A DNA stretch of 64,000 nt from the IMG/VR virus record IMGVR_UViG_3300041097_000006; one strand, written 5' to 3'. The notes beneath the pieces are model-generated. The model was not told the origin of the DNA and ran no database searches. It was given only the letters and a program-made list of their open reading frames with translations. Numbering within the stretch: the stretch's first letter is position 1; each line of letters begins with the position of its first letter. The position numbers were made by a program, and so were the translations under genes. This DNA comes from a virus. Positions 1 through 64,000 of this stretch are shown here, one piece after another.

Positions 1-398
1 ATGCTCCTATGCCAAATGGTTAGTAACAACGTCCGGCGGTACAGGCCGGGTTCCGGCTCAAACAGGTCAAACTCCGAATCGAAGCGAATGGCATTAAAAT
101 ACGTCCCGCCCACGGTGCCCGAAAAATCAAGCAGCGCCGCCAGAAGAGCCGCCAGCGCGACCGAATCGTCATATTTTTTCGAGTAGCAATCCAGCTGCAC
201 CGACTCCCGCACTAGCGAGTCCGGACCGCAAAACGTGCTGGCCCTCGGCCGCGCCGTGGTGGAGTACACGACGCACGGTCTCACGCTGCTGCCGCTCCAC
301 ACCTCCGCGGGGATCTGCACGGGGTACACCCGGGCCCCCACTACAGCAGCCACGCCGGGCAGTGACAGCACTAGAGTGCGAAAGTCCGCGCCCAGCAT
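1..398 (-). CDS. Tail terminator / DUF3168-like protein (cut by window edge; complete copy at 38477-38878)
   Basis: MLGADFRTLV...GARVYPVQIP...P.VVY...VQLDCYS...F..EPGLYRR; lies between gp10-like and tail tube genes. Confidence 0.8.
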   Translation of the reverse strand, partial: MLGADFRTLVLSLPGVAAVVGARVYPVQIPAEVWSGSSVRPCVVYSTTARPRASTFCGPDSLVRESVQLDCYSKKYDDSVALAALLAALLDFSGTVGGTYFNAIRFDSEFDLFEPEPGLYRRTLLLTIWHRS

Positions 399-844
399 CA
401 GCCCCTCCCCGTCCGTGCGATTTTCTGCAACCGGCGGCGCAGATCCGCAACCATTTTGCCCTGCACCTGCGACTGCGCCGACGCGAAGGCCGGCCTGAGC
501 CAAGGGTTTTTCGGAATTTTCGCTGTTCCGAATTCCAAAAACTGCACGGCGTAAAACGCCTCCCGGCGGACCCCCATCACAGCGCGGAAGCGCCCGTTCA
601 CCCTATTCCGCGTGACGGCGATGCGGAGTGACCGCGACGCGAACCCGGGGGCCACCAGGCGCCCCTTGTACGTGCGATGCGCCCGGCCGCTGCGGTTCAA
701 TGCCGCCGCCCGCGCCTTGGCGGGCGCGACGGCCTGGCGCATCGCGGCCCGCAGGATGCCGCGGATGACGTTCGCCTCCCCGGTGGCACCGACGGCCGCC
801 AGTTTCCGGTTCAGGTCCGCGGCGCCCTTCAGTTCAGCGGCCAT
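398..844 (-). CDS. HK97 gp10-like neck/tail-completion protein
   Basis: MAAELKGAADL...AFYAVQFLEFGTAKIPKNPWLRPAF motif; start trimmed to ATG at 844. Confidence 0.85.
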   Translation of the reverse strand: MAAELKGAADLNRKLAAVGATGEANVIRGILRAAMRQAVAPAKARAAALNRSGRAHRTYKGRLVAPGFASRSLRIAVTRNRVNGRFRAVMGVRREAFYAVQFLEFGTAKIPKNPWLRPAFASAQSQVQGKMVADLRRRLQKIARTGRG

Positions 845-906
845 GGATTTTCGCCCGCAACAGCCGCAGAATCTCGGCCAGCCTCGCCCGCGCCCGCTCG
901 CATCGG

Positions 907-1272
907 TCACACGTCTTTGTCATTACGCACCCCGTCCGATTCGACCAGCCGGCACATGAGTTCGACCATCCGCCGCCGGCCGTTCACATCAATCACGTCG
1001 GTAATTTCCAGCGTCATATACTCCGTGGTGCCCTCCGCCAGGTATCGCAGCCGCTGATTCGTGCGGTATCCGGGCAGATACCTGGTGCGGACCAGGTAGG
1101 ACTGCGCAGTCTCGAACTGCCGCGCGGCCAGAAACCGGGAGCCGCGCAGCGGCTCAACCTCGGCCCACACGGTGCCCGAGTCCTGCCACGCCAGTTCCAC
1201 CGCACCGGAGGCCACCGCGGACTCAACGGCCTCCTGCACGATCACGCGATGGCGGAGGCGCCCAGCTCTCAC
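907..1272 (-). CDS. Head-closure / head-tail adaptor (SPP1 gp16-like)
   Basis: (M)RAGRLRHRVIVQ...W..VWAEVEPLRG..F..A...RTRY...EI..VIDVNGRRR.VEL.C; GTG start overlapping the upstream stop. Confidence 0.88.
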   Translation of the reverse strand: MRAGRLRHRVIVQEAVESAVASGAVELAWQDSGTVWAEVEPLRGSRFLAARQFETAQSYLVRTRYLPGYRTNQRLRYLAEGTTEYMTLEITDVIDVNGRRRMVELMCRLVESDGVRNDKDV

Positions 1273-1865
1273 AGGATCGCCCTCCGAAACGTCCGCAGCA
1301 ACTGCCACACGCCAAGCGGCACCTCGGCAACGGTGGTGCCAGTAATGGTCTGCTCGCGGTTTTCGTACAGGTGGCCCACGACCAGCAGGGCGGCTTGTTT
1401 GATCCGCAGGGGCAGGGGGTCCTCGTCGGCCGGGCTCAGGCTGTCGGTGTAGCCCGCCGTGAAATCGACTTGCACGGAGTCCGGCCAGTGCCGATGCTCC
1501 GGGTAATCCGCCTGCCAGGACCGCACCACGTGGCCTTCCGATGTGACCTCATACAACGCGGGGTCCAGCACCTGACGCACGCCGTCCGTGTCCAGGTACG
1601 TCACCTGCGCCACGCTCCGCACCGGCCGCAGCGGTAGGACAATGGTATCCGGTAGGTCGTCCAGCGCGTACCGCCAGTCCGAGGGCGAAACGGACAGCCC
1701 ACAGTGGTCTTCGACGTACTCCCGGGCCACGGTGACCATCGAGGTAATCAGGTCTAGGTCGGGGTGCGCCGGACTCTCGCCGTACCCATCCACGCGGAGA
1801 TGCGTAAACGCCTCGGCCACGGTGACCGGCTCCCACGCCGGTTGTGTCAGTCGAACTAGGCTCAC
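1269..1865 (-). CDS. Head-tail connector (HK97 gp6-like)
   Basis: EPVTVAEAFTHLRVD...LITSMVTVAREYVE...V.VDFTAGY...IKQAALLVVGHLYENRE. Confidence 0.92.
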   Translation of the reverse strand: MSLVRLTQPAWEPVTVAEAFTHLRVDGYGESPAHPDLDLITSMVTVAREYVEDHCGLSVSPSDWRYALDDLPDTIVLPLRPVRSVAQVTYLDTDGVRQVLDPALYEVTSEGHVVRSWQADYPEHRHWPDSVQVDFTAGYTDSLSPADEDPLPLRIKQAALLVVGHLYENREQTITGTTVAEVPLGVWQLLRTFRRAIL

Positions 1866-2491
1866 GCCGCGGCCCTCCGGAAAACGAACGTCTCAATGTC
1901 CTCCCGCCCCGCTGACTGCTCCATGCTGTTCGCATGGCACTGCTCCAACCCGAACCGCCCCATGAAATCCCGAATGCCCTCGCGGGTGAAATACCAGCAG
2001 TGTTCGTCCCGCCTGTAATGCTTCGACCCCATCACATGCGCGGCGTCGCGGAACACGGGGCAGGACACGAACACGTAGGACTGCACGGACTGGAGCAGCT
2101 GCGAGGGGTTGTGAATGTGCTCCAGCGAATCCCAAAAGCACAGCGCCCCCGCCGGCTCCGCGTAGGGGTCCGCCCACCGGCCAGTTTCCCGCAGCCAGGC
2201 TTCGGCGTATCGATTCACGTCGTACCCGCGGGCACCCCGTTTTTCCGTCACGAAACGCCCGCCCCCGATGCCAACGTCGACCACGCCGCCGTTATAGAAG
2301 CATTCCACCAGGTCGATGCGCATCTCCGTGAGCCGGGCGCCGATGGAAGTCTGGTCCATTTGCAGGTATCGCTCCCAATACGCTAGGCCATACGGGGCCT
2401 CGCGCACGGGATACCAGCCGATGCCCCGGTCAGGCAGCCAAATCAGCTGATCGGCGGTCAGCGAATCGAGTAGCGAATAATCGAGCGTCAT
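1862..2491 (-). CDS. Class I SAM-dependent methyltransferase (Methyltransf_23-like, probably glycan/small-molecule)
   Basis: VVDVGIGGGRFV motif I, GYDVN, CFWDSLEHI, EHCWYFT; start trimmed to MTLDY. Confidence 0.8.
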   Translation of the reverse strand: MTLDYSLLDSLTADQLIWLPDRGIGWYPVREAPYGLAYWERYLQMDQTSIGARLTEMRIDLVECFYNGGVVDVGIGGGRFVTEKRGARGYDVNRYAEAWLRETGRWADPYAEPAGALCFWDSLEHIHNPSQLLQSVQSYVFVSCPVFRDAAHVMGSKHYRRDEHCWYFTREGIRDFMGRFGLEQCHANSMEQSAGREDIETFVFRRAAA

Positions 2492-3320
2492 GATCGAACC
2501 CACTGATGGTTTTATTGCACGCGTGGCCCCACGAACTACAACGGCAGAATTCATCCGGCATCGCCGGGAAAATCCGATGCCCCCCGACCAGGGGACCTAA
2601 CAGCCGCTCCGGCCCGTTATCCGCCCCCCACCCTCCGAATACCAGCAGCAACGGGGTGCCAAACGTCAGGGCCGCGGGCACGACCCACCCGGGGCCGCCG
2701 ACTGCACACGCGGCCCGCGCGAACGCCCCCATCAGATCCGCCGGATGGACCTCCCCCGCATACCACCGGCCGTCCAGCCGCGGCTGCGGCCCTGGCGCGA
2801 GCCATTCGTCGCGGCCATGCAGATCCGCGAACCCGTAAGCCCGGAGCCCCGCCTCGACTGCCGCCGCAACCCCCCGCGCCAGGTACTGAGGGTCGGGGTT
2901 GCGCGCGTCCGCCCGCCACTCCGCCCGAATCGTGGCGGGCCGAAAAAACACGTAGGGGCTACCGCCCGGCGTAAACGCCCCCACCGGGGGCGGAACGAAC
3001 TCCGCCGGGCGCCGTGCCTCGCCGAGGTCGTCAAGCAATGCCTCCGTGATCGACACCCCCTTGCGGGCGGCGTAGTGCCAGCGCCGCACCGTGGCGCCCG
3101 CGGGGGCGGCGTGCCAGGACGACGCCGGCTGGCGCCTCACGTTCTTGCCCTGCGTGCGCAGCTTCGTGTTCGGCCGCACGCATTTGATTGGCATATCGGC
3201 GTAAAGCTCCGGCCAGGGGGTTGCGAGATACACCCCCTCCCACCCGAGCGCACGCAACACCGCCCGTTGATACAGGTTGTCCCCGAGGCCGTGCATGCCC
3301 TCAATCAGCAACGGTCTCAA
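2430..3320 (-). CDS. GT-B glycosyltransferase, GT9/heptosyltransferase-like
   Basis: N-terminal GMHGLGDNLYQRAVLRAL and C-terminal VGGPGWVVPAALTFGTPLLLVFGG; probable TTG start after GGAGG (start uncertain). Confidence 0.7.
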   Translation of the reverse strand: MRPLLIEGMHGLGDNLYQRAVLRALGWEGVYLATPWPELYADMPIKCVRPNTKLRTQGKNVRRQPASSWHAAPAGATVRRWHYAARKGVSITEALLDDLGEARRPAEFVPPPVGAFTPGGSPYVFFRPATIRAEWRADARNPDPQYLARGVAAAVEAGLRAYGFADLHGRDEWLAPGPQPRLDGRWYAGEVHPADLMGAFARAACAVGGPGWVVPAALTFGTPLLLVFGGWGADNGPERLLGPLVGGHRIFPAMPDEFCRCSSWGHACNKTISGFDHDARLFATRFADRRSADLAA

Positions 3321-4047
3321 GGGGCCTCCGCTCGAAACACCGTAGCGCGGTCTCGCGCGACGCATTGATGACCTCCACCCCGTTGAGCGCCAGGTCCAGC
3401 GCCAACGGCCCGAATTTTTCGATCCACACGTCATACGGAGATTCAACGTTCAGGCCCGCCGGGTGGTCACCGAACCAGTGCTTGCGGCCCCCTTTGCCCC
3501 TCCGCATGTCAAACCCGAGCAGCACCATGCGGGACGCTCCGGCATGGTATGCCAGGTTCATAGCCTGATATCCGGAGTTTCCACCCTCATGGATACGCCC
3601 CGCATCGAGGCACAGGCCCCGCCCGTTCGATGACGGGACGTGGTGCAGGCCGTACTGCGCGGCAGCCTCCGAGTCCCGCGTGTAGCACTTGCCGCGCAGA
3701 CCCGCCGGCAAGTCGGCATGATGCGCACGCCAGAATTTCCCATCGCACGCATACAGCGCGTCCAGCTCCGGCAGCATGCGATACGCATCATTCACACCGA
3801 GCATCTTCCAGCCGCGCGCTTTCGCCGCACGCACGTCCGATTCCACCAGGGACGGGCCGCCCGCGACGATACACACCGTGGCCCGCTCCCACATGCACCG
3901 GTACGCCGGGGCGGATACCAGGCGGCACGCCTGCCCGCGGGCCTCCAGTCGGGCCGCGCGCTGCGGGGTGACGTGCACAACGTCCCCCGGCATCGGCTTG
4001 CCTTCCGTGCCCACGTAGCGCCGCAAGACTCGCATTGCAATTTGCAT
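3301..4047 (-). CDS. DUF115/MAF_flag10 (Maf-like) putative glycosyltransferase with short N-terminal extension
   Basis: CIVAGGPSL...GVNDAY...LYACD..W...GGNSGYQAMNLAYHAGASRMVLLGFDM...VINAS. Confidence 0.7.
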   Translation of the reverse strand: MQIAMRVLRRYVGTEGKPMPGDVVHVTPQRAARLEARGQACRLVSAPAYRCMWERATVCIVAGGPSLVESDVRAAKARGWKMLGVNDAYRMLPELDALYACDGKFWRAHHADLPAGLRGKCYTRDSEAAAQYGLHHVPSSNGRGLCLDAGRIHEGGNSGYQAMNLAYHAGASRMVLLGFDMRRGKGGRKHWFGDHPAGLNVESPYDVWIEKFGPLALDLALNGVEVINASRETALRCFERRPLETVAD

Positions 4048-4104
4048 AACGCCCCCGGGGAAAAAGGGGGCCGGCCCCACAGACCGACCCCAACCCCGCC
4101 CCTG

Positions 4105-5322
4105 TTAGAACGTGCCCGTCACCAGCGCGAGCGGCCGATAGACCGTTAGAGCCAGGCGCTCTTCGCACAGGATCGCCACCATGTTTTTCACGAAAAAATC
4201 GCTGTGCGATTCGCTGATGCGGATGTTGGCATCCTCCCGGTCCCACACCTGCGCGCCCAGCTGGAACGCTCCCACCAGGAACGACCCCGTGGCCATGCTG
4301 TTCGTCGGCACCACCGGGCGGCCCCACACCATCGGGGCGCGCTGCATGGACGGGTCGCCGAACAGATAACGGCCCTGCGTGTCCTTGAGCAGCAGCAGTT
4401 CGGCCCAATCGACATGAGACAGCACCACGCCGTCCCCGACGTACTCGGAGCCGGTGGTCACCTGGAGCAGCGCCCGGAGGATCGTATCAAGCCGCTGGTC
4501 TCCCGACACCGCGCCGGAATACGCCGTGGCCTGGTTCATGAGGCCGTCCAGCGTGCCGCCGGTGCCGTCGCCGTTGAGGATTTCGTCCTCTTCCTCCAGC
4601 TTGAGACCGTAGGTCAGGCGGTTATCGATGTACCCCATCAGCATGCCGGCATCGGACAGCACCTGGCGCGATGCGGGAATCCAGTGCGCCACGGTGATAA
4701 CCGCCGCGGATTCGAGCGTGAACGTGATGCCCGATTCGGCCTTCGCCACGTTTTCACGGTTCGGGCTCGAATACTGCGGCGCCGCGGAATTTGTGAAAAC
4801 GTTTTCGCGGGCATACTCCACCACGTTGGACCCCGTGACCCCAGTGGGGATCAAGCTGCGGATGGTAAGCTGCCGCTCGGATGGCATGACCATCGCCACC
4901 CGATCCGCGGGGACCAGGGGCTGGCTGGCGCCGGTGGCGTTGACGATAGCCGTCTTGCTCGGAAACAGCGTTTTCAGAGCAACGGCGTCCATCGCCTTCG
5001 CCCGCGAACCCAGCGCGGCCGCGGCCCTCCACTCGTCGGACTCCGCCACCAGTTGACCGGGCGTCTTGACGCCGCGGGCTTCCGGCTCGACGTGGCGTTT
5101 CAGGGCGGCATCGGCCTTCTGCTCGGCGTCCAGGATGCGCGCTTGCAGCTCGGTCGACTTCTCTCCGAGCTTGACCAGCTCTTCGTTCGTCTTGGTGGTG
5201 ATCGCCGAAAGCGTCTTGACCTCGTGCAGGGCCTGATCCATCGCCTGCTGAGTCTGATCCTTCACGTCCTTGAGGCCCTGCTTCAAGACCTCCTGCACTT
5301 CCTTGATTTCATCGGGTTCCAT
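4105..5322 (-). CDS. Major capsid protein, HK97 family (with coiled-coil delta domain)
   Basis: N-terminal coiled coil; KAES.ITF...TVAHWIPASRQVLSDA, EEDEILNGDGTG, FVKNMVAILCEERLALTVYRP. Confidence 0.97.
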   Translation of the reverse strand: MEPDEIKEVQEVLKQGLKDVKDQTQQAMDQALHEVKTLSAITTKTNEELVKLGEKSTELQARILDAEQKADAALKRHVEPEARGVKTPGQLVAESDEWRAAAALGSRAKAMDAVALKTLFPSKTAIVNATGASQPLVPADRVAMVMPSERQLTIRSLIPTGVTGSNVVEYARENVFTNSAAPQYSSPNRENVAKAESGITFTLESAAVITVAHWIPASRQVLSDAGMLMGYIDNRLTYGLKLEEEDEILNGDGTGGTLDGLMNQATAYSGAVSGDQRLDTILRALLQVTTGSEYVGDGVVLSHVDWAELLLLKDTQGRYLFGDPSMQRAPMVWGRPVVPTNSMATGSFLVGAFQLGAQVWDREDANIRISESHSDFFVKNMVAILCEERLALTVYRPLALVTGTF

Positions 5323-5333
5323 CTTGCATTCCT

Positions 5334-5936
5334 TTAAAAAGCGTTGAATTCGTTCCGCATAACTTCCGCCAGGCTGGGCGCAGCGTCCCGCCGTCCCGAC
5401 ATCGTGCGGAATCCCCCCGCAGCAATGGTAACCGCCTGGGTCTTGCTAAACCCTGCATCCCGCAGGAATTCCTCAAATTCTCGAATGGTCTTGACCGCAG
5501 ATACGCCGGCCGCCACGTTCATCGGGAACGTCACCAACGAAATTTCCCACAGCTTAAGCGCGGTCAACTTACGCACTCCACCCTTCGTAATCTCCGCCCC
5601 GCCCGGCAGCACGTCGTACCCAAACGACATGCCGCGCACACTGCGCGCCTTCATGTGCGCTAGGGCCACCTGAGAACGGGGATCTTCCAAGACCAGGCGC
5701 CCCTCGAACGCGAGGCCGTGCTTGTCACTCTTGACCCGCGCGGTGCCAATGGGCTGGTCCGAACGATGCTGCCACAGCATGACGACGCGGCCATCGGCGT
5801 TCGCCTCAAACTCCTTGAACGCCCCGGCTTGCACCACGTCGCCGCCGCGGTCCACGTTGCCGTACACTGACGCGTAGCCGGAGAACTCCCCCGCATCGTC
5901 CGCCTTGAACTCCGTTTCGCATGACAAGAATTTCAT
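5334..5936 (-). CDS. Prohead maturation protease (HK97 gp4 / peptidase S78)
   Basis: FSGYASVYGNVDRGGDVV..GAF, MLWQH...PIG, GMSFGY, LWEISLVTFPMN. Confidence 0.96.
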   Translation of the reverse strand: MKFLSCETEFKADDAGEFSGYASVYGNVDRGGDVVQAGAFKEFEANADGRVVMLWQHRSDQPIGTARVKSDKHGLAFEGRLVLEDPRSQVALAHMKARSVRGMSFGYDVLPGGAEITKGGVRKLTALKLWEISLVTFPMNVAAGVSAVKTIREFEEFLRDAGFSKTQAVTIAAGGFRTMSGRRDAAPSLAEVMRNEFNAF

Positions 5937-7168
5937 GCCTCACCCCCTGTTCCGATCTGTGATACCGGCGCCATGTTAACCTGCGCGGTGTAGGCACTCA
6001 TGCCGGGGTCATCGGACGGCGCTAAGTTCTCGCGCACGCGGACTTCATTCCGCGACATGACGCCGTTTTGCAAGAACACCGAGTACAACCCGGCCCGGCC
6101 CGGCGCATCGGCCCGACGCAGCGCGTCCACATCGAACCGGAGGAAATACCGGCCCCGCTGTTCCACGGGCAGCAGCGCCCGGGCAAAGCTTTGCTCGTAC
6201 CGCGTCAGGTACGGTAGGAGCGTGAATTGTAAAAACCCCTCGGCATATTTTTCCAAGCTGTTGTAACTCGCCGAATCCTGGGCCATGACCAGATATGGCG
6301 GCACCCGGTAGATGCGGCATATCTCTTCGACCTCGAACTTCCGTGTCTCAAGAAACTGCGCGTCTTCAAGCGGCATAGTAACCTGCTTGATGTCCATGCC
6401 GCCTTCGAGCAGCTTCACACTATGCGCGTTGGTTAAGCCGGTCCAAAGGTCGTTCAGGATCTTCCGCGCGGTCTCACGCTCTTTGTCGCCCAGCCAGTCC
6501 TTTGCCAGCACCACCGCGCTAGACACCGCACCCTGCTTGAAAAACCGTGCCCCGAAACTCTCGGCGGCCAGGCCGTACCCGATAGCCTGCCGGGCGTACC
6601 CAACCGGCGAGAGCCCCAGGTACCCGTTACTGCCAAACCCTTTGAGGTGCCACACCGCGGACTGCGGTAGCAGCGCACCCCCGCGCCGGTACTCCATCGT
6701 CCCGTCGGACAGCACCCGCGCCGTAATCGTCGGGTCCGGGGTAATTGACGTAGGCATGCCCCGTGTGACCGACCGCTCCACGTAGCTATAGGAATTCCCC
6801 GCGAGACACAGGGCCGATACTTGCGCCTCGCGCAGATCCTGCGGGGTCATCCACAGGTTCGGGCTGCCGTTCAGCAGGCCAGCCAGTTCATGGTCCAAGA
6901 CCGGAACCGCGGTGCCGTCCCTGCGCCGCTCGTAGATACCCCAAGGTAGGCCCGCGATGGTCTCCGACAACAGGCGCACGCATGACCACACAGTGGTCAG
7001 GCGGAGAGCCGTATCCTCCGAGATGGTGATACCCGCGTCGGTATCGACGCCCAGGATGCGCCGAATAAACGCTTCGTCCGTGAGCGAGTACGTGCGGCCC
7101 CCGGCGGCCTTCGTGCCGCCGAACAAGCGCCGCAGCAACCCGCCTACAGGACGGGGTTGTTTAGCCAT
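5933..7168 (-). CDS. Portal protein, HK97 family
   Basis: VWSCVRLLSETIAGLPW, GLSPV.YAR..IG, DAQFLETRKF.VEEICRIYRVPP, GVMSRNEVR..ENL. Confidence 0.96.
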   Translation of the reverse strand: MAKQPRPVGGLLRRLFGGTKAAGGRTYSLTDEAFIRRILGVDTDAGITISEDTALRLTTVWSCVRLLSETIAGLPWGIYERRRDGTAVPVLDHELAGLLNGSPNLWMTPQDLREAQVSALCLAGNSYSYVERSVTRGMPTSITPDPTITARVLSDGTMEYRRGGALLPQSAVWHLKGFGSNGYLGLSPVGYARQAIGYGLAAESFGARFFKQGAVSSAVVLAKDWLGDKERETARKILNDLWTGLTNAHSVKLLEGGMDIKQVTMPLEDAQFLETRKFEVEEICRIYRVPPYLVMAQDSASYNSLEKYAEGFLQFTLLPYLTRYEQSFARALLPVEQRGRYFLRFDVDALRRADAPGRAGLYSVFLQNGVMSRNEVRVRENLAPSDDPGMSAYTAQVNMAPVSQIGTGGEA

Positions 7169-8850
7169 CCAGATATCCCCTTGTCTTCCTCGCTCCGCAC
7201 CGCAGCCCGCGACATGCCCATGAATATGGCAATCGCCCCGTCAATTTTCTGATCCGCCGCTTGCTTGACGGGTGAGTGCAGCCCCTTCGTGCTCGGCTTC
7301 CCAACAACGTTCGACAGGCACCACGTGGTGACCGGGTTCCCGTCGTGGTGCACTCGCCCGTCCACCAGGGCGGCGATGAAGTCGTCAACCGGCAGGGCGA
7401 AATTCCACGGTTTCTGCTGGAACTCTACTATATCTAGGGAATCGCCGACAATCTCCCCCACATCTAGGGCTACCTGCTGCGCGTTGAAAGGGTCGAAGAT
7501 GAATTCCCGGGCCCCGTAGGTGCGCAAGTCCGCGGCCACCTGCTCGGTAATCAGGCCGAAGTCCACCACCGCGCCGAGGGTCGGGGTGAGATGCCCCTCG
7601 CGCACCCACCGTTCATAGCTGGTACGGTTTTTCCCAGGGGCCTCGATGGTCTCCTGGGGAAGCCAGTACCGGCCGAACAGGTAGTAGTGGGGCTTTCCGT
7701 CCAGATACTTACGGAATGTATAGCTGGCAGCGCACAGGTCGATCTTGGACGCCATATCCAGAGACCCGAAACACTCGCACCCCGCGAGGTCCGCCGGCAT
7801 CAACAGCGGGTCCGCTGCGCGCTGCCAGTGCGCCAGGGGGATCAGCTGCGAACCAGCGCCGCACCACGCATTCAGGTGCTTGGTCTTGAACCGCGCCTGT
7901 GTTGCCGGCGTCATGATGGCCGCCCGCTGTTGCGCAATCAAAAAATCCTCGAACACGGAAACCCCGTAGTTGGGGTTCGCCTTCCGCAGCGCGGCCGGGT
8001 CCGTCCAGTCGTCGGCGTCGTCGATGCCGTAGAGCAGCCCGAACGCCTCGGGGTCGTCGATGACACCCTCCAGGATTTTTTTCACCCCCTGTTCATGCTC
8101 GTAGCATGGGCCTGCCAGGTTGTCCCCGGCGGTGGTGATAATCAACAGCAGTGGCTGCTCTCGCGCGCCCATGCCGGTCTGCATCGTGTCCACTAGATCC
8201 GGTACAGCATGCTCATGGTATTCATCAACAATGGCCGCGTGCGGGCTGGCGCCGTCCCCAGGTTTTCCAATGACGGGCTCGAACCGCGAGAAGTCCGCCT
8301 CGATAACCATCGAAGCTTTCAGTACCTCAATCCCGGCCGCCTCCAGCAAGTCCGGCGTTTTCTCGGCCATGAGCCGCGCCGGCCGGAACACCTCCCACGC
8401 CTGCCTTTCCGTTGTGGCACCGCTGTACACCTCCGCACCGTGTTCCCCATCCGCGCAGAAGAGCGCCAGGCCGATGGCCGCGGCCAGTACTGACTTACCG
8501 TTCTTGCGGGGGATTCGCAAGTATGCCGAACGGAAACGGCGCAGGCCGTCCTTATGACGCCGCCATCCGAAAATGTTGCACACGATGAACGACTGCCACG
8601 GTGCCAGTATCAGCATCTGCCGTTGCGCGGCCCACTTGCCCTTGACGTGCGGCAGAGCCTCGATGAACCGACACACGCGCTCGGCTTCGTCGACGTCGAA
8701 ATAGTACGGGTGCCCCGGCGTGTCTGACTCGGCCAGGTCGTTCAGGAACCGTTCGCACGCGCGGACTACCCACGCGCAATTGGGGATGGCCCCGTCGATT
8801 ACACCGTGCGCATAATCGAGTGCTGCCTGGACGTGGGGGCAATCAGCCAC
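7144..8850 (-). CDS. terL: Terminase large subunit (Terminase_1, HK97-like)
   Basis: Walker A IPRKNGKS, Walker B IVDEYHEH, ITTAG, nuclease LDMASKIDL and KIDGAIA. Confidence 0.97.
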   Translation of the reverse strand: MADCPHVQAALDYAHGVIDGAIPNCAWVVRACERFLNDLAESDTPGHPYYFDVDEAERVCRFIEALPHVKGKWAAQRQMLILAPWQSFIVCNIFGWRRHKDGLRRFRSAYLRIPRKNGKSVLAAAIGLALFCADGEHGAEVYSGATTERQAWEVFRPARLMAEKTPDLLEAAGIEVLKASMVIEADFSRFEPVIGKPGDGASPHAAIVDEYHEHAVPDLVDTMQTGMGAREQPLLLIITTAGDNLAGPCYEHEQGVKKILEGVIDDPEAFGLLYGIDDADDWTDPAALRKANPNYGVSVFEDFLIAQQRAAIMTPATQARFKTKHLNAWCGAGSQLIPLAHWQRAADPLLMPADLAGCECFGSLDMASKIDLCAASYTFRKYLDGKPHYYLFGRYWLPQETIEAPGKNRTSYERWVREGHLTPTLGAVVDFGLITEQVAADLRTYGAREFIFDPFNAQQVALDVGEIVGDSLDIVEFQQKPWNFALPVDDFIAALVDGRVHHDGNPVTTWCLSNVVGKPSTKGLHSPVKQAADQKIDGAIAIFMGMSRAAVRSEEDKGISGWLNNPVL

Positions 8851-9274
8851 GTGAGAGCAGCCCTCTGAACGCGTTCGCTCTTGGTGCCACGGGCAGACCG
8901 CGCATGACCTCCCCGCGCCCGGTGGGCGTCAGGCCCAGAGCCCGTAGGATCACGAACAGCCGGTTCAGCAAAGCCGGTTCCATGAACGCCCCATCCGCGC
9001 GGAACCGCGTCAGCAGGACCGCGGCCATCTCCACCACGAAGGCATCCGAAGTTTTCAGGGCCCCGGGAGGGGCGGCCCGTACCAGTTCGGCATAGCACAG
9101 AGCCGACTCCCACCCCATGTGATCGGGCGGAATGGGCTCCAGATCGGGCAAGCCCCCGGGTGCAGGTGTGCCCCCGGGTGCAGGCGGGCCGGAGGGCGCC
9201 GGGGCGGCGCGACGCTGCGGGTTTTTTTTGTACGCCCCCCGCAGCTCTAGGACGTTGGTCGGTAGCCGGCGCAT
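8843..9274 (-). CDS. terS: Terminase small subunit (P27 family)
   Basis: RRLPTNVLELRG N-terminus, LGLTPTGR C-terminal motif, directly upstream of terL. Confidence 0.88.
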   Translation of the reverse strand: MRRLPTNVLELRGAYKKNPQRRAAPAPSGPPAPGGTPAPGGLPDLEPIPPDHMGWESALCYAELVRAAPPGALKTSDAFVVEMAAVLLTRFRADGAFMEPALLNRLFVILRALGLTPTGRGEVMRGLPVAPRANAFRGLLSRG

Positions 9275-9381
9275 CGCAGCATCCATCTAGTGGGTAGACG
9301 GATGCCTAATACTAGATGTAGGGGGGTTATGTCAAGGCGGGTCCCGGGGGAGGGGGCGTTAACCGACGGAATCCGGCGATG

Positions 9382-9435
9382 AACACGTTGCAGCGGACGG
9401 GCCTGACGGCCCTCCGCTGAATTCACACGTTAGGT
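9382..9435 (+). repeat. attC: attC site 1, truncated (L'', L', R' present; R'' missing)
   Basis: AACAC GTTGCAGC GGACGGGCCTGACGGCCCTCC GCTGAAT TCACAC GTTAGGT; the 7 bp where R'' should be read GGCGATG. Confidence 0.75.
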
Positions 9436-9600
9436 TTCTCGGGCACGCTTGAGCGCAGCCCGCAGCCATTCTTTACCGCCGAGGCGGTCGTACTTCGCCT
9501 TCTCGGCTTCCGTTACCCGCTCCCGAATCATGGCCGTCTGAGCCTCTTCTGGTGGCAGTGCGGGGCGTCCGCGTGGCTTCTTTGGGGCCGCCTTAGTCAT
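9430..9600 (-). CDS. Cassette 1: 56-aa ribbon-helix-helix-like DNA-binding protein
   Basis: MTKAAPKKPRGRPALPPEEAQTAMIRERVTEAEKAKYDRLGGKEWLRAALKRARET; paralogue at 12048-12215; TAA stop is the complement of the TTA in R'. Confidence 0.7.
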   Translation of the reverse strand: MTKAAPKKPRGRPALPPEEAQTAMIRERVTEAEKAKYDRLGGKEWLRAALKRARET

Positions 9601-9877
9601 TCGCGCTCCGCAGGTATTCGCGCAGCGTGAGCGTTTCTCCGGCGTGCAGCCGCTTGTTGCACTTCGGACAGGTGTATGTCGAGCCGTGCGAACCGTCGCT
9701 ATGCTCGCAATCAACCGGGTACGGTGCTTCTGACCAGCCGCGCGCCATGTTCCACAGGTCAGGCTCGCCATCGCTGCATGGCGTACCTGGCCGAGATTGC
9801 GCTCCGCAGCACTGGCAAACCGCCCGCACTTTCCCATTCCTCGCTCGCACATAATTGACCGCTTTGCTGGTGCTCAT
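9593..9877 (-). CDS. Cassette 1: zinc-ribbon protein (CxxC...CxxC), unknown function
   Basis: VCQCCG...TYTCPKCN; GGGAG 7 nt before ATG 9877; overlaps the start of the regulator gene. Confidence 0.7.
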   Translation of the reverse strand: MSTSKAVNYVRARNGKVRAVCQCCGAQSRPGTPCSDGEPDLWNMARGWSEAPYPVDCEHSDGSHGSTYTCPKCNKRLHAGETLTLREYLRSAND

Positions 9878-9909
9878 CGTTTGCTCCCGCTTTCGTTGAT
9901 CGTGCATTT

Positions 9910-9955
9910 AGTGTGGCACAACAATTAGCGGTGCGCAAGCATTATTTGTGGCACA
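9910..9955 (-). promoter_or_regulatory. Cassette 1 sigma70-like promoter with two TGTG-G-CACA operator-like palindromes
   Basis: Minus strand TTGCGC-17bp-CACACT; TGTGGCACA at 9912-9920 and 9947-9955; same layout in cassette 6. Confidence 0.6.
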
Positions 9956-9958
9956 AAA

Positions 9959-10016
9959 ACCTAACTCCACATTGCACCGGATCGCCTCCGGCGCCCGGTG
10001 AATTCAGTCGTTAGAG
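9959..10016 (+). repeat. attC: attC site 2 (58 bp, intact)
   Basis: ACCTAAC TCCAC ATT[G]CACC GG[A]TCGCCTCCGGCGCCC GGTGAAT TCAGTC GTTAGAG. Confidence 0.92.
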
Positions 10017-10273
10017 CGCATGCGAATCTTGTCCGCCGCATCCCCAGCCGTTCCGTGTTCGTGGTCGCAGATGTTTGCGCAAACCTCGCGCTCGGCGAGC
10101 ACAGCCAGCCCGACGCAGTTCTCCGCAATCGCTTCTACTTGCTTGCGCCCGTCGCGCTCGCCGGCTTTGTATGCCGCTTGCGCAACCTCTTCCGCGTCCG
10201 CTCTCCCGATCCCATGCCCGGCCATCATGGAGTGGTATCGCTTGCTGCGCTTCTTCCAGTCTGCAAAGCTCAT
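10004..10273 (-). CDS. Cassette 2: 89-aa hypothetical phage protein
   Basis: GGGAG SD; AAYKAGERDG...AEREVCANIC...AADKIRMRSN resembles small phage proteins; ends inside attC2. Confidence 0.7.
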   Translation of the reverse strand: MSFADWKKRSKRYHSMMAGHGIGRADAEEVAQAAYKAGERDGRKQVEAIAENCVGLAVLAEREVCANICDHEHGTAGDAADKIRMRSND

Positions 10274-10302
10274 TTGTCGTTCTCCCTCTTGTCGGCCGTG
10301 CG

Positions 10303-10360
10303 CTCTAACACTACGTTGCAGCCGACCGCCTTCGGCGGCGGCTGAACTTCGACGTTAGAG
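10303..10360 (+). repeat. attC: attC site 3 (58 bp, intact)
   Basis: CTCTAAC ACTAC GTT[G]CAGC CG[A]CCGCCTTCGGCGGCG GCTGAAC TTCGAC GTTAGAG. Confidence 0.95.
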
Positions 10361-10367
10361 CGCTCCA

Positions 10368-11060
10368 TCACTCCGCACCAAAGCTCGCGGCAAGCCGGTC
10401 GTCGAAAGCGTCGTCGCTCTTGTCGCGCAAGATGCCCTCGAAAAACACGTCGGGCTCAGACTCCAGCAGGAAATGCGTCGCGCACGTCCAGGCTTTCGCC
10501 TCATCCTTCGCTTCCGGCGTCATCCTCTCGCTGCGGTCAATGGCCGCGAGGTATTCGCACTTCCGGCACTCTTGGCCGAGTCCGCAGCGCAAATGGTTGT
10601 CGGGTAGCGGCATCGCCGGTCTGGGGTCGTGGCCGCACATCTTGTAGCTGGTCGGCATGCCGCGCTCGCGCTCGTACTGGAACAGCAGCACCATGCGTGG
10701 CACTTCGTCGCTGATCTTCATTGCCGAGTACATCACTCGCGGCCACTCGCCGCCGTTCTCGCGCAGCCGGTCGCTCTCGGCGTTGCAGGCAGCGTGCCAT
10801 GCGTGGTCGCCGCATCCGCGCTGGTCAGTTCCACGGTTCGCCCGTTCCAGCCGCATTCCGCGCATGTACTCGGCGCCTTCCTTCAGCTGCTCCAGCATGT
10901 TGCCGCGGTCTCTGGCATAGCGGCGCAGGTACACGCCGGCCATCAGGCGGTCCTTCTGCTCAGGCGTCATTTTGTCGCGGTCCATGCCGGGCCAGCGCCA
11001 TAGCTCTTCGTGGTCAATCCGGTTCGCCAGTGCTTCCAGTTCTTCGGGTGTTGCTGCCAT
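10368..11060 (-). CDS. Cassette 3: ~230-aa hypothetical protein with Cys/His-rich C-terminal half
   Basis: Long ORF filling the cassette; GGAG 9 nt before ATG 11060; CGH...HLRC...ECRKC...WTCATH. Confidence 0.8.
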   Translation of the reverse strand: MAATPEELEALANRIDHEELWRWPGMDRDKMTPEQKDRLMAGVYLRRYARDRGNMLEQLKEGAEYMRGMRLERANRGTDQRGCGDHAWHAACNAESDRLRENGGEWPRVMYSAMKISDEVPRMVLLFQYERERGMPTSYKMCGHDPRPAMPLPDNHLRCGLGQECRKCEYLAAIDRSERMTPEAKDEAKAWTCATHFLLESEPDVFFEGILRDKSDDAFDDRLAASFGAE

Positions 11061-11089
11061 CTTCAAATTCTCCAAGTTCTACCACCGCG

Positions 11090-11146
11090 CTCTAACTATC
11101 GCTTGCAGCGGACGCCGTACCGGCGCCGCTGAAGCTGGCGTTAGAA
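11090..11146 (+). repeat. attC: attC site 4 (57 bp, intact)
   Basis: CTCTAAC TATCG CTT[G]CAGC GG[A]CGCCGTACCGGCGCC GCTGAAG CTGGC GTTAGAA. Confidence 0.95.
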
Positions 11147-11398
11147 CCCTTGAAACTCGCCCATGCGCTCGAACTGGTCGCGGGTCAGGAATACCGGCGT
11201 CACGGTGTATTCGCAGTCGCTCTCCGCAACCATCGCCTCAGCCTCGGCCGGCTCCATCACGCACGCGGTGCCGTCGTGCTCGACGCGAGAAAATCGCTCC
11301 GTCTTGTAGTCTTCGCACCCCGGCGCATGGTCAGCCGGTGGGTATTTGCCGCCCTTCGTTTCTTGCCAGTCGCGGCACCAGTCCTTGCAGTTGCACAT
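11141..11398 (-). CDS. Cassette 4: 85-aa hypothetical protein (Cys-rich N-terminus)
   Basis: MCNCKDWC...HAPGC...; SD GGAGG comes from the attC5 spacer; TAA stop lies in R' of attC4. Confidence 0.7.
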   Translation of the reverse strand: MCNCKDWCRDWQETKGGKYPPADHAPGCEDYKTERFSRVEHDGTACVMEPAEAEAMVAESDCEYTVTPVFLTRDQFERMGEFQGF

Positions 11399-11401
11399 GG
11401 G

Positions 11402-11489
11402 TTCTAACCCTCCGTTGCAGCAGACGCCGTGAAGCGCCGCAGGTTTATCCAAGCGCCGTCGCGCGGCGCTGCTGAACTACACGTTATGC
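11402..11489 (+). repeat. attC: attC site 5 (88 bp, intact)
   Basis: TTCTAAC CCTCC GTT[G]CAGC AG[A]CGCCG...CGGCGCT GCTGAAC TACAC GTTATGC. Confidence 0.93.
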
Positions 11490-12004
11490 GACGCAGCCCG
11501 AATCTCCCACAGGGTTCGAGCAACCCCGCTTTCCTCGGTGGCATCGCGCTTGTCCCGGAGCTTCACGCTGCTTTCGGCCCAGTTCTTGCGCGGTGCCAAG
11601 TCCTTCGCTTTCACCCAACCGGCAGCGCGGAGGGATGCCCCGCTTTCGTCCTGCCGGGTGTAGGTAATACACCGCCTGTACCCCATGGCTTTCGCCGCCC
11701 GCCAAATCGCCCCATACAACATCGAGTTGGCATTTCTGGTTCCATCGGTGCAAGTGCGGTTAACTTCCAAGGTCAGGCCGTCGTCAAAGCACCGGGCCAC
11801 GGGTCGCCCAGCCGTAGCAACGCCAACCAGTTCGGTGCCCTGGCGCAGCCCAACCCCAAACTTCCAGCCTGTCGGCGGCTTGTTGTGTCGGCGCATCGCG
11901 GCCACGAACGCCTTGGCCTCTGCCAGTGTTATCGGCACCACATGCAAAACCGGCATAACAAGGCGGTCAAGCGGACCTGCCGAAACGGCGCTTTCGCTCA
12001 TCAT
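11477..12004 (-). CDS. Cassette 5: XF1762-family phage protein (GNAT-like fold, inferred)
   Basis: RHNKPPTGWKFGVG, LVGVATAGRPVAR.FDDGLTLEVNRTCTDGTRNANSMLYGA, ITYT..DESGASLRAAGW; start lies inside attC6. Confidence 0.8.
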   Translation of the reverse strand: MMSESAVSAGPLDRLVMPVLHVVPITLAEAKAFVAAMRRHNKPPTGWKFGVGLRQGTELVGVATAGRPVARCFDDGLTLEVNRTCTDGTRNANSMLYGAIWRAAKAMGYRRCITYTRQDESGASLRAAGWVKAKDLAPRKNWAESSVKLRDKRDATEESGVARTLWEIRAASHNV

Positions 12005-12046
12005 TTACCCTTATCTCGCGGCAGTCCGCTTACCTCTACGTTAGGT
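11953..12046 (+). repeat. attC: attC site 6 (94 bp, intact)
   Basis: GCATAAC AAGGC GGT[C]AAGC GGA[C]CTGCCG...CGGCAGTCC GCTTACC TCTAC GTTAGGT. Confidence 0.93.
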
Positions 12047-12051
12047 TTCAT
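12001..12051 (-). CDS. Possible 16-codon coupling mini-ORF through attC6 (MKPNVEVSGLPRDKGK)
   Basis: ATG overlaps the stop of the 12048-12215 gene and its TGA overlaps the ATG of the cassette 5 gene (ATGA at both ends). Confidence 0.4.
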   Translation of the reverse strand: MKPNVEVSGLPRDKGK

Positions 12052-12215
12052 TTCCGCGGCTTCCTGGCCAGCTCGCGCACAAGCCAAGCCTTCCCGCCAC
12101 GCGCTTCGTATTCAGCCTTCTGTGCCTCCGTCACCCGCTCCCGAATCATGGCCGTCTGCGCTTGGTCAGGCGGTAGCGCAGGACGGCCGGGCTGTCGTTT
12201 CTCGGCCTTGGTCAT
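12048..12215 (-). CDS. Cassette 6: 55-aa ribbon-helix-helix-like DNA-binding protein (absent from ORF track)
   Basis: Hand translation MTKAEKRQPGRPALPPDQAQTAMIRERVTEAQKAEYEARGGKAWLVRELARKPRK; 28/36 identical to the cassette 1 regulator core. Confidence 0.75.
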   Translation of the reverse strand: MTKAEKRQPGRPALPPDQAQTAMIRERVTEAQKAEYEARGGKAWLVRELARKPRK

Positions 12216-12403
12216 GCGGCAATCGCATCCACGCCAGGAGCGCGAATCACAAGATCATTGCTGCCGCAATCCGGGCAACAATAGTTGTCCACCTTGGTCA
12301 AGGTGCCATCGGCCTTCCAGCCGGTCCAAGGCTTGTTCTCCCGCTCTTCCAGCGGGAGAATTACGCGGCACTTCATGCAACGGAAATGGGTCTCGGTTTT
12401 CAT
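12212..12403 (-). CDS. Cassette 6: 63-aa zinc-ribbon protein
   Basis: FRCMKCR...YCCPDCGSNDL; GGAGG SD before ATG 12403; ATGA-coupled to the regulator. Confidence 0.7.
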   Translation of the reverse strand: MKTETHFRCMKCRVILPLEERENKPWTGWKADGTLTKVDNYCCPDCGSNDLVIRAPGVDAIAA

Positions 12404-12414
12404 CTTCGCCTCCA

Positions 12415-12558
12415 TTACTTCGGGGCGCGTTGCGTAACTTTGAGCTGACCCTTCAGGTGGCCTTCGAGAATTTCGATCTCGTAGAACATCCCGCCGTGAA
12501 TGGTCATGGTCTTGCCGGTATAGCGGGCTAGGTCGCCGTAGAAGTAGGTGGTTTTCAT
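12415..12558 (-). CDS. Cassette 6: 47-aa hypothetical protein
   Basis: MKTTYFYGDLARYTGK...; GGAG SD; first gene after the cassette promoter. Confidence 0.65.
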   Translation of the reverse strand: MKTTYFYGDLARYTGKTMTIHGGMFYEIEILEGHLKGQLKVTQRAPK

Positions 12559-12589
12559 GTTGCGCTCCGCGTTCGTTGATGGTGTAGTT

Positions 12590-12634
12590 ATTGTGGCGCA
12601 ATAATCAACCATTGTCAAGCGTTTTCGTGGCACA
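12590..12634 (-). promoter_or_regulatory. Cassette 6 sigma70 promoter with two operator-like palindromes
   Basis: Minus strand TTGACA-17bp-CACAAT; TGTGGCGCA at 12592-12600 and CGTGGCACA at 12626-12634. Confidence 0.7.
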
Positions 12635-12637
12635 GAA

Positions 12638-12707
12638 ACCTAACTCCACATTCCACCGGACGGCCCAAATCTGCGCTTTGGTCCTCCGGTGAATTCAGCC
12701 GTTGGGC
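12638..12707 (+). repeat. attC: attC site 7 (70 bp, intact)
   Basis: ACCTAAC TCCAC ATT[C]CACC GG...CC GGTGAAT TCAGCC GTTGGGC; close relative of attC2. Confidence 0.92.
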
Positions 12708-13258
12708 TTCATGAAAACGTACCAGTGCGTTCCGGCCTTCTTGCCGGAGGTGTTGCCGAACAGTGGCCGCACTGGCGTCAGATCCAAGACCTCGCGCACC
12801 TTCACTTGCGTTTCGTTCCACTTGAACACGAGCACGCCGTGAGGCCTCAGCACGCGGAAGCATTCGGCAAAGCCGGCGCGCAGGTCGTCGCGCCAGTCCT
12901 GGCCGAGCTTCCCGTACTTCGCCGCCAGCCAGGAGCGCGGGCCAGCGCGCACCAAATGCGGCGGGTCAAACGCTACGAGGTGGAAGCTCTCTTCCGGGTA
13001 TGGCAGCGCCCGGAAGTCCATCATCACGTCCGGCTCAATGCACAGCGTTCGCGTGCCATCCTCGCGGCCGTGCGAGCGGTCGGTCACGGTCACGGTCTCG
13101 CTGCGCCGGTCTCCGAACACGACGTCCGGGTTCTCGCGGTCAAACCAGAACATCCGGCTACCGCAGCAGGGGTCAAGCACGCGCGGCATGCAGCCCAACC
13201 CGTCGGTCAACACGGACTGCCCGCCAGCAGCGTTCGTTCGCGCGTTGTGGTCGCTCAA
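12695..13258 (-). CDS. Cassette 7: phage SAM-dependent (putative DNA amino-) methyltransferase
   Basis: VLDPCCGSRMFWF, DFRALPY, VAFDPPHL, ECFRVLRPHGVLVFKWNE; SD AAGGAG and TTG start inside attC8. Confidence 0.85.
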   Translation of the reverse strand: MSDHNARTNAAGGQSVLTDGLGCMPRVLDPCCGSRMFWFDRENPDVVFGDRRSETVTVTDRSHGREDGTRTLCIEPDVMMDFRALPYPEESFHLVAFDPPHLVRAGPRSWLAAKYGKLGQDWRDDLRAGFAECFRVLRPHGVLVFKWNETQVKVREVLDLTPVRPLFGNTSGKKAGTHWYVFMKPNG

Positions 13259-13318
13259 CCTTCTTCTCCTTCGGTGGCCGCGCCAGAGGCGGGCAGCCGG
13301 TTACCTTCGACGTTAGAG
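13193..13318 (+). repeat. attC: attC site 8 (126 bp, intact, three extrahelical bases)
   Basis: GCCCAAC CCGTC GGT[C]AAC[A]CGG[A]CTGCCCGCC...GGCGGGCAGCCGGTTACC TTCGAC GTTAGAG. Confidence 0.92.
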
Positions 13319-13510
13319 CGCGTCTTGATCCTGCGCGTAATAGACCTTCCTCGCCTCGGAAATAACTTGCGTAATCGCAGAGCCGAGCCGCGAGGATGGC
13401 CACTTGTTTTCGAGTTGGTCCCGCAGAGCCGTCCACTCCTTCACCGACATGGTGATCTTCACGGTTGCCTCAATCTCGTCAGGCGCTTCAATCATGAATC
13501 TGGCTTTCAT
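13313..13510 (-). CDS. Cassette 8: 65-aa hypothetical protein
   Basis: MKARFMIEAPDEIEATVKITMSVKEW...; GGAG SD; TAA stop in R' of attC8. Confidence 0.7.
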   Translation of the reverse strand: MKARFMIEAPDEIEATVKITMSVKEWTALRDQLENKWPSSRLGSAITQVISEARKVYYAQDQDAL

Positions 13511-13533
13511 TTCTTTCTCCGTAGTTACCTGCG

Positions 13534-13578
13534 CTCTAACATTTGCGTCAACGCGGACGCTTCGCAAGCTCAGCGCCG
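13534..13578 (+). repeat. attC: attC site 9, truncated (R'', L'' and inner stem present; L' and R' missing)
   Basis: CTCTAAC ATTTG CGT[C]AAC[G]CGG[A]CGCT...AGCGCCG, then unrelated sequence in place of GTTACG...GTTRRRY. Confidence 0.75.
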
Positions 13579-13589
13579 ACTGCACCGGC

Positions 13590-13670
13590 ATTGTGGAACC
13601 GAAAATTTGCCTGGGAGCGACGGTTTCCATTCCGCCACGCCACGAAATTTTCACCCCCCTTCCCCTCCGT
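13590..13670 (-). other. Putative cos / packaging-initiation region
   Basis: G-rich run then AAAATTTC...GGAAACCG...AAATTTTCGG right after the HNH stop; in HK97-like phages cos lies between HNH and terS (inference from position). Confidence 0.4.
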
Positions 13671-14115
13671 CGATATTTTCCGAACAGGATCGGCCAATCG
13701 GCATTTCCCGCGGCCCGTCGTCCGGCTGCCGGCTCGTACCGTCACGCTGGCGCCCCGGGTGCCGCTCGTAGCCCCTCTGACGCTCCGCCTCCGACTTGGC
13801 ATCACTGCATGCCCGGCAGAGCCCTTGCGTATTCTCCGGCGTGTCCGAGCCGCCTTCAGCCAGCGGCACGATGTGATCCCGAATCGTCGCCAGTTCGACC
13901 CGTCCCGCCGCCTCACACGCCGCGCACAACGGGGAGTGCCGAAACAGTTCCTCGCGCTGCCGCTGGAGCCATCGCCCGGTTCTCCGCCGGCCCGTTTCGC
14001 TCGCGGTATTTTTCCACGCCGGTTGTTCGTGATCGCCACACCGCGAGGATTTACCGTCCGTTAATTCTGTGCATCCAGGATACGTGCACGGTTTTTTCGG
14101 TAATTTTCTCGCCAC
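13651..14115 (-). CDS. HNH endonuclease (HK97 gp74-like terminase accessory)
   Basis: KPCTYPGC...RC..H, PLCAAC...ATIRDHIVPLAEGGSD...N.QGLCRAC..AKS; GTG start after AGGAGG. Confidence 0.9.
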   Translation of the reverse strand: MARKLPKKPCTYPGCTELTDGKSSRCGDHEQPAWKNTASETGRRRTGRWLQRQREELFRHSPLCAACEAAGRVELATIRDHIVPLAEGGSDTPENTQGLCRACSDAKSEAERQRGYERHPGRQRDGTSRQPDDGPREMPIGRSCSENIDGGEGG

Positions 14116-14196
14116 GGTATTTCCTCCTGAAATATAAATAGGCATCCCGCATACCGTCCGGCCCGCCGTCCGATTCGCCCATCTCCTCCATCCCCT

Positions 14197-14396
14197 TGTC
14201 CGAAACGTCCGATTCACCTCCCCTTTAGGGGGTGAATCGGACGTTTCGGACATAGGGGAATGGATGGGCGTACGATAATCGACGTGACTAATCGGACATG
14301 AATCGTACGCTGATTCGTACGCTGCGAATACGAAAAATCGGACGATAATTATCGTCATGAACGCGGTAATTATGAGCCCGGTTATCATAATTACCG
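14197..14396. promoter_or_regulatory. Cluster of perfect inverted repeats (candidate replication origin or regulatory hub)
   Basis: 22-bp IR 14197-14218/14231-14252, 16-bp palindrome GACGATAATTATCGTC 14341-14356, 12-bp IR 14364-14375/14385-14396; recurrent AATCGGAC and CGTACG. Confidence 0.6.
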
Positions 14397-14675
14397 TACC
14401 GAACCCGCCCGCACCACGGGATACCGGCCCGTCCGCCAAATCGTCCAGGGCGAATTCAACGCCCCCCGTAACCCGCCGGGGGCCAGGTCCAGCAGCGCGC
14501 AACACCACACGAACCCGAACGGCCGGCGGTCGTCGCTGTATACCCACCGCGCGGGCTCCAGTGTGGCCGCCACGTCCGGGGGCATCTGGCGCAGGTTCGC
14601 CTGGTGGTCACGGACGGCCTGGAGGATGACGGCGGCCACCAGGCCCCGGTGAAACGCTATTTGCTCGGCGTTCAT
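14391..14675 (-). CDS. Hypothetical protein (94 aa)
   Basis: LVAAVILQAVRD...ARW..SDD..PFGFVWCC..LDL.P..LR pattern typical of small phage proteins; ATGA-coupled. Confidence 0.7.
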   Translation of the reverse strand: MNAEQIAFHRGLVAAVILQAVRDHQANLRQMPPDVAATLEPARWVYSDDRRPFGFVWCCALLDLAPGGLRGALNSPWTIWRTGRYPVVRAGSVR

Positions 14676-14881
14676 CTATATCCTTCCCGCATCACAATGC
14701 GCTCCTGCGGGTGGGTGAGGCCCTGGAACGCCCTGACAGATCCCGCCGGGATGTGATCGGGGGCATCGAGAGGCCCGTGATACCCGAGGATGTTCGTGTG
14801 GGAACTCCAGGTGGCGATCTTTGGAGACACTCCCTGGAGCCCCCACACGGCCCCGCGGAATAGTTGCTGAGGGTGGATCAT
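14672..14881 (-). CDS. Hypothetical protein (69 aa)
   Basis: ATGA overlaps with neighbours on both sides. Confidence 0.55.
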   Translation of the reverse strand: MIHPQQLFRGAVWGLQGVSPKIATWSSHTNILGYHGPLDAPDHIPAGSVRAFQGLTHPQERIVMREGYR

Positions 14882-15063
14882 TTCGTGCCCCCTGTTGATG
14901 TGTGGAGCTCGATCTCCCCGACTACGCCCCGGCCGGGCGTGCCGACGGTGCTACGGTCGATCCAGGTAAATCGCACCGCGGTAACCCGCAGACCGTAGGT
15001 ATCGGACAGCTCCTGGGCCACCCGACGCAGCGCCTCATGGGCCGCAGCCTCCGCGATTGTCAT
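14878..15063 (-). CDS. Hypothetical protein (61 aa)
   Basis: MTIAEAAAHEALRRVAQEL...; ATGA-coupled. Confidence 0.55.
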   Translation of the reverse strand: MTIAEAAAHEALRRVAQELSDTYGLRVTAVRFTWIDRSTVGTPGRGVVGEIELHTSTGGTK

Positions 15064-15284
15064 AGCCGCCCCCGCCCCGTCATCTGCCCCCGACAGATCG
15101 CTAGGAACGAATGCCCCGTCGATGTCACGGCCAACCGGGCGCCGTCGGTGGCGCCGCGGGCAGGGGTTACCCGCGCATACCCGCCGGCCAGCAGATCCAT
15201 GACCGACTGCCGCGGGAATGTTTCCACCGGGGCCCCGAGGCTCCCGAACCGTGTCAGGCATTGCACTGCGGTCGATATGCGCAT
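15060..15284 (-). CDS. Hypothetical protein (74 aa)
   Basis: MRISTAVQCL...; fills the gap in a tightly packed operon. Confidence 0.5.
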   Translation of the reverse strand: MRISTAVQCLTRFGSLGAPVETFPRQSVMDLLAGGYARVTPARGATDGARLAVTSTGHSFLAICRGQMTGRGRL

Positions 15285-15285
15285 G

Positions 15286-15597
15286 TCATTCTCCCCCGTT
15301 GAGCATTGCAATTCGGTCGCGTCCCTCCGCGTCGATGATCGAGATAGACCCCTCCGGCCAGCGCACCACCCCCACGTGTACCGGGTCGCCTTGCCCATCC
15401 CGGTGGAATACCAGGGGGAGGTCCGGCCGCGCGCCGAGCTCAATCAGTTCGTCCATGTGGTGACGCTGGACCAGGGTCAAGCCATCGACGCAACGCTCAC
15501 GGAACGCATCGGCCCGCCGTTCCAGCCACAGCCACGATGCGACCACTAGGGCGAGCGCCGAGGCAGCGCCCAGGGCGGCGATATGTACGGTTTCCAT
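15286..15597 (-). CDS. Small protein with N-terminal transmembrane helix (103 aa)
   Basis: IAALGAASALALVVASWLWL; AGGAG SD; first gene after the 15661 promoter. Confidence 0.65.
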   Translation of the reverse strand: METVHIAALGAASALALVVASWLWLERRADAFRERCVDGLTLVQRHHMDELIELGARPDLPLVFHRDGQGDPVHVGVVRWPEGSISIIDAEGRDRIAMLNGGE

Positions 15598-15660
15598 GAT
15601 GCACTCCTGATTAGATTAGATTGGATTTACTGCGGTGGCCCTGTTGCTTGCCACGATTCG

Positions 15661-15712
15661 ATTATAGTCACCGTGACTATGGAGTCAAGGATTTTTTTAG
15701 CCACGGTGACTA
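15661..15712 (-). promoter_or_regulatory. sigma70 promoter overlapped by two palindromic operators
   Basis: Minus strand TTGACT-16bp-TATAAT; ATAGTCAC-C-GTGACTAT at 15664-15680 and TAGCCAC-G-GTGACTA at 15698-15712. Confidence 0.75.
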
Positions 15713-15728
15713 ACCTGGGGTTACCGGG

Positions 15729-16175
15729 TCAATAGGACCATTGCAGTAGGTCGTCCCGGGAACAGCCGACGGCCGCGGCCCCGTCGTCGATAGTGGCGAA
15801 CAGGATGTGCCCAGGCATGGACCGCATGCGGGAATGCACGTGAATGGGCTCACCGTCCCGCAGGGCGGACTCCACCATCCGTTTGTTGTACTCCGCGAAC
15901 GACCCGGCGAGGGCAGAGCCGGCCGCCGCCTTGTCGGTACGCGGCCAGGAGTCGATGACCAGCCCCACACGCCGTGTGCCGACGCATTTCGTAACCGGCG
16001 GGGGGCGGAGCGCGTCGAACAGTTCGCGCAGGCGCGCGTCGTCGATGCCGAGGGACAACACCGCGGCCTCGATTTGCGCCGTAGCGTCCCGAACGCCATC
16101 GTCATACGACGCGGCATACAGAGGGGAGACGGCCGCACTCAGGACGGCCAGGATTACCGCAACGATCAGTTTCAT
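15729..16175 (-). CDS. Secreted/periplasmic hypothetical protein (signal peptide)
   Basis: MKLIVAVILAVLSAAVSPLYA signal-like N-terminus; AGGAGG SD. Confidence 0.7.
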   Translation of the reverse strand: MKLIVAVILAVLSAAVSPLYAASYDDGVRDATAQIEAAVLSLGIDDARLRELFDALRPPPVTKCVGTRRVGLVIDSWPRTDKAAAGSALAGSFAEYNKRMVESALRDGEPIHVHSRMRSMPGHILFATIDDGAAAVGCSRDDLLQWSY

Positions 16176-16246
16176 GGTGGTGCCTCCTAGTAAAGTGAAA
16201 ACGAATTACGGTCCGCATTCGTCATCTACCCATGGGCACCTCCTAT

Positions 16247-18220
16247 CTAACCGCAATCCGCCCCTGGGGCTGCCTCCGGGTCGGGGGCCCACCCTGGGAT
16301 TGTGACGGTCCCGTCCGATAATACTCGCGCCAGACCCCCCTCGATCAGGGAGCGGTGCGCCTCCGCCCACCGGGCGCGGGGCAGCCCACCCTTGCCTCCG
16401 TCTTCCAGACCCCCTGTGGCGGCCATCTGCCAGTCTTTGAGCGTGACGGGCTGCCCGTGAACGAGCAGAGCATCCAGGATGTCCAGGGCGAACTGCTGAT
16501 TGGGGCGCAGCTTGCGGTTCCGGAGGGGCGCCGGGGGCGGAGGCTCGCCCCGTACGATCACCGCGGATCGCAGCAGCTCGCCCGCATCATCCACCCATCC
16601 GAACGGCAGCGTCACGTCACGTAACTGAAACGCATAGTCCGGTGGCACCGCGCCGTCCTTCATCTTCCCGCACGACAGTACAATGGCGTCATCCTCCCGG
16701 CGGGCACTGAACTCCACATCGACGGCCCCCCGGAACGCTCCGGACCCCCTGGCCTGCCCGGTGTTTTTCGCCGTGTGATGCACGACCAGCACCGTGCAGC
16801 CATACCGCTCCCGGATCGCGTCCAGTTCCGCGATGAATCGCCCGGCATCAAGTGCCGAGTTTTCGTCGCCGCCGATAAACGCCCGGGCCAGCGTGTCGAT
16901 CACGATCAGTGCAGGGGGTGCGCTCAGGGCGTCTATCTCCGACGTGAGTTCGGCTACGTCGGCCGGCGACAGGAACCTGACGGCGCGGGCCGAGACCCGC
17001 ACTGGGCAGCCGGCTAGGGGGGTTTTGCGGTCCTCCTCCCACGCCCTCGCGCGGCGGGCAATGCCGGCGTGGCCCTCGCCTGCCACGTACACGACAGGAC
17101 CGGTATTTACCCGGCATCCGTGCCACTCCGTACCGGTCGCAACGGCCAGGGCCATGTCCAGGGCGAGAAACGATTTCCCGGCCCCCGGCTCACCCTGGAG
17201 CATCGCCAGTACACCATGCTCCAGGACTCCCGCAATCTGCCACCGCAGCACCTGCGGCCGGGCGGTTAGCGTGTCCAGTGGGATCAGCAGGCCACCGGCA
17301 GGTATACGGATGGGATCGGCCGCCCGGCGTTGATGCAGCACTCGTTCGCATCGCTGGCACGCGCCGAGTACTGTGGCGCGGGCGTAGTCCTCCCGTTGCC
17401 ACTTTTCGCGCACCAGGGCGGACTGTCGCGCCAGCCGCCACATGCGGGCGGCATCACGTCCGGTCCAGAATGCGAGGTGCGCGAACAGTGCCGCGTCGGC
17501 GCTGGAACGGTCATACGCGTCCCCCGACGGGGACGGGTAGGCCCGCGCCAGCGCGTCGGCGTTGCCCTCCCACAGCTCGCGCAGCGTGGCGCGCTCGCCG
17601 AACACCGCGGCACCGCCGGGACGCGATGACAGCATCATATGGATTAGCTCCGCGTCGTCCGGGGGGCCGGACCAGTCGGGAGATGGACCGCGGGTCCAGT
17701 CGGCTGCGGGGATCGGCGCGGGGGTGGGCGCGAAATACCGCTGCGCCACGGTCGCCAACGGGGCGGAGCAATCCGCGTCCAGGTCGCCCCGCGCGCTGGT
17801 GCCGGTCAGAGCTACGAAACGATCCCGCGTGTAGAGCTCGATCCCGAGGCGGGCGTCCTTGCATCGGTGGGGCGGGGCGGCCCCCTGGTATCGGCCGATG
17901 ATGTGTAGGCCCTCGCCCGATTGCGACACCTCGGCGTAGGCGCCCGGGAACTGCGCCAGCAGATCAACAGCCAGGGGGGAGGGCGTGCCGTCGGTGATAG
18001 CGTGGTCGATATCCAGCAGGAACCGCTGCGAATCGCCGTTTATCACCAGGGCGATACCGCTGGCGTCGCGGAATGGCAGAACCGCCTCGGCGGCGTCCCG
18101 CGTTACCCATTGTGTGGGGTCGTGAGCGTTACATACCGCGCCCGTGTGGGGGGAGATGGGCAGCTTGTCCGTCCGTGTTCCACGGGATACGAGGCGATAC
18201 AGGATGTATTCCGCCGTCAT
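16247..18220 (-). CDS. Primase-polymerase (NrS-1-like AEP) fused to AAA_25/RepA-type helicase
   Basis: LDID...YAEVSQSGEGLH...IELY..DRFVALTG; DRSSADAAL..HLAFWTG; GEPGAGKS, VIDTL, VVHHTAK, RGSGA. Confidence 0.88.
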   Translation of the reverse strand: MTAEYILYRLVSRGTRTDKLPISPHTGAVCNAHDPTQWVTRDAAEAVLPFRDASGIALVINGDSQRFLLDIDHAITDGTPSPLAVDLLAQFPGAYAEVSQSGEGLHIIGRYQGAAPPHRCKDARLGIELYTRDRFVALTGTSARGDLDADCSAPLATVAQRYFAPTPAPIPAADWTRGPSPDWSGPPDDAELIHMMLSSRPGGAAVFGERATLRELWEGNADALARAYPSPSGDAYDRSSADAALFAHLAFWTGRDAARMWRLARQSALVREKWQREDYARATVLGACQRCERVLHQRRAADPIRIPAGGLLIPLDTLTARPQVLRWQIAGVLEHGVLAMLQGEPGAGKSFLALDMALAVATGTEWHGCRVNTGPVVYVAGEGHAGIARRARAWEEDRKTPLAGCPVRVSARAVRFLSPADVAELTSEIDALSAPPALIVIDTLARAFIGGDENSALDAGRFIAELDAIRERYGCTVLVVHHTAKNTGQARGSGAFRGAVDVEFSARREDDAIVLSCGKMKDGAVPPDYAFQLRDVTLPFGWVDDAGELLRSAVIVRGEPPPPAPLRNRKLRPNQQFALDILDALLVHGQPVTLKDWQMAATGGLEDGGKGGLPRARWAEAHRSLIEGGLARVLSDGTVTIPGWAPDPEAAPGADCG

Positions 18221-18513
18221 GTCTCTGGCCCCGTCAGAGAGGCCAACGCCCGGGCGCGTACCCCCTCCGGTAGATCGCGCGCCGACGGGTGCCGCATGGC
18301 GATGGCCCCGGCCAGGAATCGCCACTCCCCGCGGGCTGCCGCATGTGCCACCAGCTCCGTCATGAGTCCGCCCATGGACCCGAAGTGGTACGACACCAGC
18401 GCCGGGGCGCATTTCGCGCGGCGGGCGACGCGCAGCCGCGTGATCCCCGCGGGCCCATACTGTGCTGCCACGTTATACGCAGCCCGCATAATCCGTTCGT
18501 GCGGACGGGTCAC
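18217..18513 (-). CDS. TetR-like helix-turn-helix protein
   Basis: ERIMRAA..VA...G...ITRLRVARRAKCAPALVSYHFGSMGGL. Confidence 0.75.
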   Translation of the reverse strand: MTRPHERIMRAAYNVAAQYGPAGITRLRVARRAKCAPALVSYHFGSMGGLMTELVAHAAARGEWRFLAGAIAMRHPSARDLPEGVRARALASLTGPET

Positions 18514-18896
18514 GGTTTCGCCCCCACACCGCCAGCAATGATACTCATGGCATCGGCCGGGCTAGTAGCGAATCCGGCCAGCCCGCCGAAGCTGCGCACT
18601 GCGGCGATGAACCGCATCTGTGCCCGCTCGCGCTCAGTACGAACGCCCGGCCAACCTGGGCGCTTGCATTCGATAGCTACGAATTTCCCGCTGGGGCGCG
18701 CTATGCCGATTAGATCGCTGGATTTGATCTGCGCATTGACGGCTGCCGAATCGTTCGCCAGGCCGAACCGGATGGGCCGCCCCGCCTCGTTTTTCGCCAC
18801 CCCCGTGTTATTCCGCCACAGGATGACCCCGCGTTTTGCCAGGTCCAGGCGGATCGCGGCGGCGACCTCCGACTCAGTGGGGGCGGAGGGGTTCAC
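18510..18896 (-). CDS. VRR-NUC domain nuclease
   Basis: ESEV..AIR..L...G..LWRNNTG, SSDLIG, FVAIECKRPG, Q.RFI..V...GGLAGFA; start uncertain. Confidence 0.88.
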   Translation of the reverse strand: MNPSAPTESEVAAAIRLDLAKRGVILWRNNTGVAKNEAGRPIRFGLANDSAAVNAQIKSSDLIGIARPSGKFVAIECKRPGWPGVRTERERAQMRFIAAVRSFGGLAGFATSPADAMSIIAGGVGAKP

Positions 18897-19110
18897 GGTG
18901 CGACATCCCGGTAGCGTATTCCCCGAGGTCCTGTATCGCGGATTCAGCCGATGCCTCAGATACCGCGAGTAGCCTCGCGGCGGCAAAGGCCCCGGCGTAA
19001 AATGCCGCGCGCAGCCGGATGACCTCCCCTGTCGAGGCGCCCGCAGCCAGTAGATCGGGCTCTAAGTCCGCCCAGTGGTCGTTTAGTACCCCCATGATCC
19101 CCCCCGTCAT
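18874..19110 (-). CDS. Hypothetical protein (78 aa)
   Basis: RLRAAFYAGA motif common in small phage proteins; coupled to the helicase stop. Confidence 0.55.
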   Translation of the reverse strand: MTGGIMGVLNDHWADLEPDLLAAGASTGEVIRLRAAFYAGAFAAARLLAVSEASAESAIQDLGEYATGMSHREPLRPH

Positions 19111-20747
19111 TTTTCCATCCTCTCTAAAATGCGCTCCCGAAGCGCGTCCGCCTCCGGCCGTCCTAGCGCCTGCGCGCTTAGCGAGTCGATGCCGAACGCA
19201 TGAAAAAATTTGCGATGTCGTTCCCGCTCGCTCAGGCCCGCGTCACGCTGCACCCCGGCCCACTGTGCCATGGCGTCACGCAAGGCGCGCTGGGCATCCC
19301 GCCGCAGCCGGTGGGCCTTGATGTACCCATGCACCGCCGCGGCCGGGGCATTGCCGTGCTGGAGCCGGGCGAGCTCCGGTGGGGTGTCGGCCAGCACCGC
19401 ATCCGCCCGGCTGCGCAGCGCCGCCAGCGCCTCGGGGGTCAGCTCGTACAGGTCGCCGTCAACCTCGGAGGGCCGGGAGCGCGGCACCCGTTGCGGCGAG
19501 ACGCCGCAGTACGGGCATTCGGTCCGGTGGGCCTCGTAGGCCAGGTAGCATGCAGGGCAGGTACGAACGGGGATGGCCCCGGGGTTCTCCCGCTGCCGGC
19601 GTTTGCGTGCGTCCAGGGTCCAGACCCGCGGTGCGTCCGGGAGGCCATGGCGCAGCACGTTTCCCACGTGGTCGATAACGATGGCGTGGGCTTTACCGTC
19701 CATCGGCCGCAGGGCGCGCCCGAATTGCTGCGCATAGACGTTGTAGGACTGCGTGGGGCGGGCGAACGATACGACCTCGATAGCCGGCAGGTCGAAACCC
19801 TCGCCGAACAGGTCGACGTTCACCAGCTGGAGGATCTGGCGGCGCCGGAATCGCCGAATCGCCCCCGTGCGGGTCGCGTCGTCCGTATTCGCGCTCACGG
19901 CCTCGGCGGGCACGCCGGCAGCGCAATACTGGGCTGCGATCTGCTCCGCCAGCTCAACGTCTGGCGCGAACGTCACGCCGAGTTTCCCGGGGGCGATGCG
20001 TCGGTACTGCTCCACCACGTCGCCCACAATGTGACTTTCGTGCGCCCGCTTACGCATCTGTGGTAGCGAAAAATCCCCGGTCGTCTTACTGACTGGTACA
20101 CCCGTCATGTCTAGATCGGACGGCGGGCAGAATACCCGGTAGTCGGTCAGGTATCCCTGCCCGATCAGTTCACGCATTCCGGGGCCGGAGACCAGGGCAT
20201 CAAATACGCCGTCGGCATGACGCCCCAGGCCGCGCCCGTCGGCACGCCCCGGCGTGGCCGTCACACCTAGACCCCGCGCCTGGGGGAACATCGCCGCCGC
20301 GAGGCCCCACTTATTCCCGGTGAGAACGTGGTGCGCTTCGTCCTGGACCCACAGCCGCACTGAGCTGGCCCATGCGCGTAGGTCTGCCTCTCGGGCCACC
20401 AGGGTATCCACTGACGCCACCGCGACGGCGCTGGACGCGTCGTAATAGCTGCGGCCGGTCTCCTCCACGTGATACCGCGCGCAGAACTGAACGACCTCAC
20501 GGGGGCCGATGACCCGGTGCCGTACGCCCTCGCGGGCCAGGGCCAGGCTGATCTGTGACACCAGCTCGCGGCGGTGCGCGATGGCGCAGACGGCGCCCGC
20601 GGTCTCGCGGATGATGCGGGCGAGGATGACCGTTTTGCCGCCCCCGGTCGGGAGCTGTAGCAGCACGCTCTGTGCCGCCTCCCAGGCAGCCCGCGTCTGC
20701 TCTATGAGCGCAGCTTGATGCGGTCGTAACGTAATATGACTAGTCAT
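19107..20747 (-). CDS. SF2 (DEAH; RadD/YejH-like) helicase with C-terminal zinc finger
   Basis: LRPHQ, LPTGGGKT, DEAHH, GVTATP, FGEGFDLP, QQFGRALR, CPAC...CPYCG. Confidence 0.93.
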   Translation of the reverse strand: MTSHITLRPHQAALIEQTRAAWEAAQSVLLQLPTGGGKTVILARIIRETAGAVCAIAHRRELVSQISLALAREGVRHRVIGPREVVQFCARYHVEETGRSYYDASSAVAVASVDTLVAREADLRAWASSVRLWVQDEAHHVLTGNKWGLAAAMFPQARGLGVTATPGRADGRGLGRHADGVFDALVSGPGMRELIGQGYLTDYRVFCPPSDLDMTGVPVSKTTGDFSLPQMRKRAHESHIVGDVVEQYRRIAPGKLGVTFAPDVELAEQIAAQYCAAGVPAEAVSANTDDATRTGAIRRFRRRQILQLVNVDLFGEGFDLPAIEVVSFARPTQSYNVYAQQFGRALRPMDGKAHAIVIDHVGNVLRHGLPDAPRVWTLDARKRRQRENPGAIPVRTCPACYLAYEAHRTECPYCGVSPQRVPRSRPSEVDGDLYELTPEALAALRSRADAVLADTPPELARLQHGNAPAAAVHGYIKAHRLRRDAQRALRDAMAQWAGVQRDAGLSERERHRKFFHAFGIDSLSAQALGRPEADALRERILERMEK

Positions 20748-20763
20748 CGTTCGTAAGTTTTTA

Positions 20764-20793
20764 TTGACCGCGCCGTCAAACGTGCCGTATATT
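20764..20793 (+). promoter_or_regulatory. Probable rightward promoter in the divergent helicase/replication gap
   Basis: TTGACC-18bp-TATATT; -35 embedded in inverted repeat TTGAC-n6-GTCAA; AGGAG SD before ATG 20841. Confidence 0.45.
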
Positions 20794-20840
20794 ACGCATG
20801 CGTCCCGCCGGTATGCAACCACTAAATAGGAGATTGATCG

Positions 20841-21488
20841 ATGTCCATTACGCTACATATCGCGGGGGCCACCGTGGCCGACGTGATCCGCAACGCTCAA
20901 GCGGCCTTGGCCGAGCTCACCGGGACGGGGCGTCCGCCGTTCGCCGGCCCCCAGGAGGTCAAGGCGCCCGGAGCGGGCGTGAATTACGACCCGCCCAAGC
21001 CGCCCCCGACCGAATCGGAGGGCGGCGACGCTGACGGGGCCGCCGGGGATACCTCTGGGGCGGATTCGGCGGGCCTGCCGTGGGACGAACGTATCCACAG
21101 TCGCACCGGCTCGAAAAACGCGGATGGTACGTGGCGCCAGAAGCGCGGCGTGGCGGCCACGGTCCTGAATGCCGTGCTCTCGGAGCTGCGCGCCCGGGTG
21201 GCGCCTGAACCGGCCGCGCCCGCCACCCCGACGGCCGCGCCCGAACCGGAGGCCGCGTTCCCATGGGACGCCCCGGCGGCCCCCATCGCGCCGCAGATCA
21301 CGCACGAAGGGCTGTTGGCGCAGATCACGAAGGCCATTACCGGCGGGGGCTTGAGTAATGCCGGTATCATGGGGCTGCTGTCCGAGCACGGCGTAAAGTC
21401 CGCGCAGGAACTCATGGCTCGCCCCGACACCTGGCCGGACATCTCCCGCAAGATCGCAGAGGGCTACACGGTGCCCTACGGTGGCTAG
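20841..21488 (+). CDS. Conserved APSE-like phage protein
   Basis: GLPWDERIHS.T.SKNADGTWRQKRGV motif; usual position before DUF2800. Confidence 0.75.
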   Translation: MSITLHIAGATVADVIRNAQAALAELTGTGRPPFAGPQEVKAPGAGVNYDPPKPPPTESEGGDADGAAGDTSGADSAGLPWDERIHSRTGSKNADGTWRQKRGVAATVLNAVLSELRARVAPEPAAPATPTAAPEPEAAFPWDAPAAPIAPQITHEGLLAQITKAITGGGLSNAGIMGLLSEHGVKSAQELMARPDTWPDISRKIAEGYTVPYGG

Positions 21489-22515
21489 CATCGCCACCGC
21501 GCCCCGATGGACGCGCTGCCCCGGCTCCCGGGTCTACCCGGAGCCGGAGACGCGCCCCGACGACCCGGCGGGCCAGGCGCTCGCCGTCGCCATGGCGGTA
21601 GCGCACAGCCGCCCCCCGCCCGGATCGGCGGATCGAGAGGTGACGGAGTACGGCCACCGTTTCGGCGAGGCGCTGCGGGAACGGGTGGGCCGGGCGCCGC
21701 TGGTGGTAGCCGCAGCGGTAGAGCCGCTCCCGGGCGTTACCGGCGCAGTCCATGCCGCGAGCATCGCCGGGGGGCTGCTGACGGTATATGAGCTGGCCTA
21801 TGGGCACCGCCCCGTGGAGGTCGCGCGAAACCCGGCGTTGGTGCTTAAAGCCCTCGGTCTGCTGCCGGGCTTGCCGCAGGCGCCGAGCGCCGTACAGTTC
21901 CACGTGTACCAGCCGCGCGCCCCACACCGTCAGGGCGTTTGGAGGCAGTGGGAAATGCGAGCGGAATCCCTGCCGGCGTGGCGCGATCTGTTCGTGAAAA
22001 CGCTGGCAGCCCCGGACACCGTACTGCATTCCGGGCCACACTGTGCCGGCTGTCCAGGGCGCGCAACTTGCCCGGCGCTACGGGGCGCCGCCGAGGCGGC
22101 CATCGACTGCCGGATGACTGGCTCGCCGGAGCGGTTAGGCAACGAGGCCATGGGCCAGGAGCTAGTCATCCTGCACGAGGCCGTGGAGTCGCTTCTAAAC
22201 CGACAGGCGGCCCTGGAGGCGGAGGCCCTGGCGCGAATCGAACGCGGGGGGTTCATCCCTGGATGGTCCGCTGCCCCCGGCCGGGGAAAATCCCGGTGGA
22301 CCGACCCCGCGCAAGTGGGGGCTCTCGGCGACCTGTTCGGGGTAACGATCCGCGACCCGCCCGGTTTAGCGACCCCCGCGGAGGCCCGGCGGCGCTTCAA
22401 GGCCGCCGGGCTGGATGACAGGGTACTGGACCAGTACATTATTCGGCCTGCTACCGCGGTACGGCTGGAGCGGGACACGGGGTCCAACCCTTTCGACGAT
22501 GACATTCCATTCTGA
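21481..22515 (+). CDS. DUF2800 / Cas4-like PD-(D/E)XK Fe-S protein with degenerate active site
   Basis: RW..CPGS and HC..CP....CP retained, YQPR retained; catalytic positions read GAVH and ELAYG; ends DDDIPF. Confidence 0.8.
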   Translation: MASIATAPRWTRCPGSRVYPEPETRPDDPAGQALAVAMAVAHSRPPPGSADREVTEYGHRFGEALRERVGRAPLVVAAAVEPLPGVTGAVHAASIAGGLLTVYELAYGHRPVEVARNPALVLKALGLLPGLPQAPSAVQFHVYQPRAPHRQGVWRQWEMRAESLPAWRDLFVKTLAAPDTVLHSGPHCAGCPGRATCPALRGAAEAAIDCRMTGSPERLGNEAMGQELVILHEAVESLLNRQAALEAEALARIERGGFIPGWSAAPGRGKSRWTDPAQVGALGDLFGVTIRDPPGLATPAEARRRFKAAGLDDRVLDQYIIRPATAVRLERDTGSNPFDDDIPF

Positions 22516-22522
22516 GGTGGCT

Positions 22523-23338
22523 ATGGCAAACGAATCTGAATTTCTACTAACCCCGGTTGGGCGGCTGGTGCAAGGCTCCCCCGGCACCCCTTACACAAAG
22601 GACGCCACCGGCCGCGAGCGTGACCGACCGCAGTATTTTATGGCGGTGGCATTTGAAAAACGTAACGCGGGGACGGCGGCGATGTGGCAGAAAATCCACG
22701 CGAAGGCGCTGGCCGATTGGCGCGGCAACGAAACGCAACGGCCGGACTTCGCATGGAAGGTGCTGGACGGCGACGCCCCGGCGCACGCCGGCAAAGAGGG
22801 ATGGGCCGGATGCATGGTGCTGCGTCTCACGTCGGGGTTCCCCCCGCGCTGCTACGACAGCGGCAACCCGCCGCAGCCGCTCGATCCGGCACAAATCAAA
22901 ACCGGGTATTACGTGCGGTGCAATGTCGGCGTCCGCGGGAACGGGTCGTTGCAGACGCCCGGCATGTACCTGAACCTCGACATGGTGCAGCTGTGCGGGT
23001 ACGGCGCGGAAATTTCCAGCGGCCCGGACGCCGCGGGGATTTTCGGCCAGGCCGCGCCGCTGCCCGCGGGGGCCTCCGCGATGCCCCCGGCTCCGGCCGG
23101 CGCCCCGCCGCAAGCTTCCCCCGGGTATCCGGCTTTTGCCCCGCCGCAAGCTTCCCCCGCGTATCCGGCCCCCGGGCAAACCCTTCCGGCCGATCATCCA
23201 GCGGCCGGATACCCTGCGCCGCCCCAGGCTCCGGCTGTTGCCCCGCCGATGCCGGCGGCACCCACGATGGCGCCACAGCCCGGTGCAGCGCCGTCCGGCC
23301 CGGACTGGGGCTTTCTAACTCCGGGCGCCCCTCAATAG
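22523..23338 (+). CDS. Single-stranded DNA-binding protein (DUF2815 / T7 gp2.5-like) with Pro/Ala-rich tail
   Basis: TPVGRL..GS, FAWKV.DGD, GYYVR..V....N......G.YLNL..VQLCGYG..I; GAGG SD. Confidence 0.85.
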   Translation: MANESEFLLTPVGRLVQGSPGTPYTKDATGRERDRPQYFMAVAFEKRNAGTAAMWQKIHAKALADWRGNETQRPDFAWKVLDGDAPAHAGKEGWAGCMVLRLTSGFPPRCYDSGNPPQPLDPAQIKTGYYVRCNVGVRGNGSLQTPGMYLNLDMVQLCGYGAEISSGPDAAGIFGQAAPLPAGASAMPPAPAGAPPQASPGYPAFAPPQASPAYPAPGQTLPADHPAAGYPAPPQAPAVAPPMPAAPTMAPQPGAAPSGPDWGFLTPGAPQ

Positions 23339-23344
23339 GAGGAT

Positions 23345-23569
23345 ATGACAATGGCACAATCTACCTTTGACCCCCTCGCGGTTCGCCACGCTACGGGCCT
23401 CAACCAGTCCGAATTTTGGGGCAGGCTCGGCGTCACTCAGTCCGGCGGCAGCCGCTACGAACGCGGGCGCCCCTGTCCCGCGCCCGTGTGCCTGTTGCTG
23501 GACGTAGCCTACGGTGACGCCGCGCTCTCCCGCGAGACGGTGAAGCGCCTCCGCACTGGCGATGCGTGA
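23345..23569 (+). CDS. XRE/Cro-like HTH transcriptional regulator
   Basis: VRHATGLNQSEFWGRLGVTQSGGSRYERGRPCP.PV.LLL. Confidence 0.88.
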   Translation: MTMAQSTFDPLAVRHATGLNQSEFWGRLGVTQSGGSRYERGRPCPAPVCLLLDVAYGDAALSRETVKRLRTGDA

Positions 23570-25727
23570 CCCCGCGTCTGTCGTCGACATCGACTTTGAA
23601 ACCTACTCGGAAGCGGGGTTTCGGTTCGATGCTGCCGGCACCCCCCGGTCCCCGCTCGGGGACCACCCAAGCGCCAAGCGGGGGCTTCCCCTCGTAGGCG
23701 CTTGGGCCTACTCAGAGCATGAATCGACGCGCATACTGTGCTTGTGGTATCGATTTGCGGCCGGGGAATATCTCTCATGGGTGCCAGGGCTTCCGCCCCC
23801 GGAACCCCTGTTCCGGCACATCGCGCGGGGCGGGCTGGTCCGGGCGCACAATGACAGTTTCGAGTATGCCATCTGGCTGAACGTCGCACACCGTCGGATG
23901 GGCTGGCCCACTCTGCCCCGCGAGCAGCTGACAGACTCCGCGGCACAAGCCCGGGCCTGGGGTCTGCCGGGTTCGCTGGAAAATGCGGCTGCGGTACTGG
24001 GCCTGGCCCAGCAGAAGGACGCCGCCGGGGCCGCGGCCATGCGGAAGCTGTCCGTGCCGCGGCGCCCCACGAAAAACGACAGATCGCGCAGCGTTAGCCC
24101 GGAGGCTAGTCCGGGGGATTACCTCCGGCTTTATGCATACTGCAAACAGGACGTGGCGACGCAGCGGGCAGTATCGGACGCCTGCCCCCCCATCCCCGAG
24201 CCCGCCCTATTCCGGCTCGATCAGCAGATCAACACCCGTGGCATCTACGTTGACCGGCCGCTCGCCCTCGCATGCCAGCAGATTATTACGCAGGCCGCTC
24301 GCGCCTACACGGAGGAAATCCGCGACGTGACCCGGGGCGCGATTCAGGGACCGGGGCAGGTTTCGGCAATCCTGCAATGGCTCGGCGACCAGGGCGTGCG
24401 CCTGGAATCCCTGGACGACGAACACCTATCGCGGGCGCTGGCGGACCCCACGATTACCGGCACACCCCGCCGCGTGCTGGAAATCCGCGCGGCGATGGCG
24501 TCGGCCAGCGTCAAAAAAATCCCGGCTCTGCTACATCAGACCGGCCATGACAACCGCATACGCAATCTGTTTACGTACTGCGGGGCCGGGCGTACCCGGC
24601 GTTGGTCCGGGTCCGACCTCCAGCCGCAAAATCTACCGGGTTCCGGCCCGGACACCGTACGCTGCCGGGCGTGCGGCGCGGTACGGTGGGCGCGCGGGTA
24701 TTGCTGCCCCGCCCCCGACCCTACCCCCCTGGAGTGGGGCATCGACGGCATGGAGGCCGCCATCCCGGACCTGATGACCGGGGACTGGCGCTATGTCACC
24801 GGCAGGTGGGGCGATGCCCTCGGGGTCGTCGCCGGCTGCCTGCGCGGCATGCTGCGGGCGGCCCCCGGGCGTGACCTGATCGCATCCGATTTTTCGGCCA
24901 TCGAAGCGGTGGTACTCGCGGCACTGGCCGGGGAGGAGTGGCGCCTGGAGGTTTTCCGTACCCACGGGAAAATTTATGAAATGTCGGCGGCGAAAATTTC
25001 GGGCATCCCGTTCGAGGAATTCATTCGGCATAGGCAGGAGACCGGGCAGCACCATCCGCTACGTAAAAAAATCGGGAAGGTCGCCGAGCTGGCTTCGGGC
25101 TACCAGGGAGCGGTCGGCGCCTGGAAGCAATTCGGCGCCGACAAATTCATGGCCGATGATGAAATCGCCCGCAACGTCCGCCTGTGGCGTGAGGCGTCCC
25201 CGCGCATCGTGGACCTGTGGTATGGGCTGGAACGGTGCGCCATCGGGGCGCTTCAAAACCCCGGTACAGAGTACCGGCATCGTAGCATCCGGTACGTGTA
25301 CCGCGGAGGCGCGCTGTACTGCCTGCTGCCGTCGGGGGGGTATCTGACGTACCACAATCCCCGCATCGAGCTGGAGGACGGCCCGTATGGGCGCCGGGCG
25401 AAAATATGCTTTTGGGGTTGGAACACAAACCCGAAAAACGGCCCGGTAAACCGGTGGATCGAATACCGCACGTATGGCGGGAAGCTAACGGAAAATGTCA
25501 CACAAGCAACGGCGCGAGACTGGCTCGCGTGCGCAATGCTCCGCGTCGATGCCGCGGGGTATCCCATCGTCCTGCACGTCCACGACGAAATCGGCGCGGA
25601 GGTCCCGCAGGGGTGGGGGAGCGTTGAAGAACTTGAGGGGGTAATGGGCGCAGCCCCGTCCTGGGGCGCCGATTGGCCCATTCGGGCGGCCGGCGGCTGG
25701 CGGGGCCTGCGGTATCGGAAAGGATGA
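23562..25727 (+). CDS. Family A DNA polymerase (APSE-like) with 3'-5' exonuclease domain, Leu at E. coli PolA position 762
   Basis: DFETYS, AHN..FE, DFSAIEA (motif A), RKKIGKVAELASGYQG (motif B), LHVHDEI (motif C). Confidence 0.96.
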   Translation: MRDPASVVDIDFETYSEAGFRFDAAGTPRSPLGDHPSAKRGLPLVGAWAYSEHESTRILCLWYRFAAGEYLSWVPGLPPPEPLFRHIARGGLVRAHNDSFEYAIWLNVAHRRMGWPTLPREQLTDSAAQARAWGLPGSLENAAAVLGLAQQKDAAGAAAMRKLSVPRRPTKNDRSRSVSPEASPGDYLRLYAYCKQDVATQRAVSDACPPIPEPALFRLDQQINTRGIYVDRPLALACQQIITQAARAYTEEIRDVTRGAIQGPGQVSAILQWLGDQGVRLESLDDEHLSRALADPTITGTPRRVLEIRAAMASASVKKIPALLHQTGHDNRIRNLFTYCGAGRTRRWSGSDLQPQNLPGSGPDTVRCRACGAVRWARGYCCPAPDPTPLEWGIDGMEAAIPDLMTGDWRYVTGRWGDALGVVAGCLRGMLRAAPGRDLIASDFSAIEAVVLAALAGEEWRLEVFRTHGKIYEMSAAKISGIPFEEFIRHRQETGQHHPLRKKIGKVAELASGYQGAVGAWKQFGADKFMADDEIARNVRLWREASPRIVDLWYGLERCAIGALQNPGTEYRHRSIRYVYRGGALYCLLPSGGYLTYHNPRIELEDGPYGRRAKICFWGWNTNPKNGPVNRWIEYRTYGGKLTENVTQATARDWLACAMLRVDAAGYPIVLHVHDEIGAEVPQGWGSVEELEGVMGAAPSWGADWPIRAAGGWRGLRYRKG

Positions 25728-25734
25728 AAAAGCC

Positions 25735-26007
25735 TTGACTATACTTAAATCGCCAGCAACGAACCGGAGGCGCATCTTGAACAACGGGGCATGGGTATCG
25801 CTCGCTCTCGCAATCGGGCTTGCCGGGCTGGTTACGGTCCTGTCGGTTCAGCCAACCCCGGCAGAGACGTGCCGCGCTCAGGGGGCCGCGCTCGGTGTGC
25901 CCGTATTCACCTCGGATACAGGCCAATGCATGGTGGTATGGGGCGGCCGGGTTATGACGATGGAATCGTTGCAGCGGTTACTGACTGAACGATATGTGCG
26001 GGGGTGA
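25735..26007 (+). CDS. Small membrane-anchored hypothetical protein
   Basis: WVSLALAIGLAGLVTVLSV helix; start uncertain; last gene of the + strand block. Confidence 0.55.
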   Translation: MTILKSPATNRRRILNNGAWVSLALAIGLAGLVTVLSVQPTPAETCRAQGAALGVPVFTSDTGQCMVVWGGRVMTMESLQRLLTERYVRG

Positions 26008-26038
26008 AAAAAAAAAAACGCCCGGCGCTAGCCGGGCG
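26007..26038 (-). terminator. Rho-independent terminator ending the leftward late transcript
   Basis: Minus strand CGCCCGGC-TAGC-GCCGGGCG followed by 12 T, at the convergence point of the two transcription blocks. Confidence 0.85.
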
Positions 26039-26091
26039 AACCAGAGAGAAGCTTAGGCCGGCGGGCCCCGCCCGCCAGTGAAAATCCTACA

Positions 26092-27394
26092 TCAGACCTC
26101 CCTAACCCGCAAGCCCCAATACGGCCCGAACTGCCAGTTTTGAGACTGGTTATTGGGTAGCGCCGGGGTAGTGGCCGAGCCGTGCCGCAGGTAGATCCAC
26201 CCGTCATCCGCACGCCACCCCCCGTTCGGGTGGGATGGCGCCACGAACCCCGGCGGGGTCACGTCCTGGTACTCCCCTGTCCGCGGGTCGAATACCACCA
26301 CCGCATTCCGGGAGGGATCGATGGGCTCGGAGGGGAACTCCGCGCGCAGTTCGTCCGTGACGCCCGACCCGCTCAGACTGTACCGCGGGTACTCATAGAA
26401 CGGCCGGCACGCGAGGACGAATACATCAAGGGCGTCGTCGTAGCTCACGGCCCCGTCGATCATGACCATGGGGAGGTCGGGCAGCCGTTCGACCTCCAGG
26501 GTTTCGATGTTCACCCGATGCGCCGAGCGGGACCCCCACATGGTTTGTAGCGTGACCCCCGGGATACCGCGGAACGGGTACGCCGTAGCCTGCCGCTCCC
26601 GGCCGCCGAACACGTACATCCAGGGGCTGCTACGCCCCCGGAATCGCGCGTGGTTGCGCCACTGGTAGCGCGGCACCCACCCCGCCTCTGCCGCGTCGAG
26701 CAGGGCCACGTTGCGCACGCGCCAGGGCTGCGGCCCCTCGGGGTTGCGCTCTATGACCCAGCATCCCGACGCGGGCGAGTCGGAGCCGACACCGCCGTTC
26801 AGTACCAGCCATGCGTCTGCCCGCTCGCTGTAGTCGTAGGCCGGGTTGTAGCAGGCGTTCCCCGCATTGCCGCTCCACCACTGCTCGCGCGAGTCGTCCC
26901 GCAAGAAGTCGGCGAGGCCGGGCCCTGCCCAATCCTCCACGCCGTCGGGGCGTTTCCGGGGGCAATGCCACAGTCATGATTTTTCCAGATGGGGGCTGGC
27001 CGAATGGCCCGCCGTGCCCGAAGTCCCCGCCGTAGGAATAGACCCGCTTCGTCGTGGGGCACCATTCCAGGCAAACGTGTTTCGCCCCGCCATTCGGCGT
27101 GCCTGCCCAGGATGTGAACGGATTTACCTCCACGGGGATAGCCTGCTCGCGCCAGGATGCGCCTGCCCCCGGCGGCTCAGGTTCAGGTGCCGGCGGCTCA
27201 GGTTCAGGTGCCGGCGGCTCAGGTTCAGGTGCCGGCGGTACGCCCACCACCACCGGGGGCACCAGTGCGGCCAGTTCGCGCAGCTTCCGCAGCACGTCGG
27301 CATACTCCAGGGGGGCATCTTTCGCCCATTCCTCCACCACCTCAATTGCCATTGCTACCGCAACAGCGATCTGCCTACGGCGCGGCTCACTCAT
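26092..27394 (-). pseudogene. Kelch-like beta-propeller protein split by a frameshift near 26940-26985
   Basis: ORF from 27394 is protein-like to RVYSYGGD...SG, then turns Arg-rich; ORF 26092-26940 in another frame carries MYVFGG and ERLPDLP and has no SD. Confidence 0.55.
27169..27238. repeat. 21-bp tandem repeat x3.3 encoding a (PPAPEPE)n linker
   Basis: Unit CCGGCGGCTCAGGTTCAGGTG at 27169, 27190 and 27211, plus a partial fourth. Confidence 0.95.
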
Positions 27395-27858
27395 TTTTCG
27401 CCCTCCAGGTCCAGCGCGAACAGGTTGTGACGCATCATGATGCTAACTATTTTTTCGGCATACCGCGGGTCCGTAGCGTACCCTGCCTGCGCTACCCGGA
27501 GCGCAAACATCTGCGGGCTGCCGGCCAGGAATGCCTGCCGATATCGCGGGTTCCGAGACAGAAACAGCGCGTGGTCCGCGAGGCTCGCAGCCACGTCGGC
27601 GTACCGGCGCCACCCCGCGGTAACGGTCACCCACTCCCCGTCCTGGAATTCACGGGTGGGCAGATCAATGACCTCGCCGGCCCACCGGGGGCCTGCTTTT
27701 ATGCCAAACAGGTTGTTGGCTTCCCGCGCGAGCCGGGACCGCCCCCACGCGGATTCTAGGGCCGCCTGGGCAACGATGAACGACGCGGGGATTCCGTACT
27801 CCCGCATCGTGCGCACGGCGCCATCGCGCAGCCACTCAACGAACTCCAACGGTTTCAT
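27391..27858 (-). CDS. Endolysin, GH73 glucosaminidase (FlgJ-like)
   Basis: IVAQAALESAWG, NNLFGIKA, TREF, WRRY......SL.DHA.FL..NPRY, AGYATDPRYAEK; GGAGG SD before MKPLEF. Confidence 0.93.
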   Translation of the reverse strand: MKPLEFVEWLRDGAVRTMREYGIPASFIVAQAALESAWGRSRLAREANNLFGIKAGPRWAGEVIDLPTREFQDGEWVTVTAGWRRYADVAASLADHALFLSRNPRYRQAFLAGSPQMFALRVAQAGYATDPRYAEKIVSIMMRHNLFALDLEGEK

Positions 27859-27904
27859 CCGCTCTACCTCCAGCGCCTCCGCCACGCACTCCGCACAGCG
27901 GGCC

Positions 27905-28021
27905 TCAAACGCGATCCCGTGGGCGCACCGGGGCATGACGCTTACACTCACGTCCAAGGGCCGCCAACACCGCACCGGCGGCAACCATGGGGACGATCAC
28001 CAGCAGGGCCCACCAGATCAT
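27905..28021 (-). CDS. Putative 38-aa membrane peptide between holin and endolysin (absent from ORF track)
   Basis: Hand translation MIWWALLVIVPMVAAGAVLAALGRECKRHAPVRPRDRV; ATG overlaps the holin stop. Confidence 0.45.
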   Translation of the reverse strand: MIWWALLVIVPMVAAGAVLAALGRECKRHAPVRPRDRV

Positions 28022-28323
28022 TTTTCACCCCCGAATTTCCTACGCAAAACGAGGATAGCCAGCCGCTCCAGGCCGGAGGCCCCGAGGCTCGCCAGGGCGG
28101 ACGCGAGCCCCAGCTGGGCGAGGAACGGCAGGTCGGGCAGCCACACTAGCGCAAGCCCCGCACTCATGGCGATGCCCCCCGTACTGATCGCGCGGCCCAC
28201 GATGACGTGCCACGGCGGGGGGTCGCGCTCTGTCAGCACCTGCCCCGTGCCGATGGCGGCACCGATCAAACCGAACAAGCCGGCTTTCATCAAGTGCCAC
28301 AGCTGTGGGTCTTTCTCGTCCAT
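28018..28323 (-). CDS. Holin
   Basis: 101 aa, about three hydrophobic segments, basic C-terminus (RRKFGGEK), upstream of endolysin. Confidence 0.85.
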   Translation of the reverse strand: MDEKDPQLWHLMKAGLFGLIGAAIGTGQVLTERDPPPWHVIVGRAISTGGIAMSAGLALVWLPDLPFLAQLGLASALASLGASGLERLAILVLRRKFGGEK

Positions 28324-28333
28324 GGGGCTACCC

Positions 28334-29236
28334 TCACGTCATAATAATCATGGCGGGTTGTGCGGCCCCGCCGGAGACGGGCACCGTAAAAGTTTTCGTC
28401 TCACCGTTTGACCATGACACGCCGCTGAATGATGCCACGGAGACCCATGCACCGGCGGCATTGCGGTACTCAATCGTAAATGCGGTGGGCGCCTGGGTGG
28501 CCTGCGTCCCGCGGGCGCGCATCATGACTTCTGCGATCTCGTGCGCGGATTCGTCGTCCCAATCGTAGCCCACCCATTGCGGCAGGCCAGCGGCGGAGCT
28601 CCACTCCGTTGAGGTATTATCGTCGTGGCAGTTGTAGGAGCTGACGCTATCCTGCCCGAAATTACTGGAGCCGATGCCGTTTTCGGGGTCCGTAGCCGTA
28701 TCCGCCCCACCCGCCGAGGTGCGAAACTCCATCTCTGACAGACCTACCGCGGTGCCCGCCCCGACGGCGGAAACATTTACGCGCCACGCGCTTTTGTCCG
28801 CTAAGGCATTTTTCGGAAAGGTCTTCTGGTTATTGGCCTTCCAAGACGTAATGTCCGTCACGCTGAACAGCGCCGTCCAGGCCGAATTGTCGTCGGACCA
28901 TTGGAGCTCAAAATCCCGCGGGGACTGGTAGTCACTACCGTTCCGGCCCCCGATTAAAATTTCGGCTACATCGACCTCCCCGCCCGCACCGAAGTCGCAC
29001 TTGACCCATGCCGGCAGGGTAGTGTTACCCGCATGCCACTCCGTCGTGCTGTTGCCGTCGAATGCGTTGGCCACCGGGAGACCAAACCCCTCTGACGATG
29101 CTGATAGGGTTTTCCCCGCTGTAGAAATCGGCGTGCCGCCGCTGTCCCTAAACACCACTTCGGATAGCGAAGGGTACACCCCCGGGGTCGCCTGCACCGT
29201 CAGGTAGAGGCGCCAGTACCGATGCGCGGCCATCAA
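28334..29236 (-). CDS. Tail-associated protein with two tandem discoidin (F5/8 type C-like) domains
   Basis: Two repeats of W.......SE..FR...ASS....N.FD....TEW....LP.WV..D......VAE....R....P..F....W....S.T...W.....KTF. Confidence 0.75.
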   Translation of the reverse strand: MMAAHRYWRLYLTVQATPGVYPSLSEVVFRDSGGTPISTAGKTLSASSEGFGLPVANAFDGNSTTEWHAGNTTLPAWVKCDFGAGGEVDVAEILIGGRNGSDYQSPRDFELQWSDDNSAWTALFSVTDITSWKANNQKTFPKNALADKSAWRVNVSAVGAGTAVGLSEMEFRTSAGGADTATDPENGIGSSNFGQDSVSSYNCHDDNTSTEWSSAAGLPQWVGYDWDDESAHEIAEVMMRARGTQATQAPTAFTIEYRNAAGAWVSVASFSGVSWSNGETKTFTVPVSGGAAQPAMIIMT

Positions 29237-29961
29237 CGCGTCCCCGCTAGAATGAACCCCAGGTCCGCAAGTGTCGCATCCGGGGAGCTAGGCGATACCA
29301 CGGTAAGCACGTCTCCCGCCGCGAATGCCGTTTGGCTAGCCATGATGAACGTCGCCACCGTTGCCGCTGCGGCAAACCGCATCGTCCCTACGCTACTGCC
29401 GTTTTTCTGGATATCAAAATCCGTCTGTGCCGTCGCCGCCACACCAGCCACCCCCTGCGAGCCCGTGAGCCCCGCGGGAAACGTGACCGCGCGGGCGAGG
29501 GGGGCGCGCAGTAGCACCAGGCTCGCCGTGGGCGACCCGTTATACATGCTGCCGATGTCATAGGGCTGGGACACCCCGGACGACCCGGCCACGGCCTCCA
29601 GGCCATTCGCCGTCCCGTCGGAATAGAACAGGGCAATCCTGCCCGGCGCCATGGCGATGCTGGTAGATCCGCGGACAACACTGAACGGGTCGGAGTTACC
29701 CGCAGAGGCCCGCACGAGGAATGCGCGTTTGCCCTGCGGCACCGTCACGGTGCGGCCCGTCGTAGCGACCCCGGAAACATCCAGCAGCAGGGCGCGGGTA
29801 ATCTGCGCGGACGTGACCGTGGCATTCCCAGATGTCAGGTCAATAGCGAGGATTTCACAGATGGCATCGTCGAACGCCTCGAATGCCTGATTGGCGGTGA
29901 CTTCCTTCTGCGCCTGCGCGGTCTCGATATGCGTTACGAGTAGATTGCTTGTGGTCGTCAT
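29233..29961 (-). CDS. Tail fibre / receptor-binding adaptor (DUF2793-like N-terminus)
   Basis: TTSNL...IETAQAQKEVTANQAF..FD; beta-rich C-terminal domain; follows the tail tip gene. Confidence 0.7.
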   Translation of the reverse strand: MTTTSNLLVTHIETAQAQKEVTANQAFEAFDDAICEILAIDLTSGNATVTSAQITRALLLDVSGVATTGRTVTVPQGKRAFLVRASAGNSDPFSVVRGSTSIAMAPGRIALFYSDGTANGLEAVAGSSGVSQPYDIGSMYNGSPTASLVLLRAPLARAVTFPAGLTGSQGVAGVAATAQTDFDIQKNGSSVGTMRFAAAATVATFIMASQTAFAAGDVLTVVSPSSPDATLADLGFILAGTR

Positions 29962-32900
29962 AGTATCGCGTCCGTCGGATGGCCTGCTATAGAGGCGGCT
30001 AGTTGGTAGATGCGGAAGCCCACCGCAGACTGCGGGGTCCCGAAATCGCTGGTCTGCTCCCCGGCGAAGTAGGTTATCGTCGTAGCATCTTCGGGATACC
30101 AGGCACGTTTAAGCACCGTGAACCCCGTATCCCATGCCTCCACGACGTACTGTTCAAACGTCTCGCCGAGGCCGGCGTCTACCCCGTCCCGCCATTCCCC
30201 GTCGATGCGAGTGCGGCGTATCCATGTCACGGTAATATCCAGGGATACGTTCCGTGTAGCTGCAAGATGCACGGGGGATAGGGGGCGCAGGATGTTCCCC
30301 TGCAACGTGAACGTCTGCCCGGTCTCTTCGTCGATTGACCGCCCGGATGTTACGGGCACATACAGCTCGGGAACCCCCGCCTCCCCGTATCCCTGATCGA
30401 CTGCTACCAGCGTCGCGGCGTTCAACAGTACGAACGCCTCCCCCGCAGCGTGCGCGCCGAGTGCGTAGTCTGTGCCCTTCCGAGCGCGCAGAATCCCCGA
30501 TAGCGTGTAGGACCCCCCGCCGTTCGGTGTGGCGGTAGCGAATTGGATAATCTCCCCCGCCTCGGTCCATATGGCATTGGCGCCGTTCAGCACCGCCAGT
30601 TCCGTGGCGCTGCTCAGGCTCCCGACGTACACCGTTACTGTAATGTCGTTGTCGTAGTCGAAGATGTTCCCGGTGTAGCTGCCGGGCAGAGCCGTCTGCA
30701 CGACACCGTGGGTGGCCTCGCTGGTGAACAGGGCCCGCTCCGTGTATGTGGCGCCGCCGTCCAACGACGAATACAGCACGGCGCCGCGCCATCGCCCCGT
30801 CCCGCTGGACCCGGCCGCAACGTAAATCATCAGCGTGTTGTCCGCATCCCGCAGCGGAGGCACGTCCATCAAGAACGCCTCGGAGTACGCTAGTGGCTCG
30901 ATGACCCGGCTCGGGGGCTGCCGGCCTGACACCCCTACCCCAGCGGGGGTGTACACCTCCGTGCCCTCTAGTACCGCCTCCACCTCGATGCGGTGCGCCC
31001 CGACCGACGTGCGGGTAATCCGGCACGTTGCAAGCAGCCCGTCACGGGGTATGTCAAGCACATCAGTGGGGTCAAGCGCCAGGTGTTCCACCGGAAGCGT
31101 CAGTGAGAACGCATCCCTACCCTGCCACGCGAGGTATAGATTTACCTCGGCGATACGTTTCGCTTCCGTGTCGGTCAGGACGATAGGAAGGTCGAGAACT
31201 ACCTCGCCCTCTGACTCTACGGCTAGCCGCCGGTCATATTGAGTGCCCGGGTCATACTCCGCAGCAGCGTTGATGTATCGAACGCCGATTTCCCGCGGTA
31301 TCTCCAGCTCCCCAGTGCGCCGAACGTCTAGCACCGGGCGATCCCCCTCGCGCACTAGGCCGTCATACTCCAGGGACGCAACCGACGCCCCCCCACGGTT
31401 CACGAATTTCAGCACCCCATCGGACTCGGCGGCGTCGAACCAATACGCCTGTTGCAGGGGCTCGATCACCGCCCGCGCGGACGCGGGGCGGGTCTGCACG
31501 TACCCCGCCACAGACTGTGTGAGGGCCGTCACGTTGACGCGCGATGGGCCCAGGCCCACCCCCGCGGCCAGTTCGGAAACGATCTGAGATAACTGGATGG
31601 GCCCCCCCAGCTCGCGGTACATGAGGGACCCCGGGTTACCCGCGTCAATAGAGTAGACGCCGAGGCCCGCGCCAACCAAGGGGCCAAAGGGGCTCGTGAG
31701 GCCGCTGTACCCGATGCGGTATTTAATCGATCCGTCCGTCAAGTCGATGGCGATGACATCCGTATTACCGGTGTCCAGGGTCCACCACACGGAGGGCTCT
31801 AGCACGTCGGGCACTAGATACGCATCGGCGGAACCGTAGCTCGCAGCGAACTGCTGTACTACCGCCTCGGTAGCGATGTCCCATTCAACCACTGACGTGG
31901 GGGTAGCTATGACGAGAGAATTACGCCCCATGTCATACTTCACGTTCAGCAGGGTGCCGCCGTAACCGCTCAGGTCGAAGTCCGTGACCCCGCCCGAATC
32001 ACCCAGCCGTCGGAGGGTGGTGTTCTTCGGCTCGGTCGTGGGCGCCCGGGTTACCTGATAGAAATTCCCATCGTCATCTCGCGCTATCCGTGGGATGGCC
32101 GATAGCGCGGGGAAGGGGGTCACCGGAAGAGCGGTGCCAGACGGAATTGATATGGATCGGAGCTTACCCCCGCCGCCAGTGGAATAGATGTACGCAGTCT
32201 TGGCGGTATCCCCCCACCCCATCGTAATATCTGTGCTGATGAACGAATCGGGAAAATGCCGAACCGTAGTCACTAGCGACTTTTCTCTAACGTCTATGAC
32301 GTGGACATCAATGTTGTTCGGGCCACCCAGCGCCACCAGATACCGGGACGCCTTCCCATTCCCGCGAACCATTGGTATGCCTAGACCGTCCACCGTCAGC
32401 GTGTCTGTGACACTGCCGGTTGCCAGGTCGTAAAATATCAGTTCCCCATTAAATCGCAGGCCAACTAGGTATGGGGGCGCGTGTACTAGTGCCTGGTTGA
32501 CGAATGTATCCCCCGCCCACGAGTACTTCTCAGTAGCGGTAGCGCCGTCCGTGGCGACGACCTCGAACTGGAATGACGGGGGCCTATTGCCGAATTTCTC
32601 CAGCTCAAGCCCCTCAATCTCACACATCGCAACCCCACGGAACCCGGGTACGTTGCCTACCCCTTCGTAGGACTCGATCAGGGCGCTCGCCCCCTGCGTC
32701 TCGGTGCCGGTGGAAAACCGCATGCCGTTGGGCAGCACCTCCGAATCCACCCCCAGCCCTTCTTGGTCATAGACCAACAGGCCGTTGGCCCACACCCGGC
32801 GAACTCCAAGGATAGGCCCCTGGCATATAGCTAGGGCGATATCGACTGAATAGGTGTAGGTCGTAACGGTGCTGGTGGCGCTGCTACCCTTGCCCCCTGA

Positions 32901-33170
32901 TTCGGTTTTATGCTCGGTCTCGATCAGGTCGCTAGACCATATGACCACGCCAGGGACCGCAACGGTGCCCCACACTCGATGGAGGGGCGACCCGTAGGTG
33001 CTGTTTGTGACGCGCAGATCCTCGATCCGCGGCCCCTGCACGTTTGTCGATTCCGCGGTGATCGCGCCGCCAACGTACCCGCCAACCAGCCAGCCGATAC
33101 GCGCGCCCCAGGGGCCCCCGATGGCCCCGCCGATTACCGCGCCGACAATGGACAGGGCTAGCTGCGCCAT
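29958..33170 (-). CDS. GTA-type tail tip / host-specificity protein (1070 aa) with inserted beta-propeller-like region
   Basis: GPRIEDLRVTNSTYG..L.RVWGTV..PGVVIW, VPGFRGVA, F.NRPPSF.FEV, E.IQF..A..........LSG.LR.RKGT, W.RRTRI.G.W.DGVD..LGE..EQY. Confidence 0.9.
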   Translation of the reverse strand: MAQLALSIVGAVIGGAIGGPWGARIGWLVGGYVGGAITAESTNVQGPRIEDLRVTNSTYGSPLHRVWGTVAVPGVVIWSSDLIETEHKTESGGKGSSATSTVTTYTYSVDIALAICQGPILGVRRVWANGLLVYDQEGLGVDSEVLPNGMRFSTGTETQGASALIESYEGVGNVPGFRGVAMCEIEGLELEKFGNRPPSFQFEVVATDGATATEKYSWAGDTFVNQALVHAPPYLVGLRFNGELIFYDLATGSVTDTLTVDGLGIPMVRGNGKASRYLVALGGPNNIDVHVIDVREKSLVTTVRHFPDSFISTDITMGWGDTAKTAYIYSTGGGGKLRSISIPSGTALPVTPFPALSAIPRIARDDDGNFYQVTRAPTTEPKNTTLRRLGDSGGVTDFDLSGYGGTLLNVKYDMGRNSLVIATPTSVVEWDIATEAVVQQFAASYGSADAYLVPDVLEPSVWWTLDTGNTDVIAIDLTDGSIKYRIGYSGLTSPFGPLVGAGLGVYSIDAGNPGSLMYRELGGPIQLSQIVSELAAGVGLGPSRVNVTALTQSVAGYVQTRPASARAVIEPLQQAYWFDAAESDGVLKFVNRGGASVASLEYDGLVREGDRPVLDVRRTGELEIPREIGVRYINAAAEYDPGTQYDRRLAVESEGEVVLDLPIVLTDTEAKRIAEVNLYLAWQGRDAFSLTLPVEHLALDPTDVLDIPRDGLLATCRITRTSVGAHRIEVEAVLEGTEVYTPAGVGVSGRQPPSRVIEPLAYSEAFLMDVPPLRDADNTLMIYVAAGSSGTGRWRGAVLYSSLDGGATYTERALFTSEATHGVVQTALPGSYTGNIFDYDNDITVTVYVGSLSSATELAVLNGANAIWTEAGEIIQFATATPNGGGSYTLSGILRARKGTDYALGAHAAGEAFVLLNAATLVAVDQGYGEAGVPELYVPVTSGRSIDEETGQTFTLQGNILRPLSPVHLAATRNVSLDITVTWIRRTRIDGEWRDGVDAGLGETFEQYVVEAWDTGFTVLKRAWYPEDATTITYFAGEQTSDFGTPQSAVGFRIYQLAASIAGHPTDAIL

Positions 33171-33586
33171 GGCTCAACCCCACGCAGGCGCCACACGGAC
33201 ATGAGGCGCACCCGCCACCTGCTGTCAAACGTGGTCTCTACACACCGGCCCACGCGTTCCCACGCGTGGATCAGAGTTAGCCCCTCCGGGCTGTCCCCGA
33301 ATATACCGACGTGCTGCGGGTCGCGGCGCCACCGGAACAGCCCGATGGCCCCCGGCTCCGGCGTAGAGACCCGCTCGCAGTACGCCGAAATGTGAGCCAG
33401 CAGCACCCTAGGGTCCGGGGTGCGCGCATAGCTCCGGTAATCCCGCTCGACCAGCCCCAGGGCCGCCCCGGCTCCGATCGCCACGCCGACACAATCGACC
33501 CCCTCGCCCAACCTGCGGCCCTGGTGTTCCCAGGGCGTACCGATCCACCGCCGGGCCTCGCGGATCACGTCCGCCGCCGAGGTCAT
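33158..33586 (-). CDS. NlpC/P60 tail-associated peptidase
   Basis: ARRWIGTPWEHQGR...GVDCVG, QHVGI, LIHA. Confidence 0.92.
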   Translation of the reverse strand: MTSAADVIREARRWIGTPWEHQGRRLGEGVDCVGVAIGAGAALGLVERDYRSYARTPDPRVLLAHISAYCERVSTPEPGAIGLFRWRRDPQHVGIFGDSPEGLTLIHAWERVGRCVETTFDSRWRVRLMSVWRLRGVEPWRS

Positions 33587-34410
33587 ACCGGGCCCCGCAT
33601 GAGCTCGTTGGTAGTCCGGATAAACGGAAACCCCCGGAAATTTATGAGATTGGAGTACACCCCGGAGCACGTCCCAGTCGATTTATCGCACCCCGAGGTC
33701 ACCGAGTAGGCATCGCCAACCGCAATGTCATAGGGTACGGGCAGGAACAACGTAAGGTCCGAACCAGATATGGCCTTGACCTCCACACTGCGCCCCGCGT
33801 TACCCCCGCTTGTGAACGTAATCTCGCCCCCGACGCTAGCCGGTGGTGTACTCACGGTGACCTCCCGCCGGCTAGCCGCAGCAGTAACCGTGCCGGTCAC
33901 GGTAAATGACGCGAGATTTACGCCACATCGGGCGTCCCCTAGGTCCGCGTCACAGGACGGCGTAACGGTGCGCCCGACGGTCTGTTGCAGTCGCTGCGCC
34001 AGGCCCCGCAGTTCCGCGTTGAACCGGCCGTTGCCCGCCGTAACCTCCCCGAGCCACCCGACTCGCAGGTTGATCTGCCCTTGTGTGGCGTCTTGCCAGT
34101 TAACCAGGAAACATTCGGTAAATGCGTGATCCCACAGGGCGGCCTGTAGGTCCCCTTCGGTGATCGCCGGGGAGTCCAGCAGGCCCACCAGTTCCACGTC
34201 ATCGACGTTCAGGGCGGAGTTATTTTCTACCGCCCCCGCGGTAAATCCTGTTGCAGCTAGGTAGGTCTCGCCCCCGTAGACCAGATCCCGGTCTAGCGAC
34301 GTGAACCGGAACACCTGCCCATCGGTACGCGTAACCCGCCAGCAATACGCCAGCGTCGTAACCTCGCCGGCGATATGCGCCGCCATCCCCGCATCGAGGC
34401 TCTTGCTCAT
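33583..34410 (-). CDS. DUF2163 / BR0599 GTA-like hub protein
   Basis: TTLAYCWRVTRTDG.V..FTSLDRDL, CDADLGDARCGV, GCDK....C...Y.N..NFRGFPF. Confidence 0.92.
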   Translation of the reverse strand: MSKSLDAGMAAHIAGEVTTLAYCWRVTRTDGQVFRFTSLDRDLVYGGETYLAATGFTAGAVENNSALNVDDVELVGLLDSPAITEGDLQAALWDHAFTECFLVNWQDATQGQINLRVGWLGEVTAGNGRFNAELRGLAQRLQQTVGRTVTPSCDADLGDARCGVNLASFTVTGTVTAAASRREVTVSTPPASVGGEITFTSGGNAGRSVEVKAISGSDLTLFLPVPYDIAVGDAYSVTSGCDKSTGTCSGVYSNLINFRGFPFIRTTNELMRGPV

Positions 34411-35273
34411 GTGCGAATCTCCACCAGGGGGACCGACTGCCAGGAGAACAGTAGCGCCCCACTCGCCCCTTCGTCCATCGCCACCGCTTGCAGCTTGTCA
34501 GTGTCGAACCGCACCGGCACGTCAAACTCTCCCACCCAATACAGATCGTCCGCGGCGAGGCCGTACTTCGAGGCTGTGCCCCCGCTGGTGTAGGCGGCAT
34601 ACGCCGACGTGTCGATACCCAGATGGAATGTGTCCGCTGTAATCTTGGTAACCGTGCCCGTCTGGCCGTTGATCTCAGTCATACCTGCGACGCCGGTAAT
34701 CCCAACCAGGTCGCCGTTGTTGAACGGGTGGCCGACTGACGTTATGACGCCGGGGTCCGCCTGGGTAATGCCCGAGAGGGCAGCAGTCGCGTTCGGGACG
34801 AACGTCGCGCGCCCCGTAGTGTCGTCTACCGACACGCTGCCCGGGGATGCCCCCACCGTGACCGGAGACCCGTTGCGGTACACCGCCCAGCTACCGACGA
34901 CAGGTTTGCGTATCTCCCGCGCCTCGGAGAGCGCACCCGCGAGATACCATTTCCCGAACTGGTACACCCCCGGCGAGCCGGTCACCGCCAGCAGCGCCCC
35001 GTTTGCCGACGTGCAGGTGTAGTCCGCCCAGTCCTTGAGGCGGAATCCGTGGGCCCGGCCGCGCACCGCGCGGAAAAACGCCAGCACCAAGTCAAACTGT
35101 GCCTGCGTCCGCACGCCAAACGCGATGTCATACTCGGCGCGGGCCGCCGCCCACTCCACGTTGCGCGACTCCCACCCGGACGCCACGGCAGCAATCCGTG
35201 TCAGCCAGCCCGGCCCGCCGGACATGCCGTGCGAAACATCCTCCGGGAATCGCGGGGTCTCCAAAAAGCTCAC
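34407..35273 (-). CDS. DUF2460 distal tail protein with an inserted domain
   Basis: F.E.RFP......SGGP.W.T.I....SG.E.RN..W, RGRAHGFRLKDW.DY, GEFDVPVRFDTD.L. Confidence 0.92.
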   Translation of the reverse strand: MSFLETPRFPEDVSHGMSGGPGWLTRIAAVASGWESRNVEWAAARAEYDIAFGVRTQAQFDLVLAFFRAVRGRAHGFRLKDWADYTCTSANGALLAVTGSPGVYQFGKWYLAGALSEAREIRKPVVGSWAVYRNGSPVTVGASPGSVSVDDTTGRATFVPNATAALSGITQADPGVITSVGHPFNNGDLVGITGVAGMTEINGQTGTVTKITADTFHLGIDTSAYAAYTSGGTASKYGLAADDLYWVGEFDVPVRFDTDKLQAVAMDEGASGALLFSWQSVPLVEIRT

Positions 35274-37435
35274 AGATTGCGCCTCCCCTTACTGACCGCT
35301 CGGGTCACCGCTGCCGCGACTTGCGTCGACGAACGCCGTAGGGTGCCCTCATCCTGAACCCCGGAGACATTGACCGTCACCGCCACATTGGACCCGCCTC
35401 CTGCCAGCGCCCTCCGCGTGTCGGAATTGGACAGGATCGCCCTAGACCGGGAGGGCAGCACCAGCTCGGGGCCACGTTCGCCCACCAGCGAAACCTTGCC
35501 CGCAGGGAGGTCCCCGCCGGCCGCGAAACTGCCGCCGAACAGCCCCTTGAACACGCCGCCCAGCACGCCCCCCACGCTGCCCATCGACCCCATCAGGGCC
35601 TTGAAAATGTCGCGCGCGACGGCCTCCGCGACCATGCGCTGAATGGTCTGCTGGAAGGACTGGAGCATGCCTTTCAGCCCCTTGTCGAACGGGTCGAACA
35701 GAAAATCCGCAAATGCGTCCTGCATGTTCTCCGCCGCACGTTTCGCCACCGTCTCCCACTGGTCCGACGACGTTTCAACGTCCGCCGTCACCCGCGACAT
35801 GACGACCGAAACCCCCTCTGAATACTGCCGTACCGCCTCCAGGGACCCGACGACCCCGAGCTGCCCCCTCTGGTAGGCATCCCACAGCAGTTCGATGTCC
35901 CGGGCGGCCTGCTCCAGCTGCGCCGTGGGGGTCTGCGAGAGGATACTGTTCAGGCGCTGGATGGATTCCGCAGCAGCATCCTGCGCACCCGTGGCAGCGT
36001 CAAACGCCTCCTGGGCCGCCAGCACCGCGCGGGCGTAGGTCTCATAACTGATGACCCCGGCATCAAGCAGTTCGTCATACCGCGCCTGTGCGGACGCAAG
36101 CTCTTCGATGGGCGTCCGCATCGCCTCTGTCAGCTGCCGGCCGGATTCGAGTAGGGCTTGATGCTGCTTTTCGACCTCCACCAGGTTCAACACCCCAAGG
36201 GCCCATTCCAACGTTTCGCCCTTGGCCCCGGCAGCCCGTAGCCGATATACCTCGATCTGCCCGGCCGTCATACCGAGCGTGGCTTCCTGCTCTTTCAAAT
36301 GGGACACCAGCCGCTGTAGATCCGACTGCGCGGAGTTCACTGCGGTGCCTAGGGCAGAGTATCCCAGTGCCAGTTTGCCGGCGGCATCCGCAGCCCCCGC
36401 AGGGGTTGCCGAGGCAGCCGGTGCCGTGCGGTCCAGCACCCGGGAAACGAACGCGTCCTGGGCTTTCCGCGCGGCCTCCGCGTCTTCGACCATCAGCCGG
36501 CGGATTTCCCGCGCCTGCGCAAACTGCCCCTGGGCTATCGCCGCGGCTTGCGCCGCCAGTCCGCCGATCTCGCGGCCAATGGACGTAATGACAAAAGCGG
36601 TCTCCGCCCCGAGTACCGTCACGGTCTCCAGAACTACTTGAATGCCGCGGGTGATCCCCTCCGCCACGGACGCATTTTTTGCGTACCCCACCCACGCATC
36701 CGAGATATTCGCAACCGTGGGCAGCAGCCCCTGCACGATGCGGTTCACCAACCCCTGGGTAGCGAAACCCATACGGGATAGATTGTCGTTGAACTGCTCG
36801 GCCGCCTGTGCCGCCTCGCTACTCAGGGTAACGCCGAACGACCGCGCCTCCTCTCGCGCCCGGCGGAGACCCACGGAACCCTCGTTCAGCAGGGACACCA
36901 TGTTAGGCCCCGCAGTTTTCCCGAACAGAGCCACGGCGACCGCGGCTTTCTCGGGGCCATCCGAGAACCGCGCGAACGCATCCGCGATCAGGTCGATCCC
37001 GCCCTCCACGTCACGGGCGACCTCGCCCGCATCGACGCCTAGGGCACGGAACGCATCCGCCTGTTCTTTGCTGCCCCGCTGGGCCATCACCGCGTTTTTC
37101 GACAGCTTCACCAGGGCCGCGGTGTATGCCTCGAACTCTACTCCCGCCAAGCTCGCGGCATAAGCGGATTCGCTAATGAACTCCGTAGAAGCGCCCACCG
37201 CGCGGGCCATCTTGGATATTTCATCCGCGGTGTTGACGGCATTAAATGCCATCTCGGTAAGCCGGCTCGCGGCGGCTTCGATTCCCCGCGCCAGGAGGTT
37301 GCCCACCGCAATGGACGTGGTGCTGGCCCCGCGCTGAAAACGGTCCAGCTTCGACCGTGCCGCGTCCAGCTGAGTCTGGAGCCGGCCGGTTTCGGCCTCC
37401 AGGGAAACGACCAGTTTCGCAAGATCAACTGCCAC
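35270..37435 (-). CDS. Tape measure protein (721 aa)
   Basis: L.KLVVSLEAET...Q..L N-terminus, long Ala-rich helical body, FAAGG......SLVGERGPEL C-terminus. Confidence 0.93.
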   Translation of the reverse strand: MAVDLAKLVVSLEAETGRLQTQLDAARSKLDRFQRGASTTSIAVGNLLARGIEAAASRLTEMAFNAVNTADEISKMARAVGASTEFISESAYAASLAGVEFEAYTAALVKLSKNAVMAQRGSKEQADAFRALGVDAGEVARDVEGGIDLIADAFARFSDGPEKAAVAVALFGKTAGPNMVSLLNEGSVGLRRAREEARSFGVTLSSEAAQAAEQFNDNLSRMGFATQGLVNRIVQGLLPTVANISDAWVGYAKNASVAEGITRGIQVVLETVTVLGAETAFVITSIGREIGGLAAQAAAIAQGQFAQAREIRRLMVEDAEAARKAQDAFVSRVLDRTAPAASATPAGAADAAGKLALGYSALGTAVNSAQSDLQRLVSHLKEQEATLGMTAGQIEVYRLRAAGAKGETLEWALGVLNLVEVEKQHQALLESGRQLTEAMRTPIEELASAQARYDELLDAGVISYETYARAVLAAQEAFDAATGAQDAAAESIQRLNSILSQTPTAQLEQAARDIELLWDAYQRGQLGVVGSLEAVRQYSEGVSVVMSRVTADVETSSDQWETVAKRAAENMQDAFADFLFDPFDKGLKGMLQSFQQTIQRMVAEAVARDIFKALMGSMGSVGGVLGGVFKGLFGGSFAAGGDLPAGKVSLVGERGPELVLPSRSRAILSNSDTRRALAGGGSNVAVTVNVSGVQDEGTLRRSSTQVAAAVTRAVSKGRRNL

Positions 37436-37745
37436 GCCTCACCCCCCGCGCCCGAAGCGCCGCTAGGACGCCCATGGTCTCCGCCCGCCGTTGCTCGCCC
37501 GCGGGTTTCAGCATGAAATCCCCCGGGGCCGGCTTGCGCTGCGAGTATGGGGCGAGTACCGCCGACGCCACAATGCCGGCGTGCAGATTGTCACGCAGCG
37601 CGCCCCACGGTTCGACCCGGTAATATTCGATCCACGCGTCATACTCCGCCGCTCCCATCGTCGCCCGCATCTCCGCCACCGTCCGGCCCATCGCCAGCGC
37701 TAGGCGATGGTCGAAACGCTGCTCGGGCGTCAGGCGTTTTTTCCC
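37425..37745 (-). CDS. Tail assembly chaperone extension (gpT-like), read by -1 frameshift
   Basis: The -1 frame from slippery GGGAAAA reads GKKRLTPEQRFDHRLALAMGRTVAEM, continuous with ORF 37425-37691. Confidence 0.8.
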   Translation of the reverse strand, partial: GKKRLTPEQRFDHRLALAMGRTVAEMRATMGAAEYDAWIEYYRVEPWGALRDNLHAGIVASAVLAPYSQRKPAPGDFMLKPAGEQRRAETMGVLAALRARGVRRGS

Positions 37746-38056
37746 GTGGCTTTCTCGGCCCCGAGGCCGGACAGTTCCAGCACCGCCATCGCCATCGCTT
37801 CCAGCACGGCCGGGGACACGCCGTTGAGGTCTGCCCCCTCCGACAGGACGCGCGCACCCTCGGAGTTCACCCAGGCCATCCGGACCAGCACGGCCTGCGC
37901 CGATGCGGGCGACTCGCGGACGGCCGCATGAAAGGCCGCCCGTTCATCGACGGTAAGCTCCCGCACCCGCACCACGGCCCCATCATCCGACACGGGGACG
38001 TCCATCGCCCGGAGGGGCGCCGCTGCGGCCAGAGCCGCCAGGTCCGCGAGCATCAT
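37730..38056 (-). CDS. Tail assembly chaperone (gpG-like)
   Basis: Between tail tube and tape measure; VRVRELT..ER motif; ends G GGA AAA AAC GCC TGA. Confidence 0.85.
   Translation of the reverse strand: MMLADLAALAAAAPLRAMDVPVSDDGAVVRVRELTVDERAAFHAAVRESPASAQAVLVRMAWVNSEGARVLSEGADLNGVSPAVLEAMAMAVLELSGLGAEKATGKNA
37739..37745 (-). other. Programmed -1 ribosomal frameshift site G GGA AAA
   Basis: X XXY YYZ heptamer in frame at the chaperone 3' end, analogous to lambda G-T (GGGAAAG). Confidence 0.8.
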
Positions 38057-38475
38057 GATACGGTCACCGCCCCCGAGATTTTCAACGTGAATTCCAGCAT
38101 GTTCCTGTCATCCACAGAGGGGGACAGCTTCCATCCGCGCGCCAGCGCAGCGAACGCGAACGTCTCGGCCGGAGAGCTGTTTTCCGCGACGATGCGGTAG
38201 TTGCCGACGGTGCGGTTCTTCACGTCGGTAATCATCTGGAGCAGGTTCGCGTCACCTTGCTCGTAGTTCGCGGTGATCGTAATTTCCTCGCCGTCCGCCA
38301 GGCCGCCGATGTATTCCTCGTTACCCGCGGAACAAAACGTGGTGGCCTTTACCAGGTTGTTCGTCTCGCCCAGCCCCGAGATGCCATACACCTGGCAAAT
38401 CTTCGTGAAAACCTCCGGGCTAGCGCCATCGCCCCGGTAGAAAAAAATGTCCGCAACGAACGCGTCGGTAGTCAT
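38053..38475 (-). CDS. Tail tube protein
   Basis: GDGASPEVFTKI..V..ISG.G.T...V..T........EYI.GL.DGEEIT...N, F.F.A....W......DD......TLKISG. Confidence 0.9.
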   Translation of the reverse strand: MTTDAFVADIFFYRGDGASPEVFTKICQVYGISGLGETNNLVKATTFCSAGNEEYIGGLADGEEITITANYEQGDANLLQMITDVKNRTVGNYRIVAENSSPAETFAFAALARGWKLSPSVDDRNMLEFTLKISGAVTVS

Positions 38476-38476
38476 G

Positions 38477-38878
38477 TCAAATGCTCCTATGCCAAATGGT
38501 TAGTAACAACGTCCGGCGGTACAGGCCGGGTTCCGGCTCAAACAGGTCAAACTCCGAATCGAAGCGAATGGCATTAAAATACGTCCCGCCCACGGTGCCC
38601 GAAAAATCAAGCAGCGCCGCCAGAAGAGCCGCCAGCGCGACCGAATCGTCATATTTTTTCGAGTAGCAATCCAGCTGCACCGACTCCCGCACTAGCGAGT
38701 CCGGACCGCAAAACGTGCTGGCCCTCGGCCGCGCCGTGGTGGAGTACACGACGCACGGTCTCACGCTGCTGCCGCTCCACACCTCCGCGGGGATCTGCAC
38801 GGGGTACACCCGGGCCCCCACTACAGCAGCCACGCCGGGCAGTGACAGCACTAGAGTGCGAAAGTCCGCGCCCAGCAT
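38477..38878 (-). CDS. Tail terminator / DUF3168-like protein (complete, spans the unit junction)
   Basis: The ORF runs uninterrupted across 38480/38481, supporting a circular genome. Confidence 0.82.
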   Translation of the reverse strand: MLGADFRTLVLSLPGVAAVVGARVYPVQIPAEVWSGSSVRPCVVYSTTARPRASTFCGPDSLVRESVQLDCYSKKYDDSVALAALLAALLDFSGTVGGTYFNAIRFDSEFDLFEPEPGLYRRTLLLTIWHRSI

Positions 38879-39324
38879 CAGCCCCTCCCCGTCCGTGCGA
38901 TTTTCTGCAACCGGCGGCGCAGATCCGCAACCATTTTGCCCTGCACCTGCGACTGCGCCGACGCGAAGGCCGGCCTGAGCCAAGGGTTTTTCGGAATTTT
39001 CGCTGTTCCGAATTCCAAAAACTGCACGGCGTAAAACGCCTCCCGGCGGACCCCCATCACAGCGCGGAAGCGCCCGTTCACCCTATTCCGCGTGACGGCG
39101 ATGCGGAGTGACCGCGACGCGAACCCGGGGGCCACCAGGCGCCCCTTGTACGTGCGATGCGCCCGGCCGCTGCGGTTCAATGCCGCCGCCCGCGCCTTGG
39201 CGGGCGCGACGGCCTGGCGCATCGCGGCCCGCAGGATGCCGCGGATGACGTTCGCCTCCCCGGTGGCACCGACGGCCGCCAGTTTCCGGTTCAGGTCCGC
39301 GGCGCCCTTCAGTTCAGCGGCCAT
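38878..39324 (-). CDS. Copy 2: HK97 gp10-like protein
   Basis: Same as 398-844. Confidence 0.85.
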   Translation of the reverse strand: MAAELKGAADLNRKLAAVGATGEANVIRGILRAAMRQAVAPAKARAAALNRSGRAHRTYKGRLVAPGFASRSLRIAVTRNRVNGRFRAVMGVRREAFYAVQFLEFGTAKIPKNPWLRPAFASAQSQVQGKMVADLRRRLQKIARTGRG

Positions 39325-39386
39325 GGATTTTCGCCCGCAACAGCCGCAGAATCTCGGCCAGCCTCGCCCGCGCCCGCTCGCATCGG

Positions 39387-39752
39387 TCACACGTCTTTGT
39401 CATTACGCACCCCGTCCGATTCGACCAGCCGGCACATGAGTTCGACCATCCGCCGCCGGCCGTTCACATCAATCACGTCGGTAATTTCCAGCGTCATATA
39501 CTCCGTGGTGCCCTCCGCCAGGTATCGCAGCCGCTGATTCGTGCGGTATCCGGGCAGATACCTGGTGCGGACCAGGTAGGACTGCGCAGTCTCGAACTGC
39601 CGCGCGGCCAGAAACCGGGAGCCGCGCAGCGGCTCAACCTCGGCCCACACGGTGCCCGAGTCCTGCCACGCCAGTTCCACCGCACCGGAGGCCACCGCGG
39701 ACTCAACGGCCTCCTGCACGATCACGCGATGGCGGAGGCGCCCAGCTCTCAC
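39387..39752 (-). CDS. Copy 2: head-closure protein
   Basis: Same as 907-1272. Confidence 0.88.
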   Translation of the reverse strand: MRAGRLRHRVIVQEAVESAVASGAVELAWQDSGTVWAEVEPLRGSRFLAARQFETAQSYLVRTRYLPGYRTNQRLRYLAEGTTEYMTLEITDVIDVNGRRRMVELMCRLVESDGVRNDKDV

Positions 39753-40345
39753 AGGATCGCCCTCCGAAACGTCCGCAGCAACTGCCACACGCCAAGCGGC
39801 ACCTCGGCAACGGTGGTGCCAGTAATGGTCTGCTCGCGGTTTTCGTACAGGTGGCCCACGACCAGCAGGGCGGCTTGTTTGATCCGCAGGGGCAGGGGGT
39901 CCTCGTCGGCCGGGCTCAGGCTGTCGGTGTAGCCCGCCGTGAAATCGACTTGCACGGAGTCCGGCCAGTGCCGATGCTCCGGGTAATCCGCCTGCCAGGA
40001 CCGCACCACGTGGCCTTCCGATGTGACCTCATACAACGCGGGGTCCAGCACCTGACGCACGCCGTCCGTGTCCAGGTACGTCACCTGCGCCACGCTCCGC
40101 ACCGGCCGCAGCGGTAGGACAATGGTATCCGGTAGGTCGTCCAGCGCGTACCGCCAGTCCGAGGGCGAAACGGACAGCCCACAGTGGTCTTCGACGTACT
40201 CCCGGGCCACGGTGACCATCGAGGTAATCAGGTCTAGGTCGGGGTGCGCCGGACTCTCGCCGTACCCATCCACGCGGAGATGCGTAAACGCCTCGGCCAC
40301 GGTGACCGGCTCCCACGCCGGTTGTGTCAGTCGAACTAGGCTCAC
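39749..40345 (-). CDS. Copy 2: head-tail connector
   Basis: Same as 1269-1865. Confidence 0.92.
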   Translation of the reverse strand: MSLVRLTQPAWEPVTVAEAFTHLRVDGYGESPAHPDLDLITSMVTVAREYVEDHCGLSVSPSDWRYALDDLPDTIVLPLRPVRSVAQVTYLDTDGVRQVLDPALYEVTSEGHVVRSWQADYPEHRHWPDSVQVDFTAGYTDSLSPADEDPLPLRIKQAALLVVGHLYENREQTITGTTVAEVPLGVWQLLRTFRRAIL

Positions 40346-40971
40346 GCCGCGGCCCTCCGGAAAACGAACGTCTCAATGTCCTCCCGCCCCGCTGACTGCT
40401 CCATGCTGTTCGCATGGCACTGCTCCAACCCGAACCGCCCCATGAAATCCCGAATGCCCTCGCGGGTGAAATACCAGCAGTGTTCGTCCCGCCTGTAATG
40501 CTTCGACCCCATCACATGCGCGGCGTCGCGGAACACGGGGCAGGACACGAACACGTAGGACTGCACGGACTGGAGCAGCTGCGAGGGGTTGTGAATGTGC
40601 TCCAGCGAATCCCAAAAGCACAGCGCCCCCGCCGGCTCCGCGTAGGGGTCCGCCCACCGGCCAGTTTCCCGCAGCCAGGCTTCGGCGTATCGATTCACGT
40701 CGTACCCGCGGGCACCCCGTTTTTCCGTCACGAAACGCCCGCCCCCGATGCCAACGTCGACCACGCCGCCGTTATAGAAGCATTCCACCAGGTCGATGCG
40801 CATCTCCGTGAGCCGGGCGCCGATGGAAGTCTGGTCCATTTGCAGGTATCGCTCCCAATACGCTAGGCCATACGGGGCCTCGCGCACGGGATACCAGCCG
40901 ATGCCCCGGTCAGGCAGCCAAATCAGCTGATCGGCGGTCAGCGAATCGAGTAGCGAATAATCGAGCGTCAT
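40342..40971 (-). CDS. Copy 2: SAM-dependent methyltransferase
   Basis: Same as 1862-2491. Confidence 0.8.
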   Translation of the reverse strand: MTLDYSLLDSLTADQLIWLPDRGIGWYPVREAPYGLAYWERYLQMDQTSIGARLTEMRIDLVECFYNGGVVDVGIGGGRFVTEKRGARGYDVNRYAEAWLRETGRWADPYAEPAGALCFWDSLEHIHNPSQLLQSVQSYVFVSCPVFRDAAHVMGSKHYRRDEHCWYFTREGIRDFMGRFGLEQCHANSMEQSAGREDIETFVFRRAAA

Positions 40972-41800
40972 GATCGAACCCACTGATGGTTTTATTGCAC
41001 GCGTGGCCCCACGAACTACAACGGCAGAATTCATCCGGCATCGCCGGGAAAATCCGATGCCCCCCGACCAGGGGACCTAACAGCCGCTCCGGCCCGTTAT
41101 CCGCCCCCCACCCTCCGAATACCAGCAGCAACGGGGTGCCAAACGTCAGGGCCGCGGGCACGACCCACCCGGGGCCGCCGACTGCACACGCGGCCCGCGC
41201 GAACGCCCCCATCAGATCCGCCGGATGGACCTCCCCCGCATACCACCGGCCGTCCAGCCGCGGCTGCGGCCCTGGCGCGAGCCATTCGTCGCGGCCATGC
41301 AGATCCGCGAACCCGTAAGCCCGGAGCCCCGCCTCGACTGCCGCCGCAACCCCCCGCGCCAGGTACTGAGGGTCGGGGTTGCGCGCGTCCGCCCGCCACT
41401 CCGCCCGAATCGTGGCGGGCCGAAAAAACACGTAGGGGCTACCGCCCGGCGTAAACGCCCCCACCGGGGGCGGAACGAACTCCGCCGGGCGCCGTGCCTC
41501 GCCGAGGTCGTCAAGCAATGCCTCCGTGATCGACACCCCCTTGCGGGCGGCGTAGTGCCAGCGCCGCACCGTGGCGCCCGCGGGGGCGGCGTGCCAGGAC
41601 GACGCCGGCTGGCGCCTCACGTTCTTGCCCTGCGTGCGCAGCTTCGTGTTCGGCCGCACGCATTTGATTGGCATATCGGCGTAAAGCTCCGGCCAGGGGG
41701 TTGCGAGATACACCCCCTCCCACCCGAGCGCACGCAACACCGCCCGTTGATACAGGTTGTCCCCGAGGCCGTGCATGCCCTCAATCAGCAACGGTCTCAA
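40910..41800 (-). CDS. Copy 2: GT9-like glycosyltransferase
   Basis: Same as 2430-3320. Confidence 0.7.
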   Translation of the reverse strand: MRPLLIEGMHGLGDNLYQRAVLRALGWEGVYLATPWPELYADMPIKCVRPNTKLRTQGKNVRRQPASSWHAAPAGATVRRWHYAARKGVSITEALLDDLGEARRPAEFVPPPVGAFTPGGSPYVFFRPATIRAEWRADARNPDPQYLARGVAAAVEAGLRAYGFADLHGRDEWLAPGPQPRLDGRWYAGEVHPADLMGAFARAACAVGGPGWVVPAALTFGTPLLLVFGGWGADNGPERLLGPLVGGHRIFPAMPDEFCRCSSWGHACNKTISGFDHDARLFATRFADRRSADLAA

Positions 41801-42527
41801 GGGGCCTCCGCTCGAAACACCGTAGCGCGGTCTCGCGCGACGCATTGATGACCTCCACCCCGTTGAGCGCCAGGTCCAGCGCCAACGGCCCGAATTTTTC
41901 GATCCACACGTCATACGGAGATTCAACGTTCAGGCCCGCCGGGTGGTCACCGAACCAGTGCTTGCGGCCCCCTTTGCCCCTCCGCATGTCAAACCCGAGC
42001 AGCACCATGCGGGACGCTCCGGCATGGTATGCCAGGTTCATAGCCTGATATCCGGAGTTTCCACCCTCATGGATACGCCCCGCATCGAGGCACAGGCCCC
42101 GCCCGTTCGATGACGGGACGTGGTGCAGGCCGTACTGCGCGGCAGCCTCCGAGTCCCGCGTGTAGCACTTGCCGCGCAGACCCGCCGGCAAGTCGGCATG
42201 ATGCGCACGCCAGAATTTCCCATCGCACGCATACAGCGCGTCCAGCTCCGGCAGCATGCGATACGCATCATTCACACCGAGCATCTTCCAGCCGCGCGCT
42301 TTCGCCGCACGCACGTCCGATTCCACCAGGGACGGGCCGCCCGCGACGATACACACCGTGGCCCGCTCCCACATGCACCGGTACGCCGGGGCGGATACCA
42401 GGCGGCACGCCTGCCCGCGGGCCTCCAGTCGGGCCGCGCGCTGCGGGGTGACGTGCACAACGTCCCCCGGCATCGGCTTGCCTTCCGTGCCCACGTAGCG
42501 CCGCAAGACTCGCATTGCAATTTGCAT
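41781..42527 (-). CDS. Copy 2: DUF115/Maf-like transferase
   Basis: Same as 3301-4047. Confidence 0.7.
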   Translation of the reverse strand: MQIAMRVLRRYVGTEGKPMPGDVVHVTPQRAARLEARGQACRLVSAPAYRCMWERATVCIVAGGPSLVESDVRAAKARGWKMLGVNDAYRMLPELDALYACDGKFWRAHHADLPAGLRGKCYTRDSEAAAQYGLHHVPSSNGRGLCLDAGRIHEGGNSGYQAMNLAYHAGASRMVLLGFDMRRGKGGRKHWFGDHPAGLNVESPYDVWIEKFGPLALDLALNGVEVINASRETALRCFERRPLETVAD

Positions 42528-42584
42528 AACGCCCCCGGGGAAAAAGGGGGCCGGCCCCACAGACCGACCCCAACCCCGCCCCTG

Positions 42585-43802
42585 TTAGAACGTGCCCGTC
42601 ACCAGCGCGAGCGGCCGATAGACCGTTAGAGCCAGGCGCTCTTCGCACAGGATCGCCACCATGTTTTTCACGAAAAAATCGCTGTGCGATTCGCTGATGC
42701 GGATGTTGGCATCCTCCCGGTCCCACACCTGCGCGCCCAGCTGGAACGCTCCCACCAGGAACGACCCCGTGGCCATGCTGTTCGTCGGCACCACCGGGCG
42801 GCCCCACACCATCGGGGCGCGCTGCATGGACGGGTCGCCGAACAGATAACGGCCCTGCGTGTCCTTGAGCAGCAGCAGTTCGGCCCAATCGACATGAGAC
42901 AGCACCACGCCGTCCCCGACGTACTCGGAGCCGGTGGTCACCTGGAGCAGCGCCCGGAGGATCGTATCAAGCCGCTGGTCTCCCGACACCGCGCCGGAAT
43001 ACGCCGTGGCCTGGTTCATGAGGCCGTCCAGCGTGCCGCCGGTGCCGTCGCCGTTGAGGATTTCGTCCTCTTCCTCCAGCTTGAGACCGTAGGTCAGGCG
43101 GTTATCGATGTACCCCATCAGCATGCCGGCATCGGACAGCACCTGGCGCGATGCGGGAATCCAGTGCGCCACGGTGATAACCGCCGCGGATTCGAGCGTG
43201 AACGTGATGCCCGATTCGGCCTTCGCCACGTTTTCACGGTTCGGGCTCGAATACTGCGGCGCCGCGGAATTTGTGAAAACGTTTTCGCGGGCATACTCCA
43301 CCACGTTGGACCCCGTGACCCCAGTGGGGATCAAGCTGCGGATGGTAAGCTGCCGCTCGGATGGCATGACCATCGCCACCCGATCCGCGGGGACCAGGGG
43401 CTGGCTGGCGCCGGTGGCGTTGACGATAGCCGTCTTGCTCGGAAACAGCGTTTTCAGAGCAACGGCGTCCATCGCCTTCGCCCGCGAACCCAGCGCGGCC
43501 GCGGCCCTCCACTCGTCGGACTCCGCCACCAGTTGACCGGGCGTCTTGACGCCGCGGGCTTCCGGCTCGACGTGGCGTTTCAGGGCGGCATCGGCCTTCT
43601 GCTCGGCGTCCAGGATGCGCGCTTGCAGCTCGGTCGACTTCTCTCCGAGCTTGACCAGCTCTTCGTTCGTCTTGGTGGTGATCGCCGAAAGCGTCTTGAC
43701 CTCGTGCAGGGCCTGATCCATCGCCTGCTGAGTCTGATCCTTCACGTCCTTGAGGCCCTGCTTCAAGACCTCCTGCACTTCCTTGATTTCATCGGGTTCC
43801 AT
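42585..43802 (-). CDS. Copy 2: major capsid protein
   Basis: Same as 4105-5322. Confidence 0.97.
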   Translation of the reverse strand: MEPDEIKEVQEVLKQGLKDVKDQTQQAMDQALHEVKTLSAITTKTNEELVKLGEKSTELQARILDAEQKADAALKRHVEPEARGVKTPGQLVAESDEWRAAAALGSRAKAMDAVALKTLFPSKTAIVNATGASQPLVPADRVAMVMPSERQLTIRSLIPTGVTGSNVVEYARENVFTNSAAPQYSSPNRENVAKAESGITFTLESAAVITVAHWIPASRQVLSDAGMLMGYIDNRLTYGLKLEEEDEILNGDGTGGTLDGLMNQATAYSGAVSGDQRLDTILRALLQVTTGSEYVGDGVVLSHVDWAELLLLKDTQGRYLFGDPSMQRAPMVWGRPVVPTNSMATGSFLVGAFQLGAQVWDREDANIRISESHSDFFVKNMVAILCEERLALTVYRPLALVTGTF

Positions 43803-43813
43803 CTTGCATTCCT

Positions 43814-44416
43814 TTAAAAAGCGTTGAATTCGTTCCGCATAACTTCCGCCAGGCTGGGCGCAGCGTCCCGCCGTCCCGACATCGTGCGGAATCCCCCCGC
43901 AGCAATGGTAACCGCCTGGGTCTTGCTAAACCCTGCATCCCGCAGGAATTCCTCAAATTCTCGAATGGTCTTGACCGCAGATACGCCGGCCGCCACGTTC
44001 ATCGGGAACGTCACCAACGAAATTTCCCACAGCTTAAGCGCGGTCAACTTACGCACTCCACCCTTCGTAATCTCCGCCCCGCCCGGCAGCACGTCGTACC
44101 CAAACGACATGCCGCGCACACTGCGCGCCTTCATGTGCGCTAGGGCCACCTGAGAACGGGGATCTTCCAAGACCAGGCGCCCCTCGAACGCGAGGCCGTG
44201 CTTGTCACTCTTGACCCGCGCGGTGCCAATGGGCTGGTCCGAACGATGCTGCCACAGCATGACGACGCGGCCATCGGCGTTCGCCTCAAACTCCTTGAAC
44301 GCCCCGGCTTGCACCACGTCGCCGCCGCGGTCCACGTTGCCGTACACTGACGCGTAGCCGGAGAACTCCCCCGCATCGTCCGCCTTGAACTCCGTTTCGC
44401 ATGACAAGAATTTCAT
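43814..44416 (-). CDS. Copy 2: prohead protease
   Basis: Same as 5334-5936. Confidence 0.96.
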   Translation of the reverse strand: MKFLSCETEFKADDAGEFSGYASVYGNVDRGGDVVQAGAFKEFEANADGRVVMLWQHRSDQPIGTARVKSDKHGLAFEGRLVLEDPRSQVALAHMKARSVRGMSFGYDVLPGGAEITKGGVRKLTALKLWEISLVTFPMNVAAGVSAVKTIREFEEFLRDAGFSKTQAVTIAAGGFRTMSGRRDAAPSLAEVMRNEFNAF

Positions 44417-45648
44417 GCCTCACCCCCTGTTCCGATCTGTGATACCGGCGCCATGTTAACCTGCGCGGTGTAGGCACTCATGCCGGGGTCATCGGACGGC
44501 GCTAAGTTCTCGCGCACGCGGACTTCATTCCGCGACATGACGCCGTTTTGCAAGAACACCGAGTACAACCCGGCCCGGCCCGGCGCATCGGCCCGACGCA
44601 GCGCGTCCACATCGAACCGGAGGAAATACCGGCCCCGCTGTTCCACGGGCAGCAGCGCCCGGGCAAAGCTTTGCTCGTACCGCGTCAGGTACGGTAGGAG
44701 CGTGAATTGTAAAAACCCCTCGGCATATTTTTCCAAGCTGTTGTAACTCGCCGAATCCTGGGCCATGACCAGATATGGCGGCACCCGGTAGATGCGGCAT
44801 ATCTCTTCGACCTCGAACTTCCGTGTCTCAAGAAACTGCGCGTCTTCAAGCGGCATAGTAACCTGCTTGATGTCCATGCCGCCTTCGAGCAGCTTCACAC
44901 TATGCGCGTTGGTTAAGCCGGTCCAAAGGTCGTTCAGGATCTTCCGCGCGGTCTCACGCTCTTTGTCGCCCAGCCAGTCCTTTGCCAGCACCACCGCGCT
45001 AGACACCGCACCCTGCTTGAAAAACCGTGCCCCGAAACTCTCGGCGGCCAGGCCGTACCCGATAGCCTGCCGGGCGTACCCAACCGGCGAGAGCCCCAGG
45101 TACCCGTTACTGCCAAACCCTTTGAGGTGCCACACCGCGGACTGCGGTAGCAGCGCACCCCCGCGCCGGTACTCCATCGTCCCGTCGGACAGCACCCGCG
45201 CCGTAATCGTCGGGTCCGGGGTAATTGACGTAGGCATGCCCCGTGTGACCGACCGCTCCACGTAGCTATAGGAATTCCCCGCGAGACACAGGGCCGATAC
45301 TTGCGCCTCGCGCAGATCCTGCGGGGTCATCCACAGGTTCGGGCTGCCGTTCAGCAGGCCAGCCAGTTCATGGTCCAAGACCGGAACCGCGGTGCCGTCC
45401 CTGCGCCGCTCGTAGATACCCCAAGGTAGGCCCGCGATGGTCTCCGACAACAGGCGCACGCATGACCACACAGTGGTCAGGCGGAGAGCCGTATCCTCCG
45501 AGATGGTGATACCCGCGTCGGTATCGACGCCCAGGATGCGCCGAATAAACGCTTCGTCCGTGAGCGAGTACGTGCGGCCCCCGGCGGCCTTCGTGCCGCC
45601 GAACAAGCGCCGCAGCAACCCGCCTACAGGACGGGGTTGTTTAGCCAT
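44413..45648 (-). CDS. Copy 2: portal protein
   Basis: Same as 5933-7168. Confidence 0.96.
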   Translation of the reverse strand: MAKQPRPVGGLLRRLFGGTKAAGGRTYSLTDEAFIRRILGVDTDAGITISEDTALRLTTVWSCVRLLSETIAGLPWGIYERRRDGTAVPVLDHELAGLLNGSPNLWMTPQDLREAQVSALCLAGNSYSYVERSVTRGMPTSITPDPTITARVLSDGTMEYRRGGALLPQSAVWHLKGFGSNGYLGLSPVGYARQAIGYGLAAESFGARFFKQGAVSSAVVLAKDWLGDKERETARKILNDLWTGLTNAHSVKLLEGGMDIKQVTMPLEDAQFLETRKFEVEEICRIYRVPPYLVMAQDSASYNSLEKYAEGFLQFTLLPYLTRYEQSFARALLPVEQRGRYFLRFDVDALRRADAPGRAGLYSVFLQNGVMSRNEVRVRENLAPSDDPGMSAYTAQVNMAPVSQIGTGGEA

Positions 45649-47330
45649 CCAGATATCCCCTTGTCTTCCTCGCTCCGCACCGCAGCCCGCGACATGCCCA
45701 TGAATATGGCAATCGCCCCGTCAATTTTCTGATCCGCCGCTTGCTTGACGGGTGAGTGCAGCCCCTTCGTGCTCGGCTTCCCAACAACGTTCGACAGGCA
45801 CCACGTGGTGACCGGGTTCCCGTCGTGGTGCACTCGCCCGTCCACCAGGGCGGCGATGAAGTCGTCAACCGGCAGGGCGAAATTCCACGGTTTCTGCTGG
45901 AACTCTACTATATCTAGGGAATCGCCGACAATCTCCCCCACATCTAGGGCTACCTGCTGCGCGTTGAAAGGGTCGAAGATGAATTCCCGGGCCCCGTAGG
46001 TGCGCAAGTCCGCGGCCACCTGCTCGGTAATCAGGCCGAAGTCCACCACCGCGCCGAGGGTCGGGGTGAGATGCCCCTCGCGCACCCACCGTTCATAGCT
46101 GGTACGGTTTTTCCCAGGGGCCTCGATGGTCTCCTGGGGAAGCCAGTACCGGCCGAACAGGTAGTAGTGGGGCTTTCCGTCCAGATACTTACGGAATGTA
46201 TAGCTGGCAGCGCACAGGTCGATCTTGGACGCCATATCCAGAGACCCGAAACACTCGCACCCCGCGAGGTCCGCCGGCATCAACAGCGGGTCCGCTGCGC
46301 GCTGCCAGTGCGCCAGGGGGATCAGCTGCGAACCAGCGCCGCACCACGCATTCAGGTGCTTGGTCTTGAACCGCGCCTGTGTTGCCGGCGTCATGATGGC
46401 CGCCCGCTGTTGCGCAATCAAAAAATCCTCGAACACGGAAACCCCGTAGTTGGGGTTCGCCTTCCGCAGCGCGGCCGGGTCCGTCCAGTCGTCGGCGTCG
46501 TCGATGCCGTAGAGCAGCCCGAACGCCTCGGGGTCGTCGATGACACCCTCCAGGATTTTTTTCACCCCCTGTTCATGCTCGTAGCATGGGCCTGCCAGGT
46601 TGTCCCCGGCGGTGGTGATAATCAACAGCAGTGGCTGCTCTCGCGCGCCCATGCCGGTCTGCATCGTGTCCACTAGATCCGGTACAGCATGCTCATGGTA
46701 TTCATCAACAATGGCCGCGTGCGGGCTGGCGCCGTCCCCAGGTTTTCCAATGACGGGCTCGAACCGCGAGAAGTCCGCCTCGATAACCATCGAAGCTTTC
46801 AGTACCTCAATCCCGGCCGCCTCCAGCAAGTCCGGCGTTTTCTCGGCCATGAGCCGCGCCGGCCGGAACACCTCCCACGCCTGCCTTTCCGTTGTGGCAC
46901 CGCTGTACACCTCCGCACCGTGTTCCCCATCCGCGCAGAAGAGCGCCAGGCCGATGGCCGCGGCCAGTACTGACTTACCGTTCTTGCGGGGGATTCGCAA
47001 GTATGCCGAACGGAAACGGCGCAGGCCGTCCTTATGACGCCGCCATCCGAAAATGTTGCACACGATGAACGACTGCCACGGTGCCAGTATCAGCATCTGC
47101 CGTTGCGCGGCCCACTTGCCCTTGACGTGCGGCAGAGCCTCGATGAACCGACACACGCGCTCGGCTTCGTCGACGTCGAAATAGTACGGGTGCCCCGGCG
47201 TGTCTGACTCGGCCAGGTCGTTCAGGAACCGTTCGCACGCGCGGACTACCCACGCGCAATTGGGGATGGCCCCGTCGATTACACCGTGCGCATAATCGAG
47301 TGCTGCCTGGACGTGGGGGCAATCAGCCAC
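45624..47330 (-). CDS. terL: Copy 2: terminase large subunit
   Basis: Same as 7144-8850. Confidence 0.97.
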   Translation of the reverse strand: MADCPHVQAALDYAHGVIDGAIPNCAWVVRACERFLNDLAESDTPGHPYYFDVDEAERVCRFIEALPHVKGKWAAQRQMLILAPWQSFIVCNIFGWRRHKDGLRRFRSAYLRIPRKNGKSVLAAAIGLALFCADGEHGAEVYSGATTERQAWEVFRPARLMAEKTPDLLEAAGIEVLKASMVIEADFSRFEPVIGKPGDGASPHAAIVDEYHEHAVPDLVDTMQTGMGAREQPLLLIITTAGDNLAGPCYEHEQGVKKILEGVIDDPEAFGLLYGIDDADDWTDPAALRKANPNYGVSVFEDFLIAQQRAAIMTPATQARFKTKHLNAWCGAGSQLIPLAHWQRAADPLLMPADLAGCECFGSLDMASKIDLCAASYTFRKYLDGKPHYYLFGRYWLPQETIEAPGKNRTSYERWVREGHLTPTLGAVVDFGLITEQVAADLRTYGAREFIFDPFNAQQVALDVGEIVGDSLDIVEFQQKPWNFALPVDDFIAALVDGRVHHDGNPVTTWCLSNVVGKPSTKGLHSPVKQAADQKIDGAIAIFMGMSRAAVRSEEDKGISGWLNNPVL

Positions 47331-47754
47331 GTGAGAGCAGCCCTCTGAACGCGTTCGCTCTTGGTGCCACGGGCAGACCGCGCATGACCTCCCCGCGCCC
47401 GGTGGGCGTCAGGCCCAGAGCCCGTAGGATCACGAACAGCCGGTTCAGCAAAGCCGGTTCCATGAACGCCCCATCCGCGCGGAACCGCGTCAGCAGGACC
47501 GCGGCCATCTCCACCACGAAGGCATCCGAAGTTTTCAGGGCCCCGGGAGGGGCGGCCCGTACCAGTTCGGCATAGCACAGAGCCGACTCCCACCCCATGT
47601 GATCGGGCGGAATGGGCTCCAGATCGGGCAAGCCCCCGGGTGCAGGTGTGCCCCCGGGTGCAGGCGGGCCGGAGGGCGCCGGGGCGGCGCGACGCTGCGG
47701 GTTTTTTTTGTACGCCCCCCGCAGCTCTAGGACGTTGGTCGGTAGCCGGCGCAT
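47323..47754 (-). CDS. terS: Copy 2: terminase small subunit
   Basis: Same as 8843-9274. Confidence 0.88.
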   Translation of the reverse strand: MRRLPTNVLELRGAYKKNPQRRAAPAPSGPPAPGGTPAPGGLPDLEPIPPDHMGWESALCYAELVRAAPPGALKTSDAFVVEMAAVLLTRFRADGAFMEPALLNRLFVILRALGLTPTGRGEVMRGLPVAPRANAFRGLLSRG

Positions 47755-47909
47755 CGCAGCATCCATCTAGTGGGTAGACGGATGCCTAATACTAGATGTA
47801 GGGGGGTTATGTCAAGGCGGGTCCCGGGGGAGGGGGCGTTAACCGACGGAATCCGGCGATGAACACGTTGCAGCGGACGGGCCTGACGGCCCTCCGCTGA
47901 ATTCACACG

Positions 47910-48080
47910 TTAGGTTTCTCGGGCACGCTTGAGCGCAGCCCGCAGCCATTCTTTACCGCCGAGGCGGTCGTACTTCGCCTTCTCGGCTTCCGTTACCCGC
48001 TCCCGAATCATGGCCGTCTGAGCCTCTTCTGGTGGCAGTGCGGGGCGTCCGCGTGGCTTCTTTGGGGCCGCCTTAGTCAT
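47910..48080 (-). CDS. Copy 2: cassette 1 RHH-like regulator
   Basis: Same as 9430-9600. Confidence 0.7.
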   Translation of the reverse strand: MTKAAPKKPRGRPALPPEEAQTAMIRERVTEAEKAKYDRLGGKEWLRAALKRARET

Positions 48081-48357
48081 TCGCGCTCCGCAGGTATTCG
48101 CGCAGCGTGAGCGTTTCTCCGGCGTGCAGCCGCTTGTTGCACTTCGGACAGGTGTATGTCGAGCCGTGCGAACCGTCGCTATGCTCGCAATCAACCGGGT
48201 ACGGTGCTTCTGACCAGCCGCGCGCCATGTTCCACAGGTCAGGCTCGCCATCGCTGCATGGCGTACCTGGCCGAGATTGCGCTCCGCAGCACTGGCAAAC
48301 CGCCCGCACTTTCCCATTCCTCGCTCGCACATAATTGACCGCTTTGCTGGTGCTCAT
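48073..48357 (-). CDS. Copy 2: cassette 1 zinc-ribbon protein
   Basis: Same as 9593-9877. Confidence 0.7.
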   Translation of the reverse strand: MSTSKAVNYVRARNGKVRAVCQCCGAQSRPGTPCSDGEPDLWNMARGWSEAPYPVDCEHSDGSHGSTYTCPKCNKRLHAGETLTLREYLRSAND

Positions 48358-48483
48358 CGTTTGCTCCCGCTTTCGTTGATCGTGCATTTAGTGTGGCACA
48401 ACAATTAGCGGTGCGCAAGCATTATTTGTGGCACAAAAACCTAACTCCACATTGCACCGGATCGCCTCCGGCGCCCGGTGAAT

Positions 48484-48753
48484 TCAGTCGTTAGAGCGCA
48501 TGCGAATCTTGTCCGCCGCATCCCCAGCCGTTCCGTGTTCGTGGTCGCAGATGTTTGCGCAAACCTCGCGCTCGGCGAGCACAGCCAGCCCGACGCAGTT
48601 CTCCGCAATCGCTTCTACTTGCTTGCGCCCGTCGCGCTCGCCGGCTTTGTATGCCGCTTGCGCAACCTCTTCCGCGTCCGCTCTCCCGATCCCATGCCCG
48701 GCCATCATGGAGTGGTATCGCTTGCTGCGCTTCTTCCAGTCTGCAAAGCTCAT
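48484..48753 (-). CDS. Copy 2: cassette 2 hypothetical protein
   Basis: Same as 10004-10273. Confidence 0.7.
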   Translation of the reverse strand: MSFADWKKRSKRYHSMMAGHGIGRADAEEVAQAAYKAGERDGRKQVEAIAENCVGLAVLAEREVCANICDHEHGTAGDAADKIRMRSND

Positions 48754-48847
48754 TTGTCGTTCTCCCTCTTGTCGGCCGTGCGCTCTAACACTACGTTGCA
48801 GCCGACCGCCTTCGGCGGCGGCTGAACTTCGACGTTAGAGCGCTCCA

Positions 48848-49540
48848 TCACTCCGCACCAAAGCTCGCGGCAAGCCGGTCGTCGAAAGCGTCGTCGCTCT
48901 TGTCGCGCAAGATGCCCTCGAAAAACACGTCGGGCTCAGACTCCAGCAGGAAATGCGTCGCGCACGTCCAGGCTTTCGCCTCATCCTTCGCTTCCGGCGT
49001 CATCCTCTCGCTGCGGTCAATGGCCGCGAGGTATTCGCACTTCCGGCACTCTTGGCCGAGTCCGCAGCGCAAATGGTTGTCGGGTAGCGGCATCGCCGGT
49101 CTGGGGTCGTGGCCGCACATCTTGTAGCTGGTCGGCATGCCGCGCTCGCGCTCGTACTGGAACAGCAGCACCATGCGTGGCACTTCGTCGCTGATCTTCA
49201 TTGCCGAGTACATCACTCGCGGCCACTCGCCGCCGTTCTCGCGCAGCCGGTCGCTCTCGGCGTTGCAGGCAGCGTGCCATGCGTGGTCGCCGCATCCGCG
49301 CTGGTCAGTTCCACGGTTCGCCCGTTCCAGCCGCATTCCGCGCATGTACTCGGCGCCTTCCTTCAGCTGCTCCAGCATGTTGCCGCGGTCTCTGGCATAG
49401 CGGCGCAGGTACACGCCGGCCATCAGGCGGTCCTTCTGCTCAGGCGTCATTTTGTCGCGGTCCATGCCGGGCCAGCGCCATAGCTCTTCGTGGTCAATCC
49501 GGTTCGCCAGTGCTTCCAGTTCTTCGGGTGTTGCTGCCAT
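48848..49540 (-). CDS. Copy 2: cassette 3 hypothetical protein
   Basis: Same as 10368-11060. Confidence 0.8.
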   Translation of the reverse strand: MAATPEELEALANRIDHEELWRWPGMDRDKMTPEQKDRLMAGVYLRRYARDRGNMLEQLKEGAEYMRGMRLERANRGTDQRGCGDHAWHAACNAESDRLRENGGEWPRVMYSAMKISDEVPRMVLLFQYERERGMPTSYKMCGHDPRPAMPLPDNHLRCGLGQECRKCEYLAAIDRSERMTPEAKDEAKAWTCATHFLLESEPDVFFEGILRDKSDDAFDDRLAASFGAE

Positions 49541-49620
49541 CTTCAAATTCTCCAAGTTCTACCACCGCGCTCTAACTATCGCTTGCAGCGGACGCCGTAC
49601 CGGCGCCGCTGAAGCTGGCG

Positions 49621-49878
49621 TTAGAACCCTTGAAACTCGCCCATGCGCTCGAACTGGTCGCGGGTCAGGAATACCGGCGTCACGGTGTATTCGCAGTCGC
49701 TCTCCGCAACCATCGCCTCAGCCTCGGCCGGCTCCATCACGCACGCGGTGCCGTCGTGCTCGACGCGAGAAAATCGCTCCGTCTTGTAGTCTTCGCACCC
49801 CGGCGCATGGTCAGCCGGTGGGTATTTGCCGCCCTTCGTTTCTTGCCAGTCGCGGCACCAGTCCTTGCAGTTGCACAT
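49621..49878 (-). CDS. Copy 2: cassette 4 hypothetical protein
   Basis: Same as 11141-11398. Confidence 0.7.
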   Translation of the reverse strand: MCNCKDWCRDWQETKGGKYPPADHAPGCEDYKTERFSRVEHDGTACVMEPAEAEAMVAESDCEYTVTPVFLTRDQFERMGEFQGF

Positions 49879-49956
49879 GGGTTCTAACCCTCCGTTGCAG
49901 CAGACGCCGTGAAGCGCCGCAGGTTTATCCAAGCGCCGTCGCGCGGCGCTGCTGAA

Positions 49957-50484
49957 CTACACGTTATGCGACGCAGCCCGAATCTCCCACAGGGTTCGAG
50001 CAACCCCGCTTTCCTCGGTGGCATCGCGCTTGTCCCGGAGCTTCACGCTGCTTTCGGCCCAGTTCTTGCGCGGTGCCAAGTCCTTCGCTTTCACCCAACC
50101 GGCAGCGCGGAGGGATGCCCCGCTTTCGTCCTGCCGGGTGTAGGTAATACACCGCCTGTACCCCATGGCTTTCGCCGCCCGCCAAATCGCCCCATACAAC
50201 ATCGAGTTGGCATTTCTGGTTCCATCGGTGCAAGTGCGGTTAACTTCCAAGGTCAGGCCGTCGTCAAAGCACCGGGCCACGGGTCGCCCAGCCGTAGCAA
50301 CGCCAACCAGTTCGGTGCCCTGGCGCAGCCCAACCCCAAACTTCCAGCCTGTCGGCGGCTTGTTGTGTCGGCGCATCGCGGCCACGAACGCCTTGGCCTC
50401 TGCCAGTGTTATCGGCACCACATGCAAAACCGGCATAACAAGGCGGTCAAGCGGACCTGCCGAAACGGCGCTTTCGCTCATCAT
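49957..50484 (-). CDS. Copy 2: cassette 5 XF1762-family protein
   Basis: Same as 11477-12004. Confidence 0.8.
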   Translation of the reverse strand: MMSESAVSAGPLDRLVMPVLHVVPITLAEAKAFVAAMRRHNKPPTGWKFGVGLRQGTELVGVATAGRPVARCFDDGLTLEVNRTCTDGTRNANSMLYGAIWRAAKAMGYRRCITYTRQDESGASLRAAGWVKAKDLAPRKNWAESSVKLRDKRDATEESGVARTLWEIRAASHNV

Positions 50485-50527
50485 TTACCCTTATCTCGCG
50501 GCAGTCCGCTTACCTCTACGTTAGGTT

Positions 50528-50695
50528 TCATTTCCGCGGCTTCCTGGCCAGCTCGCGCACAAGCCAAGCCTTCCCGCCACGCGCTTCGTATTCAGCCTTC
50601 TGTGCCTCCGTCACCCGCTCCCGAATCATGGCCGTCTGCGCTTGGTCAGGCGGTAGCGCAGGACGGCCGGGCTGTCGTTTCTCGGCCTTGGTCAT
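50528..50695 (-). CDS. Copy 2: cassette 6 RHH-like regulator
   Basis: Same as 12048-12215. Confidence 0.75.
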   Translation of the reverse strand: MTKAEKRQPGRPALPPDQAQTAMIRERVTEAQKAEYEARGGKAWLVRELARKPRK

Positions 50696-50883
50696 GCGGC
50701 AATCGCATCCACGCCAGGAGCGCGAATCACAAGATCATTGCTGCCGCAATCCGGGCAACAATAGTTGTCCACCTTGGTCAAGGTGCCATCGGCCTTCCAG
50801 CCGGTCCAAGGCTTGTTCTCCCGCTCTTCCAGCGGGAGAATTACGCGGCACTTCATGCAACGGAAATGGGTCTCGGTTTTCAT
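50692..50883 (-). CDS. Copy 2: cassette 6 zinc-ribbon protein
   Basis: Same as 12212-12403. Confidence 0.7.
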   Translation of the reverse strand: MKTETHFRCMKCRVILPLEERENKPWTGWKADGTLTKVDNYCCPDCGSNDLVIRAPGVDAIAA

Positions 50884-50894
50884 CTTCGCCTCCA

Positions 50895-51038
50895 TTACTT
50901 CGGGGCGCGTTGCGTAACTTTGAGCTGACCCTTCAGGTGGCCTTCGAGAATTTCGATCTCGTAGAACATCCCGCCGTGAATGGTCATGGTCTTGCCGGTA
51001 TAGCGGGCTAGGTCGCCGTAGAAGTAGGTGGTTTTCAT
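50895..51038 (-). CDS. Copy 2: cassette 6 47-aa protein
   Basis: Same as 12415-12558. Confidence 0.65.
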   Translation of the reverse strand: MKTTYFYGDLARYTGKTMTIHGGMFYEIEILEGHLKGQLKVTQRAPK

Positions 51039-51174
51039 GTTGCGCTCCGCGTTCGTTGATGGTGTAGTTATTGTGGCGCAATAATCAACCATTGTCAAGC
51101 GTTTTCGTGGCACAGAAACCTAACTCCACATTCCACCGGACGGCCCAAATCTGCGCTTTGGTCCTCCGGTGAAT

Positions 51175-51738
51175 TCAGCCGTTGGGCTTCATGAAAACGT
51201 ACCAGTGCGTTCCGGCCTTCTTGCCGGAGGTGTTGCCGAACAGTGGCCGCACTGGCGTCAGATCCAAGACCTCGCGCACCTTCACTTGCGTTTCGTTCCA
51301 CTTGAACACGAGCACGCCGTGAGGCCTCAGCACGCGGAAGCATTCGGCAAAGCCGGCGCGCAGGTCGTCGCGCCAGTCCTGGCCGAGCTTCCCGTACTTC
51401 GCCGCCAGCCAGGAGCGCGGGCCAGCGCGCACCAAATGCGGCGGGTCAAACGCTACGAGGTGGAAGCTCTCTTCCGGGTATGGCAGCGCCCGGAAGTCCA
51501 TCATCACGTCCGGCTCAATGCACAGCGTTCGCGTGCCATCCTCGCGGCCGTGCGAGCGGTCGGTCACGGTCACGGTCTCGCTGCGCCGGTCTCCGAACAC
51601 GACGTCCGGGTTCTCGCGGTCAAACCAGAACATCCGGCTACCGCAGCAGGGGTCAAGCACGCGCGGCATGCAGCCCAACCCGTCGGTCAACACGGACTGC
51701 CCGCCAGCAGCGTTCGTTCGCGCGTTGTGGTCGCTCAA
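51175..51738 (-). CDS. Copy 2: cassette 7 methyltransferase
   Basis: Same as 12695-13258. Confidence 0.85.
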   Translation of the reverse strand: MSDHNARTNAAGGQSVLTDGLGCMPRVLDPCCGSRMFWFDRENPDVVFGDRRSETVTVTDRSHGREDGTRTLCIEPDVMMDFRALPYPEESFHLVAFDPPHLVRAGPRSWLAAKYGKLGQDWRDDLRAGFAECFRVLRPHGVLVFKWNETQVKVREVLDLTPVRPLFGNTSGKKAGTHWYVFMKPNG

Positions 51739-51792
51739 CCTTCTTCTCCTTCGGTGGCCGCGCCAGAGGCGGGCAGCCGGTTACCTTCGACG

Positions 51793-51990
51793 TTAGAGCG
51801 CGTCTTGATCCTGCGCGTAATAGACCTTCCTCGCCTCGGAAATAACTTGCGTAATCGCAGAGCCGAGCCGCGAGGATGGCCACTTGTTTTCGAGTTGGTC
51901 CCGCAGAGCCGTCCACTCCTTCACCGACATGGTGATCTTCACGGTTGCCTCAATCTCGTCAGGCGCTTCAATCATGAATCTGGCTTTCAT
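51793..51990 (-). CDS. Copy 2: cassette 8 hypothetical protein
   Basis: Same as 13313-13510. Confidence 0.7.
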   Translation of the reverse strand: MKARFMIEAPDEIEATVKITMSVKEWTALRDQLENKWPSSRLGSAITQVISEARKVYYAQDQDAL

Positions 51991-52130
51991 TTCTTTCTCC
52001 GTAGTTACCTGCGCTCTAACATTTGCGTCAACGCGGACGCTTCGCAAGCTCAGCGCCGACTGCACCGGCATTGTGGAACCGAAAATTTGCCTGGGAGCGA
52101 CGGTTTCCATTCCGCCACGCCACGAAATTT

Positions 52131-52595
52131 TCACCCCCCTTCCCCTCCGTCGATATTTTCCGAACAGGATCGGCCAATCGGCATTTCCCGCGGCCCGTCG
52201 TCCGGCTGCCGGCTCGTACCGTCACGCTGGCGCCCCGGGTGCCGCTCGTAGCCCCTCTGACGCTCCGCCTCCGACTTGGCATCACTGCATGCCCGGCAGA
52301 GCCCTTGCGTATTCTCCGGCGTGTCCGAGCCGCCTTCAGCCAGCGGCACGATGTGATCCCGAATCGTCGCCAGTTCGACCCGTCCCGCCGCCTCACACGC
52401 CGCGCACAACGGGGAGTGCCGAAACAGTTCCTCGCGCTGCCGCTGGAGCCATCGCCCGGTTCTCCGCCGGCCCGTTTCGCTCGCGGTATTTTTCCACGCC
52501 GGTTGTTCGTGATCGCCACACCGCGAGGATTTACCGTCCGTTAATTCTGTGCATCCAGGATACGTGCACGGTTTTTTCGGTAATTTTCTCGCCAC
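52131..52595 (-). CDS. Copy 2: HNH endonuclease
   Basis: Same as 13651-14115. Confidence 0.9.
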   Translation of the reverse strand: MARKLPKKPCTYPGCTELTDGKSSRCGDHEQPAWKNTASETGRRRTGRWLQRQREELFRHSPLCAACEAAGRVELATIRDHIVPLAEGGSDTPENTQGLCRACSDAKSEAERQRGYERHPGRQRDGTSRQPDDGPREMPIGRSCSENIDGGEGG

Positions 52596-52676
52596 GGTAT
52601 TTCCTCCTGAAATATAAATAGGCATCCCGCATACCGTCCGGCCCGCCGTCCGATTCGCCCATCTCCTCCATCCCCT

Positions 52677-52876
52677 TGTCCGAAACGTCCGATTCACCTC
52701 CCCTTTAGGGGGTGAATCGGACGTTTCGGACATAGGGGAATGGATGGGCGTACGATAATCGACGTGACTAATCGGACATGAATCGTACGCTGATTCGTAC
52801 GCTGCGAATACGAAAAATCGGACGATAATTATCGTCATGAACGCGGTAATTATGAGCCCGGTTATCATAATTACCG
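52677..52876. promoter_or_regulatory. Copy 2: inverted-repeat cluster
   Basis: Same as 14197-14396. Confidence 0.6.
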
Positions 52877-53155
52877 TACCGAACCCGCCCGCACCACGGG
52901 ATACCGGCCCGTCCGCCAAATCGTCCAGGGCGAATTCAACGCCCCCCGTAACCCGCCGGGGGCCAGGTCCAGCAGCGCGCAACACCACACGAACCCGAAC
53001 GGCCGGCGGTCGTCGCTGTATACCCACCGCGCGGGCTCCAGTGTGGCCGCCACGTCCGGGGGCATCTGGCGCAGGTTCGCCTGGTGGTCACGGACGGCCT
53101 GGAGGATGACGGCGGCCACCAGGCCCCGGTGAAACGCTATTTGCTCGGCGTTCAT
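52871..53155 (-). CDS. Copy 2: hypothetical protein (94 aa)
   Basis: Same as 14391-14675. Confidence 0.7.
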   Translation of the reverse strand: MNAEQIAFHRGLVAAVILQAVRDHQANLRQMPPDVAATLEPARWVYSDDRRPFGFVWCCALLDLAPGGLRGALNSPWTIWRTGRYPVVRAGSVR

Positions 53156-53765
53156 CTATATCCTTCCCGCATCACAATGCGCTCCTGCGGGTGGGTGAGG
53201 CCCTGGAACGCCCTGACAGATCCCGCCGGGATGTGATCGGGGGCATCGAGAGGCCCGTGATACCCGAGGATGTTCGTGTGGGAACTCCAGGTGGCGATCT
53301 TTGGAGACACTCCCTGGAGCCCCCACACGGCCCCGCGGAATAGTTGCTGAGGGTGGATCATTTCGTGCCCCCTGTTGATGTGTGGAGCTCGATCTCCCCG
53401 ACTACGCCCCGGCCGGGCGTGCCGACGGTGCTACGGTCGATCCAGGTAAATCGCACCGCGGTAACCCGCAGACCGTAGGTATCGGACAGCTCCTGGGCCA
53501 CCCGACGCAGCGCCTCATGGGCCGCAGCCTCCGCGATTGTCATAGCCGCCCCCGCCCCGTCATCTGCCCCCGACAGATCGCTAGGAACGAATGCCCCGTC
53601 GATGTCACGGCCAACCGGGCGCCGTCGGTGGCGCCGCGGGCAGGGGTTACCCGCGCATACCCGCCGGCCAGCAGATCCATGACCGACTGCCGCGGGAATG
53701 TTTCCACCGGGGCCCCGAGGCTCCCGAACCGTGTCAGGCATTGCACTGCGGTCGATATGCGCATG

Positions 53766-54077
53766 TCATTCTCCCCCGTTGAGCATTGCAATTCGGTCGC
53801 GTCCCTCCGCGTCGATGATCGAGATAGACCCCTCCGGCCAGCGCACCACCCCCACGTGTACCGGGTCGCCTTGCCCATCCCGGTGGAATACCAGGGGGAG
53901 GTCCGGCCGCGCGCCGAGCTCAATCAGTTCGTCCATGTGGTGACGCTGGACCAGGGTCAAGCCATCGACGCAACGCTCACGGAACGCATCGGCCCGCCGT
54001 TCCAGCCACAGCCACGATGCGACCACTAGGGCGAGCGCCGAGGCAGCGCCCAGGGCGGCGATATGTACGGTTTCCAT
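53766..54077 (-). CDS. Copy 2: small membrane protein
   Basis: Same as 15286-15597. Confidence 0.65.
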   Translation of the reverse strand: METVHIAALGAASALALVVASWLWLERRADAFRERCVDGLTLVQRHHMDELIELGARPDLPLVFHRDGQGDPVHVGVVRWPEGSISIIDAEGRDRIAMLNGGE

Positions 54078-54208
54078 GATGCACTCCTGATTAGATTAGA
54101 TTGGATTTACTGCGGTGGCCCTGTTGCTTGCCACGATTCGATTATAGTCACCGTGACTATGGAGTCAAGGATTTTTTTAGCCACGGTGACTAACCTGGGG
54201 TTACCGGG

Positions 54209-54655
54209 TCAATAGGACCATTGCAGTAGGTCGTCCCGGGAACAGCCGACGGCCGCGGCCCCGTCGTCGATAGTGGCGAACAGGATGTGCCCAGGCATGG
54301 ACCGCATGCGGGAATGCACGTGAATGGGCTCACCGTCCCGCAGGGCGGACTCCACCATCCGTTTGTTGTACTCCGCGAACGACCCGGCGAGGGCAGAGCC
54401 GGCCGCCGCCTTGTCGGTACGCGGCCAGGAGTCGATGACCAGCCCCACACGCCGTGTGCCGACGCATTTCGTAACCGGCGGGGGGCGGAGCGCGTCGAAC
54501 AGTTCGCGCAGGCGCGCGTCGTCGATGCCGAGGGACAACACCGCGGCCTCGATTTGCGCCGTAGCGTCCCGAACGCCATCGTCATACGACGCGGCATACA
54601 GAGGGGAGACGGCCGCACTCAGGACGGCCAGGATTACCGCAACGATCAGTTTCAT
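54209..54655 (-). CDS. Copy 2: secreted hypothetical protein
   Basis: Same as 15729-16175. Confidence 0.7.
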   Translation of the reverse strand: MKLIVAVILAVLSAAVSPLYAASYDDGVRDATAQIEAAVLSLGIDDARLRELFDALRPPPVTKCVGTRRVGLVIDSWPRTDKAAAGSALAGSFAEYNKRMVESALRDGEPIHVHSRMRSMPGHILFATIDDGAAAVGCSRDDLLQWSY

Positions 54656-54726
54656 GGTGGTGCCTCCTAGTAAAGTGAAAACGAATTACGGTCCGCATTC
54701 GTCATCTACCCATGGGCACCTCCTAT

Positions 54727-56700
54727 CTAACCGCAATCCGCCCCTGGGGCTGCCTCCGGGTCGGGGGCCCACCCTGGGATTGTGACGGTCCCGTCCGATA
54801 ATACTCGCGCCAGACCCCCCTCGATCAGGGAGCGGTGCGCCTCCGCCCACCGGGCGCGGGGCAGCCCACCCTTGCCTCCGTCTTCCAGACCCCCTGTGGC
54901 GGCCATCTGCCAGTCTTTGAGCGTGACGGGCTGCCCGTGAACGAGCAGAGCATCCAGGATGTCCAGGGCGAACTGCTGATTGGGGCGCAGCTTGCGGTTC
55001 CGGAGGGGCGCCGGGGGCGGAGGCTCGCCCCGTACGATCACCGCGGATCGCAGCAGCTCGCCCGCATCATCCACCCATCCGAACGGCAGCGTCACGTCAC
55101 GTAACTGAAACGCATAGTCCGGTGGCACCGCGCCGTCCTTCATCTTCCCGCACGACAGTACAATGGCGTCATCCTCCCGGCGGGCACTGAACTCCACATC
55201 GACGGCCCCCCGGAACGCTCCGGACCCCCTGGCCTGCCCGGTGTTTTTCGCCGTGTGATGCACGACCAGCACCGTGCAGCCATACCGCTCCCGGATCGCG
55301 TCCAGTTCCGCGATGAATCGCCCGGCATCAAGTGCCGAGTTTTCGTCGCCGCCGATAAACGCCCGGGCCAGCGTGTCGATCACGATCAGTGCAGGGGGTG
55401 CGCTCAGGGCGTCTATCTCCGACGTGAGTTCGGCTACGTCGGCCGGCGACAGGAACCTGACGGCGCGGGCCGAGACCCGCACTGGGCAGCCGGCTAGGGG
55501 GGTTTTGCGGTCCTCCTCCCACGCCCTCGCGCGGCGGGCAATGCCGGCGTGGCCCTCGCCTGCCACGTACACGACAGGACCGGTATTTACCCGGCATCCG
55601 TGCCACTCCGTACCGGTCGCAACGGCCAGGGCCATGTCCAGGGCGAGAAACGATTTCCCGGCCCCCGGCTCACCCTGGAGCATCGCCAGTACACCATGCT
55701 CCAGGACTCCCGCAATCTGCCACCGCAGCACCTGCGGCCGGGCGGTTAGCGTGTCCAGTGGGATCAGCAGGCCACCGGCAGGTATACGGATGGGATCGGC
55801 CGCCCGGCGTTGATGCAGCACTCGTTCGCATCGCTGGCACGCGCCGAGTACTGTGGCGCGGGCGTAGTCCTCCCGTTGCCACTTTTCGCGCACCAGGGCG
55901 GACTGTCGCGCCAGCCGCCACATGCGGGCGGCATCACGTCCGGTCCAGAATGCGAGGTGCGCGAACAGTGCCGCGTCGGCGCTGGAACGGTCATACGCGT
56001 CCCCCGACGGGGACGGGTAGGCCCGCGCCAGCGCGTCGGCGTTGCCCTCCCACAGCTCGCGCAGCGTGGCGCGCTCGCCGAACACCGCGGCACCGCCGGG
56101 ACGCGATGACAGCATCATATGGATTAGCTCCGCGTCGTCCGGGGGGCCGGACCAGTCGGGAGATGGACCGCGGGTCCAGTCGGCTGCGGGGATCGGCGCG
56201 GGGGTGGGCGCGAAATACCGCTGCGCCACGGTCGCCAACGGGGCGGAGCAATCCGCGTCCAGGTCGCCCCGCGCGCTGGTGCCGGTCAGAGCTACGAAAC
56301 GATCCCGCGTGTAGAGCTCGATCCCGAGGCGGGCGTCCTTGCATCGGTGGGGCGGGGCGGCCCCCTGGTATCGGCCGATGATGTGTAGGCCCTCGCCCGA
56401 TTGCGACACCTCGGCGTAGGCGCCCGGGAACTGCGCCAGCAGATCAACAGCCAGGGGGGAGGGCGTGCCGTCGGTGATAGCGTGGTCGATATCCAGCAGG
56501 AACCGCTGCGAATCGCCGTTTATCACCAGGGCGATACCGCTGGCGTCGCGGAATGGCAGAACCGCCTCGGCGGCGTCCCGCGTTACCCATTGTGTGGGGT
56601 CGTGAGCGTTACATACCGCGCCCGTGTGGGGGGAGATGGGCAGCTTGTCCGTCCGTGTTCCACGGGATACGAGGCGATACAGGATGTATTCCGCCGTCAT
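54727..56700 (-). CDS. Copy 2: primase-polymerase/AAA_25 helicase
   Basis: Same as 16247-18220. Confidence 0.88.
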   Translation of the reverse strand: MTAEYILYRLVSRGTRTDKLPISPHTGAVCNAHDPTQWVTRDAAEAVLPFRDASGIALVINGDSQRFLLDIDHAITDGTPSPLAVDLLAQFPGAYAEVSQSGEGLHIIGRYQGAAPPHRCKDARLGIELYTRDRFVALTGTSARGDLDADCSAPLATVAQRYFAPTPAPIPAADWTRGPSPDWSGPPDDAELIHMMLSSRPGGAAVFGERATLRELWEGNADALARAYPSPSGDAYDRSSADAALFAHLAFWTGRDAARMWRLARQSALVREKWQREDYARATVLGACQRCERVLHQRRAADPIRIPAGGLLIPLDTLTARPQVLRWQIAGVLEHGVLAMLQGEPGAGKSFLALDMALAVATGTEWHGCRVNTGPVVYVAGEGHAGIARRARAWEEDRKTPLAGCPVRVSARAVRFLSPADVAELTSEIDALSAPPALIVIDTLARAFIGGDENSALDAGRFIAELDAIRERYGCTVLVVHHTAKNTGQARGSGAFRGAVDVEFSARREDDAIVLSCGKMKDGAVPPDYAFQLRDVTLPFGWVDDAGELLRSAVIVRGEPPPPAPLRNRKLRPNQQFALDILDALLVHGQPVTLKDWQMAATGGLEDGGKGGLPRARWAEAHRSLIEGGLARVLSDGTVTIPGWAPDPEAAPGADCG

Positions 56701-56993
56701 GTCTCTGGCCCCGTCAGAGAGGCCAACGCCCGGGCGCGTACCCCCTCCGGTAGATCGCGCGCCGACGGGTGCCGCATGGCGATGGCCCCGGCCAGGAATC
56801 GCCACTCCCCGCGGGCTGCCGCATGTGCCACCAGCTCCGTCATGAGTCCGCCCATGGACCCGAAGTGGTACGACACCAGCGCCGGGGCGCATTTCGCGCG
56901 GCGGGCGACGCGCAGCCGCGTGATCCCCGCGGGCCCATACTGTGCTGCCACGTTATACGCAGCCCGCATAATCCGTTCGTGCGGACGGGTCAC
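56697..56993 (-). CDS. Copy 2: TetR-like HTH protein
   Basis: Same as 18217-18513. Confidence 0.75.
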   Translation of the reverse strand: MTRPHERIMRAAYNVAAQYGPAGITRLRVARRAKCAPALVSYHFGSMGGLMTELVAHAAARGEWRFLAGAIAMRHPSARDLPEGVRARALASLTGPET

Positions 56994-57376
56994 GGTTTCG
57001 CCCCCACACCGCCAGCAATGATACTCATGGCATCGGCCGGGCTAGTAGCGAATCCGGCCAGCCCGCCGAAGCTGCGCACTGCGGCGATGAACCGCATCTG
57101 TGCCCGCTCGCGCTCAGTACGAACGCCCGGCCAACCTGGGCGCTTGCATTCGATAGCTACGAATTTCCCGCTGGGGCGCGCTATGCCGATTAGATCGCTG
57201 GATTTGATCTGCGCATTGACGGCTGCCGAATCGTTCGCCAGGCCGAACCGGATGGGCCGCCCCGCCTCGTTTTTCGCCACCCCCGTGTTATTCCGCCACA
57301 GGATGACCCCGCGTTTTGCCAGGTCCAGGCGGATCGCGGCGGCGACCTCCGACTCAGTGGGGGCGGAGGGGTTCAC
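56990..57376 (-). CDS. Copy 2: VRR-NUC nuclease
   Basis: Same as 18510-18896. Confidence 0.88.
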   Translation of the reverse strand: MNPSAPTESEVAAAIRLDLAKRGVILWRNNTGVAKNEAGRPIRFGLANDSAAVNAQIKSSDLIGIARPSGKFVAIECKRPGWPGVRTERERAQMRFIAAVRSFGGLAGFATSPADAMSIIAGGVGAKP

Positions 57377-57586
57377 GGTGCGACATCCCGGTAGCGTATT
57401 CCCCGAGGTCCTGTATCGCGGATTCAGCCGATGCCTCAGATACCGCGAGTAGCCTCGCGGCGGCAAAGGCCCCGGCGTAAAATGCCGCGCGCAGCCGGAT
57501 GACCTCCCCTGTCGAGGCGCCCGCAGCCAGTAGATCGGGCTCTAAGTCCGCCCAGTGGTCGTTTAGTACCCCCATGATCCCCCCCG

Positions 57587-59227
57587 TCATTTTTCCATCC
57601 TCTCTAAAATGCGCTCCCGAAGCGCGTCCGCCTCCGGCCGTCCTAGCGCCTGCGCGCTTAGCGAGTCGATGCCGAACGCATGAAAAAATTTGCGATGTCG
57701 TTCCCGCTCGCTCAGGCCCGCGTCACGCTGCACCCCGGCCCACTGTGCCATGGCGTCACGCAAGGCGCGCTGGGCATCCCGCCGCAGCCGGTGGGCCTTG
57801 ATGTACCCATGCACCGCCGCGGCCGGGGCATTGCCGTGCTGGAGCCGGGCGAGCTCCGGTGGGGTGTCGGCCAGCACCGCATCCGCCCGGCTGCGCAGCG
57901 CCGCCAGCGCCTCGGGGGTCAGCTCGTACAGGTCGCCGTCAACCTCGGAGGGCCGGGAGCGCGGCACCCGTTGCGGCGAGACGCCGCAGTACGGGCATTC
58001 GGTCCGGTGGGCCTCGTAGGCCAGGTAGCATGCAGGGCAGGTACGAACGGGGATGGCCCCGGGGTTCTCCCGCTGCCGGCGTTTGCGTGCGTCCAGGGTC
58101 CAGACCCGCGGTGCGTCCGGGAGGCCATGGCGCAGCACGTTTCCCACGTGGTCGATAACGATGGCGTGGGCTTTACCGTCCATCGGCCGCAGGGCGCGCC
58201 CGAATTGCTGCGCATAGACGTTGTAGGACTGCGTGGGGCGGGCGAACGATACGACCTCGATAGCCGGCAGGTCGAAACCCTCGCCGAACAGGTCGACGTT
58301 CACCAGCTGGAGGATCTGGCGGCGCCGGAATCGCCGAATCGCCCCCGTGCGGGTCGCGTCGTCCGTATTCGCGCTCACGGCCTCGGCGGGCACGCCGGCA
58401 GCGCAATACTGGGCTGCGATCTGCTCCGCCAGCTCAACGTCTGGCGCGAACGTCACGCCGAGTTTCCCGGGGGCGATGCGTCGGTACTGCTCCACCACGT
58501 CGCCCACAATGTGACTTTCGTGCGCCCGCTTACGCATCTGTGGTAGCGAAAAATCCCCGGTCGTCTTACTGACTGGTACACCCGTCATGTCTAGATCGGA
58601 CGGCGGGCAGAATACCCGGTAGTCGGTCAGGTATCCCTGCCCGATCAGTTCACGCATTCCGGGGCCGGAGACCAGGGCATCAAATACGCCGTCGGCATGA
58701 CGCCCCAGGCCGCGCCCGTCGGCACGCCCCGGCGTGGCCGTCACACCTAGACCCCGCGCCTGGGGGAACATCGCCGCCGCGAGGCCCCACTTATTCCCGG
58801 TGAGAACGTGGTGCGCTTCGTCCTGGACCCACAGCCGCACTGAGCTGGCCCATGCGCGTAGGTCTGCCTCTCGGGCCACCAGGGTATCCACTGACGCCAC
58901 CGCGACGGCGCTGGACGCGTCGTAATAGCTGCGGCCGGTCTCCTCCACGTGATACCGCGCGCAGAACTGAACGACCTCACGGGGGCCGATGACCCGGTGC
59001 CGTACGCCCTCGCGGGCCAGGGCCAGGCTGATCTGTGACACCAGCTCGCGGCGGTGCGCGATGGCGCAGACGGCGCCCGCGGTCTCGCGGATGATGCGGG
59101 CGAGGATGACCGTTTTGCCGCCCCCGGTCGGGAGCTGTAGCAGCACGCTCTGTGCCGCCTCCCAGGCAGCCCGCGTCTGCTCTATGAGCGCAGCTTGATG
59201 CGGTCGTAACGTAATATGACTAGTCAT
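57587..59227 (-). CDS. Copy 2: SF2 helicase
   Basis: Same as 19107-20747. Confidence 0.93.
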   Translation of the reverse strand: MTSHITLRPHQAALIEQTRAAWEAAQSVLLQLPTGGGKTVILARIIRETAGAVCAIAHRRELVSQISLALAREGVRHRVIGPREVVQFCARYHVEETGRSYYDASSAVAVASVDTLVAREADLRAWASSVRLWVQDEAHHVLTGNKWGLAAAMFPQARGLGVTATPGRADGRGLGRHADGVFDALVSGPGMRELIGQGYLTDYRVFCPPSDLDMTGVPVSKTTGDFSLPQMRKRAHESHIVGDVVEQYRRIAPGKLGVTFAPDVELAEQIAAQYCAAGVPAEAVSANTDDATRTGAIRRFRRRQILQLVNVDLFGEGFDLPAIEVVSFARPTQSYNVYAQQFGRALRPMDGKAHAIVIDHVGNVLRHGLPDAPRVWTLDARKRRQRENPGAIPVRTCPACYLAYEAHRTECPYCGVSPQRVPRSRPSEVDGDLYELTPEALAALRSRADAVLADTPPELARLQHGNAPAAAVHGYIKAHRLRRDAQRALRDAMAQWAGVQRDAGLSERERHRKFFHAFGIDSLSAQALGRPEADALRERILERMEK

Positions 59228-59320
59228 CGTTCGTAAGTTTTTATTGACCGCGCCGTCAAACGTGCCGTATATTACGCATGCGTCCCGCCGGTATGCAACC
59301 ACTAAATAGGAGATTGATCG

Positions 59321-59968
59321 ATGTCCATTACGCTACATATCGCGGGGGCCACCGTGGCCGACGTGATCCGCAACGCTCAAGCGGCCTTGGCCGAGCTCAC
59401 CGGGACGGGGCGTCCGCCGTTCGCCGGCCCCCAGGAGGTCAAGGCGCCCGGAGCGGGCGTGAATTACGACCCGCCCAAGCCGCCCCCGACCGAATCGGAG
59501 GGCGGCGACGCTGACGGGGCCGCCGGGGATACCTCTGGGGCGGATTCGGCGGGCCTGCCGTGGGACGAACGTATCCACAGTCGCACCGGCTCGAAAAACG
59601 CGGATGGTACGTGGCGCCAGAAGCGCGGCGTGGCGGCCACGGTCCTGAATGCCGTGCTCTCGGAGCTGCGCGCCCGGGTGGCGCCTGAACCGGCCGCGCC
59701 CGCCACCCCGACGGCCGCGCCCGAACCGGAGGCCGCGTTCCCATGGGACGCCCCGGCGGCCCCCATCGCGCCGCAGATCACGCACGAAGGGCTGTTGGCG
59801 CAGATCACGAAGGCCATTACCGGCGGGGGCTTGAGTAATGCCGGTATCATGGGGCTGCTGTCCGAGCACGGCGTAAAGTCCGCGCAGGAACTCATGGCTC
59901 GCCCCGACACCTGGCCGGACATCTCCCGCAAGATCGCAGAGGGCTACACGGTGCCCTACGGTGGCTAG
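59321..59968 (+). CDS. Copy 2: conserved APSE-like protein
   Basis: Same as 20841-21488. Confidence 0.75.
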   Translation: MSITLHIAGATVADVIRNAQAALAELTGTGRPPFAGPQEVKAPGAGVNYDPPKPPPTESEGGDADGAAGDTSGADSAGLPWDERIHSRTGSKNADGTWRQKRGVAATVLNAVLSELRARVAPEPAAPATPTAAPEPEAAFPWDAPAAPIAPQITHEGLLAQITKAITGGGLSNAGIMGLLSEHGVKSAQELMARPDTWPDISRKIAEGYTVPYGG

Positions 59969-60995
59969 CATCGCCACCGCGCCCCGATGGACGCGCTGCC
60001 CCGGCTCCCGGGTCTACCCGGAGCCGGAGACGCGCCCCGACGACCCGGCGGGCCAGGCGCTCGCCGTCGCCATGGCGGTAGCGCACAGCCGCCCCCCGCC
60101 CGGATCGGCGGATCGAGAGGTGACGGAGTACGGCCACCGTTTCGGCGAGGCGCTGCGGGAACGGGTGGGCCGGGCGCCGCTGGTGGTAGCCGCAGCGGTA
60201 GAGCCGCTCCCGGGCGTTACCGGCGCAGTCCATGCCGCGAGCATCGCCGGGGGGCTGCTGACGGTATATGAGCTGGCCTATGGGCACCGCCCCGTGGAGG
60301 TCGCGCGAAACCCGGCGTTGGTGCTTAAAGCCCTCGGTCTGCTGCCGGGCTTGCCGCAGGCGCCGAGCGCCGTACAGTTCCACGTGTACCAGCCGCGCGC
60401 CCCACACCGTCAGGGCGTTTGGAGGCAGTGGGAAATGCGAGCGGAATCCCTGCCGGCGTGGCGCGATCTGTTCGTGAAAACGCTGGCAGCCCCGGACACC
60501 GTACTGCATTCCGGGCCACACTGTGCCGGCTGTCCAGGGCGCGCAACTTGCCCGGCGCTACGGGGCGCCGCCGAGGCGGCCATCGACTGCCGGATGACTG
60601 GCTCGCCGGAGCGGTTAGGCAACGAGGCCATGGGCCAGGAGCTAGTCATCCTGCACGAGGCCGTGGAGTCGCTTCTAAACCGACAGGCGGCCCTGGAGGC
60701 GGAGGCCCTGGCGCGAATCGAACGCGGGGGGTTCATCCCTGGATGGTCCGCTGCCCCCGGCCGGGGAAAATCCCGGTGGACCGACCCCGCGCAAGTGGGG
60801 GCTCTCGGCGACCTGTTCGGGGTAACGATCCGCGACCCGCCCGGTTTAGCGACCCCCGCGGAGGCCCGGCGGCGCTTCAAGGCCGCCGGGCTGGATGACA
60901 GGGTACTGGACCAGTACATTATTCGGCCTGCTACCGCGGTACGGCTGGAGCGGGACACGGGGTCCAACCCTTTCGACGATGACATTCCATTCTGA
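59961..60995 (+). CDS. Copy 2: degenerate DUF2800/Cas4-like protein
   Basis: Same as 21481-22515. Confidence 0.8.
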   Translation: MASIATAPRWTRCPGSRVYPEPETRPDDPAGQALAVAMAVAHSRPPPGSADREVTEYGHRFGEALRERVGRAPLVVAAAVEPLPGVTGAVHAASIAGGLLTVYELAYGHRPVEVARNPALVLKALGLLPGLPQAPSAVQFHVYQPRAPHRQGVWRQWEMRAESLPAWRDLFVKTLAAPDTVLHSGPHCAGCPGRATCPALRGAAEAAIDCRMTGSPERLGNEAMGQELVILHEAVESLLNRQAALEAEALARIERGGFIPGWSAAPGRGKSRWTDPAQVGALGDLFGVTIRDPPGLATPAEARRRFKAAGLDDRVLDQYIIRPATAVRLERDTGSNPFDDDIPF

Positions 60996-61002
60996 GGTGG
61001 CT

Positions 61003-61818
61003 ATGGCAAACGAATCTGAATTTCTACTAACCCCGGTTGGGCGGCTGGTGCAAGGCTCCCCCGGCACCCCTTACACAAAGGACGCCACCGGCCGCGAGCG
61101 TGACCGACCGCAGTATTTTATGGCGGTGGCATTTGAAAAACGTAACGCGGGGACGGCGGCGATGTGGCAGAAAATCCACGCGAAGGCGCTGGCCGATTGG
61201 CGCGGCAACGAAACGCAACGGCCGGACTTCGCATGGAAGGTGCTGGACGGCGACGCCCCGGCGCACGCCGGCAAAGAGGGATGGGCCGGATGCATGGTGC
61301 TGCGTCTCACGTCGGGGTTCCCCCCGCGCTGCTACGACAGCGGCAACCCGCCGCAGCCGCTCGATCCGGCACAAATCAAAACCGGGTATTACGTGCGGTG
61401 CAATGTCGGCGTCCGCGGGAACGGGTCGTTGCAGACGCCCGGCATGTACCTGAACCTCGACATGGTGCAGCTGTGCGGGTACGGCGCGGAAATTTCCAGC
61501 GGCCCGGACGCCGCGGGGATTTTCGGCCAGGCCGCGCCGCTGCCCGCGGGGGCCTCCGCGATGCCCCCGGCTCCGGCCGGCGCCCCGCCGCAAGCTTCCC
61601 CCGGGTATCCGGCTTTTGCCCCGCCGCAAGCTTCCCCCGCGTATCCGGCCCCCGGGCAAACCCTTCCGGCCGATCATCCAGCGGCCGGATACCCTGCGCC
61701 GCCCCAGGCTCCGGCTGTTGCCCCGCCGATGCCGGCGGCACCCACGATGGCGCCACAGCCCGGTGCAGCGCCGTCCGGCCCGGACTGGGGCTTTCTAACT
61801 CCGGGCGCCCCTCAATAG
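61003..61818 (+). CDS. Copy 2: DUF2815 SSB
   Basis: Same as 22523-23338. Confidence 0.85.
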   Translation: MANESEFLLTPVGRLVQGSPGTPYTKDATGRERDRPQYFMAVAFEKRNAGTAAMWQKIHAKALADWRGNETQRPDFAWKVLDGDAPAHAGKEGWAGCMVLRLTSGFPPRCYDSGNPPQPLDPAQIKTGYYVRCNVGVRGNGSLQTPGMYLNLDMVQLCGYGAEISSGPDAAGIFGQAAPLPAGASAMPPAPAGAPPQASPGYPAFAPPQASPAYPAPGQTLPADHPAAGYPAPPQAPAVAPPMPAAPTMAPQPGAAPSGPDWGFLTPGAPQ

Positions 61819-61824
61819 GAGGAT

Positions 61825-62049
61825 ATGACAATGGCACAATCTACCTTTGACCCCCTCGCGGTTCGCCACGCTACGGGCCTCAACCAGTCCGAATTTTGGG
61901 GCAGGCTCGGCGTCACTCAGTCCGGCGGCAGCCGCTACGAACGCGGGCGCCCCTGTCCCGCGCCCGTGTGCCTGTTGCTGGACGTAGCCTACGGTGACGC
62001 CGCGCTCTCCCGCGAGACGGTGAAGCGCCTCCGCACTGGCGATGCGTGA
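61825..62049 (+). CDS. Copy 2: XRE/Cro-like HTH regulator
   Basis: Same as 23345-23569. Confidence 0.88.
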   Translation: MTMAQSTFDPLAVRHATGLNQSEFWGRLGVTQSGGSRYERGRPCPAPVCLLLDVAYGDAALSRETVKRLRTGDA

Positions 62050-64000
62050 CCCCGCGTCTGTCGTCGACATCGACTTTGAAACCTACTCGGAAGCGGGGTT
62101 TCGGTTCGATGCTGCCGGCACCCCCCGGTCCCCGCTCGGGGACCACCCAAGCGCCAAGCGGGGGCTTCCCCTCGTAGGCGCTTGGGCCTACTCAGAGCAT
62201 GAATCGACGCGCATACTGTGCTTGTGGTATCGATTTGCGGCCGGGGAATATCTCTCATGGGTGCCAGGGCTTCCGCCCCCGGAACCCCTGTTCCGGCACA
62301 TCGCGCGGGGCGGGCTGGTCCGGGCGCACAATGACAGTTTCGAGTATGCCATCTGGCTGAACGTCGCACACCGTCGGATGGGCTGGCCCACTCTGCCCCG
62401 CGAGCAGCTGACAGACTCCGCGGCACAAGCCCGGGCCTGGGGTCTGCCGGGTTCGCTGGAAAATGCGGCTGCGGTACTGGGCCTGGCCCAGCAGAAGGAC
62501 GCCGCCGGGGCCGCGGCCATGCGGAAGCTGTCCGTGCCGCGGCGCCCCACGAAAAACGACAGATCGCGCAGCGTTAGCCCGGAGGCTAGTCCGGGGGATT
62601 ACCTCCGGCTTTATGCATACTGCAAACAGGACGTGGCGACGCAGCGGGCAGTATCGGACGCCTGCCCCCCCATCCCCGAGCCCGCCCTATTCCGGCTCGA
62701 TCAGCAGATCAACACCCGTGGCATCTACGTTGACCGGCCGCTCGCCCTCGCATGCCAGCAGATTATTACGCAGGCCGCTCGCGCCTACACGGAGGAAATC
62801 CGCGACGTGACCCGGGGCGCGATTCAGGGACCGGGGCAGGTTTCGGCAATCCTGCAATGGCTCGGCGACCAGGGCGTGCGCCTGGAATCCCTGGACGACG
62901 AACACCTATCGCGGGCGCTGGCGGACCCCACGATTACCGGCACACCCCGCCGCGTGCTGGAAATCCGCGCGGCGATGGCGTCGGCCAGCGTCAAAAAAAT
63001 CCCGGCTCTGCTACATCAGACCGGCCATGACAACCGCATACGCAATCTGTTTACGTACTGCGGGGCCGGGCGTACCCGGCGTTGGTCCGGGTCCGACCTC
63101 CAGCCGCAAAATCTACCGGGTTCCGGCCCGGACACCGTACGCTGCCGGGCGTGCGGCGCGGTACGGTGGGCGCGCGGGTATTGCTGCCCCGCCCCCGACC
63201 CTACCCCCCTGGAGTGGGGCATCGACGGCATGGAGGCCGCCATCCCGGACCTGATGACCGGGGACTGGCGCTATGTCACCGGCAGGTGGGGCGATGCCCT
63301 CGGGGTCGTCGCCGGCTGCCTGCGCGGCATGCTGCGGGCGGCCCCCGGGCGTGACCTGATCGCATCCGATTTTTCGGCCATCGAAGCGGTGGTACTCGCG
63401 GCACTGGCCGGGGAGGAGTGGCGCCTGGAGGTTTTCCGTACCCACGGGAAAATTTATGAAATGTCGGCGGCGAAAATTTCGGGCATCCCGTTCGAGGAAT
63501 TCATTCGGCATAGGCAGGAGACCGGGCAGCACCATCCGCTACGTAAAAAAATCGGGAAGGTCGCCGAGCTGGCTTCGGGCTACCAGGGAGCGGTCGGCGC
63601 CTGGAAGCAATTCGGCGCCGACAAATTCATGGCCGATGATGAAATCGCCCGCAACGTCCGCCTGTGGCGTGAGGCGTCCCCGCGCATCGTGGACCTGTGG
63701 TATGGGCTGGAACGGTGCGCCATCGGGGCGCTTCAAAACCCCGGTACAGAGTACCGGCATCGTAGCATCCGGTACGTGTACCGCGGAGGCGCGCTGTACT
63801 GCCTGCTGCCGTCGGGGGGGTATCTGACGTACCACAATCCCCGCATCGAGCTGGAGGACGGCCCGTATGGGCGCCGGGCGAAAATATGCTTTTGGGGTTG
63901 GAACACAAACCCGAAAAACGGCCCGGTAAACCGGTGGATCGAATACCGCACGTATGGCGGGAAGCTAACGGAAAATGTCACACAAGCAACGGCGCGAGAC
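62042..64000 (+). CDS. Copy 2: family A DNA polymerase (cut by window end; absent from ORF track)
   Basis: Matches 23562-25520. Confidence 0.93.
   Translation, partial: MRDPASVVDIDFETYSEAGFRFDAAGTPRSPLGDHPSAKRGLPLVGAWAYSEHESTRILCLWYRFAAGEYLSWVPGLPPPEPLFRHIARGGLVRAHNDSFEYAIWLNVAHRRMGWPTLPREQLTDSAAQARAWGLPGSLENAAAVLGLAQQKDAAGAAAMRKLSVPRRPTKNDRSRSVSPEASPGDYLRLYAYCKQDVATQRAVSDACPPIPEPALFRLDQQINTRGIYVDRPLALACQQIITQAARAYTEEIRDVTRGAIQGPGQVSAILQWLGDQGVRLESLDDEHLSRALADPTITGTPRRVLEIRAAMASASVKKIPALLHQTGHDNRIRNLFTYCGAGRTRRWSGSDLQPQNLPGSGPDTVRCRACGAVRWARGYCCPAPDPTPLEWGIDGMEAAIPDLMTGDWRYVTGRWGDALGVVAGCLRGMLRAAPGRDLIASDFSAIEAVVLAALAGEEWRLEVFRTHGKIYEMSAAKISGIPFEEFIRHRQETGQHHPLRKKIGKVAELASGYQGAVGAWKQFGADKFMADDEIARNVRLWREASPRIVDLWYGLERCAIGALQNPGTEYRHRSIRYVYRGGALYCLLPSGGYLTYHNPRIELEDGPYGRRAKICFWGWNTNPKNGPVNRWIEYRTYGGKLTENVTQATARD

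Follow-up and report, generated by a model that had tools for sequence, protein, structure and literature searches.

Which acceptor is served by two putative glycosyltransferases and a methyltransferase that are encoded between the capsid gene and the head-tail connector gene of a phage? Among phages of Gram-negative bacteria, we know of no demonstrated case of virion glycosylation by phage enzymes, nor did our searches reveal one, and literature searches (D3, PAJU2, DUF115, heptosyltransferase, pmgO) retrieved no functional study of this cassette. The window analyzed here, i.e., the whole stretch of 64,000 nt, represents a genome of 38,480 bp that is wrapped past its own end, positions 1-25520 being repeated at 38481-64000 with 0 mismatches. 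Therefore, a second copy of the module is found at 40342-42527.

Gene order and coupling to the head-neck genes

A first-pass annotation had described three overlapping genes, here termed A, B, and C, between an HK97-type capsid gene and a gp6-like connector gene. They are indeed present, and 1862-4047 extends exactly from the start of A to the stop of C. The features of the region are:

4105..5322, minus strand: HK97-type major capsid protein gene, flanking the cassette upstream (PF05065 at 2.3e-48; PHROG 10)
4067..4091, minus strand: candidate terminator, located after the stop of the capsid gene and before A, a GC-rich hairpin plus T-run (11-pair stem with 8 GC pairs in the consensus scan)
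3301..4047, minus strand: gene A, Maf/DUF115-like (GT42-like) putative glycosyltransferase (ATG start, 248 aa, P0121)
3913..4047, minus strand: N-terminal module of A, about 45 aa (separate unit in the AF2 model, outside the fold matches)
2430..3320, minus strand: gene B, GT9-like GT-B putative glycosyltransferase with a C-terminal CxC-x4-HxC cluster (TTG start behind GGAGG, 296 aa, P0001)
1862..2491, minus strand: gene C, class I SAM-dependent methyltransferase (ATG start, 209 aa)
1269..1865, minus strand: gp6-like head-tail connector gene, downstream flank (PF05135; PHROG 442)
907..1308, minus strand: head completion protein gene (PF05521)

The order on the minus strand is terS, terL, portal, protease, major capsid protein, A, B, C, gp6-like connector, and head completion protein. 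The major capsid protein (4105-5322) is 41% identical to HK97 gp5. The overlap is 20 nt between A and B and 62 nt between B and C, with the start codon of C picked from an alignment with about 55 homologues, and the stop of C and the GTG start of gp6 overlap in a GTGA junction. As read from these junctions, A, B, and C are coupled translationally to the head-neck genes in the late operon, in agreement with the earlier assignment of the module to the late structural transcript. The consensus scan revealed no promoter-like site of the cassette's own, and a megablast of the region against phage records retrieved no close relative. The hairpin at 4067..4091 is possibly an attenuator that would lower the expression of the enzymes and the neck genes relative to the capsid protein. 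It is treated as a lead only, because the count of such sites in the region is not above that in shuffles.

Predicted activities of the three proteins

A had been proposed to be a DUF115/Maf-like transferase, B a GT9-like GT-B enzyme, and C a class I methyltransferase, and all three assignments held. The structure search that had been suggested as a check returned transferase folds for A (Maf) and B (GT9). NCBIfam contains no match for A, B, or C, and comparison of A and B with PDB sequences, in single-sequence and profile searches, gave no useful match.

A belongs to PHROG 4603 (1.5e-40). It matches PF01973 with 22.8 bits, below the curated cut-off of 34.6 and over residues 162-193 only; many of its homologues carry a precomputed match to this model. 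The AF2 model of A has a pLDDT of 95.6. In fold comparisons (VIA), A was most similar to Maf 5mu5 (Z 15.5, 181 aligned residues, rmsd 3.1), followed by CstII (Z 12.1) and Cst-I (Z 11.9), while pyrophosphokinases of the same fold scored Z 10-11.7 (MptE HPPK, 11.7). Maf and the GT42 sialyltransferases CstII and Cst-I have the fold of their catalytic domain in common with A. However, A (248 aa) covers only residues 262-511 of the 632 residues of Maf, i.e., it corresponds to the central domain alone, without the flagellin-binding domains. Its neighbors are phage head and neck genes, without flanking Maf domains or a flagellin/nonulosonate neighborhood, and this phage genome contains no nonulosonate synthesis genes. 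Invariant residues of the A family are G64, S66, Y99, D102, W106, D180, H190, and H195; the GxGPS and the H-containing motifs presumably resemble those of CstII. A common fold does, of course, not mean a common function. The N-terminal module, a strand-strand-helix-strand unit in the AF2 model, is missing in most A homologues, recurs on others and weakly on two B homologues, and gave a weak match to DUF7210 (E 0.002, below cut-off). D3 orf6.5 was considered as a free-standing copy of this module, which was unsupported (E 0.23).

B belongs to PHROG 6804 (9.5e-68). It has no match in Pfam up to E 1, so the GT9 model PF01075 fails to recognize it, and a six-frame search of three prophage-bearing genomes with PF01075 missed the B homologue, although it detected WaaC and WaaF. 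Nevertheless, hhalign aligned B with a WaaC/WaaF profile over the C-lobe only (94%, 8.6e-8), and PF01075 is found on 19% of the members of one Atlas cluster. The AF2 model (pLDDT 93.7) had TibC as the best Foldseek match (1e-8). Fold comparisons (VIA) gave Z 17.7 for 3tov (rmsd 3.5, 256 aligned), 17.2 for TibC, 16.4 for WaaF, and about 15 for WaaC, in contrast to 9.8 for the best non-GT9 GT-B enzyme; the GT9-like chains of the NDH-PSI supercomplex scored Z 14.

Invariant residues of B are D14, T130, R132, R140, W212, C259, C261, H266, and C268. G11, G13, and D14 are invariant across 33 B sequences, as are G12 and D13 in the WaaC/WaaF alignment. B has the catalytic Asp after strand 1 (WaaC D13, TibC D110), matched by position and not by residue-level superposition, the structural alignments beginning at residue 1-2 of the B model versus residue 1 of WaaC and residue 96 of TibC. 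The donor residues of heptosyltransferases are not kept (hhalign: K192 is replaced by R140, D261 by V/P210, and H266 by P215), and B has the invariant W212 in place of the WaaC donor-site pattern. Because PF01075 misses B and no counterpart of WaaC D261 or H266 is retained in it, the donor is perhaps not ADP-heptose: it may be a different one, or it may be bound as in TibC.

For TibC/AAH of the BAHT family it has been reported that an N-terminal beta-barrel is needed for activity and that a four-cysteine iron finger is inserted in the C-lobe (PMC4358343). B has the GT9-like catalytic domain in common with TibC, with 257 residues aligned from TibC residue 96 on; by position, Asp-110 corresponds to D14, Thr-226 to T130, and Trp-305 lies near W212. 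Lys-230 of TibC falls on an invariant Glu of B by offset, whereas hhalign equates R140 with K192 of WaaC. Like TibC, B has a Cys-rich cluster near the C-terminus, in B of putative metal type, but the patterns differ (CxC-x4-HxC in B; Cys-339, 342, 358, and 370 in TibC), and the C259/C261/H266/C268 stretch has no counterpart in WaaC or WaaF. Unlike TibC/AAH, B has no autotransporter partner, and it lacks the beta-barrel, as its residue 1 aligns with TibC residue 96. B and its relatives constitute a GT9-like family of their own, which carries a conserved Cys/His cluster, is unrecognized by Pfam, and comprises 847 clusters at 50% identity.

C belongs to PHROG 6564 (4e-70) and matches PF13489 (Methyltransf_23) with 34.3 bits, above the cut-off of 27. 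Its motif I is VVDVGIGGG, in which D72, G74, G76, and G78 are invariant; weak profile matches were obtained with 3cc8 and UbiG.

Conservation, contexts, and fusions of the cassette

B and C each match 29 phage records, nearly one set, in which they are always adjacent. The synteny survey that had been proposed earlier bore out the cassette: C follows B at all 80 IMG/VR loci, and A lies upstream on the same strand at 77 of them. At 31 loci in bacterial genomes, C was found 28 and A 27 times. Carriers include the Pseudomonas phages D3, PAJU2, and Psp6, a Klebsiella jumbo phage, a T4-like cyanophage, and proteobacterial prophages; their identifiable hosts are almost all LPS-bearing bacteria. P1 carries a partial version, and pmgO and pmgP are dispensable. 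The window genome, with its own DNA polymerase, is lytic-type, as are the jumbo phage and the cyanophage. The cassette is always situated within or adjoining head, neck, or packaging genes, in the following contexts:

capsid, A B C, Ad1: window, Psp6, L007, L010
capsid, A, Ad1, Hc1, B C: D3-like, about 43 loci
adaptor, A B C, gp10-like: PAJU2
Neck1, terminator, B C: Mulvp2
gp13, gp14, gp15, terS, B C: cyanomyovirus
A B C, terL: Pantoea, Citrobacter

D3 orf7/orf12/orf13, PAJU2 ORF010-012, and Psp6 genes 48-50 correspond to A, B, and C as true homologues (36-46% identity); their order is unchanged, they too lie in the late head-neck region, and recent records label them 'alpha-2,3-sialyltransferase', 'GT9 heptosyltransferase', and 'methyltransferase'. 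In contrast to the window, in which A directly precedes B, adaptor and head-closure genes and a moron stand between A and B-C in D3, and the N-terminal module of A is extra in the window phage compared with these three homologues.

A library-wide profile search revealed long fusion proteins of B; a separate search for B relatives of 519-2000 aa returned none, which is weak evidence. The fusions are:

A-B: P0049, P0245, P0252, and others
A-B-B-GT9: P0251
B-B: P0323, P0367
methyltransferase-B: P0296, P0287
LicD-B: P0285
PF01075-B: P0311

Because methyltransferase-B, A-B, and A-B-B-GT9 fusions occur, the methyltransferase and both transferases can be tied to one glycan, and the protein architectures thus support the view that A, B, and C act together on it. 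A DNA-related domain was not found among the fusion partners of B. In one cassette (L138), a gene of 137 aa with the PHROG label 'heptose kinase/adenylyltransferase' was considered as a clue to an ADP-heptose donor and rejected, as its closest solved relatives are CDP-alcohol cytidylyltransferases.

Proposed virion glycosylation and alternative acceptors

Most likely, A, B, and C constitute a single cassette, expressed late, that would build and decorate a glycan, probably a small and methylated one. Tentatively, and with a probability that we place somewhat below even, we propose that a short methylated oligosaccharide is attached to a capsid, neck, or tail protein of the virion during assembly. 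As sugar-synthesis genes are absent from the phage, the enzymes would draw on the nucleotide sugars of the host. A, for which the protein O-glycosyltransferase Maf is the best structural match, might start the chain or contribute an ulosonic acid activated with CMP; a heptose-type sugar would be added by B, with an ADP-sugar as donor, and C would methylate the glycan. Likely pay-offs would be particle stability or a surface shielded from antibodies, receptors, or adhesion. The late structural context across unrelated phage types and the gene overlaps up to the GTGA junction count for virion glycosylation, as do the GenBank label 'structural protein' of the PAJU2 homologue and the glycosylation islands that other phages carry in this slot, and the top fold matches are protein glycosyltransferases, Maf for A and TibC for B, the latter tied with LPS-type GT9 enzymes. 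There is also a precedent: according to Freeman et al. (2023), as cited in PMC12619734, phage glycosyltransferases decorate the capsid and tail-tube subunits of their own mycobacteriophages. These phages have Gram-positive-type hosts, in contrast to the mostly LPS-bearing hosts of the cassette carriers.

Some observations do not fit easily. The capsid and tail proteins of this phage contain no visible Ser/Thr-rich tail or extension that might indicate an acceptor, and no glycosylated virion protein of D3 or P1 is known to us, although both phages have long been studied. Across phages with unrelated capsid and tail proteins, 14 residues in the acceptor-side lobe of B are invariant, and this conservation argues more for a generic acceptor (sugar, lipid, or DNA) than for one specific virion protein, except if B only elongates a sugar attached by A. 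Recognition by B of a sugar laid down by A would explain why B is conserved while the virion proteins differ. A more specific version, in which host LPS precursors (CMP-Kdo for A, ADP-heptose for B) are turned into a methylated Hep-Kdo-type, core-like glycan on the particle, is speculative and appears doubtful to us. If true, many phages of Gram-negative bacteria, including the D3 group of P. aeruginosa, would carry a surface glycan that mimics the LPS core of their host.

The main rival of virion glycosylation, which we regard as rather unlikely, is a late remodeling of a host envelope glycoconjugate, e.g., the LPS inner core or another lipid-linked glycan, which could block adsorption of progeny or rival phages to infected cells and debris. 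The assembly of the LPS inner core by WaaA, WaaC, WaaF, and decorating enzymes includes ulosonic acid transfer, GT9 heptosyl transfer, and small decorations, as proposed for the cassette, and the likely donors are universal in Gram-negative hosts. The canonical GT9 and CstII-type enzymes among the fold matches act on LPS/LOS cores. LicD, PF01075, and CDP-alcohol cytidylyltransferase are typical enzymes of LPS or teichoic acid decoration, so the fusions of B to LicD and to canonical PF01075 domains and the cytidylyltransferase gene in one cassette point in the same direction, as do the LPS-bearing hosts and the conserved acceptor lobe of B, which suits a conserved host acceptor. However, unlike the inner-core enzymes, B is undetected by PF01075 and lacks the D261/H266 equivalents of WaaC, and the cassette genes are phage late genes. 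Their translational coupling in the head-neck operon, the lack of a promoter-like site of their own in the consensus scan, and their presence in lytic-type phages argue against this reading, LPS made so late would presumably replace just a small part of the LPS already present in the outer membrane, and in D3, serotype conversion has been assigned to other genes. The presence in lytic-type phages and the missing promoter-like site also uphold the view of the first-pass annotation that serotype conversion of lysogens is improbable. Another target outside the virion, such as a soluble protein of host or phage origin, an oligosaccharide, whether free or linked to a nucleotide, or some small molecule, is unlikely in our view. 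It might serve counter-defense or an altered host physiology, and the shifting of the cassette among late-region positions and its dispensability in P1 are features that accessory genes often have. On the other hand, the constant association with head, neck, or packaging genes across very different phages speaks against it, and we know of no precedent.

A loss of enzyme function, with one or several of the three proteins now serving as a structural or scaffolding component of the particle, is very unlikely. In GenBank, the A homologue of PAJU2 is labeled 'structural protein', and PnsB1 of the plant NDH complex would be a comparable case, with GT9-like NDH-PSI chains reaching Z 14 against B. 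Yet B has retained invariant residues at putative catalytic and donor-binding positions (GLGD14, T130, R132, R140, GGxGW), A the invariant GPS, D180, H190, and H195, and C its SAM motif I, and B is fused to other enzymes. Sugar hypermodification of the phage DNA, by analogy to GT-B enzymes that add Kdo or heptose to 5-hydroxymethylcytosine, is the most improbable of these readings and was already disfavored by the first-pass annotation. As a precedent, Pyle et al. (bioRxiv 10.1101/2023.12.21.572611) have reported that GT-B enzymes of phages attach bulky and Kdo-like sugars to DNA, and therefore host LPS precursors can serve for DNA modification. These enzymes use Kdo- or heptose-type host sugars, are T4 beta-GT-like, and occur with cytosine methyltransferase and 5mYOX genes, partners that the window cassette lacks. 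In the whole genome, no TET/5mYOX, thymidylate-synthase-like hydroxymethylase, or C5-methyltransferase gene was found, whereas Mom-like and N6/N4-type methyltransferase genes are situated in a separate cassette array. The absence of DNA-related fusion partners and the fold of B, far closer to GT9 than to other GT-B enzymes, also oppose this reading. The DNA of D3 and P1 is ordinary, restrictable DNA.

The cassette is common and present in the well-known cultivable phages D3, PAJU2, and Psp6, and therefore the question of its acceptor is directly testable. A glycan coat of the virion would affect phage stability, adsorption, and antibody recognition in phage therapy against Pseudomonas. If LPS or another molecule is the target, the cassette would represent a widespread late-gene system of host remodeling that has so far been unnoticed. 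The slot between the capsid and the neck genes is also occupied by larger glycosylation islands in other phages; one of them (S20) encodes a GT-D fold enzyme, a GT2 enzyme, two A-like proteins, and a methyltransferase.

Late gene layout

The window holds a single 38,480-bp phage genome that continues past its own end (1-25520 is an exact repeat of 38481-64000), with a G+C content of about 65%. The late genes are encoded on the minus strand in the order terS, terL, portal, protease, capsid, A, B, C, gp6-like connector, head completion, gp10-like and tail genes.

Genes in and around the module
4105-5322, minus: major capsid protein, HK97-type (PF05065, 2.3e-48; 41% identical to HK97 gp5)
3301-4047, minus: gene A, 248 aa (gene model)
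2430-3320, minus: gene B, 296 aa (TTG start, six bases after GGAGG)
1862-2491, minus: gene C, 209 aa (start set by alignment of about 55 homologues)
1269-1865, minus: gp6-like connector (GTG start)
907-1308, minus: head completion protein

The first-pass annotation had described three mutually overlapping genes of a glycosylation-like module at 1862-4047, between the capsid gene and gp6. Coordinates and description are correct, as follows from the gene models, the overlaps of 20 nt (A/B) and 62 nt (B/C), the GTGA formed by the C stop and the gp6 start, a hairpin, and a scan that found no promoter-like site within the module. The GC-rich, terminator-like hairpin with a T-run (4067-4091, minus) separates the capsid stop from the A start and is possibly an attenuator controlling how strongly the capsid is expressed relative to the enzymes.

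Families and folds of the three predicted enzymes

Gene A matches PHROG 4603 ('alpha-2,3-sialyltransferase', 1.5e-40) and, under the cut-off, Pfam DUF115/MptE-like. The top structural match of its AlphaFold model (pLDDT 95.6, 38 homologues as input) is the central domain of the Maf flagellin glycosyltransferase (Z 15.5, 181 residues, rmsd 3.1), followed by the Campylobacter sialyltransferases CstII and Cst-I (Z about 12), while pyrophosphokinases of the same fold score 10-11.7. Its first 45 residues (1-45) make up a small module of their own, which is missing from most A homologues. This module (about 45 aa; 3913-4047, minus; pattern h.h.hR.h.G..G....G..h.h....A..L...G.A) weakly matches DUF7210, recurs on the A homologues P0122, P0123, P0132, P0210 and P0226, and is weakly detected (E about 0.007) at the N-terminus of the B homologues P0034 and P0035. 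Possibly, it is a docking or targeting domain exchanged between A and B enzymes. In phage D3 (L001), the tblastn match to A (5846-6409) begins in the orf7 frame, about 100 nt ahead of the start given for orf7 in the annotation (5951); therefore, orf7 is probably annotated too short.

Gene B has no match in Pfam or NCBIfam and belongs to PHROG 6804 (9.5e-68). Its model (pLDDT 93.7) matches the GT9 structures 3tov, TibC, WaaF and WaaC with Z scores of 17.7, 17.2, 16.4 and about 15, respectively, whereas the next-best GT-B enzymes remain far lower, at 9.8 or less. Profile-profile alignment with WaaC/WaaF (94% probability) covers the donor-binding lobe. The Asp of the GLGD motif occupies the position of the GT9 catalytic Asp, and in the same alignment K192 of WaaC corresponds to R140 of B, but D261 and H266 are not retained and an invariant Trp is found instead. 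The C-terminal region contains an invariant CxC-x4-HxC cluster, which has no equivalent in the LPS enzymes. It lies at roughly the same place as the iron finger of TibC (PMC4358343), yet its pattern is different, and the score of TibC, a protein heptosyltransferase, is tied with those of the LPS-type GT9 enzymes. A library-wide profile search retrieved 847 clusters, 769 of them below 1e-10, and thus B represents a discrete family and not a fringe of canonical GT9. Between A and B, an additional B-like paralogue of 280 aa with a GIGD motif is present at L036 (5169-6011) and at three loci like it, a hint that the glycans of some phages may be longer.

Gene C is a class I SAM methyltransferase (Methyltransf_23 over cut-off, motif I intact), for which the solved relatives are only generic, e.g., UbiG. 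Taken together, the assignments made at first pass (Maf-like, GT9-like GT-B, class I methyltransferase) are borne out, and the models of A and B match transferase folds.

Conservation, fusions and position of the cassette

In the phage collection, A matches 73 records, and B and C match 29 records each; the latter two sets are nearly identical, and B and C are always adjacent. Synteny was surveyed in the best 80 of 268 IMG/VR loci, fetched via B. C directly follows B in all 80. In 77, B is preceded by A on the same strand; of the three loci that deviate, two are located at contig ends. Among 31 loci in bacterial genomes, C is found in 28 and A in 27.

Natural fusions join A to B (P0049, P0245 and P0252 among several), A to two B domains and PF01075 (P0251, 1214 aa), B to B, a methyltransferase to B (P0296, P0287), LicD to B (P0285), and PF01075 to B (P0311, 1032 aa). 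All identifiable partners are glycan-building or -decorating enzymes, except an insertion in P0311, in which an intein with a LAGLIDADG endonuclease splits the canonical PF01075 GT9 domain. In contig L138 (IMGVR_UViG_3300044698_000123, 8914-12848), a variant cassette immediately follows a protease-capsid fusion gene. It comprises the LicD-B fusion, a C-type methyltransferase and a CDP-alcohol cytidylyltransferase of 137 aa, whose nearest relatives are the enzymes for ethanolamine phosphate, glycerol 3-phosphate and choline phosphate. This gene content suggests that the glycan receives a phospho-alcohol decoration. Co-occurrence, fusions and these accessory genes make a good case that both transferases and the methyltransferase act on one and the same glycan.

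The cassette is always found in or beside head, neck or packaging genes and co-oriented with them, but the exact slot is variable.

Gene orders around the cassette
Window, Psp6, L007 and L010 (the closest relative): capsid, A, B, C, adaptor
D3 and about 43 D3-like loci: capsid, A, adaptor, head closure, (moron), B, C, gp10-like
PAJU2: adaptor, A, B, C, gp10-like
Enterobacter phage Mulvp2: Neck1, tail terminator, B, C
T4-like cyanophage: gp13, gp14, gp15, terS, B, C
Pantoea, Mixta and Citrobacter prophages: A, B, C, terL, portal
Klebsiella jumbo phage Eowyn: A, B, C among unannotated genes

In the fusion-bearing contigs L132 and L138 it immediately follows the capsid gene. Larger glycosylation islands occupy the same capsid-to-neck slot in other phages. 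One example is the 6.3-kb island between capsid and head closure in S20 ('Tetraselmis viridis virus'; L130, NC_020840.1, 5769-12038), with two A-like genes, a GT-D fold (PF08759, 3e-25), GT2, Methyltransf_23 and one more annotated glycosyltransferase. Phage P1 carries the A-like pmgO and a predicted glycosyltransferase, pmgQ, downstream of a late promoter; neither pmgO nor pmgP is required to form plaques. Nearly all identifiable hosts are Proteobacteria, the others being a cyanobacterium, one Gemmatimonadota MAG, one Planctomycetota MAG and a 4-kb contig binned as Acidimicrobiia.

Possible acceptors and donors of the glycan

These results show that A, B and C are a cooperating, late-expressed enzyme set that assembles a decorated oligosaccharide, for which we infer acceptor and donors. 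Glycosylation of a virion protein is ranked first, albeit tentatively. In its favor, the cassette is coupled to the head-neck operon and occurs also in lytic-type phages. Further arguments are the top fold matches to protein glycosyltransferases (Maf, and TibC, tied with LPS enzymes), the GenBank label 'structural protein' on the PAJU2 homologue of A, and the precedent of mycobacteriophages (Freeman et al., 2023, as cited in PMC12619734). Alternatively, the cassette might modify LPS or a different envelope glycan late in infection. This would agree with the enzyme families, with LicD and the cytidylyltransferase as accessories, and with the host range, but it is at odds with the close coupling to structural genes and is considered unlikely; another non-virion target is rated slightly lower. 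That the proteins have lost catalysis and serve a purely structural role is improbable, since residues of active-site type are invariant and fusions with other enzymes occur.

It has been described that phage GT-B enzymes place Kdo or heptose on 5hmC (bioRxiv 10.1101/2023.12.21.572611). Nevertheless, DNA hypermodification, disfavored already at first pass, is the least probable explanation, because a hydroxymethylation gene was not found in the window genome and the DNA-modifying genes, which include an N6/N4-type methyltransferase gene, are grouped elsewhere, in an integron-like array of cassettes that lies between terS and the HNH region and apart from the glycosylation module:

11477-12004, minus: Mom-like DNA modification protein (PHROG 1384, 3e-37)
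12695-13258, minus: DNA methyltransferase (PHROG 954, 3.5e-72)

For virion glycosylation, A would attach the first sugar and B would extend it, which would explain the conservation of B despite unrelated virion proteins among the carrier phages. The phage genome encodes no genes for sugar-nucleotide synthesis; therefore, the donors must be host-derived. ADP-heptose and CMP-Kdo, the obvious universal ones in cassette hosts, are candidates, and this speculatively suggests a Hep-Kdo-type glycan with a methyl group.

Homologues have been present in the D3, PAJU2 and P1 genomes for decades, and recent records name them by fold. Our literature search retrieved no functional study of these homologues or of the cassette as a unit. 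Phage-encoded glycosylation is of an already known kind, and the cassette is directly testable in cultivable phages.

The window also encodes a 300-aa tail or virion protein (28334-29236, minus) with two internal repeats, which, judged by eye, resemble discoidin / F5_F8 type C sugar-binding domains. Several PHROG families of virion structural or tail proteins each match two stretches of it.

Follow-up and report, generated by a model that had tools for sequence, protein, structure and literature searches.

Do the imperfect palindromes that punctuate one interval of this phage genome make up an integron-type cassette array, and if so, to which kind of integron would such an array belong? The window analysed here, the whole stretch of 64,000 nucleotides from IMG/VR record IMGVR_UViG_3300041097_000006, contains a circularly permuted phage genome of 38,480 bp (38.5 kb). 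Nine attC-type sites (S1 to S9), all on the + strand, occupy 9379-13578 with eight cassettes between them.

Location of the array

The array lies between the cos end and terS, in the following surroundings:

5933-7168, portal gene, beyond TerL
7144-8850, TerL gene, beyond terS and away from the array
8843-9286, - strand, terS, left neighbour of the array
13611-13623, cos, the physical genome end, with an overhang of about 11 nt, about 35 nt to the right of S9
13651-14547, - strand, HNH endonuclease gene (PF01844, E 9e-8), right neighbour across the cos site
47833-52058, + strand, second copy of the array, an artefact

The cos assignment rests on contigs from four runs and three JGI assemblies, which end at 13611/13628 or start at 13623, and on adapter letters found after 13611 and before 13623. 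The second copy arises simply because the window wraps around the 38,480-bp genome, and the claim of the initial annotation that the same array recurs at 47862-52058 has therefore failed. No recombinase was found in any sizeable ORF of the genome and no TIGR02249 intI adjoins the array, so that the region meets the CALIN criterion (at least two attC sites with no integron integrase nearby). Neither the array nor the first 9.3 kb of the window (structural genes and terminase) had a megablast match among 50,697 phage records.

Identity of the attC sites

Seven of the sites are strong, one is weaker (S8) and one is a truncated half-site (S9):

9379-9435, + strand, S1, attC with intact L'', loop, L' and R' (G|TT at 9429) and no proper R''
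9959-10016, + strand, S2, attC, 58 nt
10303-10360, + strand, S3, attC, 58 nt
11090-11146, + strand, S4, attC, 57 nt
11402-11489, + strand, S5, attC, 88 nt
11953-12046, + strand, S6, attC, 94 nt
12638-12707, + strand, S7, attC, 70 nt
13193-13318, + strand, S8, attC, 126 nt
13532-~13578, + strand, S9, truncated attC, 5' half only (R'' and L'')

S2-S8, at 57-126 nt and with CTAAC/GTTAG-type cores, fulfil the attC criterion (RYYYAAC/GTTRRRY, 57-141 nt). A covariance model, R1, was trained on S1-S7 only and run over the genome with its filters off. In the 38,480-bp unit it recovered S1-S7 and the untrained S8 (29.8 bits, E 7e-6), and otherwise gave only weak matches, on a palindrome at 14200-14249. 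Scores were markedly strand-specific, 55-74 bits on the + strand against at most 21 bits on the - strand. The same model matched the aadA1 attC of plasmid R100/In2 from end to end on the aadA1 coding strand (58.9 bits, E 6e-15), and in 25 bacterial intI loci it gave 75 matches, every one upstream of intI on the opposite strand; the polarity of the phage sites agrees with all of these. No match at E<=0.01 was obtained in control phage DNA (1.27 Mb, 80 phage loci).

Structural evidence is in line with this assignment. Base pairing holds in 90.9% of alignment cells, compared with 74% in shuffles and 26-44% in slid controls, and 11 pairs have changed on both sides, a number reached in none of 500 shuffles. 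The bottom strands of S1-S7 fold well (z -2.0 to -5.3), that of S8 weakly (z -1.3) and that of S9 not at all (z +0.5), which is how the bottom-strand folding check proposed earlier turned out. Extrahelical bulges at model positions 16 and 23 satisfy the criterion of L''/L' asymmetry and strand polarity, and the identity of the extrahelical base does not differ between phage and bacterial sites. Moreover, the R' of one site and the R'' of the next are complementary at 6-7 of 7 positions beyond the core at seven of the eight junctions, compared with a mean of about 3 within one site or between non-adjacent sites.

Could the likeness to attC be accidental, the palindromes being in fact terminators, operator hairpins or REP-like repeats? 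They do stand between genes as hairpins, and an Rfam search found no family matching them. Against this, a model built from them detects real attCs in a strand-specific manner with zero control matches, they covary, the cassette boundaries fall exactly at G|TT, and an intrinsic-terminator scan flagged none of them; this explanation is practically eliminated. The sites are genuine attCs. Their recombination by an integron integrase is inferred, and the bottom strands do fold. The description of nine + strand sites delimiting eight cassettes has thus held, with positions as claimed and with support independent of the training set, as has the statement that no such site occurs elsewhere in the genome, the weak matches at 14200-14249 apart.

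An attI remnant at the left end

S1, which had been taken for a merely broken site, is more than that. Although it scores 60.3 bits with R1 and its bottom strand folds with a z of -4.4, its R'' region resembles attI rather than RYYYAAC. In ten loci of the phage IntI clade, a stretch of about 60 nt that begins at the intI ATG and closes with an invariant GTT is conserved, the sequences diverging after it, and a profile for nhmmer was built from these 10 IntI-linked attI regions. Over the whole genome it gave a single significant match, at 9353-9383 on the + strand (E 0.0034; next E 2.5):

9353-9386, + strand, attI remnant, core of a phage-IntI-clade attI with its R box replaced, fused to the L'' arm of S1

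The left part of S1 is therefore an attI remnant. The match is short (31 nt, 13 bits, E 0.0034), but it abuts S1 in the right place, orientation and strand. An exact attI pattern found only 2 matches in viral contigs, and of intI itself nothing recognisable is left in the genome. Since the left end holds the remnant of an attI of the phage IntI clade, the array can be read as that of a decayed phage-type integron.

Cassettes and cargo

The cassettes and their genes are as follows:

9430-10010, + strand, cassette 1, ending in S2
9593-9877, - strand, cassette 1 gene, zinc-ribbon-like ORF
9430-9600, - strand, cassette 1 gene, RHH-like ORF of 56 aa
10011-10354, + strand, cassette 2, ending in S3
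10004-10273, - strand, cassette 2 gene, 89 aa, stop codon past G|TT in the S2 spacer
10355-11140, + strand, cassette 3, ending in S4
10368-11060, - strand, cassette 3 gene, 230 aa, function unknown, widespread in phages
11141-11483, + strand, cassette 4, ending in S5
11141-11398, - strand, cassette 4 gene, 85 aa, Shine-Dalgarno GGAGG inside the R''-L'' spacer of S5
11484-12040, + strand, cassette 5, ending in S6
11477-12004, - strand, cassette 5 gene, Mom-like DNA modification protein (phrog_1384, E 3e-37)
12041-12701, + strand, cassette 6, ending in S7
12415-12612, 12212-12415 and 12048-12215, - strand, three small cassette 6 genes
12618-12590, - strand, predicted sigma-70-like promoter of cassette 6
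12702-13312, + strand, cassette 7, ending in S8
12695-13189/13258, - strand, cassette 7 gene, DNA methyltransferase (phrog_954, E 3.5e-72)
13313-13578, + strand, cassette 8, ending in truncated S9
13313-13510, - strand, cassette 8 gene, 65 aa

The Mom-like protein and the methyltransferase probably serve anti-restriction functions, an inference from family names only. Cassettes 1 and 6 are paralogous at both ends, including the right-hand attC arms; because they have the right-hand attC in common and not the left-hand one, the attC on the right is the one that belongs to the cassette. Cassette 1 carries its upstream repeat, TGTGGCAC, twice. With their predicted promoters, these two cassettes appear to be self-promoted small-gene modules.

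Mirrored gene orientation

All cassette genes are antisense to their own attC, which stands on the 5' side of the gene, and the classical cassette criterion (a promoterless gene in sense orientation with attC downstream) is thus not met. The strand of the genes is established for cassettes 3, 5 and 7, being backed by PHROG matches (cassettes 5 and 7), by homologues (cassette 3) and by independent gene calls. Owing to this antisense arrangement, transcription of the entire array is co-oriented with that of terS, TerL and the remaining phage genes. The layout is not peculiar to this genome: antisense and sense genes number 59:5 in phage arrays, compared with 6:35 in bacterial integrons (Fisher p 2e-16), as counted with a crude GC-frame ORF caller over loci that are not phylogenetically independent. 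Intact relatives (L107, L240, L124 and others) have an intI that is co-directional with the array and towards which the array is read.

Mobility of cassette 3

Cassette 3, together with its attC S4, recurs at 83-87% identity in L107 and L240, two unrelated phage contigs that code for true integron integrases (TIGR02249 scores of 477 and 469 bits against a cut-off of 265); such an integrase is also present in the relative L124. The homology begins exactly at G|TT in both contigs and ends at GTTA in L107, while the left neighbour is different in all three arrays, being S3, an attI or another attC. These observations establish both the boundaries of cassette 3 and its mobility between phage arrays; at least one cassette is accordingly mobile, and the earlier view of the region as built of recombinable cassettes has held, in that such cassettes do move between phages. 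Cassette 3 was the only match when all cassette proteins were compared with the fetched arrays by tblastn. Its protein has 225 homologues, and members of the family are found in phage or prophage regions also as plain phage genes with no attC attached. Its function remains obscure, with no match in Pfam, PHROG, PDB sequences or Atlas, and its AlphaFold model (pLDDT 77) has no fold match in the PDB or AFDB clusters.

Present-day recombination in this phage has not been demonstrated. All other copies of the phage that were found (L102-L106) are 100% identical, and the circle-junction search proposed earlier found neither joints nor variants of the array in four sediment runs, which is weak evidence as only contigs were searched. 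The proposed comparison of the HNH-terS interval among related phages met with a similar limit: close relatives were searched for and none was found, so that gain, loss or reordering of cassettes in this backbone has not been seen. The best TerL relatives are 73%, 59% and 58% identical, and since their contigs open within terS or 67-108 bp ahead of it, the cos-terS interval cannot be read in them; their leader sequences show no similarity to the flanks in the window. The HNH protein, used as a query against viral contigs, likewise returned nothing. The genes neighbouring the array here are absent beside other phage arrays, and its site is therefore not a shared hot spot.

Origin and state of the array

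Taken together, the region is most likely the decayed cassette array of a phage-type integron without its integrase. The identity and orientation of the attC sites, the attI remnant and the absence of a recombinase are shown directly. How the array arose is inferred: an integron integrase would have assembled the cassettes by recombination at G|TT between attC bottom strands in folded form. The eight cassettes are flanked by the now damaged attI (9353-9386) on the left and, next to the cos end, by the truncated last attC on the right. The intI may formerly have lain between attI and terS, or the block may have been imported from such an integron. Without an integrase, and with a damaged attI, a degenerate first site and a truncated last one, the array is not free-standing, and the initial proposal of a modular gene-shuffling system holds only in part. 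Given IntI from a host or a co-resident phage, S2-S7 might remain able to exchange cassettes; this too is an inference, and the evidence at hand tips neither way.

An origin by simple attC x attG insertion was considered and rejected, because the halves found at the ends are the wrong ones, L boxes being retained on the left and absent on the right.

One alternative is that the array is a fixed fossil, imported once from an integron-bearing phage by ordinary phage mosaicism or illegitimate recombination, with no recombination since, and now consisting of plain accessory genes. In its favour, the outermost site at each end is damaged, an integrase is missing from the genome, copies are identical across several assemblies without joints, and the nearest TerL relatives have contigs starting 67-108 bp upstream of terS, consistent with no array being present there. 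Against it, S2-S7 keep full attC anatomy, good folds and high scores, whereas sites neither selected nor recently acquired would be expected to decay; related IntIs are common in phage contigs and betaproteobacterial genomes; and all copies seen represent one clone, so that their identity tells little. We cannot dismiss the fossil, yet the balance is slightly against it.

A second alternative, capture of a host chromosomal integron fragment by the phage, as in the published Vibrio anguillarum and Shewanella cases, appears highly improbable. Phage integrons of that kind are indeed on record (PMC9892861), and the phage IntI clade nests among betaproteobacterial chromosomal IntIs. However, bacterial arrays with related IntIs have sense genes (35:6), as does Shewanella phage M16-3, while here all are antisense; the attI remnant matches the attI of the phage clade; the cargo is of phage type and the sole shared cassette was found in phage contigs; and where cassette 3 has homologues outside cassettes, these sit in phage or prophage regions.

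Beyond the decayed phage-type integron favoured here, a bolder reading is that phages maintain their own integron lineage with a mirror-image cassette pool, a view towards which we lean by a narrow margin. It would combine canonical attC/attI/intI geometry with genes antisense to attC, and by virtue of that orientation phage read-through transcription would express the array and the intI at its end. Classical Pc-driven integrons would be unable to express such cassettes, and unrelated phages would exchange accessory genes, probably anti-defence ones, through a common pool. The flip would also place the recombinogenic bottom strand on the sense strand, and it would be the lagging-strand template if replication were co-directional with transcription; in Vibrio cholerae, the lagging-template configuration greatly raises cassette excision (PMC13108822).

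Integrons have been studied as bacterial devices for resistance and, lately, for anti-phage defence. If the bolder reading is true, the phage side of the arms race uses the same shuffling machinery, acting on a gene pool that is isolated at the level of expression although compatible in its mechanics. How genes become linked to attC is an open question, and the cassette 3 family, being both an ordinary phage gene and a cassette, lets this association be studied. There is also an annotation gap, as phage pipelines and integron finders that assume sense genes will mislabel or miss such arrays.

Comparison with known systems

The premise that attC sites are normally found on chromosomes, plasmids and transposons is out of date. 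Arrays of attC in phages are not new: a 2023 study (Qi et al. 2023, PMC9892861) reported 17 CALINs from virulent as well as temperate phages, and IntI1 recombined five of the six phage CALIN sites tested (PMC9892861). Like the present array, these lack an integron integrase and include DNA methyltransferase cassettes. They are short, however (TJE1, for example, has 3 sites), compared with 9 sites and 8 cassettes here, where an attI remnant and genes uniformly antisense to attC are further differences. Gene orientation relative to attC is not discussed in PMC9892861, and R1 found no match in the published phage TJE1, hence no orientation comparison with that CALIN is available. Of a mirrored, phage-specific platform we found no description in the open-access literature searched.

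The complete temperate-phage integron of Shewanella phage M16-3 (MZ568829) is likewise a phage record with intI and cassettes, and is host-derived according to PMC9892861. Its layout is canonical, with genes sense to attC and divergent from intI, unlike the L107-type platform, which is co-directional and has an IntI of a separate clade. With their predicted promoters, cassettes 1 and 6 resemble the toxin-antitoxin cassettes that PMC13108822 describes in chromosomal integrons, which are likewise self-promoted. Toxin-antitoxin cassettes often lie in reverse orientation; reversed cassettes are exceptional in chromosomal arrays, whereas here every cassette is reversed.

In 'inverted integrase' integrons, intI is oriented the same way as the cassettes. 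That group (compare L139 and L140) resembles the phage platform in that all transcription runs in one direction, but there the cassettes follow intI on its downstream side and their genes have the sense orientation relative to attC. Here, attC and intI keep their canonical arrangement, and the flip concerns the genes alone. Classical integrons (class 1 In2 on R100 and the chromosomal ones of Beta- and Gammaproteobacteria) share with this array the attC anatomy and polarity, the attC-intI-attI geometry, the G|TT crossover and the complementary cassette ends. In them, Pc drives the genes, which are sense to attC, in the direction leading away from intI. The genes of this phage and its phage relatives are instead antisense, and their transcription, phage-driven or from their own promoters, heads towards intI or terS.

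Genome organization and the cassette array

The 64-kb window spans 1.66 lengths of a circularly permuted genome of 38,480 bp, and the second array that the initial annotation had placed at 47.8-52 kb is not a separate one, but the same DNA met again through this wrapping. The genome is that of a tailed phage with a G+C content of 65%, and carries the following features:

8843-9286 (-): terS, left neighbour of the array
9353-9383 (+): match to an attI (integron insertion site) profile
9379-13578 (+): nine attC-type sites, S1-S9, separating cassettes 1-8 (genes on -); cassette n ends in site S(n+1), S8 is a weaker site of 126 nt and S9 a truncated half-site
13611-13623: likely cos end, with the HNH endonuclease gene (-) beyond it
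Head and packaging genes: terS, TerL, portal, protease, capsid
Tail module: phiJL001/GTA type
Lysis gene: glucosaminidase
Replication-type genes: primase-helicase, SNF2-type helicase, family A polymerase, DUF2800, Enc34-type SSB
Further gene: HNH endonuclease

No recombinase was detected among the sizeable ORFs of this genome, and no phage-collection record is close to it; among 5.8 billion proteins searched, the closest TerL has 73% identity. Three genes, encoding an MptE-like protein, an unknown protein and a Methyltransf_23 protein, separate the capsid gene from those of the head-tail connector (1862-4080). The last is found at the same place in the TerL relatives L119-L121, together with an MptE-like gene in L119, and a virion modification module is one possible reading of this segment.

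The sites are genuine attCs

A covariance model (R1) was built from S1-S7 on the attC architecture, in which R'' is separated by 5 nt from a bulged L'', followed by a further bulge, a loop of variable length, L' and, after a spacer of 6 nt, R'. When run over the whole genome with filters off, R1 found the training sites and also S8 (29.8 bits), which was not part of the training set. The positions of all nine sites in the initial annotation, all on the + strand, held. Beyond S1-S8 the only R1 matches were weak ones (19 and 16 bits, one per strand) at an unrelated palindrome (14200-14249). This palindrome is long and near-perfect, is located in a non-coding stretch upstream of the HNH gene, lacks the attC asymmetry, and is probably a regulatory or origin element.

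The recovery of S1-S7 by R1 is circular, and the weight therefore rests on outside controls. The aadA1 attC of In2 (plasmid R100) aligned with R1 end to end at 58.9 bits (E 6e-15), with 13.6 bits on the opposite strand. In 25 bacterial loci picked solely for encoding an integron integrase (IntI), all 75 matches were upstream of intI and on the opposite strand, which is the canonical place, and no match at E ≤ 0.01 was obtained in 1.27 Mb from 80 phage loci picked by TerL similarity. Within S1-S7, 90.9% of the cells are paired, versus 74% after shuffling and 26-44% with the partners slid, and eleven pairs are altered on both sides. Folding of each bottom strand, a check that the initial annotation had proposed, beat shuffles for S1-S7 (z -2.0 to -5.3) and failed to do so for S9. 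Furthermore, the R' flank past the core resembles the complement of the next site's R'' at 6-7 of 7 positions in seven of the eight junctions, against a mean of about 3 within one site or between non-adjacent sites; this complementarity of cassette ends is the footprint of crossover at G|TT. Taken together, these are real attCs, with recombination itself being inferred from their sequences.

Every cassette is a mirror image of the classical one

The assignment of each attC to the cassette at its left on the + strand is supported by three independent lines of evidence, all of which show it: the polarity of the model, calibrated on aadA1 and the 75 bacterial matches; the paralogous cassettes 1 and 6, which are alike in their right-hand attC arms and unlike in their left-hand sites; and the boundaries of cassette 3. 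The cassette genes are on the - strand, as indicated by PHROG matches for the Mom-like protein of cassette 5 and the DNA methyltransferase of cassette 7 and by the homologues of cassette 3, and consistent with codon-position G+C and with independent JGI and Logan gene calls. Every cassette is therefore a mirror image of the classical cassette, in that the attC lies upstream of its gene, which runs antisense to the top strand of the attC. On R100, in contrast, aadA1 coincides with the top strand of its attC.

Cassettes 1 (9430-10016) and 6 (12041-12707) are paralogous at both ends, sharing an RHH-like gene of 55-56 aa, a promoter/operator region in which TGTGGCAC is repeated, and the arms of the attC; they differ in their middle genes (zinc-ribbon-like). 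A promoter-like site, TTGACA-17-CACAAT, is present on the - strand of cassette 6, and these two cassettes may be modules of a self-regulated or addiction type. In cassettes 2, 5 and 7 the gene overruns the G|TT crossover by 2-4 codons (10004-10010, 11477-11483 and 12695-12701) and has its stop within the L'-R' spacer of the adjoining attC, so that its last residues and stop codon would change upon a cassette move. The gene of cassette 4 has its Shine-Dalgarno sequence, GGAGG, within the 5-nt R''-L'' spacer of S5 (11398-11415), and part of a recombination site therefore also serves as a translation signal.

Cassette 3 has moved between phages

Cassette 3 encodes a protein of 230 aa with 225 homologues. 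One copy, 87% identical, is the first cassette of L107, a phage contig of 40 kb that also has genes for the tail, for lysis and for a serine recombinase; there it adjoins a 336-aa protein scoring 477 bits on the integron-integrase model TIGR02249 (cut-off 265 bits). Another, 90% identical, is the fourth cassette from the IntI of L240, a further phage contig with a second true integrase (469 bits). In DNA alignments of the three copies the homology begins precisely at G|TTAGAGCGC, and the left neighbours all differ, being S3 in this phage, an attI-like sequence and a different attC in the others; the right limit in L107 is precisely the GTTA of the cassette's own attC. At least this one cassette is thus mobile.

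Members of the same protein family are found, too, as ordinary genes in the early regions of phages and prophages, beside NinB, YqaJ or Tad3 and with no attC near. In a prophage on a 170-kb contig (L114, 10001-11982), such a homologue lies between YqaJ-type exonuclease and Tad3 (anti-Thoeris) family genes. Membership of anti-defence neighbourhoods is possible; sequence, profile and fold searches gave no lead to the function of cassette 3.

In both integrase-encoding contigs a second, separate recombinase directly follows intI (L107, 10763-13542, a 540-aa serine recombinase; L240, 1789-3949, a 316-aa tyrosine integrase). This is presumably the phage's own integrase, which would place intI at the end of the accessory operon, adjoining the lysogeny module.

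The two ends of the array

Integrases of the L107 type form a supported clade (98% SH-aLRT), nested among betaproteobacterial chromosomal IntIs and comprising 14 viral contigs, one 6-kb MAG contig and one Aromatoleum contig, the last with co-directional upstream genes. In ten loci of this clade about 60 nt are conserved from the intI start codon to an invariant GTT, past which all ten diverge; this is the signature of an attI with differing first cassettes. A profile of this region, run unfiltered over both strands of the entire phage genome, gave a single significant match, at 9353-9383 (E 0.0034; next best E 2.5). It adjoins S1 on the expected side and strand, and lacks the R box. S1 has no R'' because the attI remnant passes straight into the S1 spacer and L''. 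A deletion would have taken the attI end, any first cassette and the R'' of S1, and intI may have been either lost or never imported; no recognisable trace of it is left in the genome.

At the other end, S9 retains R'' and L'' only. About 35 nt beyond it, four sediment runs and three JGI assemblies have contigs that terminate at 13611/13628 or begin at 13623, and sequencing adapters occur immediately after 13611 and before 13623. The simplest reading is a cos end, situated between the truncated S9 and the HNH gene's 3' end and having an overhang of ~11 nt. The virion order would therefore be cos, truncated S9, cassettes 8 to 1, attI remnant, terS, TerL onward, and HNH at the far end.

Mirrored layouts in other phages

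A pattern scan with one L'' motif returned 21 viral contigs, many of them with arrays; no IntI was found in five of these records, two of which are ≥95% complete. A scan with the L107 integrase found relatives in 38 viral contigs. Using one crude ORF scorer throughout, the best ORF was antisense to the attC in 59 of 64 phage cassettes versus 6 of 41 in bacterial integrons whose IntIs are related (Fisher p 2e-16). As these counts lack phylogenetic independence and come from a noisy ORF caller, they give no more than an indication of the effect size. Within 3 kb upstream of intI, 20 viral contigs had a layout co-directional with intI and none a divergent one; in bacterial loci the divergent layout predominates.

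One-way layouts take two forms, the array being either upstream of intI with flipped genes (L107, L122, L124, L135, L148, L240) or downstream with sense genes (L139, L140). Viral integrons of this second kind (L139, L140, L143-L145, L156, L157), with attCs downstream of intI on the same strand and genes sense to them, represent another route to one-way transcription. The published Shewanella phage M16-3 differs, having the canonical layout, divergent and with sense genes. With the above caveat on independence, the mirrored layout is probably a class rather than a peculiarity of this phage.

A live or a fossil array

In the likeliest scheme, the cassettes would have been joined at G|TT by an integron integrase, in an ancestor or in a donor with a phage-type integron, and the array would now be expressed from the - strand along with the packaging genes, with additional expression from own promoters in cassettes 1 and 6. 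Judging by family names only, the annotated cargo is likely DNA modification, which would shield the phage DNA from restriction. As S2-S7 appear fully competent, an inference from sequence without recombination data, cassettes could still be excised or added by an IntI coming from a host integron or from an integron-bearing phage resident in the same cell. The alternative is a fossil array. No array variant, joint or circle, including the G|TT circle junctions that the initial annotation had proposed to look for, was seen, but all other available copies represent the same clone, and we consider the odds of a live against a fossil array to be about even.

Comparison with known integrons

Qi et al. 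(2023; PMC9892861) screened 10,705 phage genomes and obtained 3 complete integrons, one In0 element and 17 CALINs (attC clusters without an integrase); five of six phage attC sites were recombined by IntI1, and methyltransferase cassettes were noted. The headline of the initial annotation, an attC cassette array in a phage, is therefore true but already known. In the literature searched, we found no description of the uniform antisense gene orientation, of an IntI clade associated with phages that has a compact attI and co-directional layout, of one cassette passing between unrelated phages, or of an attI remnant as evidence that the decay of an integron can give rise to a phage CALIN.

When the Vibrio cholerae array was inverted, so that its bottom strands came to be on the lagging-strand template, cassette excision increased greatly (Richard et al. 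2024; PMC13108822). In the phage layout the bottom strand is the sense strand, and if replication follows transcription, this layout would, by analogy with V. cholerae and as an inference only, raise excision likewise.

Follow-up and report, generated by a model that had tools for sequence, protein, structure and literature searches.

Clusters of attC sites lacking an integron integrase (CALINs), as well as integrons, have been described in bacteriophage genomes by Qi, Rajabal, Ghaly, Tetu and Gillings (2023, Front Microbiol; PMC9892861), and attC sites of those phage CALINs were recombined by IntI1 in assays. The array that we analyze here resembles them in being an attC cluster without IntI inside a phage genome and in carrying a DNA methyltransferase among its cargo. 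The phage CALINs shown in PMC9892861, however, have two or three attC sites, whereas this array holds eight cassettes joined by an unbroken chain of complementary R boxes. Their cassettes are described as having typical or divergent orientation, but every gene here is antisense to its attC site. Moreover, and unlike the CALINs in PMC9892861, our array adjoins likely cohesive (cos) genome ends, and related phage contigs hold the same cassettes beside their own IntI. Thus, phage CALINs are already published, and the reversed cargo is the new part as far as we searched the literature, in which we found no description of reversed-cassette phage integrons.

Two further systems invite comparison. 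Class 1 integrons (In2 of R100, In1 of R46) and the integrons of soil and freshwater proteobacteria have the same attC architecture and G|TT crossover as this array. With class 1 the likeness extends to arm sequences (positions 3966-4061 of contig L019, one of the related phage contigs, resemble the aadA1 attC), to the IntI of relatives, which is 58% identical to class 1 IntI1, and to the divergence of intI from the attC top strand. Class 1 integrons nevertheless possess intI and attI, neither of which is present in this phage, and their genes are sense to attC and driven by Pc, an arrangement that is impossible with the antisense genes found here. By contrast, the reverse-oriented toxin–antitoxin cassettes of sedentary chromosomal integrons combine genes antisense to attC with an internal promoter. 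Cassettes 1 and 6 have a similar layout, in which two or three genes form a unit, a sigma-70-like promoter is present and GTGGCACA boxes are repeated. Reversed cassettes are a minority in chromosomal integrons, whereas here all eight are reversed and six lack a promoter of their own.

An eight-cassette array beside the likely genome ends

The window, by which we mean the entire 64,000-nt stretch analyzed, is a wrapped circular phage genome with an exact period of 38,480 nt. We are confident that it contains an integron-type gene cassette array within the complete 38,480-bp genome of a cos-type siphophage, placed between the physical genome ends and terS (Table 1). A minus-strand block of HNH, terS, terL and portal genes stands on both sides of the array. 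The contig break at 13611/13623 is present in runs X2–X4, of which X3 shows a TruSeq adapter at 13611, and JGI and Logan contigs terminate close to the same break.

Table 1 Features of the cassette array, from left to right in window coordinates
Feature	Position	Strand	Details
attC site 1	9375-9438	+	R1 30.9 bits; L''/stem/L' hairpin, intact R' (GTTAGGTTTC)
Cassette 1	9430-10010	+	attC site 2 at 9956-10019; own promoter/operator region
Cassette 1 genes	9877-9593; 9600-9430	-	94 aa, zinc-ribbon-like; 56 aa
Cassette 2	10011-10354	+	attC site 3 at 10300-10363
Cassette 2 gene	10273-10004	-	89 aa; stop 7 nt beyond cassette
Cassette 3	10355-11140	+	attC site 4 at 11087-11149; BLAST match to L019 spans 10354-11143
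Cassette 3 gene	11060-10368	-	230 aa, conserved phage protein
Cassette 4	11141-11483	+	attC site 5 at 11399-11492
Cassette 4 gene	11398-11141	-	85 aa
Cassette 5	11484-12040	+	attC site 6 at 11950-12049
Cassette 5 gene	12004 (or 11956)-11477	-	Mom-like DNA modification protein; phrog_1384, E = 3e-37
Cassette 6	12041-12701	+	Paralogue of cassette 1; attC site 7 at 12635-12710
Cassette 6 genes	12558-12415; 12415-12212; 12215-12048	-	
Cassette 6 promoter	12618-12590	-	sigma-70-like
Cassette 7	12702-13312	+	attC site 8 at 13190-13321, R1 36.9 bits
Cassette 7 gene	13189-12695	-	Phage-type DNA methyltransferase; phrog_954, E = 7.5e-72
Cassette 8	13313-13560	+	Open-ended
Cassette 8 gene	13510-13313	-	65 aa
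Half-site 9	R'' (GCGCTCTAAC) ends 13540	+	5' arm only, without L' or R'; no R1 match
Likely cos overhang	13612-13622		Contigs end at 13611 and resume at 13623
Second array copy	47855-52040	+	Arises from wrapping of the 38,480-bp circle (exact period); no duplication

The phage has its own replication genes. In a tblastn search of the 38.5-kb genome with the L019 IntI, all E-values were 0.45 or worse; the scan of ORFs revealed no recombinase domain, and no intI or attI adjoins the array. Eight matches to R1, a covariance model built from these hairpins, fall within 4 kb, with zero in the rest of the genome. The array, with at least two close attC sites and no intI nearby, is a CALIN because the phage has no IntI, and any recombination of its cassettes therefore requires an integrase in trans. 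A distant-mode search of GenBank phages with the array found no related array; the matches show only coding similarity, in methyltransferase and acetyltransferase/Mom-like genes. TerS relatives in IMG/VR comprise six loci at ≤39% identity, and none of the four that were searched (L001, L002, L005 and L006) has an R1 match.

Each cassette begins with the TT of a GTTRRRY box and has the complementary R'' and its own hairpin near the opposite end. The sites have R'' (RYYYAAC) and R' (GTTRRRY) boxes around L''/L' and a variable loop, within the ~55–140 nt typical of attC; sites 2–8 span 58–132 nt, and AAC...GTT is invariant. There are two exceptions. Site 1 has a degenerate R'', in which only 2 nt, instead of 5 nt, separate AAC from L'', and its homology to sites 2 and 7 ends within the 5' spacer; site 9 is only a half-site. 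The end of cassette 8 is undefined because no R' lies downstream. With both outer sites defective, cassettes 1 and 8 may be locked in place. The array is also a poor candidate for block insertion by IntI into a secondary site, as its ends are unfit for this (the left with a hairpin, the right without L'/R'), and half-site 9 and site 1 do not form a single attC, as their stems do not match.

Complementary R boxes and the folding of circular cassettes

When IntI opens the bottom strand of a circular cassette between A and C of the R' box, corresponding to G|TT on the top strand, each inserted cassette is left with an R'' complementary to the preceding R'. The initial annotation described such a chain, and its strings and lengths agree letter for letter with ours at 8/8 junctions. 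From junction 1/2 to junction 8/9, R' of one site matches R'' of the next over 9, 11, 10, 10, 7, 10, 8 and 10 bp (GTT counted), with the G of the R' boxes at 9429, 10010, 10354, 11140, 11483, 12040, 12701 and 13312. Within a site, R'' and R' usually fail to match, as was also claimed, sharing only 5, 10, 6, 4, 4, 3 and 3 bp. The exception is site 3, as the boxes of cassettes 2 and 3 are of one type.

The permutation test that had been suggested for partner matching places the observed pairing near the top when all 40,320 pairings are enumerated. Its summed match of 75 is reached by 10 pairings (mean 45.4), and just 12 have ≥7 bp at all junctions, these being swaps among three GTTAGAGCGC boxes and two GTTAGGTTT boxes. 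The chain is also present in seven other phage arrays, where cognate junctions mostly match over 8–13 bp and non-cognate ones over ~4 bp on average. When the cassettes are circularized in silico, as had also been proposed, the attC bottom strands fold as hairpins with paired R boxes, an internal loop and a bulged L box. Cognate circular attC sites have a lower dG than the genomic hybrids at 7/7 sites, and their summed dG of -187.8, against a permutation mean of -154.3, is equally low in 6 of the 40,320 permutations. In alignment A1, whose sites were pre-selected for pairing, the L/stem helix is 100% paired and 7 of 9 pairs have changed on both sides.

The cut strand and the origin of the array

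As the chain is symmetric under strand reversal, it is alone silent on which R box is cut, and the cassette limits proposed in the initial annotation were favored by three independent tests: extra-base polarity, the covariance model and external junctions. An extrahelical base in the L'' arm, which defines the recombinogenic bottom strand of attC sites, is present here. In sites 2–7, one extra base lies in the plus-strand 5' arm, 3 nt past the 5-nt spacer, as in the aadA1 attC; site 8 has further bulges. On the bottom strand, the extra base would read as C at sites 1–5 and as G at sites 6–8. A structural scan (AAC, 5 nt, 3 nt, one extra base and a 6-bp stem, then the other half of the stem, 3 nt, 5–6 nt and GTT) matched sites 2–7 on the plus strand and nothing on the minus strand, and it found the R100 plasmid aadA1 attC on the gene-sense strand with identical geometry. 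R1 likewise matched class 1 attC sites of R100 and R46 on the gene-sense strand; the R46 integron has four, and all were hit, among them those of oxa2 and orfD, which are outside the R1 training set. pIPO2T (L065), an engineered plasmid, was left out of the controls.

Junctions in other genomes agree. Cassette 1 in L040 (86% identity over 580 nt) and cassette 3 in L019 each stand directly behind an identical attI (...AATTGGA G|TTAG...) with an integron integrase adjoining, and cassette 3 in L067 follows another hairpin. Homology to the window begins at G|TT in all three and, in L019 and L040, continues through the right-hand hairpin to the next GTT. Homology to cassette 7 in L029 likewise begins at the G|TT of an attC match, so that external breakpoints at G|TT exist for cassettes 1, 3 and 7. 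Every cassette start complements its own R'' (8/8 junctions), and assembly from circular cassettes opened between G and TT, as originally proposed, is thus supported by evidence additional to the chain.

Could the same array be read on the other strand? The genes would then be oriented as in ordinary cassettes, the hairpin downstream of each gene would belong to the same cassette as that gene, the cut would fall in what we and the initial annotation call R'', and every limit would move by one hairpin. Besides the symmetry of the chain, this reading is favored by genes that fill the space between R boxes, by the genes of cassettes 2, 5 and 7, which extend 7 nt past the G|TT limit to stops just inside the left-hand hairpin, and by cassette 3 relatives in other metagenomes, which diverge directly past AAC, where another hairpin follows the C of R'' (11096). 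Against it, the extra base at every site sits in the arm that marks plus as the top strand, and R1 scores sites 1–8 at 31–68 bits on that strand but ≤23 bits on the minus strand. The class 1 controls show the opposite relation of gene to attC, the homology breakpoints in L019, L040 and L067 coincide with G|TT of the plus-strand reading, the right-hand hairpin being included, and with attC on that strand intI and attI take their canonical position in relatives. The other-strand reading is already largely refuted, and we regard it as very improbable. The chance that the hairpins are ordinary intergenic stem-loops (terminators, REP-like repeats or phage module boundary sequences) is smaller still, close to nil. 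They are GC-rich and lie between genes, and weak termination has been attributed to attC sites in work cited in PMC9892861. A terminator-like excess over shuffles is absent, however, and the conserved AAC/GTT, 5-nt spacer, bulged L box and variable loop align with the aadA1 attC. The stem-loop reading is refuted by the R46 matches, by the true IntI and attI that adjoin such arrays in relatives, and by the attI-joined cassettes.

A different question, concerning only origin and leaving assembly at G|TT undisputed, is whether the array is a passive piece of an integron or CALIN from a host chromosome, acquired once by illegitimate recombination next to cos, with neither a phage-specific role nor later cassette traffic. 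The phage has no IntI, a site 1 without R'' and a site 9 without L'/R' are not expected from attC × attI or attC × secondary-site insertion, and phages that took up parts of host integrons have been reported (Qi et al. 2023; PMC9892861). We nonetheless consider a passive origin unlikely, as the cargo is of phage type (a Mom-like protein, a phage methyltransferase and a protein of many phage accessory regions), the cassette genes run in the direction of the phage genes on either side, and the same cassettes stand first at attI of integrons in other phage contigs.

Reversed genes and their proposed expression and exchange

In an ordinary cassette the gene precedes attC and reads in the sense of the attC top strand, the relation seen in the R100 and R46 controls. 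In this array, attC occupies the plus strand and every cassette gene the minus strand, attC lies upstream of the gene in each cassette, and the direction of the genes is that of their phage neighbors. Cassette genes of relatives with IntI read towards intI, and the longest ORF is opposite to attC in 32 of the 38 inter-attC intervals upstream of intI. The cassette genes would be expressed by read-through from the phage operon, with cassettes 1 and 6 as probable exceptions that use their own promoters. A search of RNA data matched only small-share relatives, with no match bearing on expression of this phage. The Mom-like modifier and the DNA methyltransferase probably help the phage against host restriction. 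The cassette 3 protein belongs to no Pfam or PHROG family, and its AlphaFold2 model (pLDDT 78.9) gave no fold match with a useful E-value in the PDB or among AFDB clusters; proteins of this type occur in many phage accessory regions.

IntI relatives are carried by 38 viral contigs. The integrase of L019, to which the 58% identity with IntI1 refers, has the IntI-specific insertion and RHRY residues and scores 477 bits on TIGR02249 (cutoff 265). Cassettes 1 and 3 stand first at attI of integrons encoded by phage contigs, which is consistent with a pathway in which an IntI encoded by a phage or a host, acting in trans, would assemble cassettes and exchange them among phages. The hairpin and R boxes of cassette 4 are 91% identical to L019:4642-4733, where the ORF is unrelated. 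In other metagenomes the site 4 hairpin, like cassette 3 relatives, occurs with other partners, so that linkage of gene to hairpin is not absolute. In one sediment study, the contigs of four runs showed no excision joints, although contigs drop rare variants. On balance, we think it probable that the array belongs to a phage-adapted integron lineage with backward cassettes (gene antisense to attC), whose cargo is expressed only in a phage operon reading towards intI and whose anti-restriction and accessory genes are traded among phages through the IntI of some, this cos phage being an integrase-less recipient that needs IntI in trans.

The chain is the textbook scar of integron recombination, and its confirmation mainly certifies that the cassettes are real and their limits exact. 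It is more unusual that a phage without an integrase holds eight exchangeable modules, anti-restriction cargo among them, beside its likely cos site, and that the same modules sit at attI of related phages with a true IntI. Because integron rules would place every gene on the other strand, the Pc logic of expression when near attI is removed; the reversed genes imply a different coupling of capture to expression, one tied to phage transcription. The array thus offers a concrete, testable system for the shuffling of accessory and counter-defence genes by phages.

Complementary R boxes and the strand of the attC sites

The initial annotation held that the R'' flank of each cassette is the reverse complement of the R' flank of the preceding site, as if circular cassettes had been opened between G and TT. 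Our own reading of the sequence gives the same eight G|TT positions, and the same eight complementary flanks, as its text. Contiguous matches between R' of one site and the reverse complement of R'' of the next span 9, 11, 10, 10, 7, 10, 8 and 10 bp, whereas R'' and R' of the same site match over 5, 10, 6, 4, 4, 3 and 3 bp. When the partner-matching permutation proposed with that claim was run as a full enumeration, the observed sum was reached by 10 of 40,320 pairings, and at least 7 bp at every junction by 12, all of which represent interchangeable members of two box families. Each cassette was also circularized in silico and the bottom strand of the rebuilt attC was folded, giving an R box of 9–11 bp, a central spacer that stays unpaired and an L box whose 3' arm has a one-base bulge. 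The folding check suggested in the annotation was passed, as the genomic hybrid site was less stable than the cognate circular attC in all seven comparisons, and a summed energy as low as that of the cognate set occurred in only 6 of 40,320 permutations. The same chain is present in seven further phage arrays, and an R''/R' chain of this kind is a known fingerprint.

This chain is symmetric under strand reading, in that the minus strand gives the same box pairs flanking the same genes. A minus-strand reading would move the cut into the other R box and assign each cassette the other hairpin. All of the genes lie on that strand, starting just after one R box and stopping in or just past the other, and at first sight they look like ordinary cassettes. 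Nevertheless, a scan for asymmetric attC geometry returns sites 2–7, all on the plus strand, and none on minus; our covariance model of attC (R1) scores all eight window sites at 31–68 bits on plus and at most 23 bits on minus; and the same cassettes join at G|TT in related loci. These three lines of evidence, which go beyond the symmetric chain, decide for the plus-strand reading of the initial annotation, in which each cassette owns its right-hand hairpin.

Known integrons served as controls. In the record of the class 1 integron plasmid R100, the aadA1 attC reads TCTAAC, 5 nt, GTT, an extra C and stem, then stem, AAC, 6 nt and GTTAGAT on the gene-sense strand, with intI1 to its left on the opposite strand, and the geometry scan recovers this site on its gene-sense strand. 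The R1 training set comprised 24 sites of asymmetric geometry, 23 of them from phage contigs; the scores of 31–68 bits on plus extend to sites 1 and 8, which lie outside that set, and R1 has no match in the phage genome beyond the eight array sites. R1 also recovers all four attC sites of the plasmid R46 class 1 integron; each site follows the 3' end of a gene (oxa2, aadA1, oxa2 and orfD) and lies on the strand of that gene.

Cassettes and hairpins in other phage contigs

The cassette 3 protein (230 aa) has 226 homologues, including identical copies on contigs of the same phage and many, without hairpins, in accessory regions of unrelated prophages. In a 40-kb phage contig (L019), a copy that is 88% identical is the last of a row of small plus-strand genes, with attC matches between them on the minus strand, and a 336-aa integron integrase lies 72 bp beyond it. 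On TIGR02249 (cutoff 265) this integrase reaches 477 bits; it shares 58% identity with IntI1 and contains both the IntI-specific insertion (ALERKYP...DPR...RRHH) and the catalytic residues. With attC read on the top strand, intI and attI are placed as in any integron.

Alignment of the window with L019 by BLAST yields 10354–11143, which is cassette 3 as delimited in the initial annotation plus the shared GTT(A). At the left junction, the site 3 hairpin in the window and attI in L019 (...AATTGGA) are both followed by G|TTAGA.CGCTCCATCAC; at the right, homology continues through R'' and both hairpin arms and ends after GTT. A second contig (L040), with the same attI and an integrase fragment 99% identical to the L019 enzyme, joins attI to a cassette 1 homologue at G|TTAGGTTTC, with 86% identity over 580 nt that includes the right-hand hairpin. 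In a third IntI-bearing contig (L067), cassette 3 is fourth in line behind another hairpin (junction G|TTAGAGCGCTCCATCAC), and the attI junction there keeps the chain rule too. Elsewhere (L029), a cassette 7 homologue starts at the G|TT of an attC match. One attI with different cassettes, and one cassette with different left neighbors, always at G|TT, is the signature expected of IntI recombination. Together, the chain match, pairing enumeration, circular folds, polarity and external junctions confirm what the annotation observed and support how it interpreted it.

Six other viral contigs (L044, L045, L048, L049, L061 and L062) carry IntI relatives (about 47–53% identical) with attC matches downstream of intI on the same strand, an arrangement unlike that of L019. 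At L019:3966–4061 (minus), the attC arms are nearly identical to those of the class 1 aadA1 attC (TCTAACA.TTCGTTCAAGCCGA ... CGGCTTAACTCA.GCGTT). On one contig from an NCBI assembly, a cassette 3 homologue without hairpins is followed, immediately past its stop, by a GTTAGAAC box (L024:7280–7290), which may be a relic of cassette origin.

In wastewater and aquatic sequencing runs (X5, X8, X12 and X14), relatives of cassette 3 depart from it immediately beyond the C of R'' (AAC, 11096) and continue into a different attC-like hairpin, and the site 4 hairpin also occurs with other, unrelated flanks. In L019, an unrelated ORF is flanked by a hairpin and R boxes that are 91% identical to those of site 5. 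Hairpins thus act in part like a shared repeat family, similar to the VCRs of Vibrio. From the switches right after AAC and the unrelated flanks of the site 4 hairpin, it follows that genes and hairpins re-assort at both R boxes; the linkage of gene to hairpin is not absolute, and such switches might result from homologous exchange or from rare top-strand recombination. In the same sediment, a low-depth contig (run X2, record 5) has the stem-loop of site 3 between R boxes of another sequence (AAACCTAAC ... GTTAGGCGTC), and the community therefore contains a second cassette array of this attC family.

The array in the phage genome

Every feature in the 64-kb window recurs at +38,480, an exact period. 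The window is therefore a single circular 38.5-kb genome (38,480 bp) written about 1.7 times, and the array recurs only because of this wrap. The genome is that of a phage, encoding a portal, TerL, a TerS-like protein, an HNH endonuclease, a primase-helicase, an SNF2-type helicase, a family A polymerase, tail proteins and a glucosaminidase; its 38.5 kb yielded no integrase of any type. The array is located between the HNH gene and terS.

Positions of features in and around the array
Feature	Window position	Strand	Remark
terS	8843-9286	minus	one flank of array
8-bp inverted repeat (CATCTAGT ... ACTAGATG)	9293-9329		between terS start and site 1
Region upstream of cassette 1 gene	9887-9981		
Cassette 2 gene, 7 nt past G|TT limit	10004-10010		
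Site 3 stem-loop	10315-10347		
Cassette 3 protein	10368-11060	minus	
Site 4 hairpin	11086-11145		
Cassette 5 gene, 7 nt past G|TT limit	11477-11483		
Region upstream of cassette 6 gene	12567-12660		
Cassette 6 sigma-70 match	12618-12590	minus	
Cassette 7 gene, 7 nt past G|TT limit	12695-12701		
HNH gene	13651-14547	minus	other flank of array

At the array ends, site 1 has a hairpin, an intact R' and a displaced R'', and its similarity to sites 2 and 7 ends in the 5' spacer; site 9 consists of R'' and the 5' arm only. Insertion at attI or a secondary site does not fit these structures. Non-IntI recombination probably brought the block to its present position or trimmed it there. Cassette 8 cannot be excised, and perhaps the same is true of cassette 1.

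In three runs, contigs break off at 13611 and resume at 13623. A TruSeq adapter is ligated at 13611 in one of them (X3), and JGI and Logan assemblies, made independently, also terminate near 13611–13623; run X4, with Nextera adapters at many contig ends, is weaker evidence for genome ends. These breaks suggest that 13612–13622 is an 11-nt overhang (TGGGAGCGACG) of the physical genome ends, beside the HNH gene, an arrangement shared with HK97-like, HNH-dependent cos phages. Some 50–80 bp thus separate the array from the likely cos site.

By definition, this array is a phage CALIN, as in Qi et al. 2023 (PMC9892861); it does not qualify as a complete integron, and it departs from the ordinary gene/attC orientation. 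Among 10,705 genomes, that study reported three complete integrons, one integron-integrase without cassettes and 17 CALINs, illustrated phage examples with two or three attC sites, and found that IntI1 recombined five of six tested sites. Methyltransferases are among the cargo it describes, as in cassette 7 of the window. In open papers, we found no published description of uniformly reversed cargo or of a phage-borne IntI lineage with such cargo.

Reversed genes and their expression signals

With attC polarity and cassette limits on the plus strand and genes on the minus strand, every cassette gene in the window is therefore antisense to its attC, and the hairpin lies upstream of the gene. 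The cassette genes are co-directional with HNH, terS and terL, and those of IntI-bearing relatives run towards intI. The same comparison was made in viral contigs that carry an IntI relative and an array upstream of it: of the 38 intervals between neighboring attC matches, 32 have a longest ORF that runs opposite to attC, a count made with a crude ORF call and including two near-duplicate loci.

The products of cassettes 5 and 7, a Mom-like DNA modification protein (phrog_1384, 3e-37) and a DNA methyltransferase (phrog_954, 7.5e-72), are phage-typical. The cassette 3 protein has conserved Cys/His residues, is widespread in phage accessory regions (L012, L015 and L070), and in some prophages neighbors Tad3- and Acb2/Tad1-like genes; no Pfam or PHROG family covers it, and its predicted model (pLDDT 78.9) has no fold match. 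Calling it a candidate counter-defense protein is only a guess.

Space for a promoter exists only in the paralogous cassettes 1 and 6, and cassette 6 has a 10/12 sigma-70 match (TTGACA-17-CACAAT). The regions upstream of their genes are 80% identical and contain repeated GTGGCACA(A/G) boxes, and their last genes (55/56 aa) are 76% identical. From these sequences, both look like self-regulated modules; the remaining cassettes presumably must depend on read-through for expression. The genes of cassettes 2, 5 and 7 extend 7 nt past the cassette start and stop in the 3' spacer of the neighboring attC, at TCA or CTA on plus, the frequent TCA being TGA on the gene strand, and their last two codons are therefore context-dependent. 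In cassette 4, CCTCC in the attC 5' spacer is GGAGG on the gene strand, 10 nt ahead of the start codon. Thus, attC supplies stop and ribosome-binding signals to the reversed genes.
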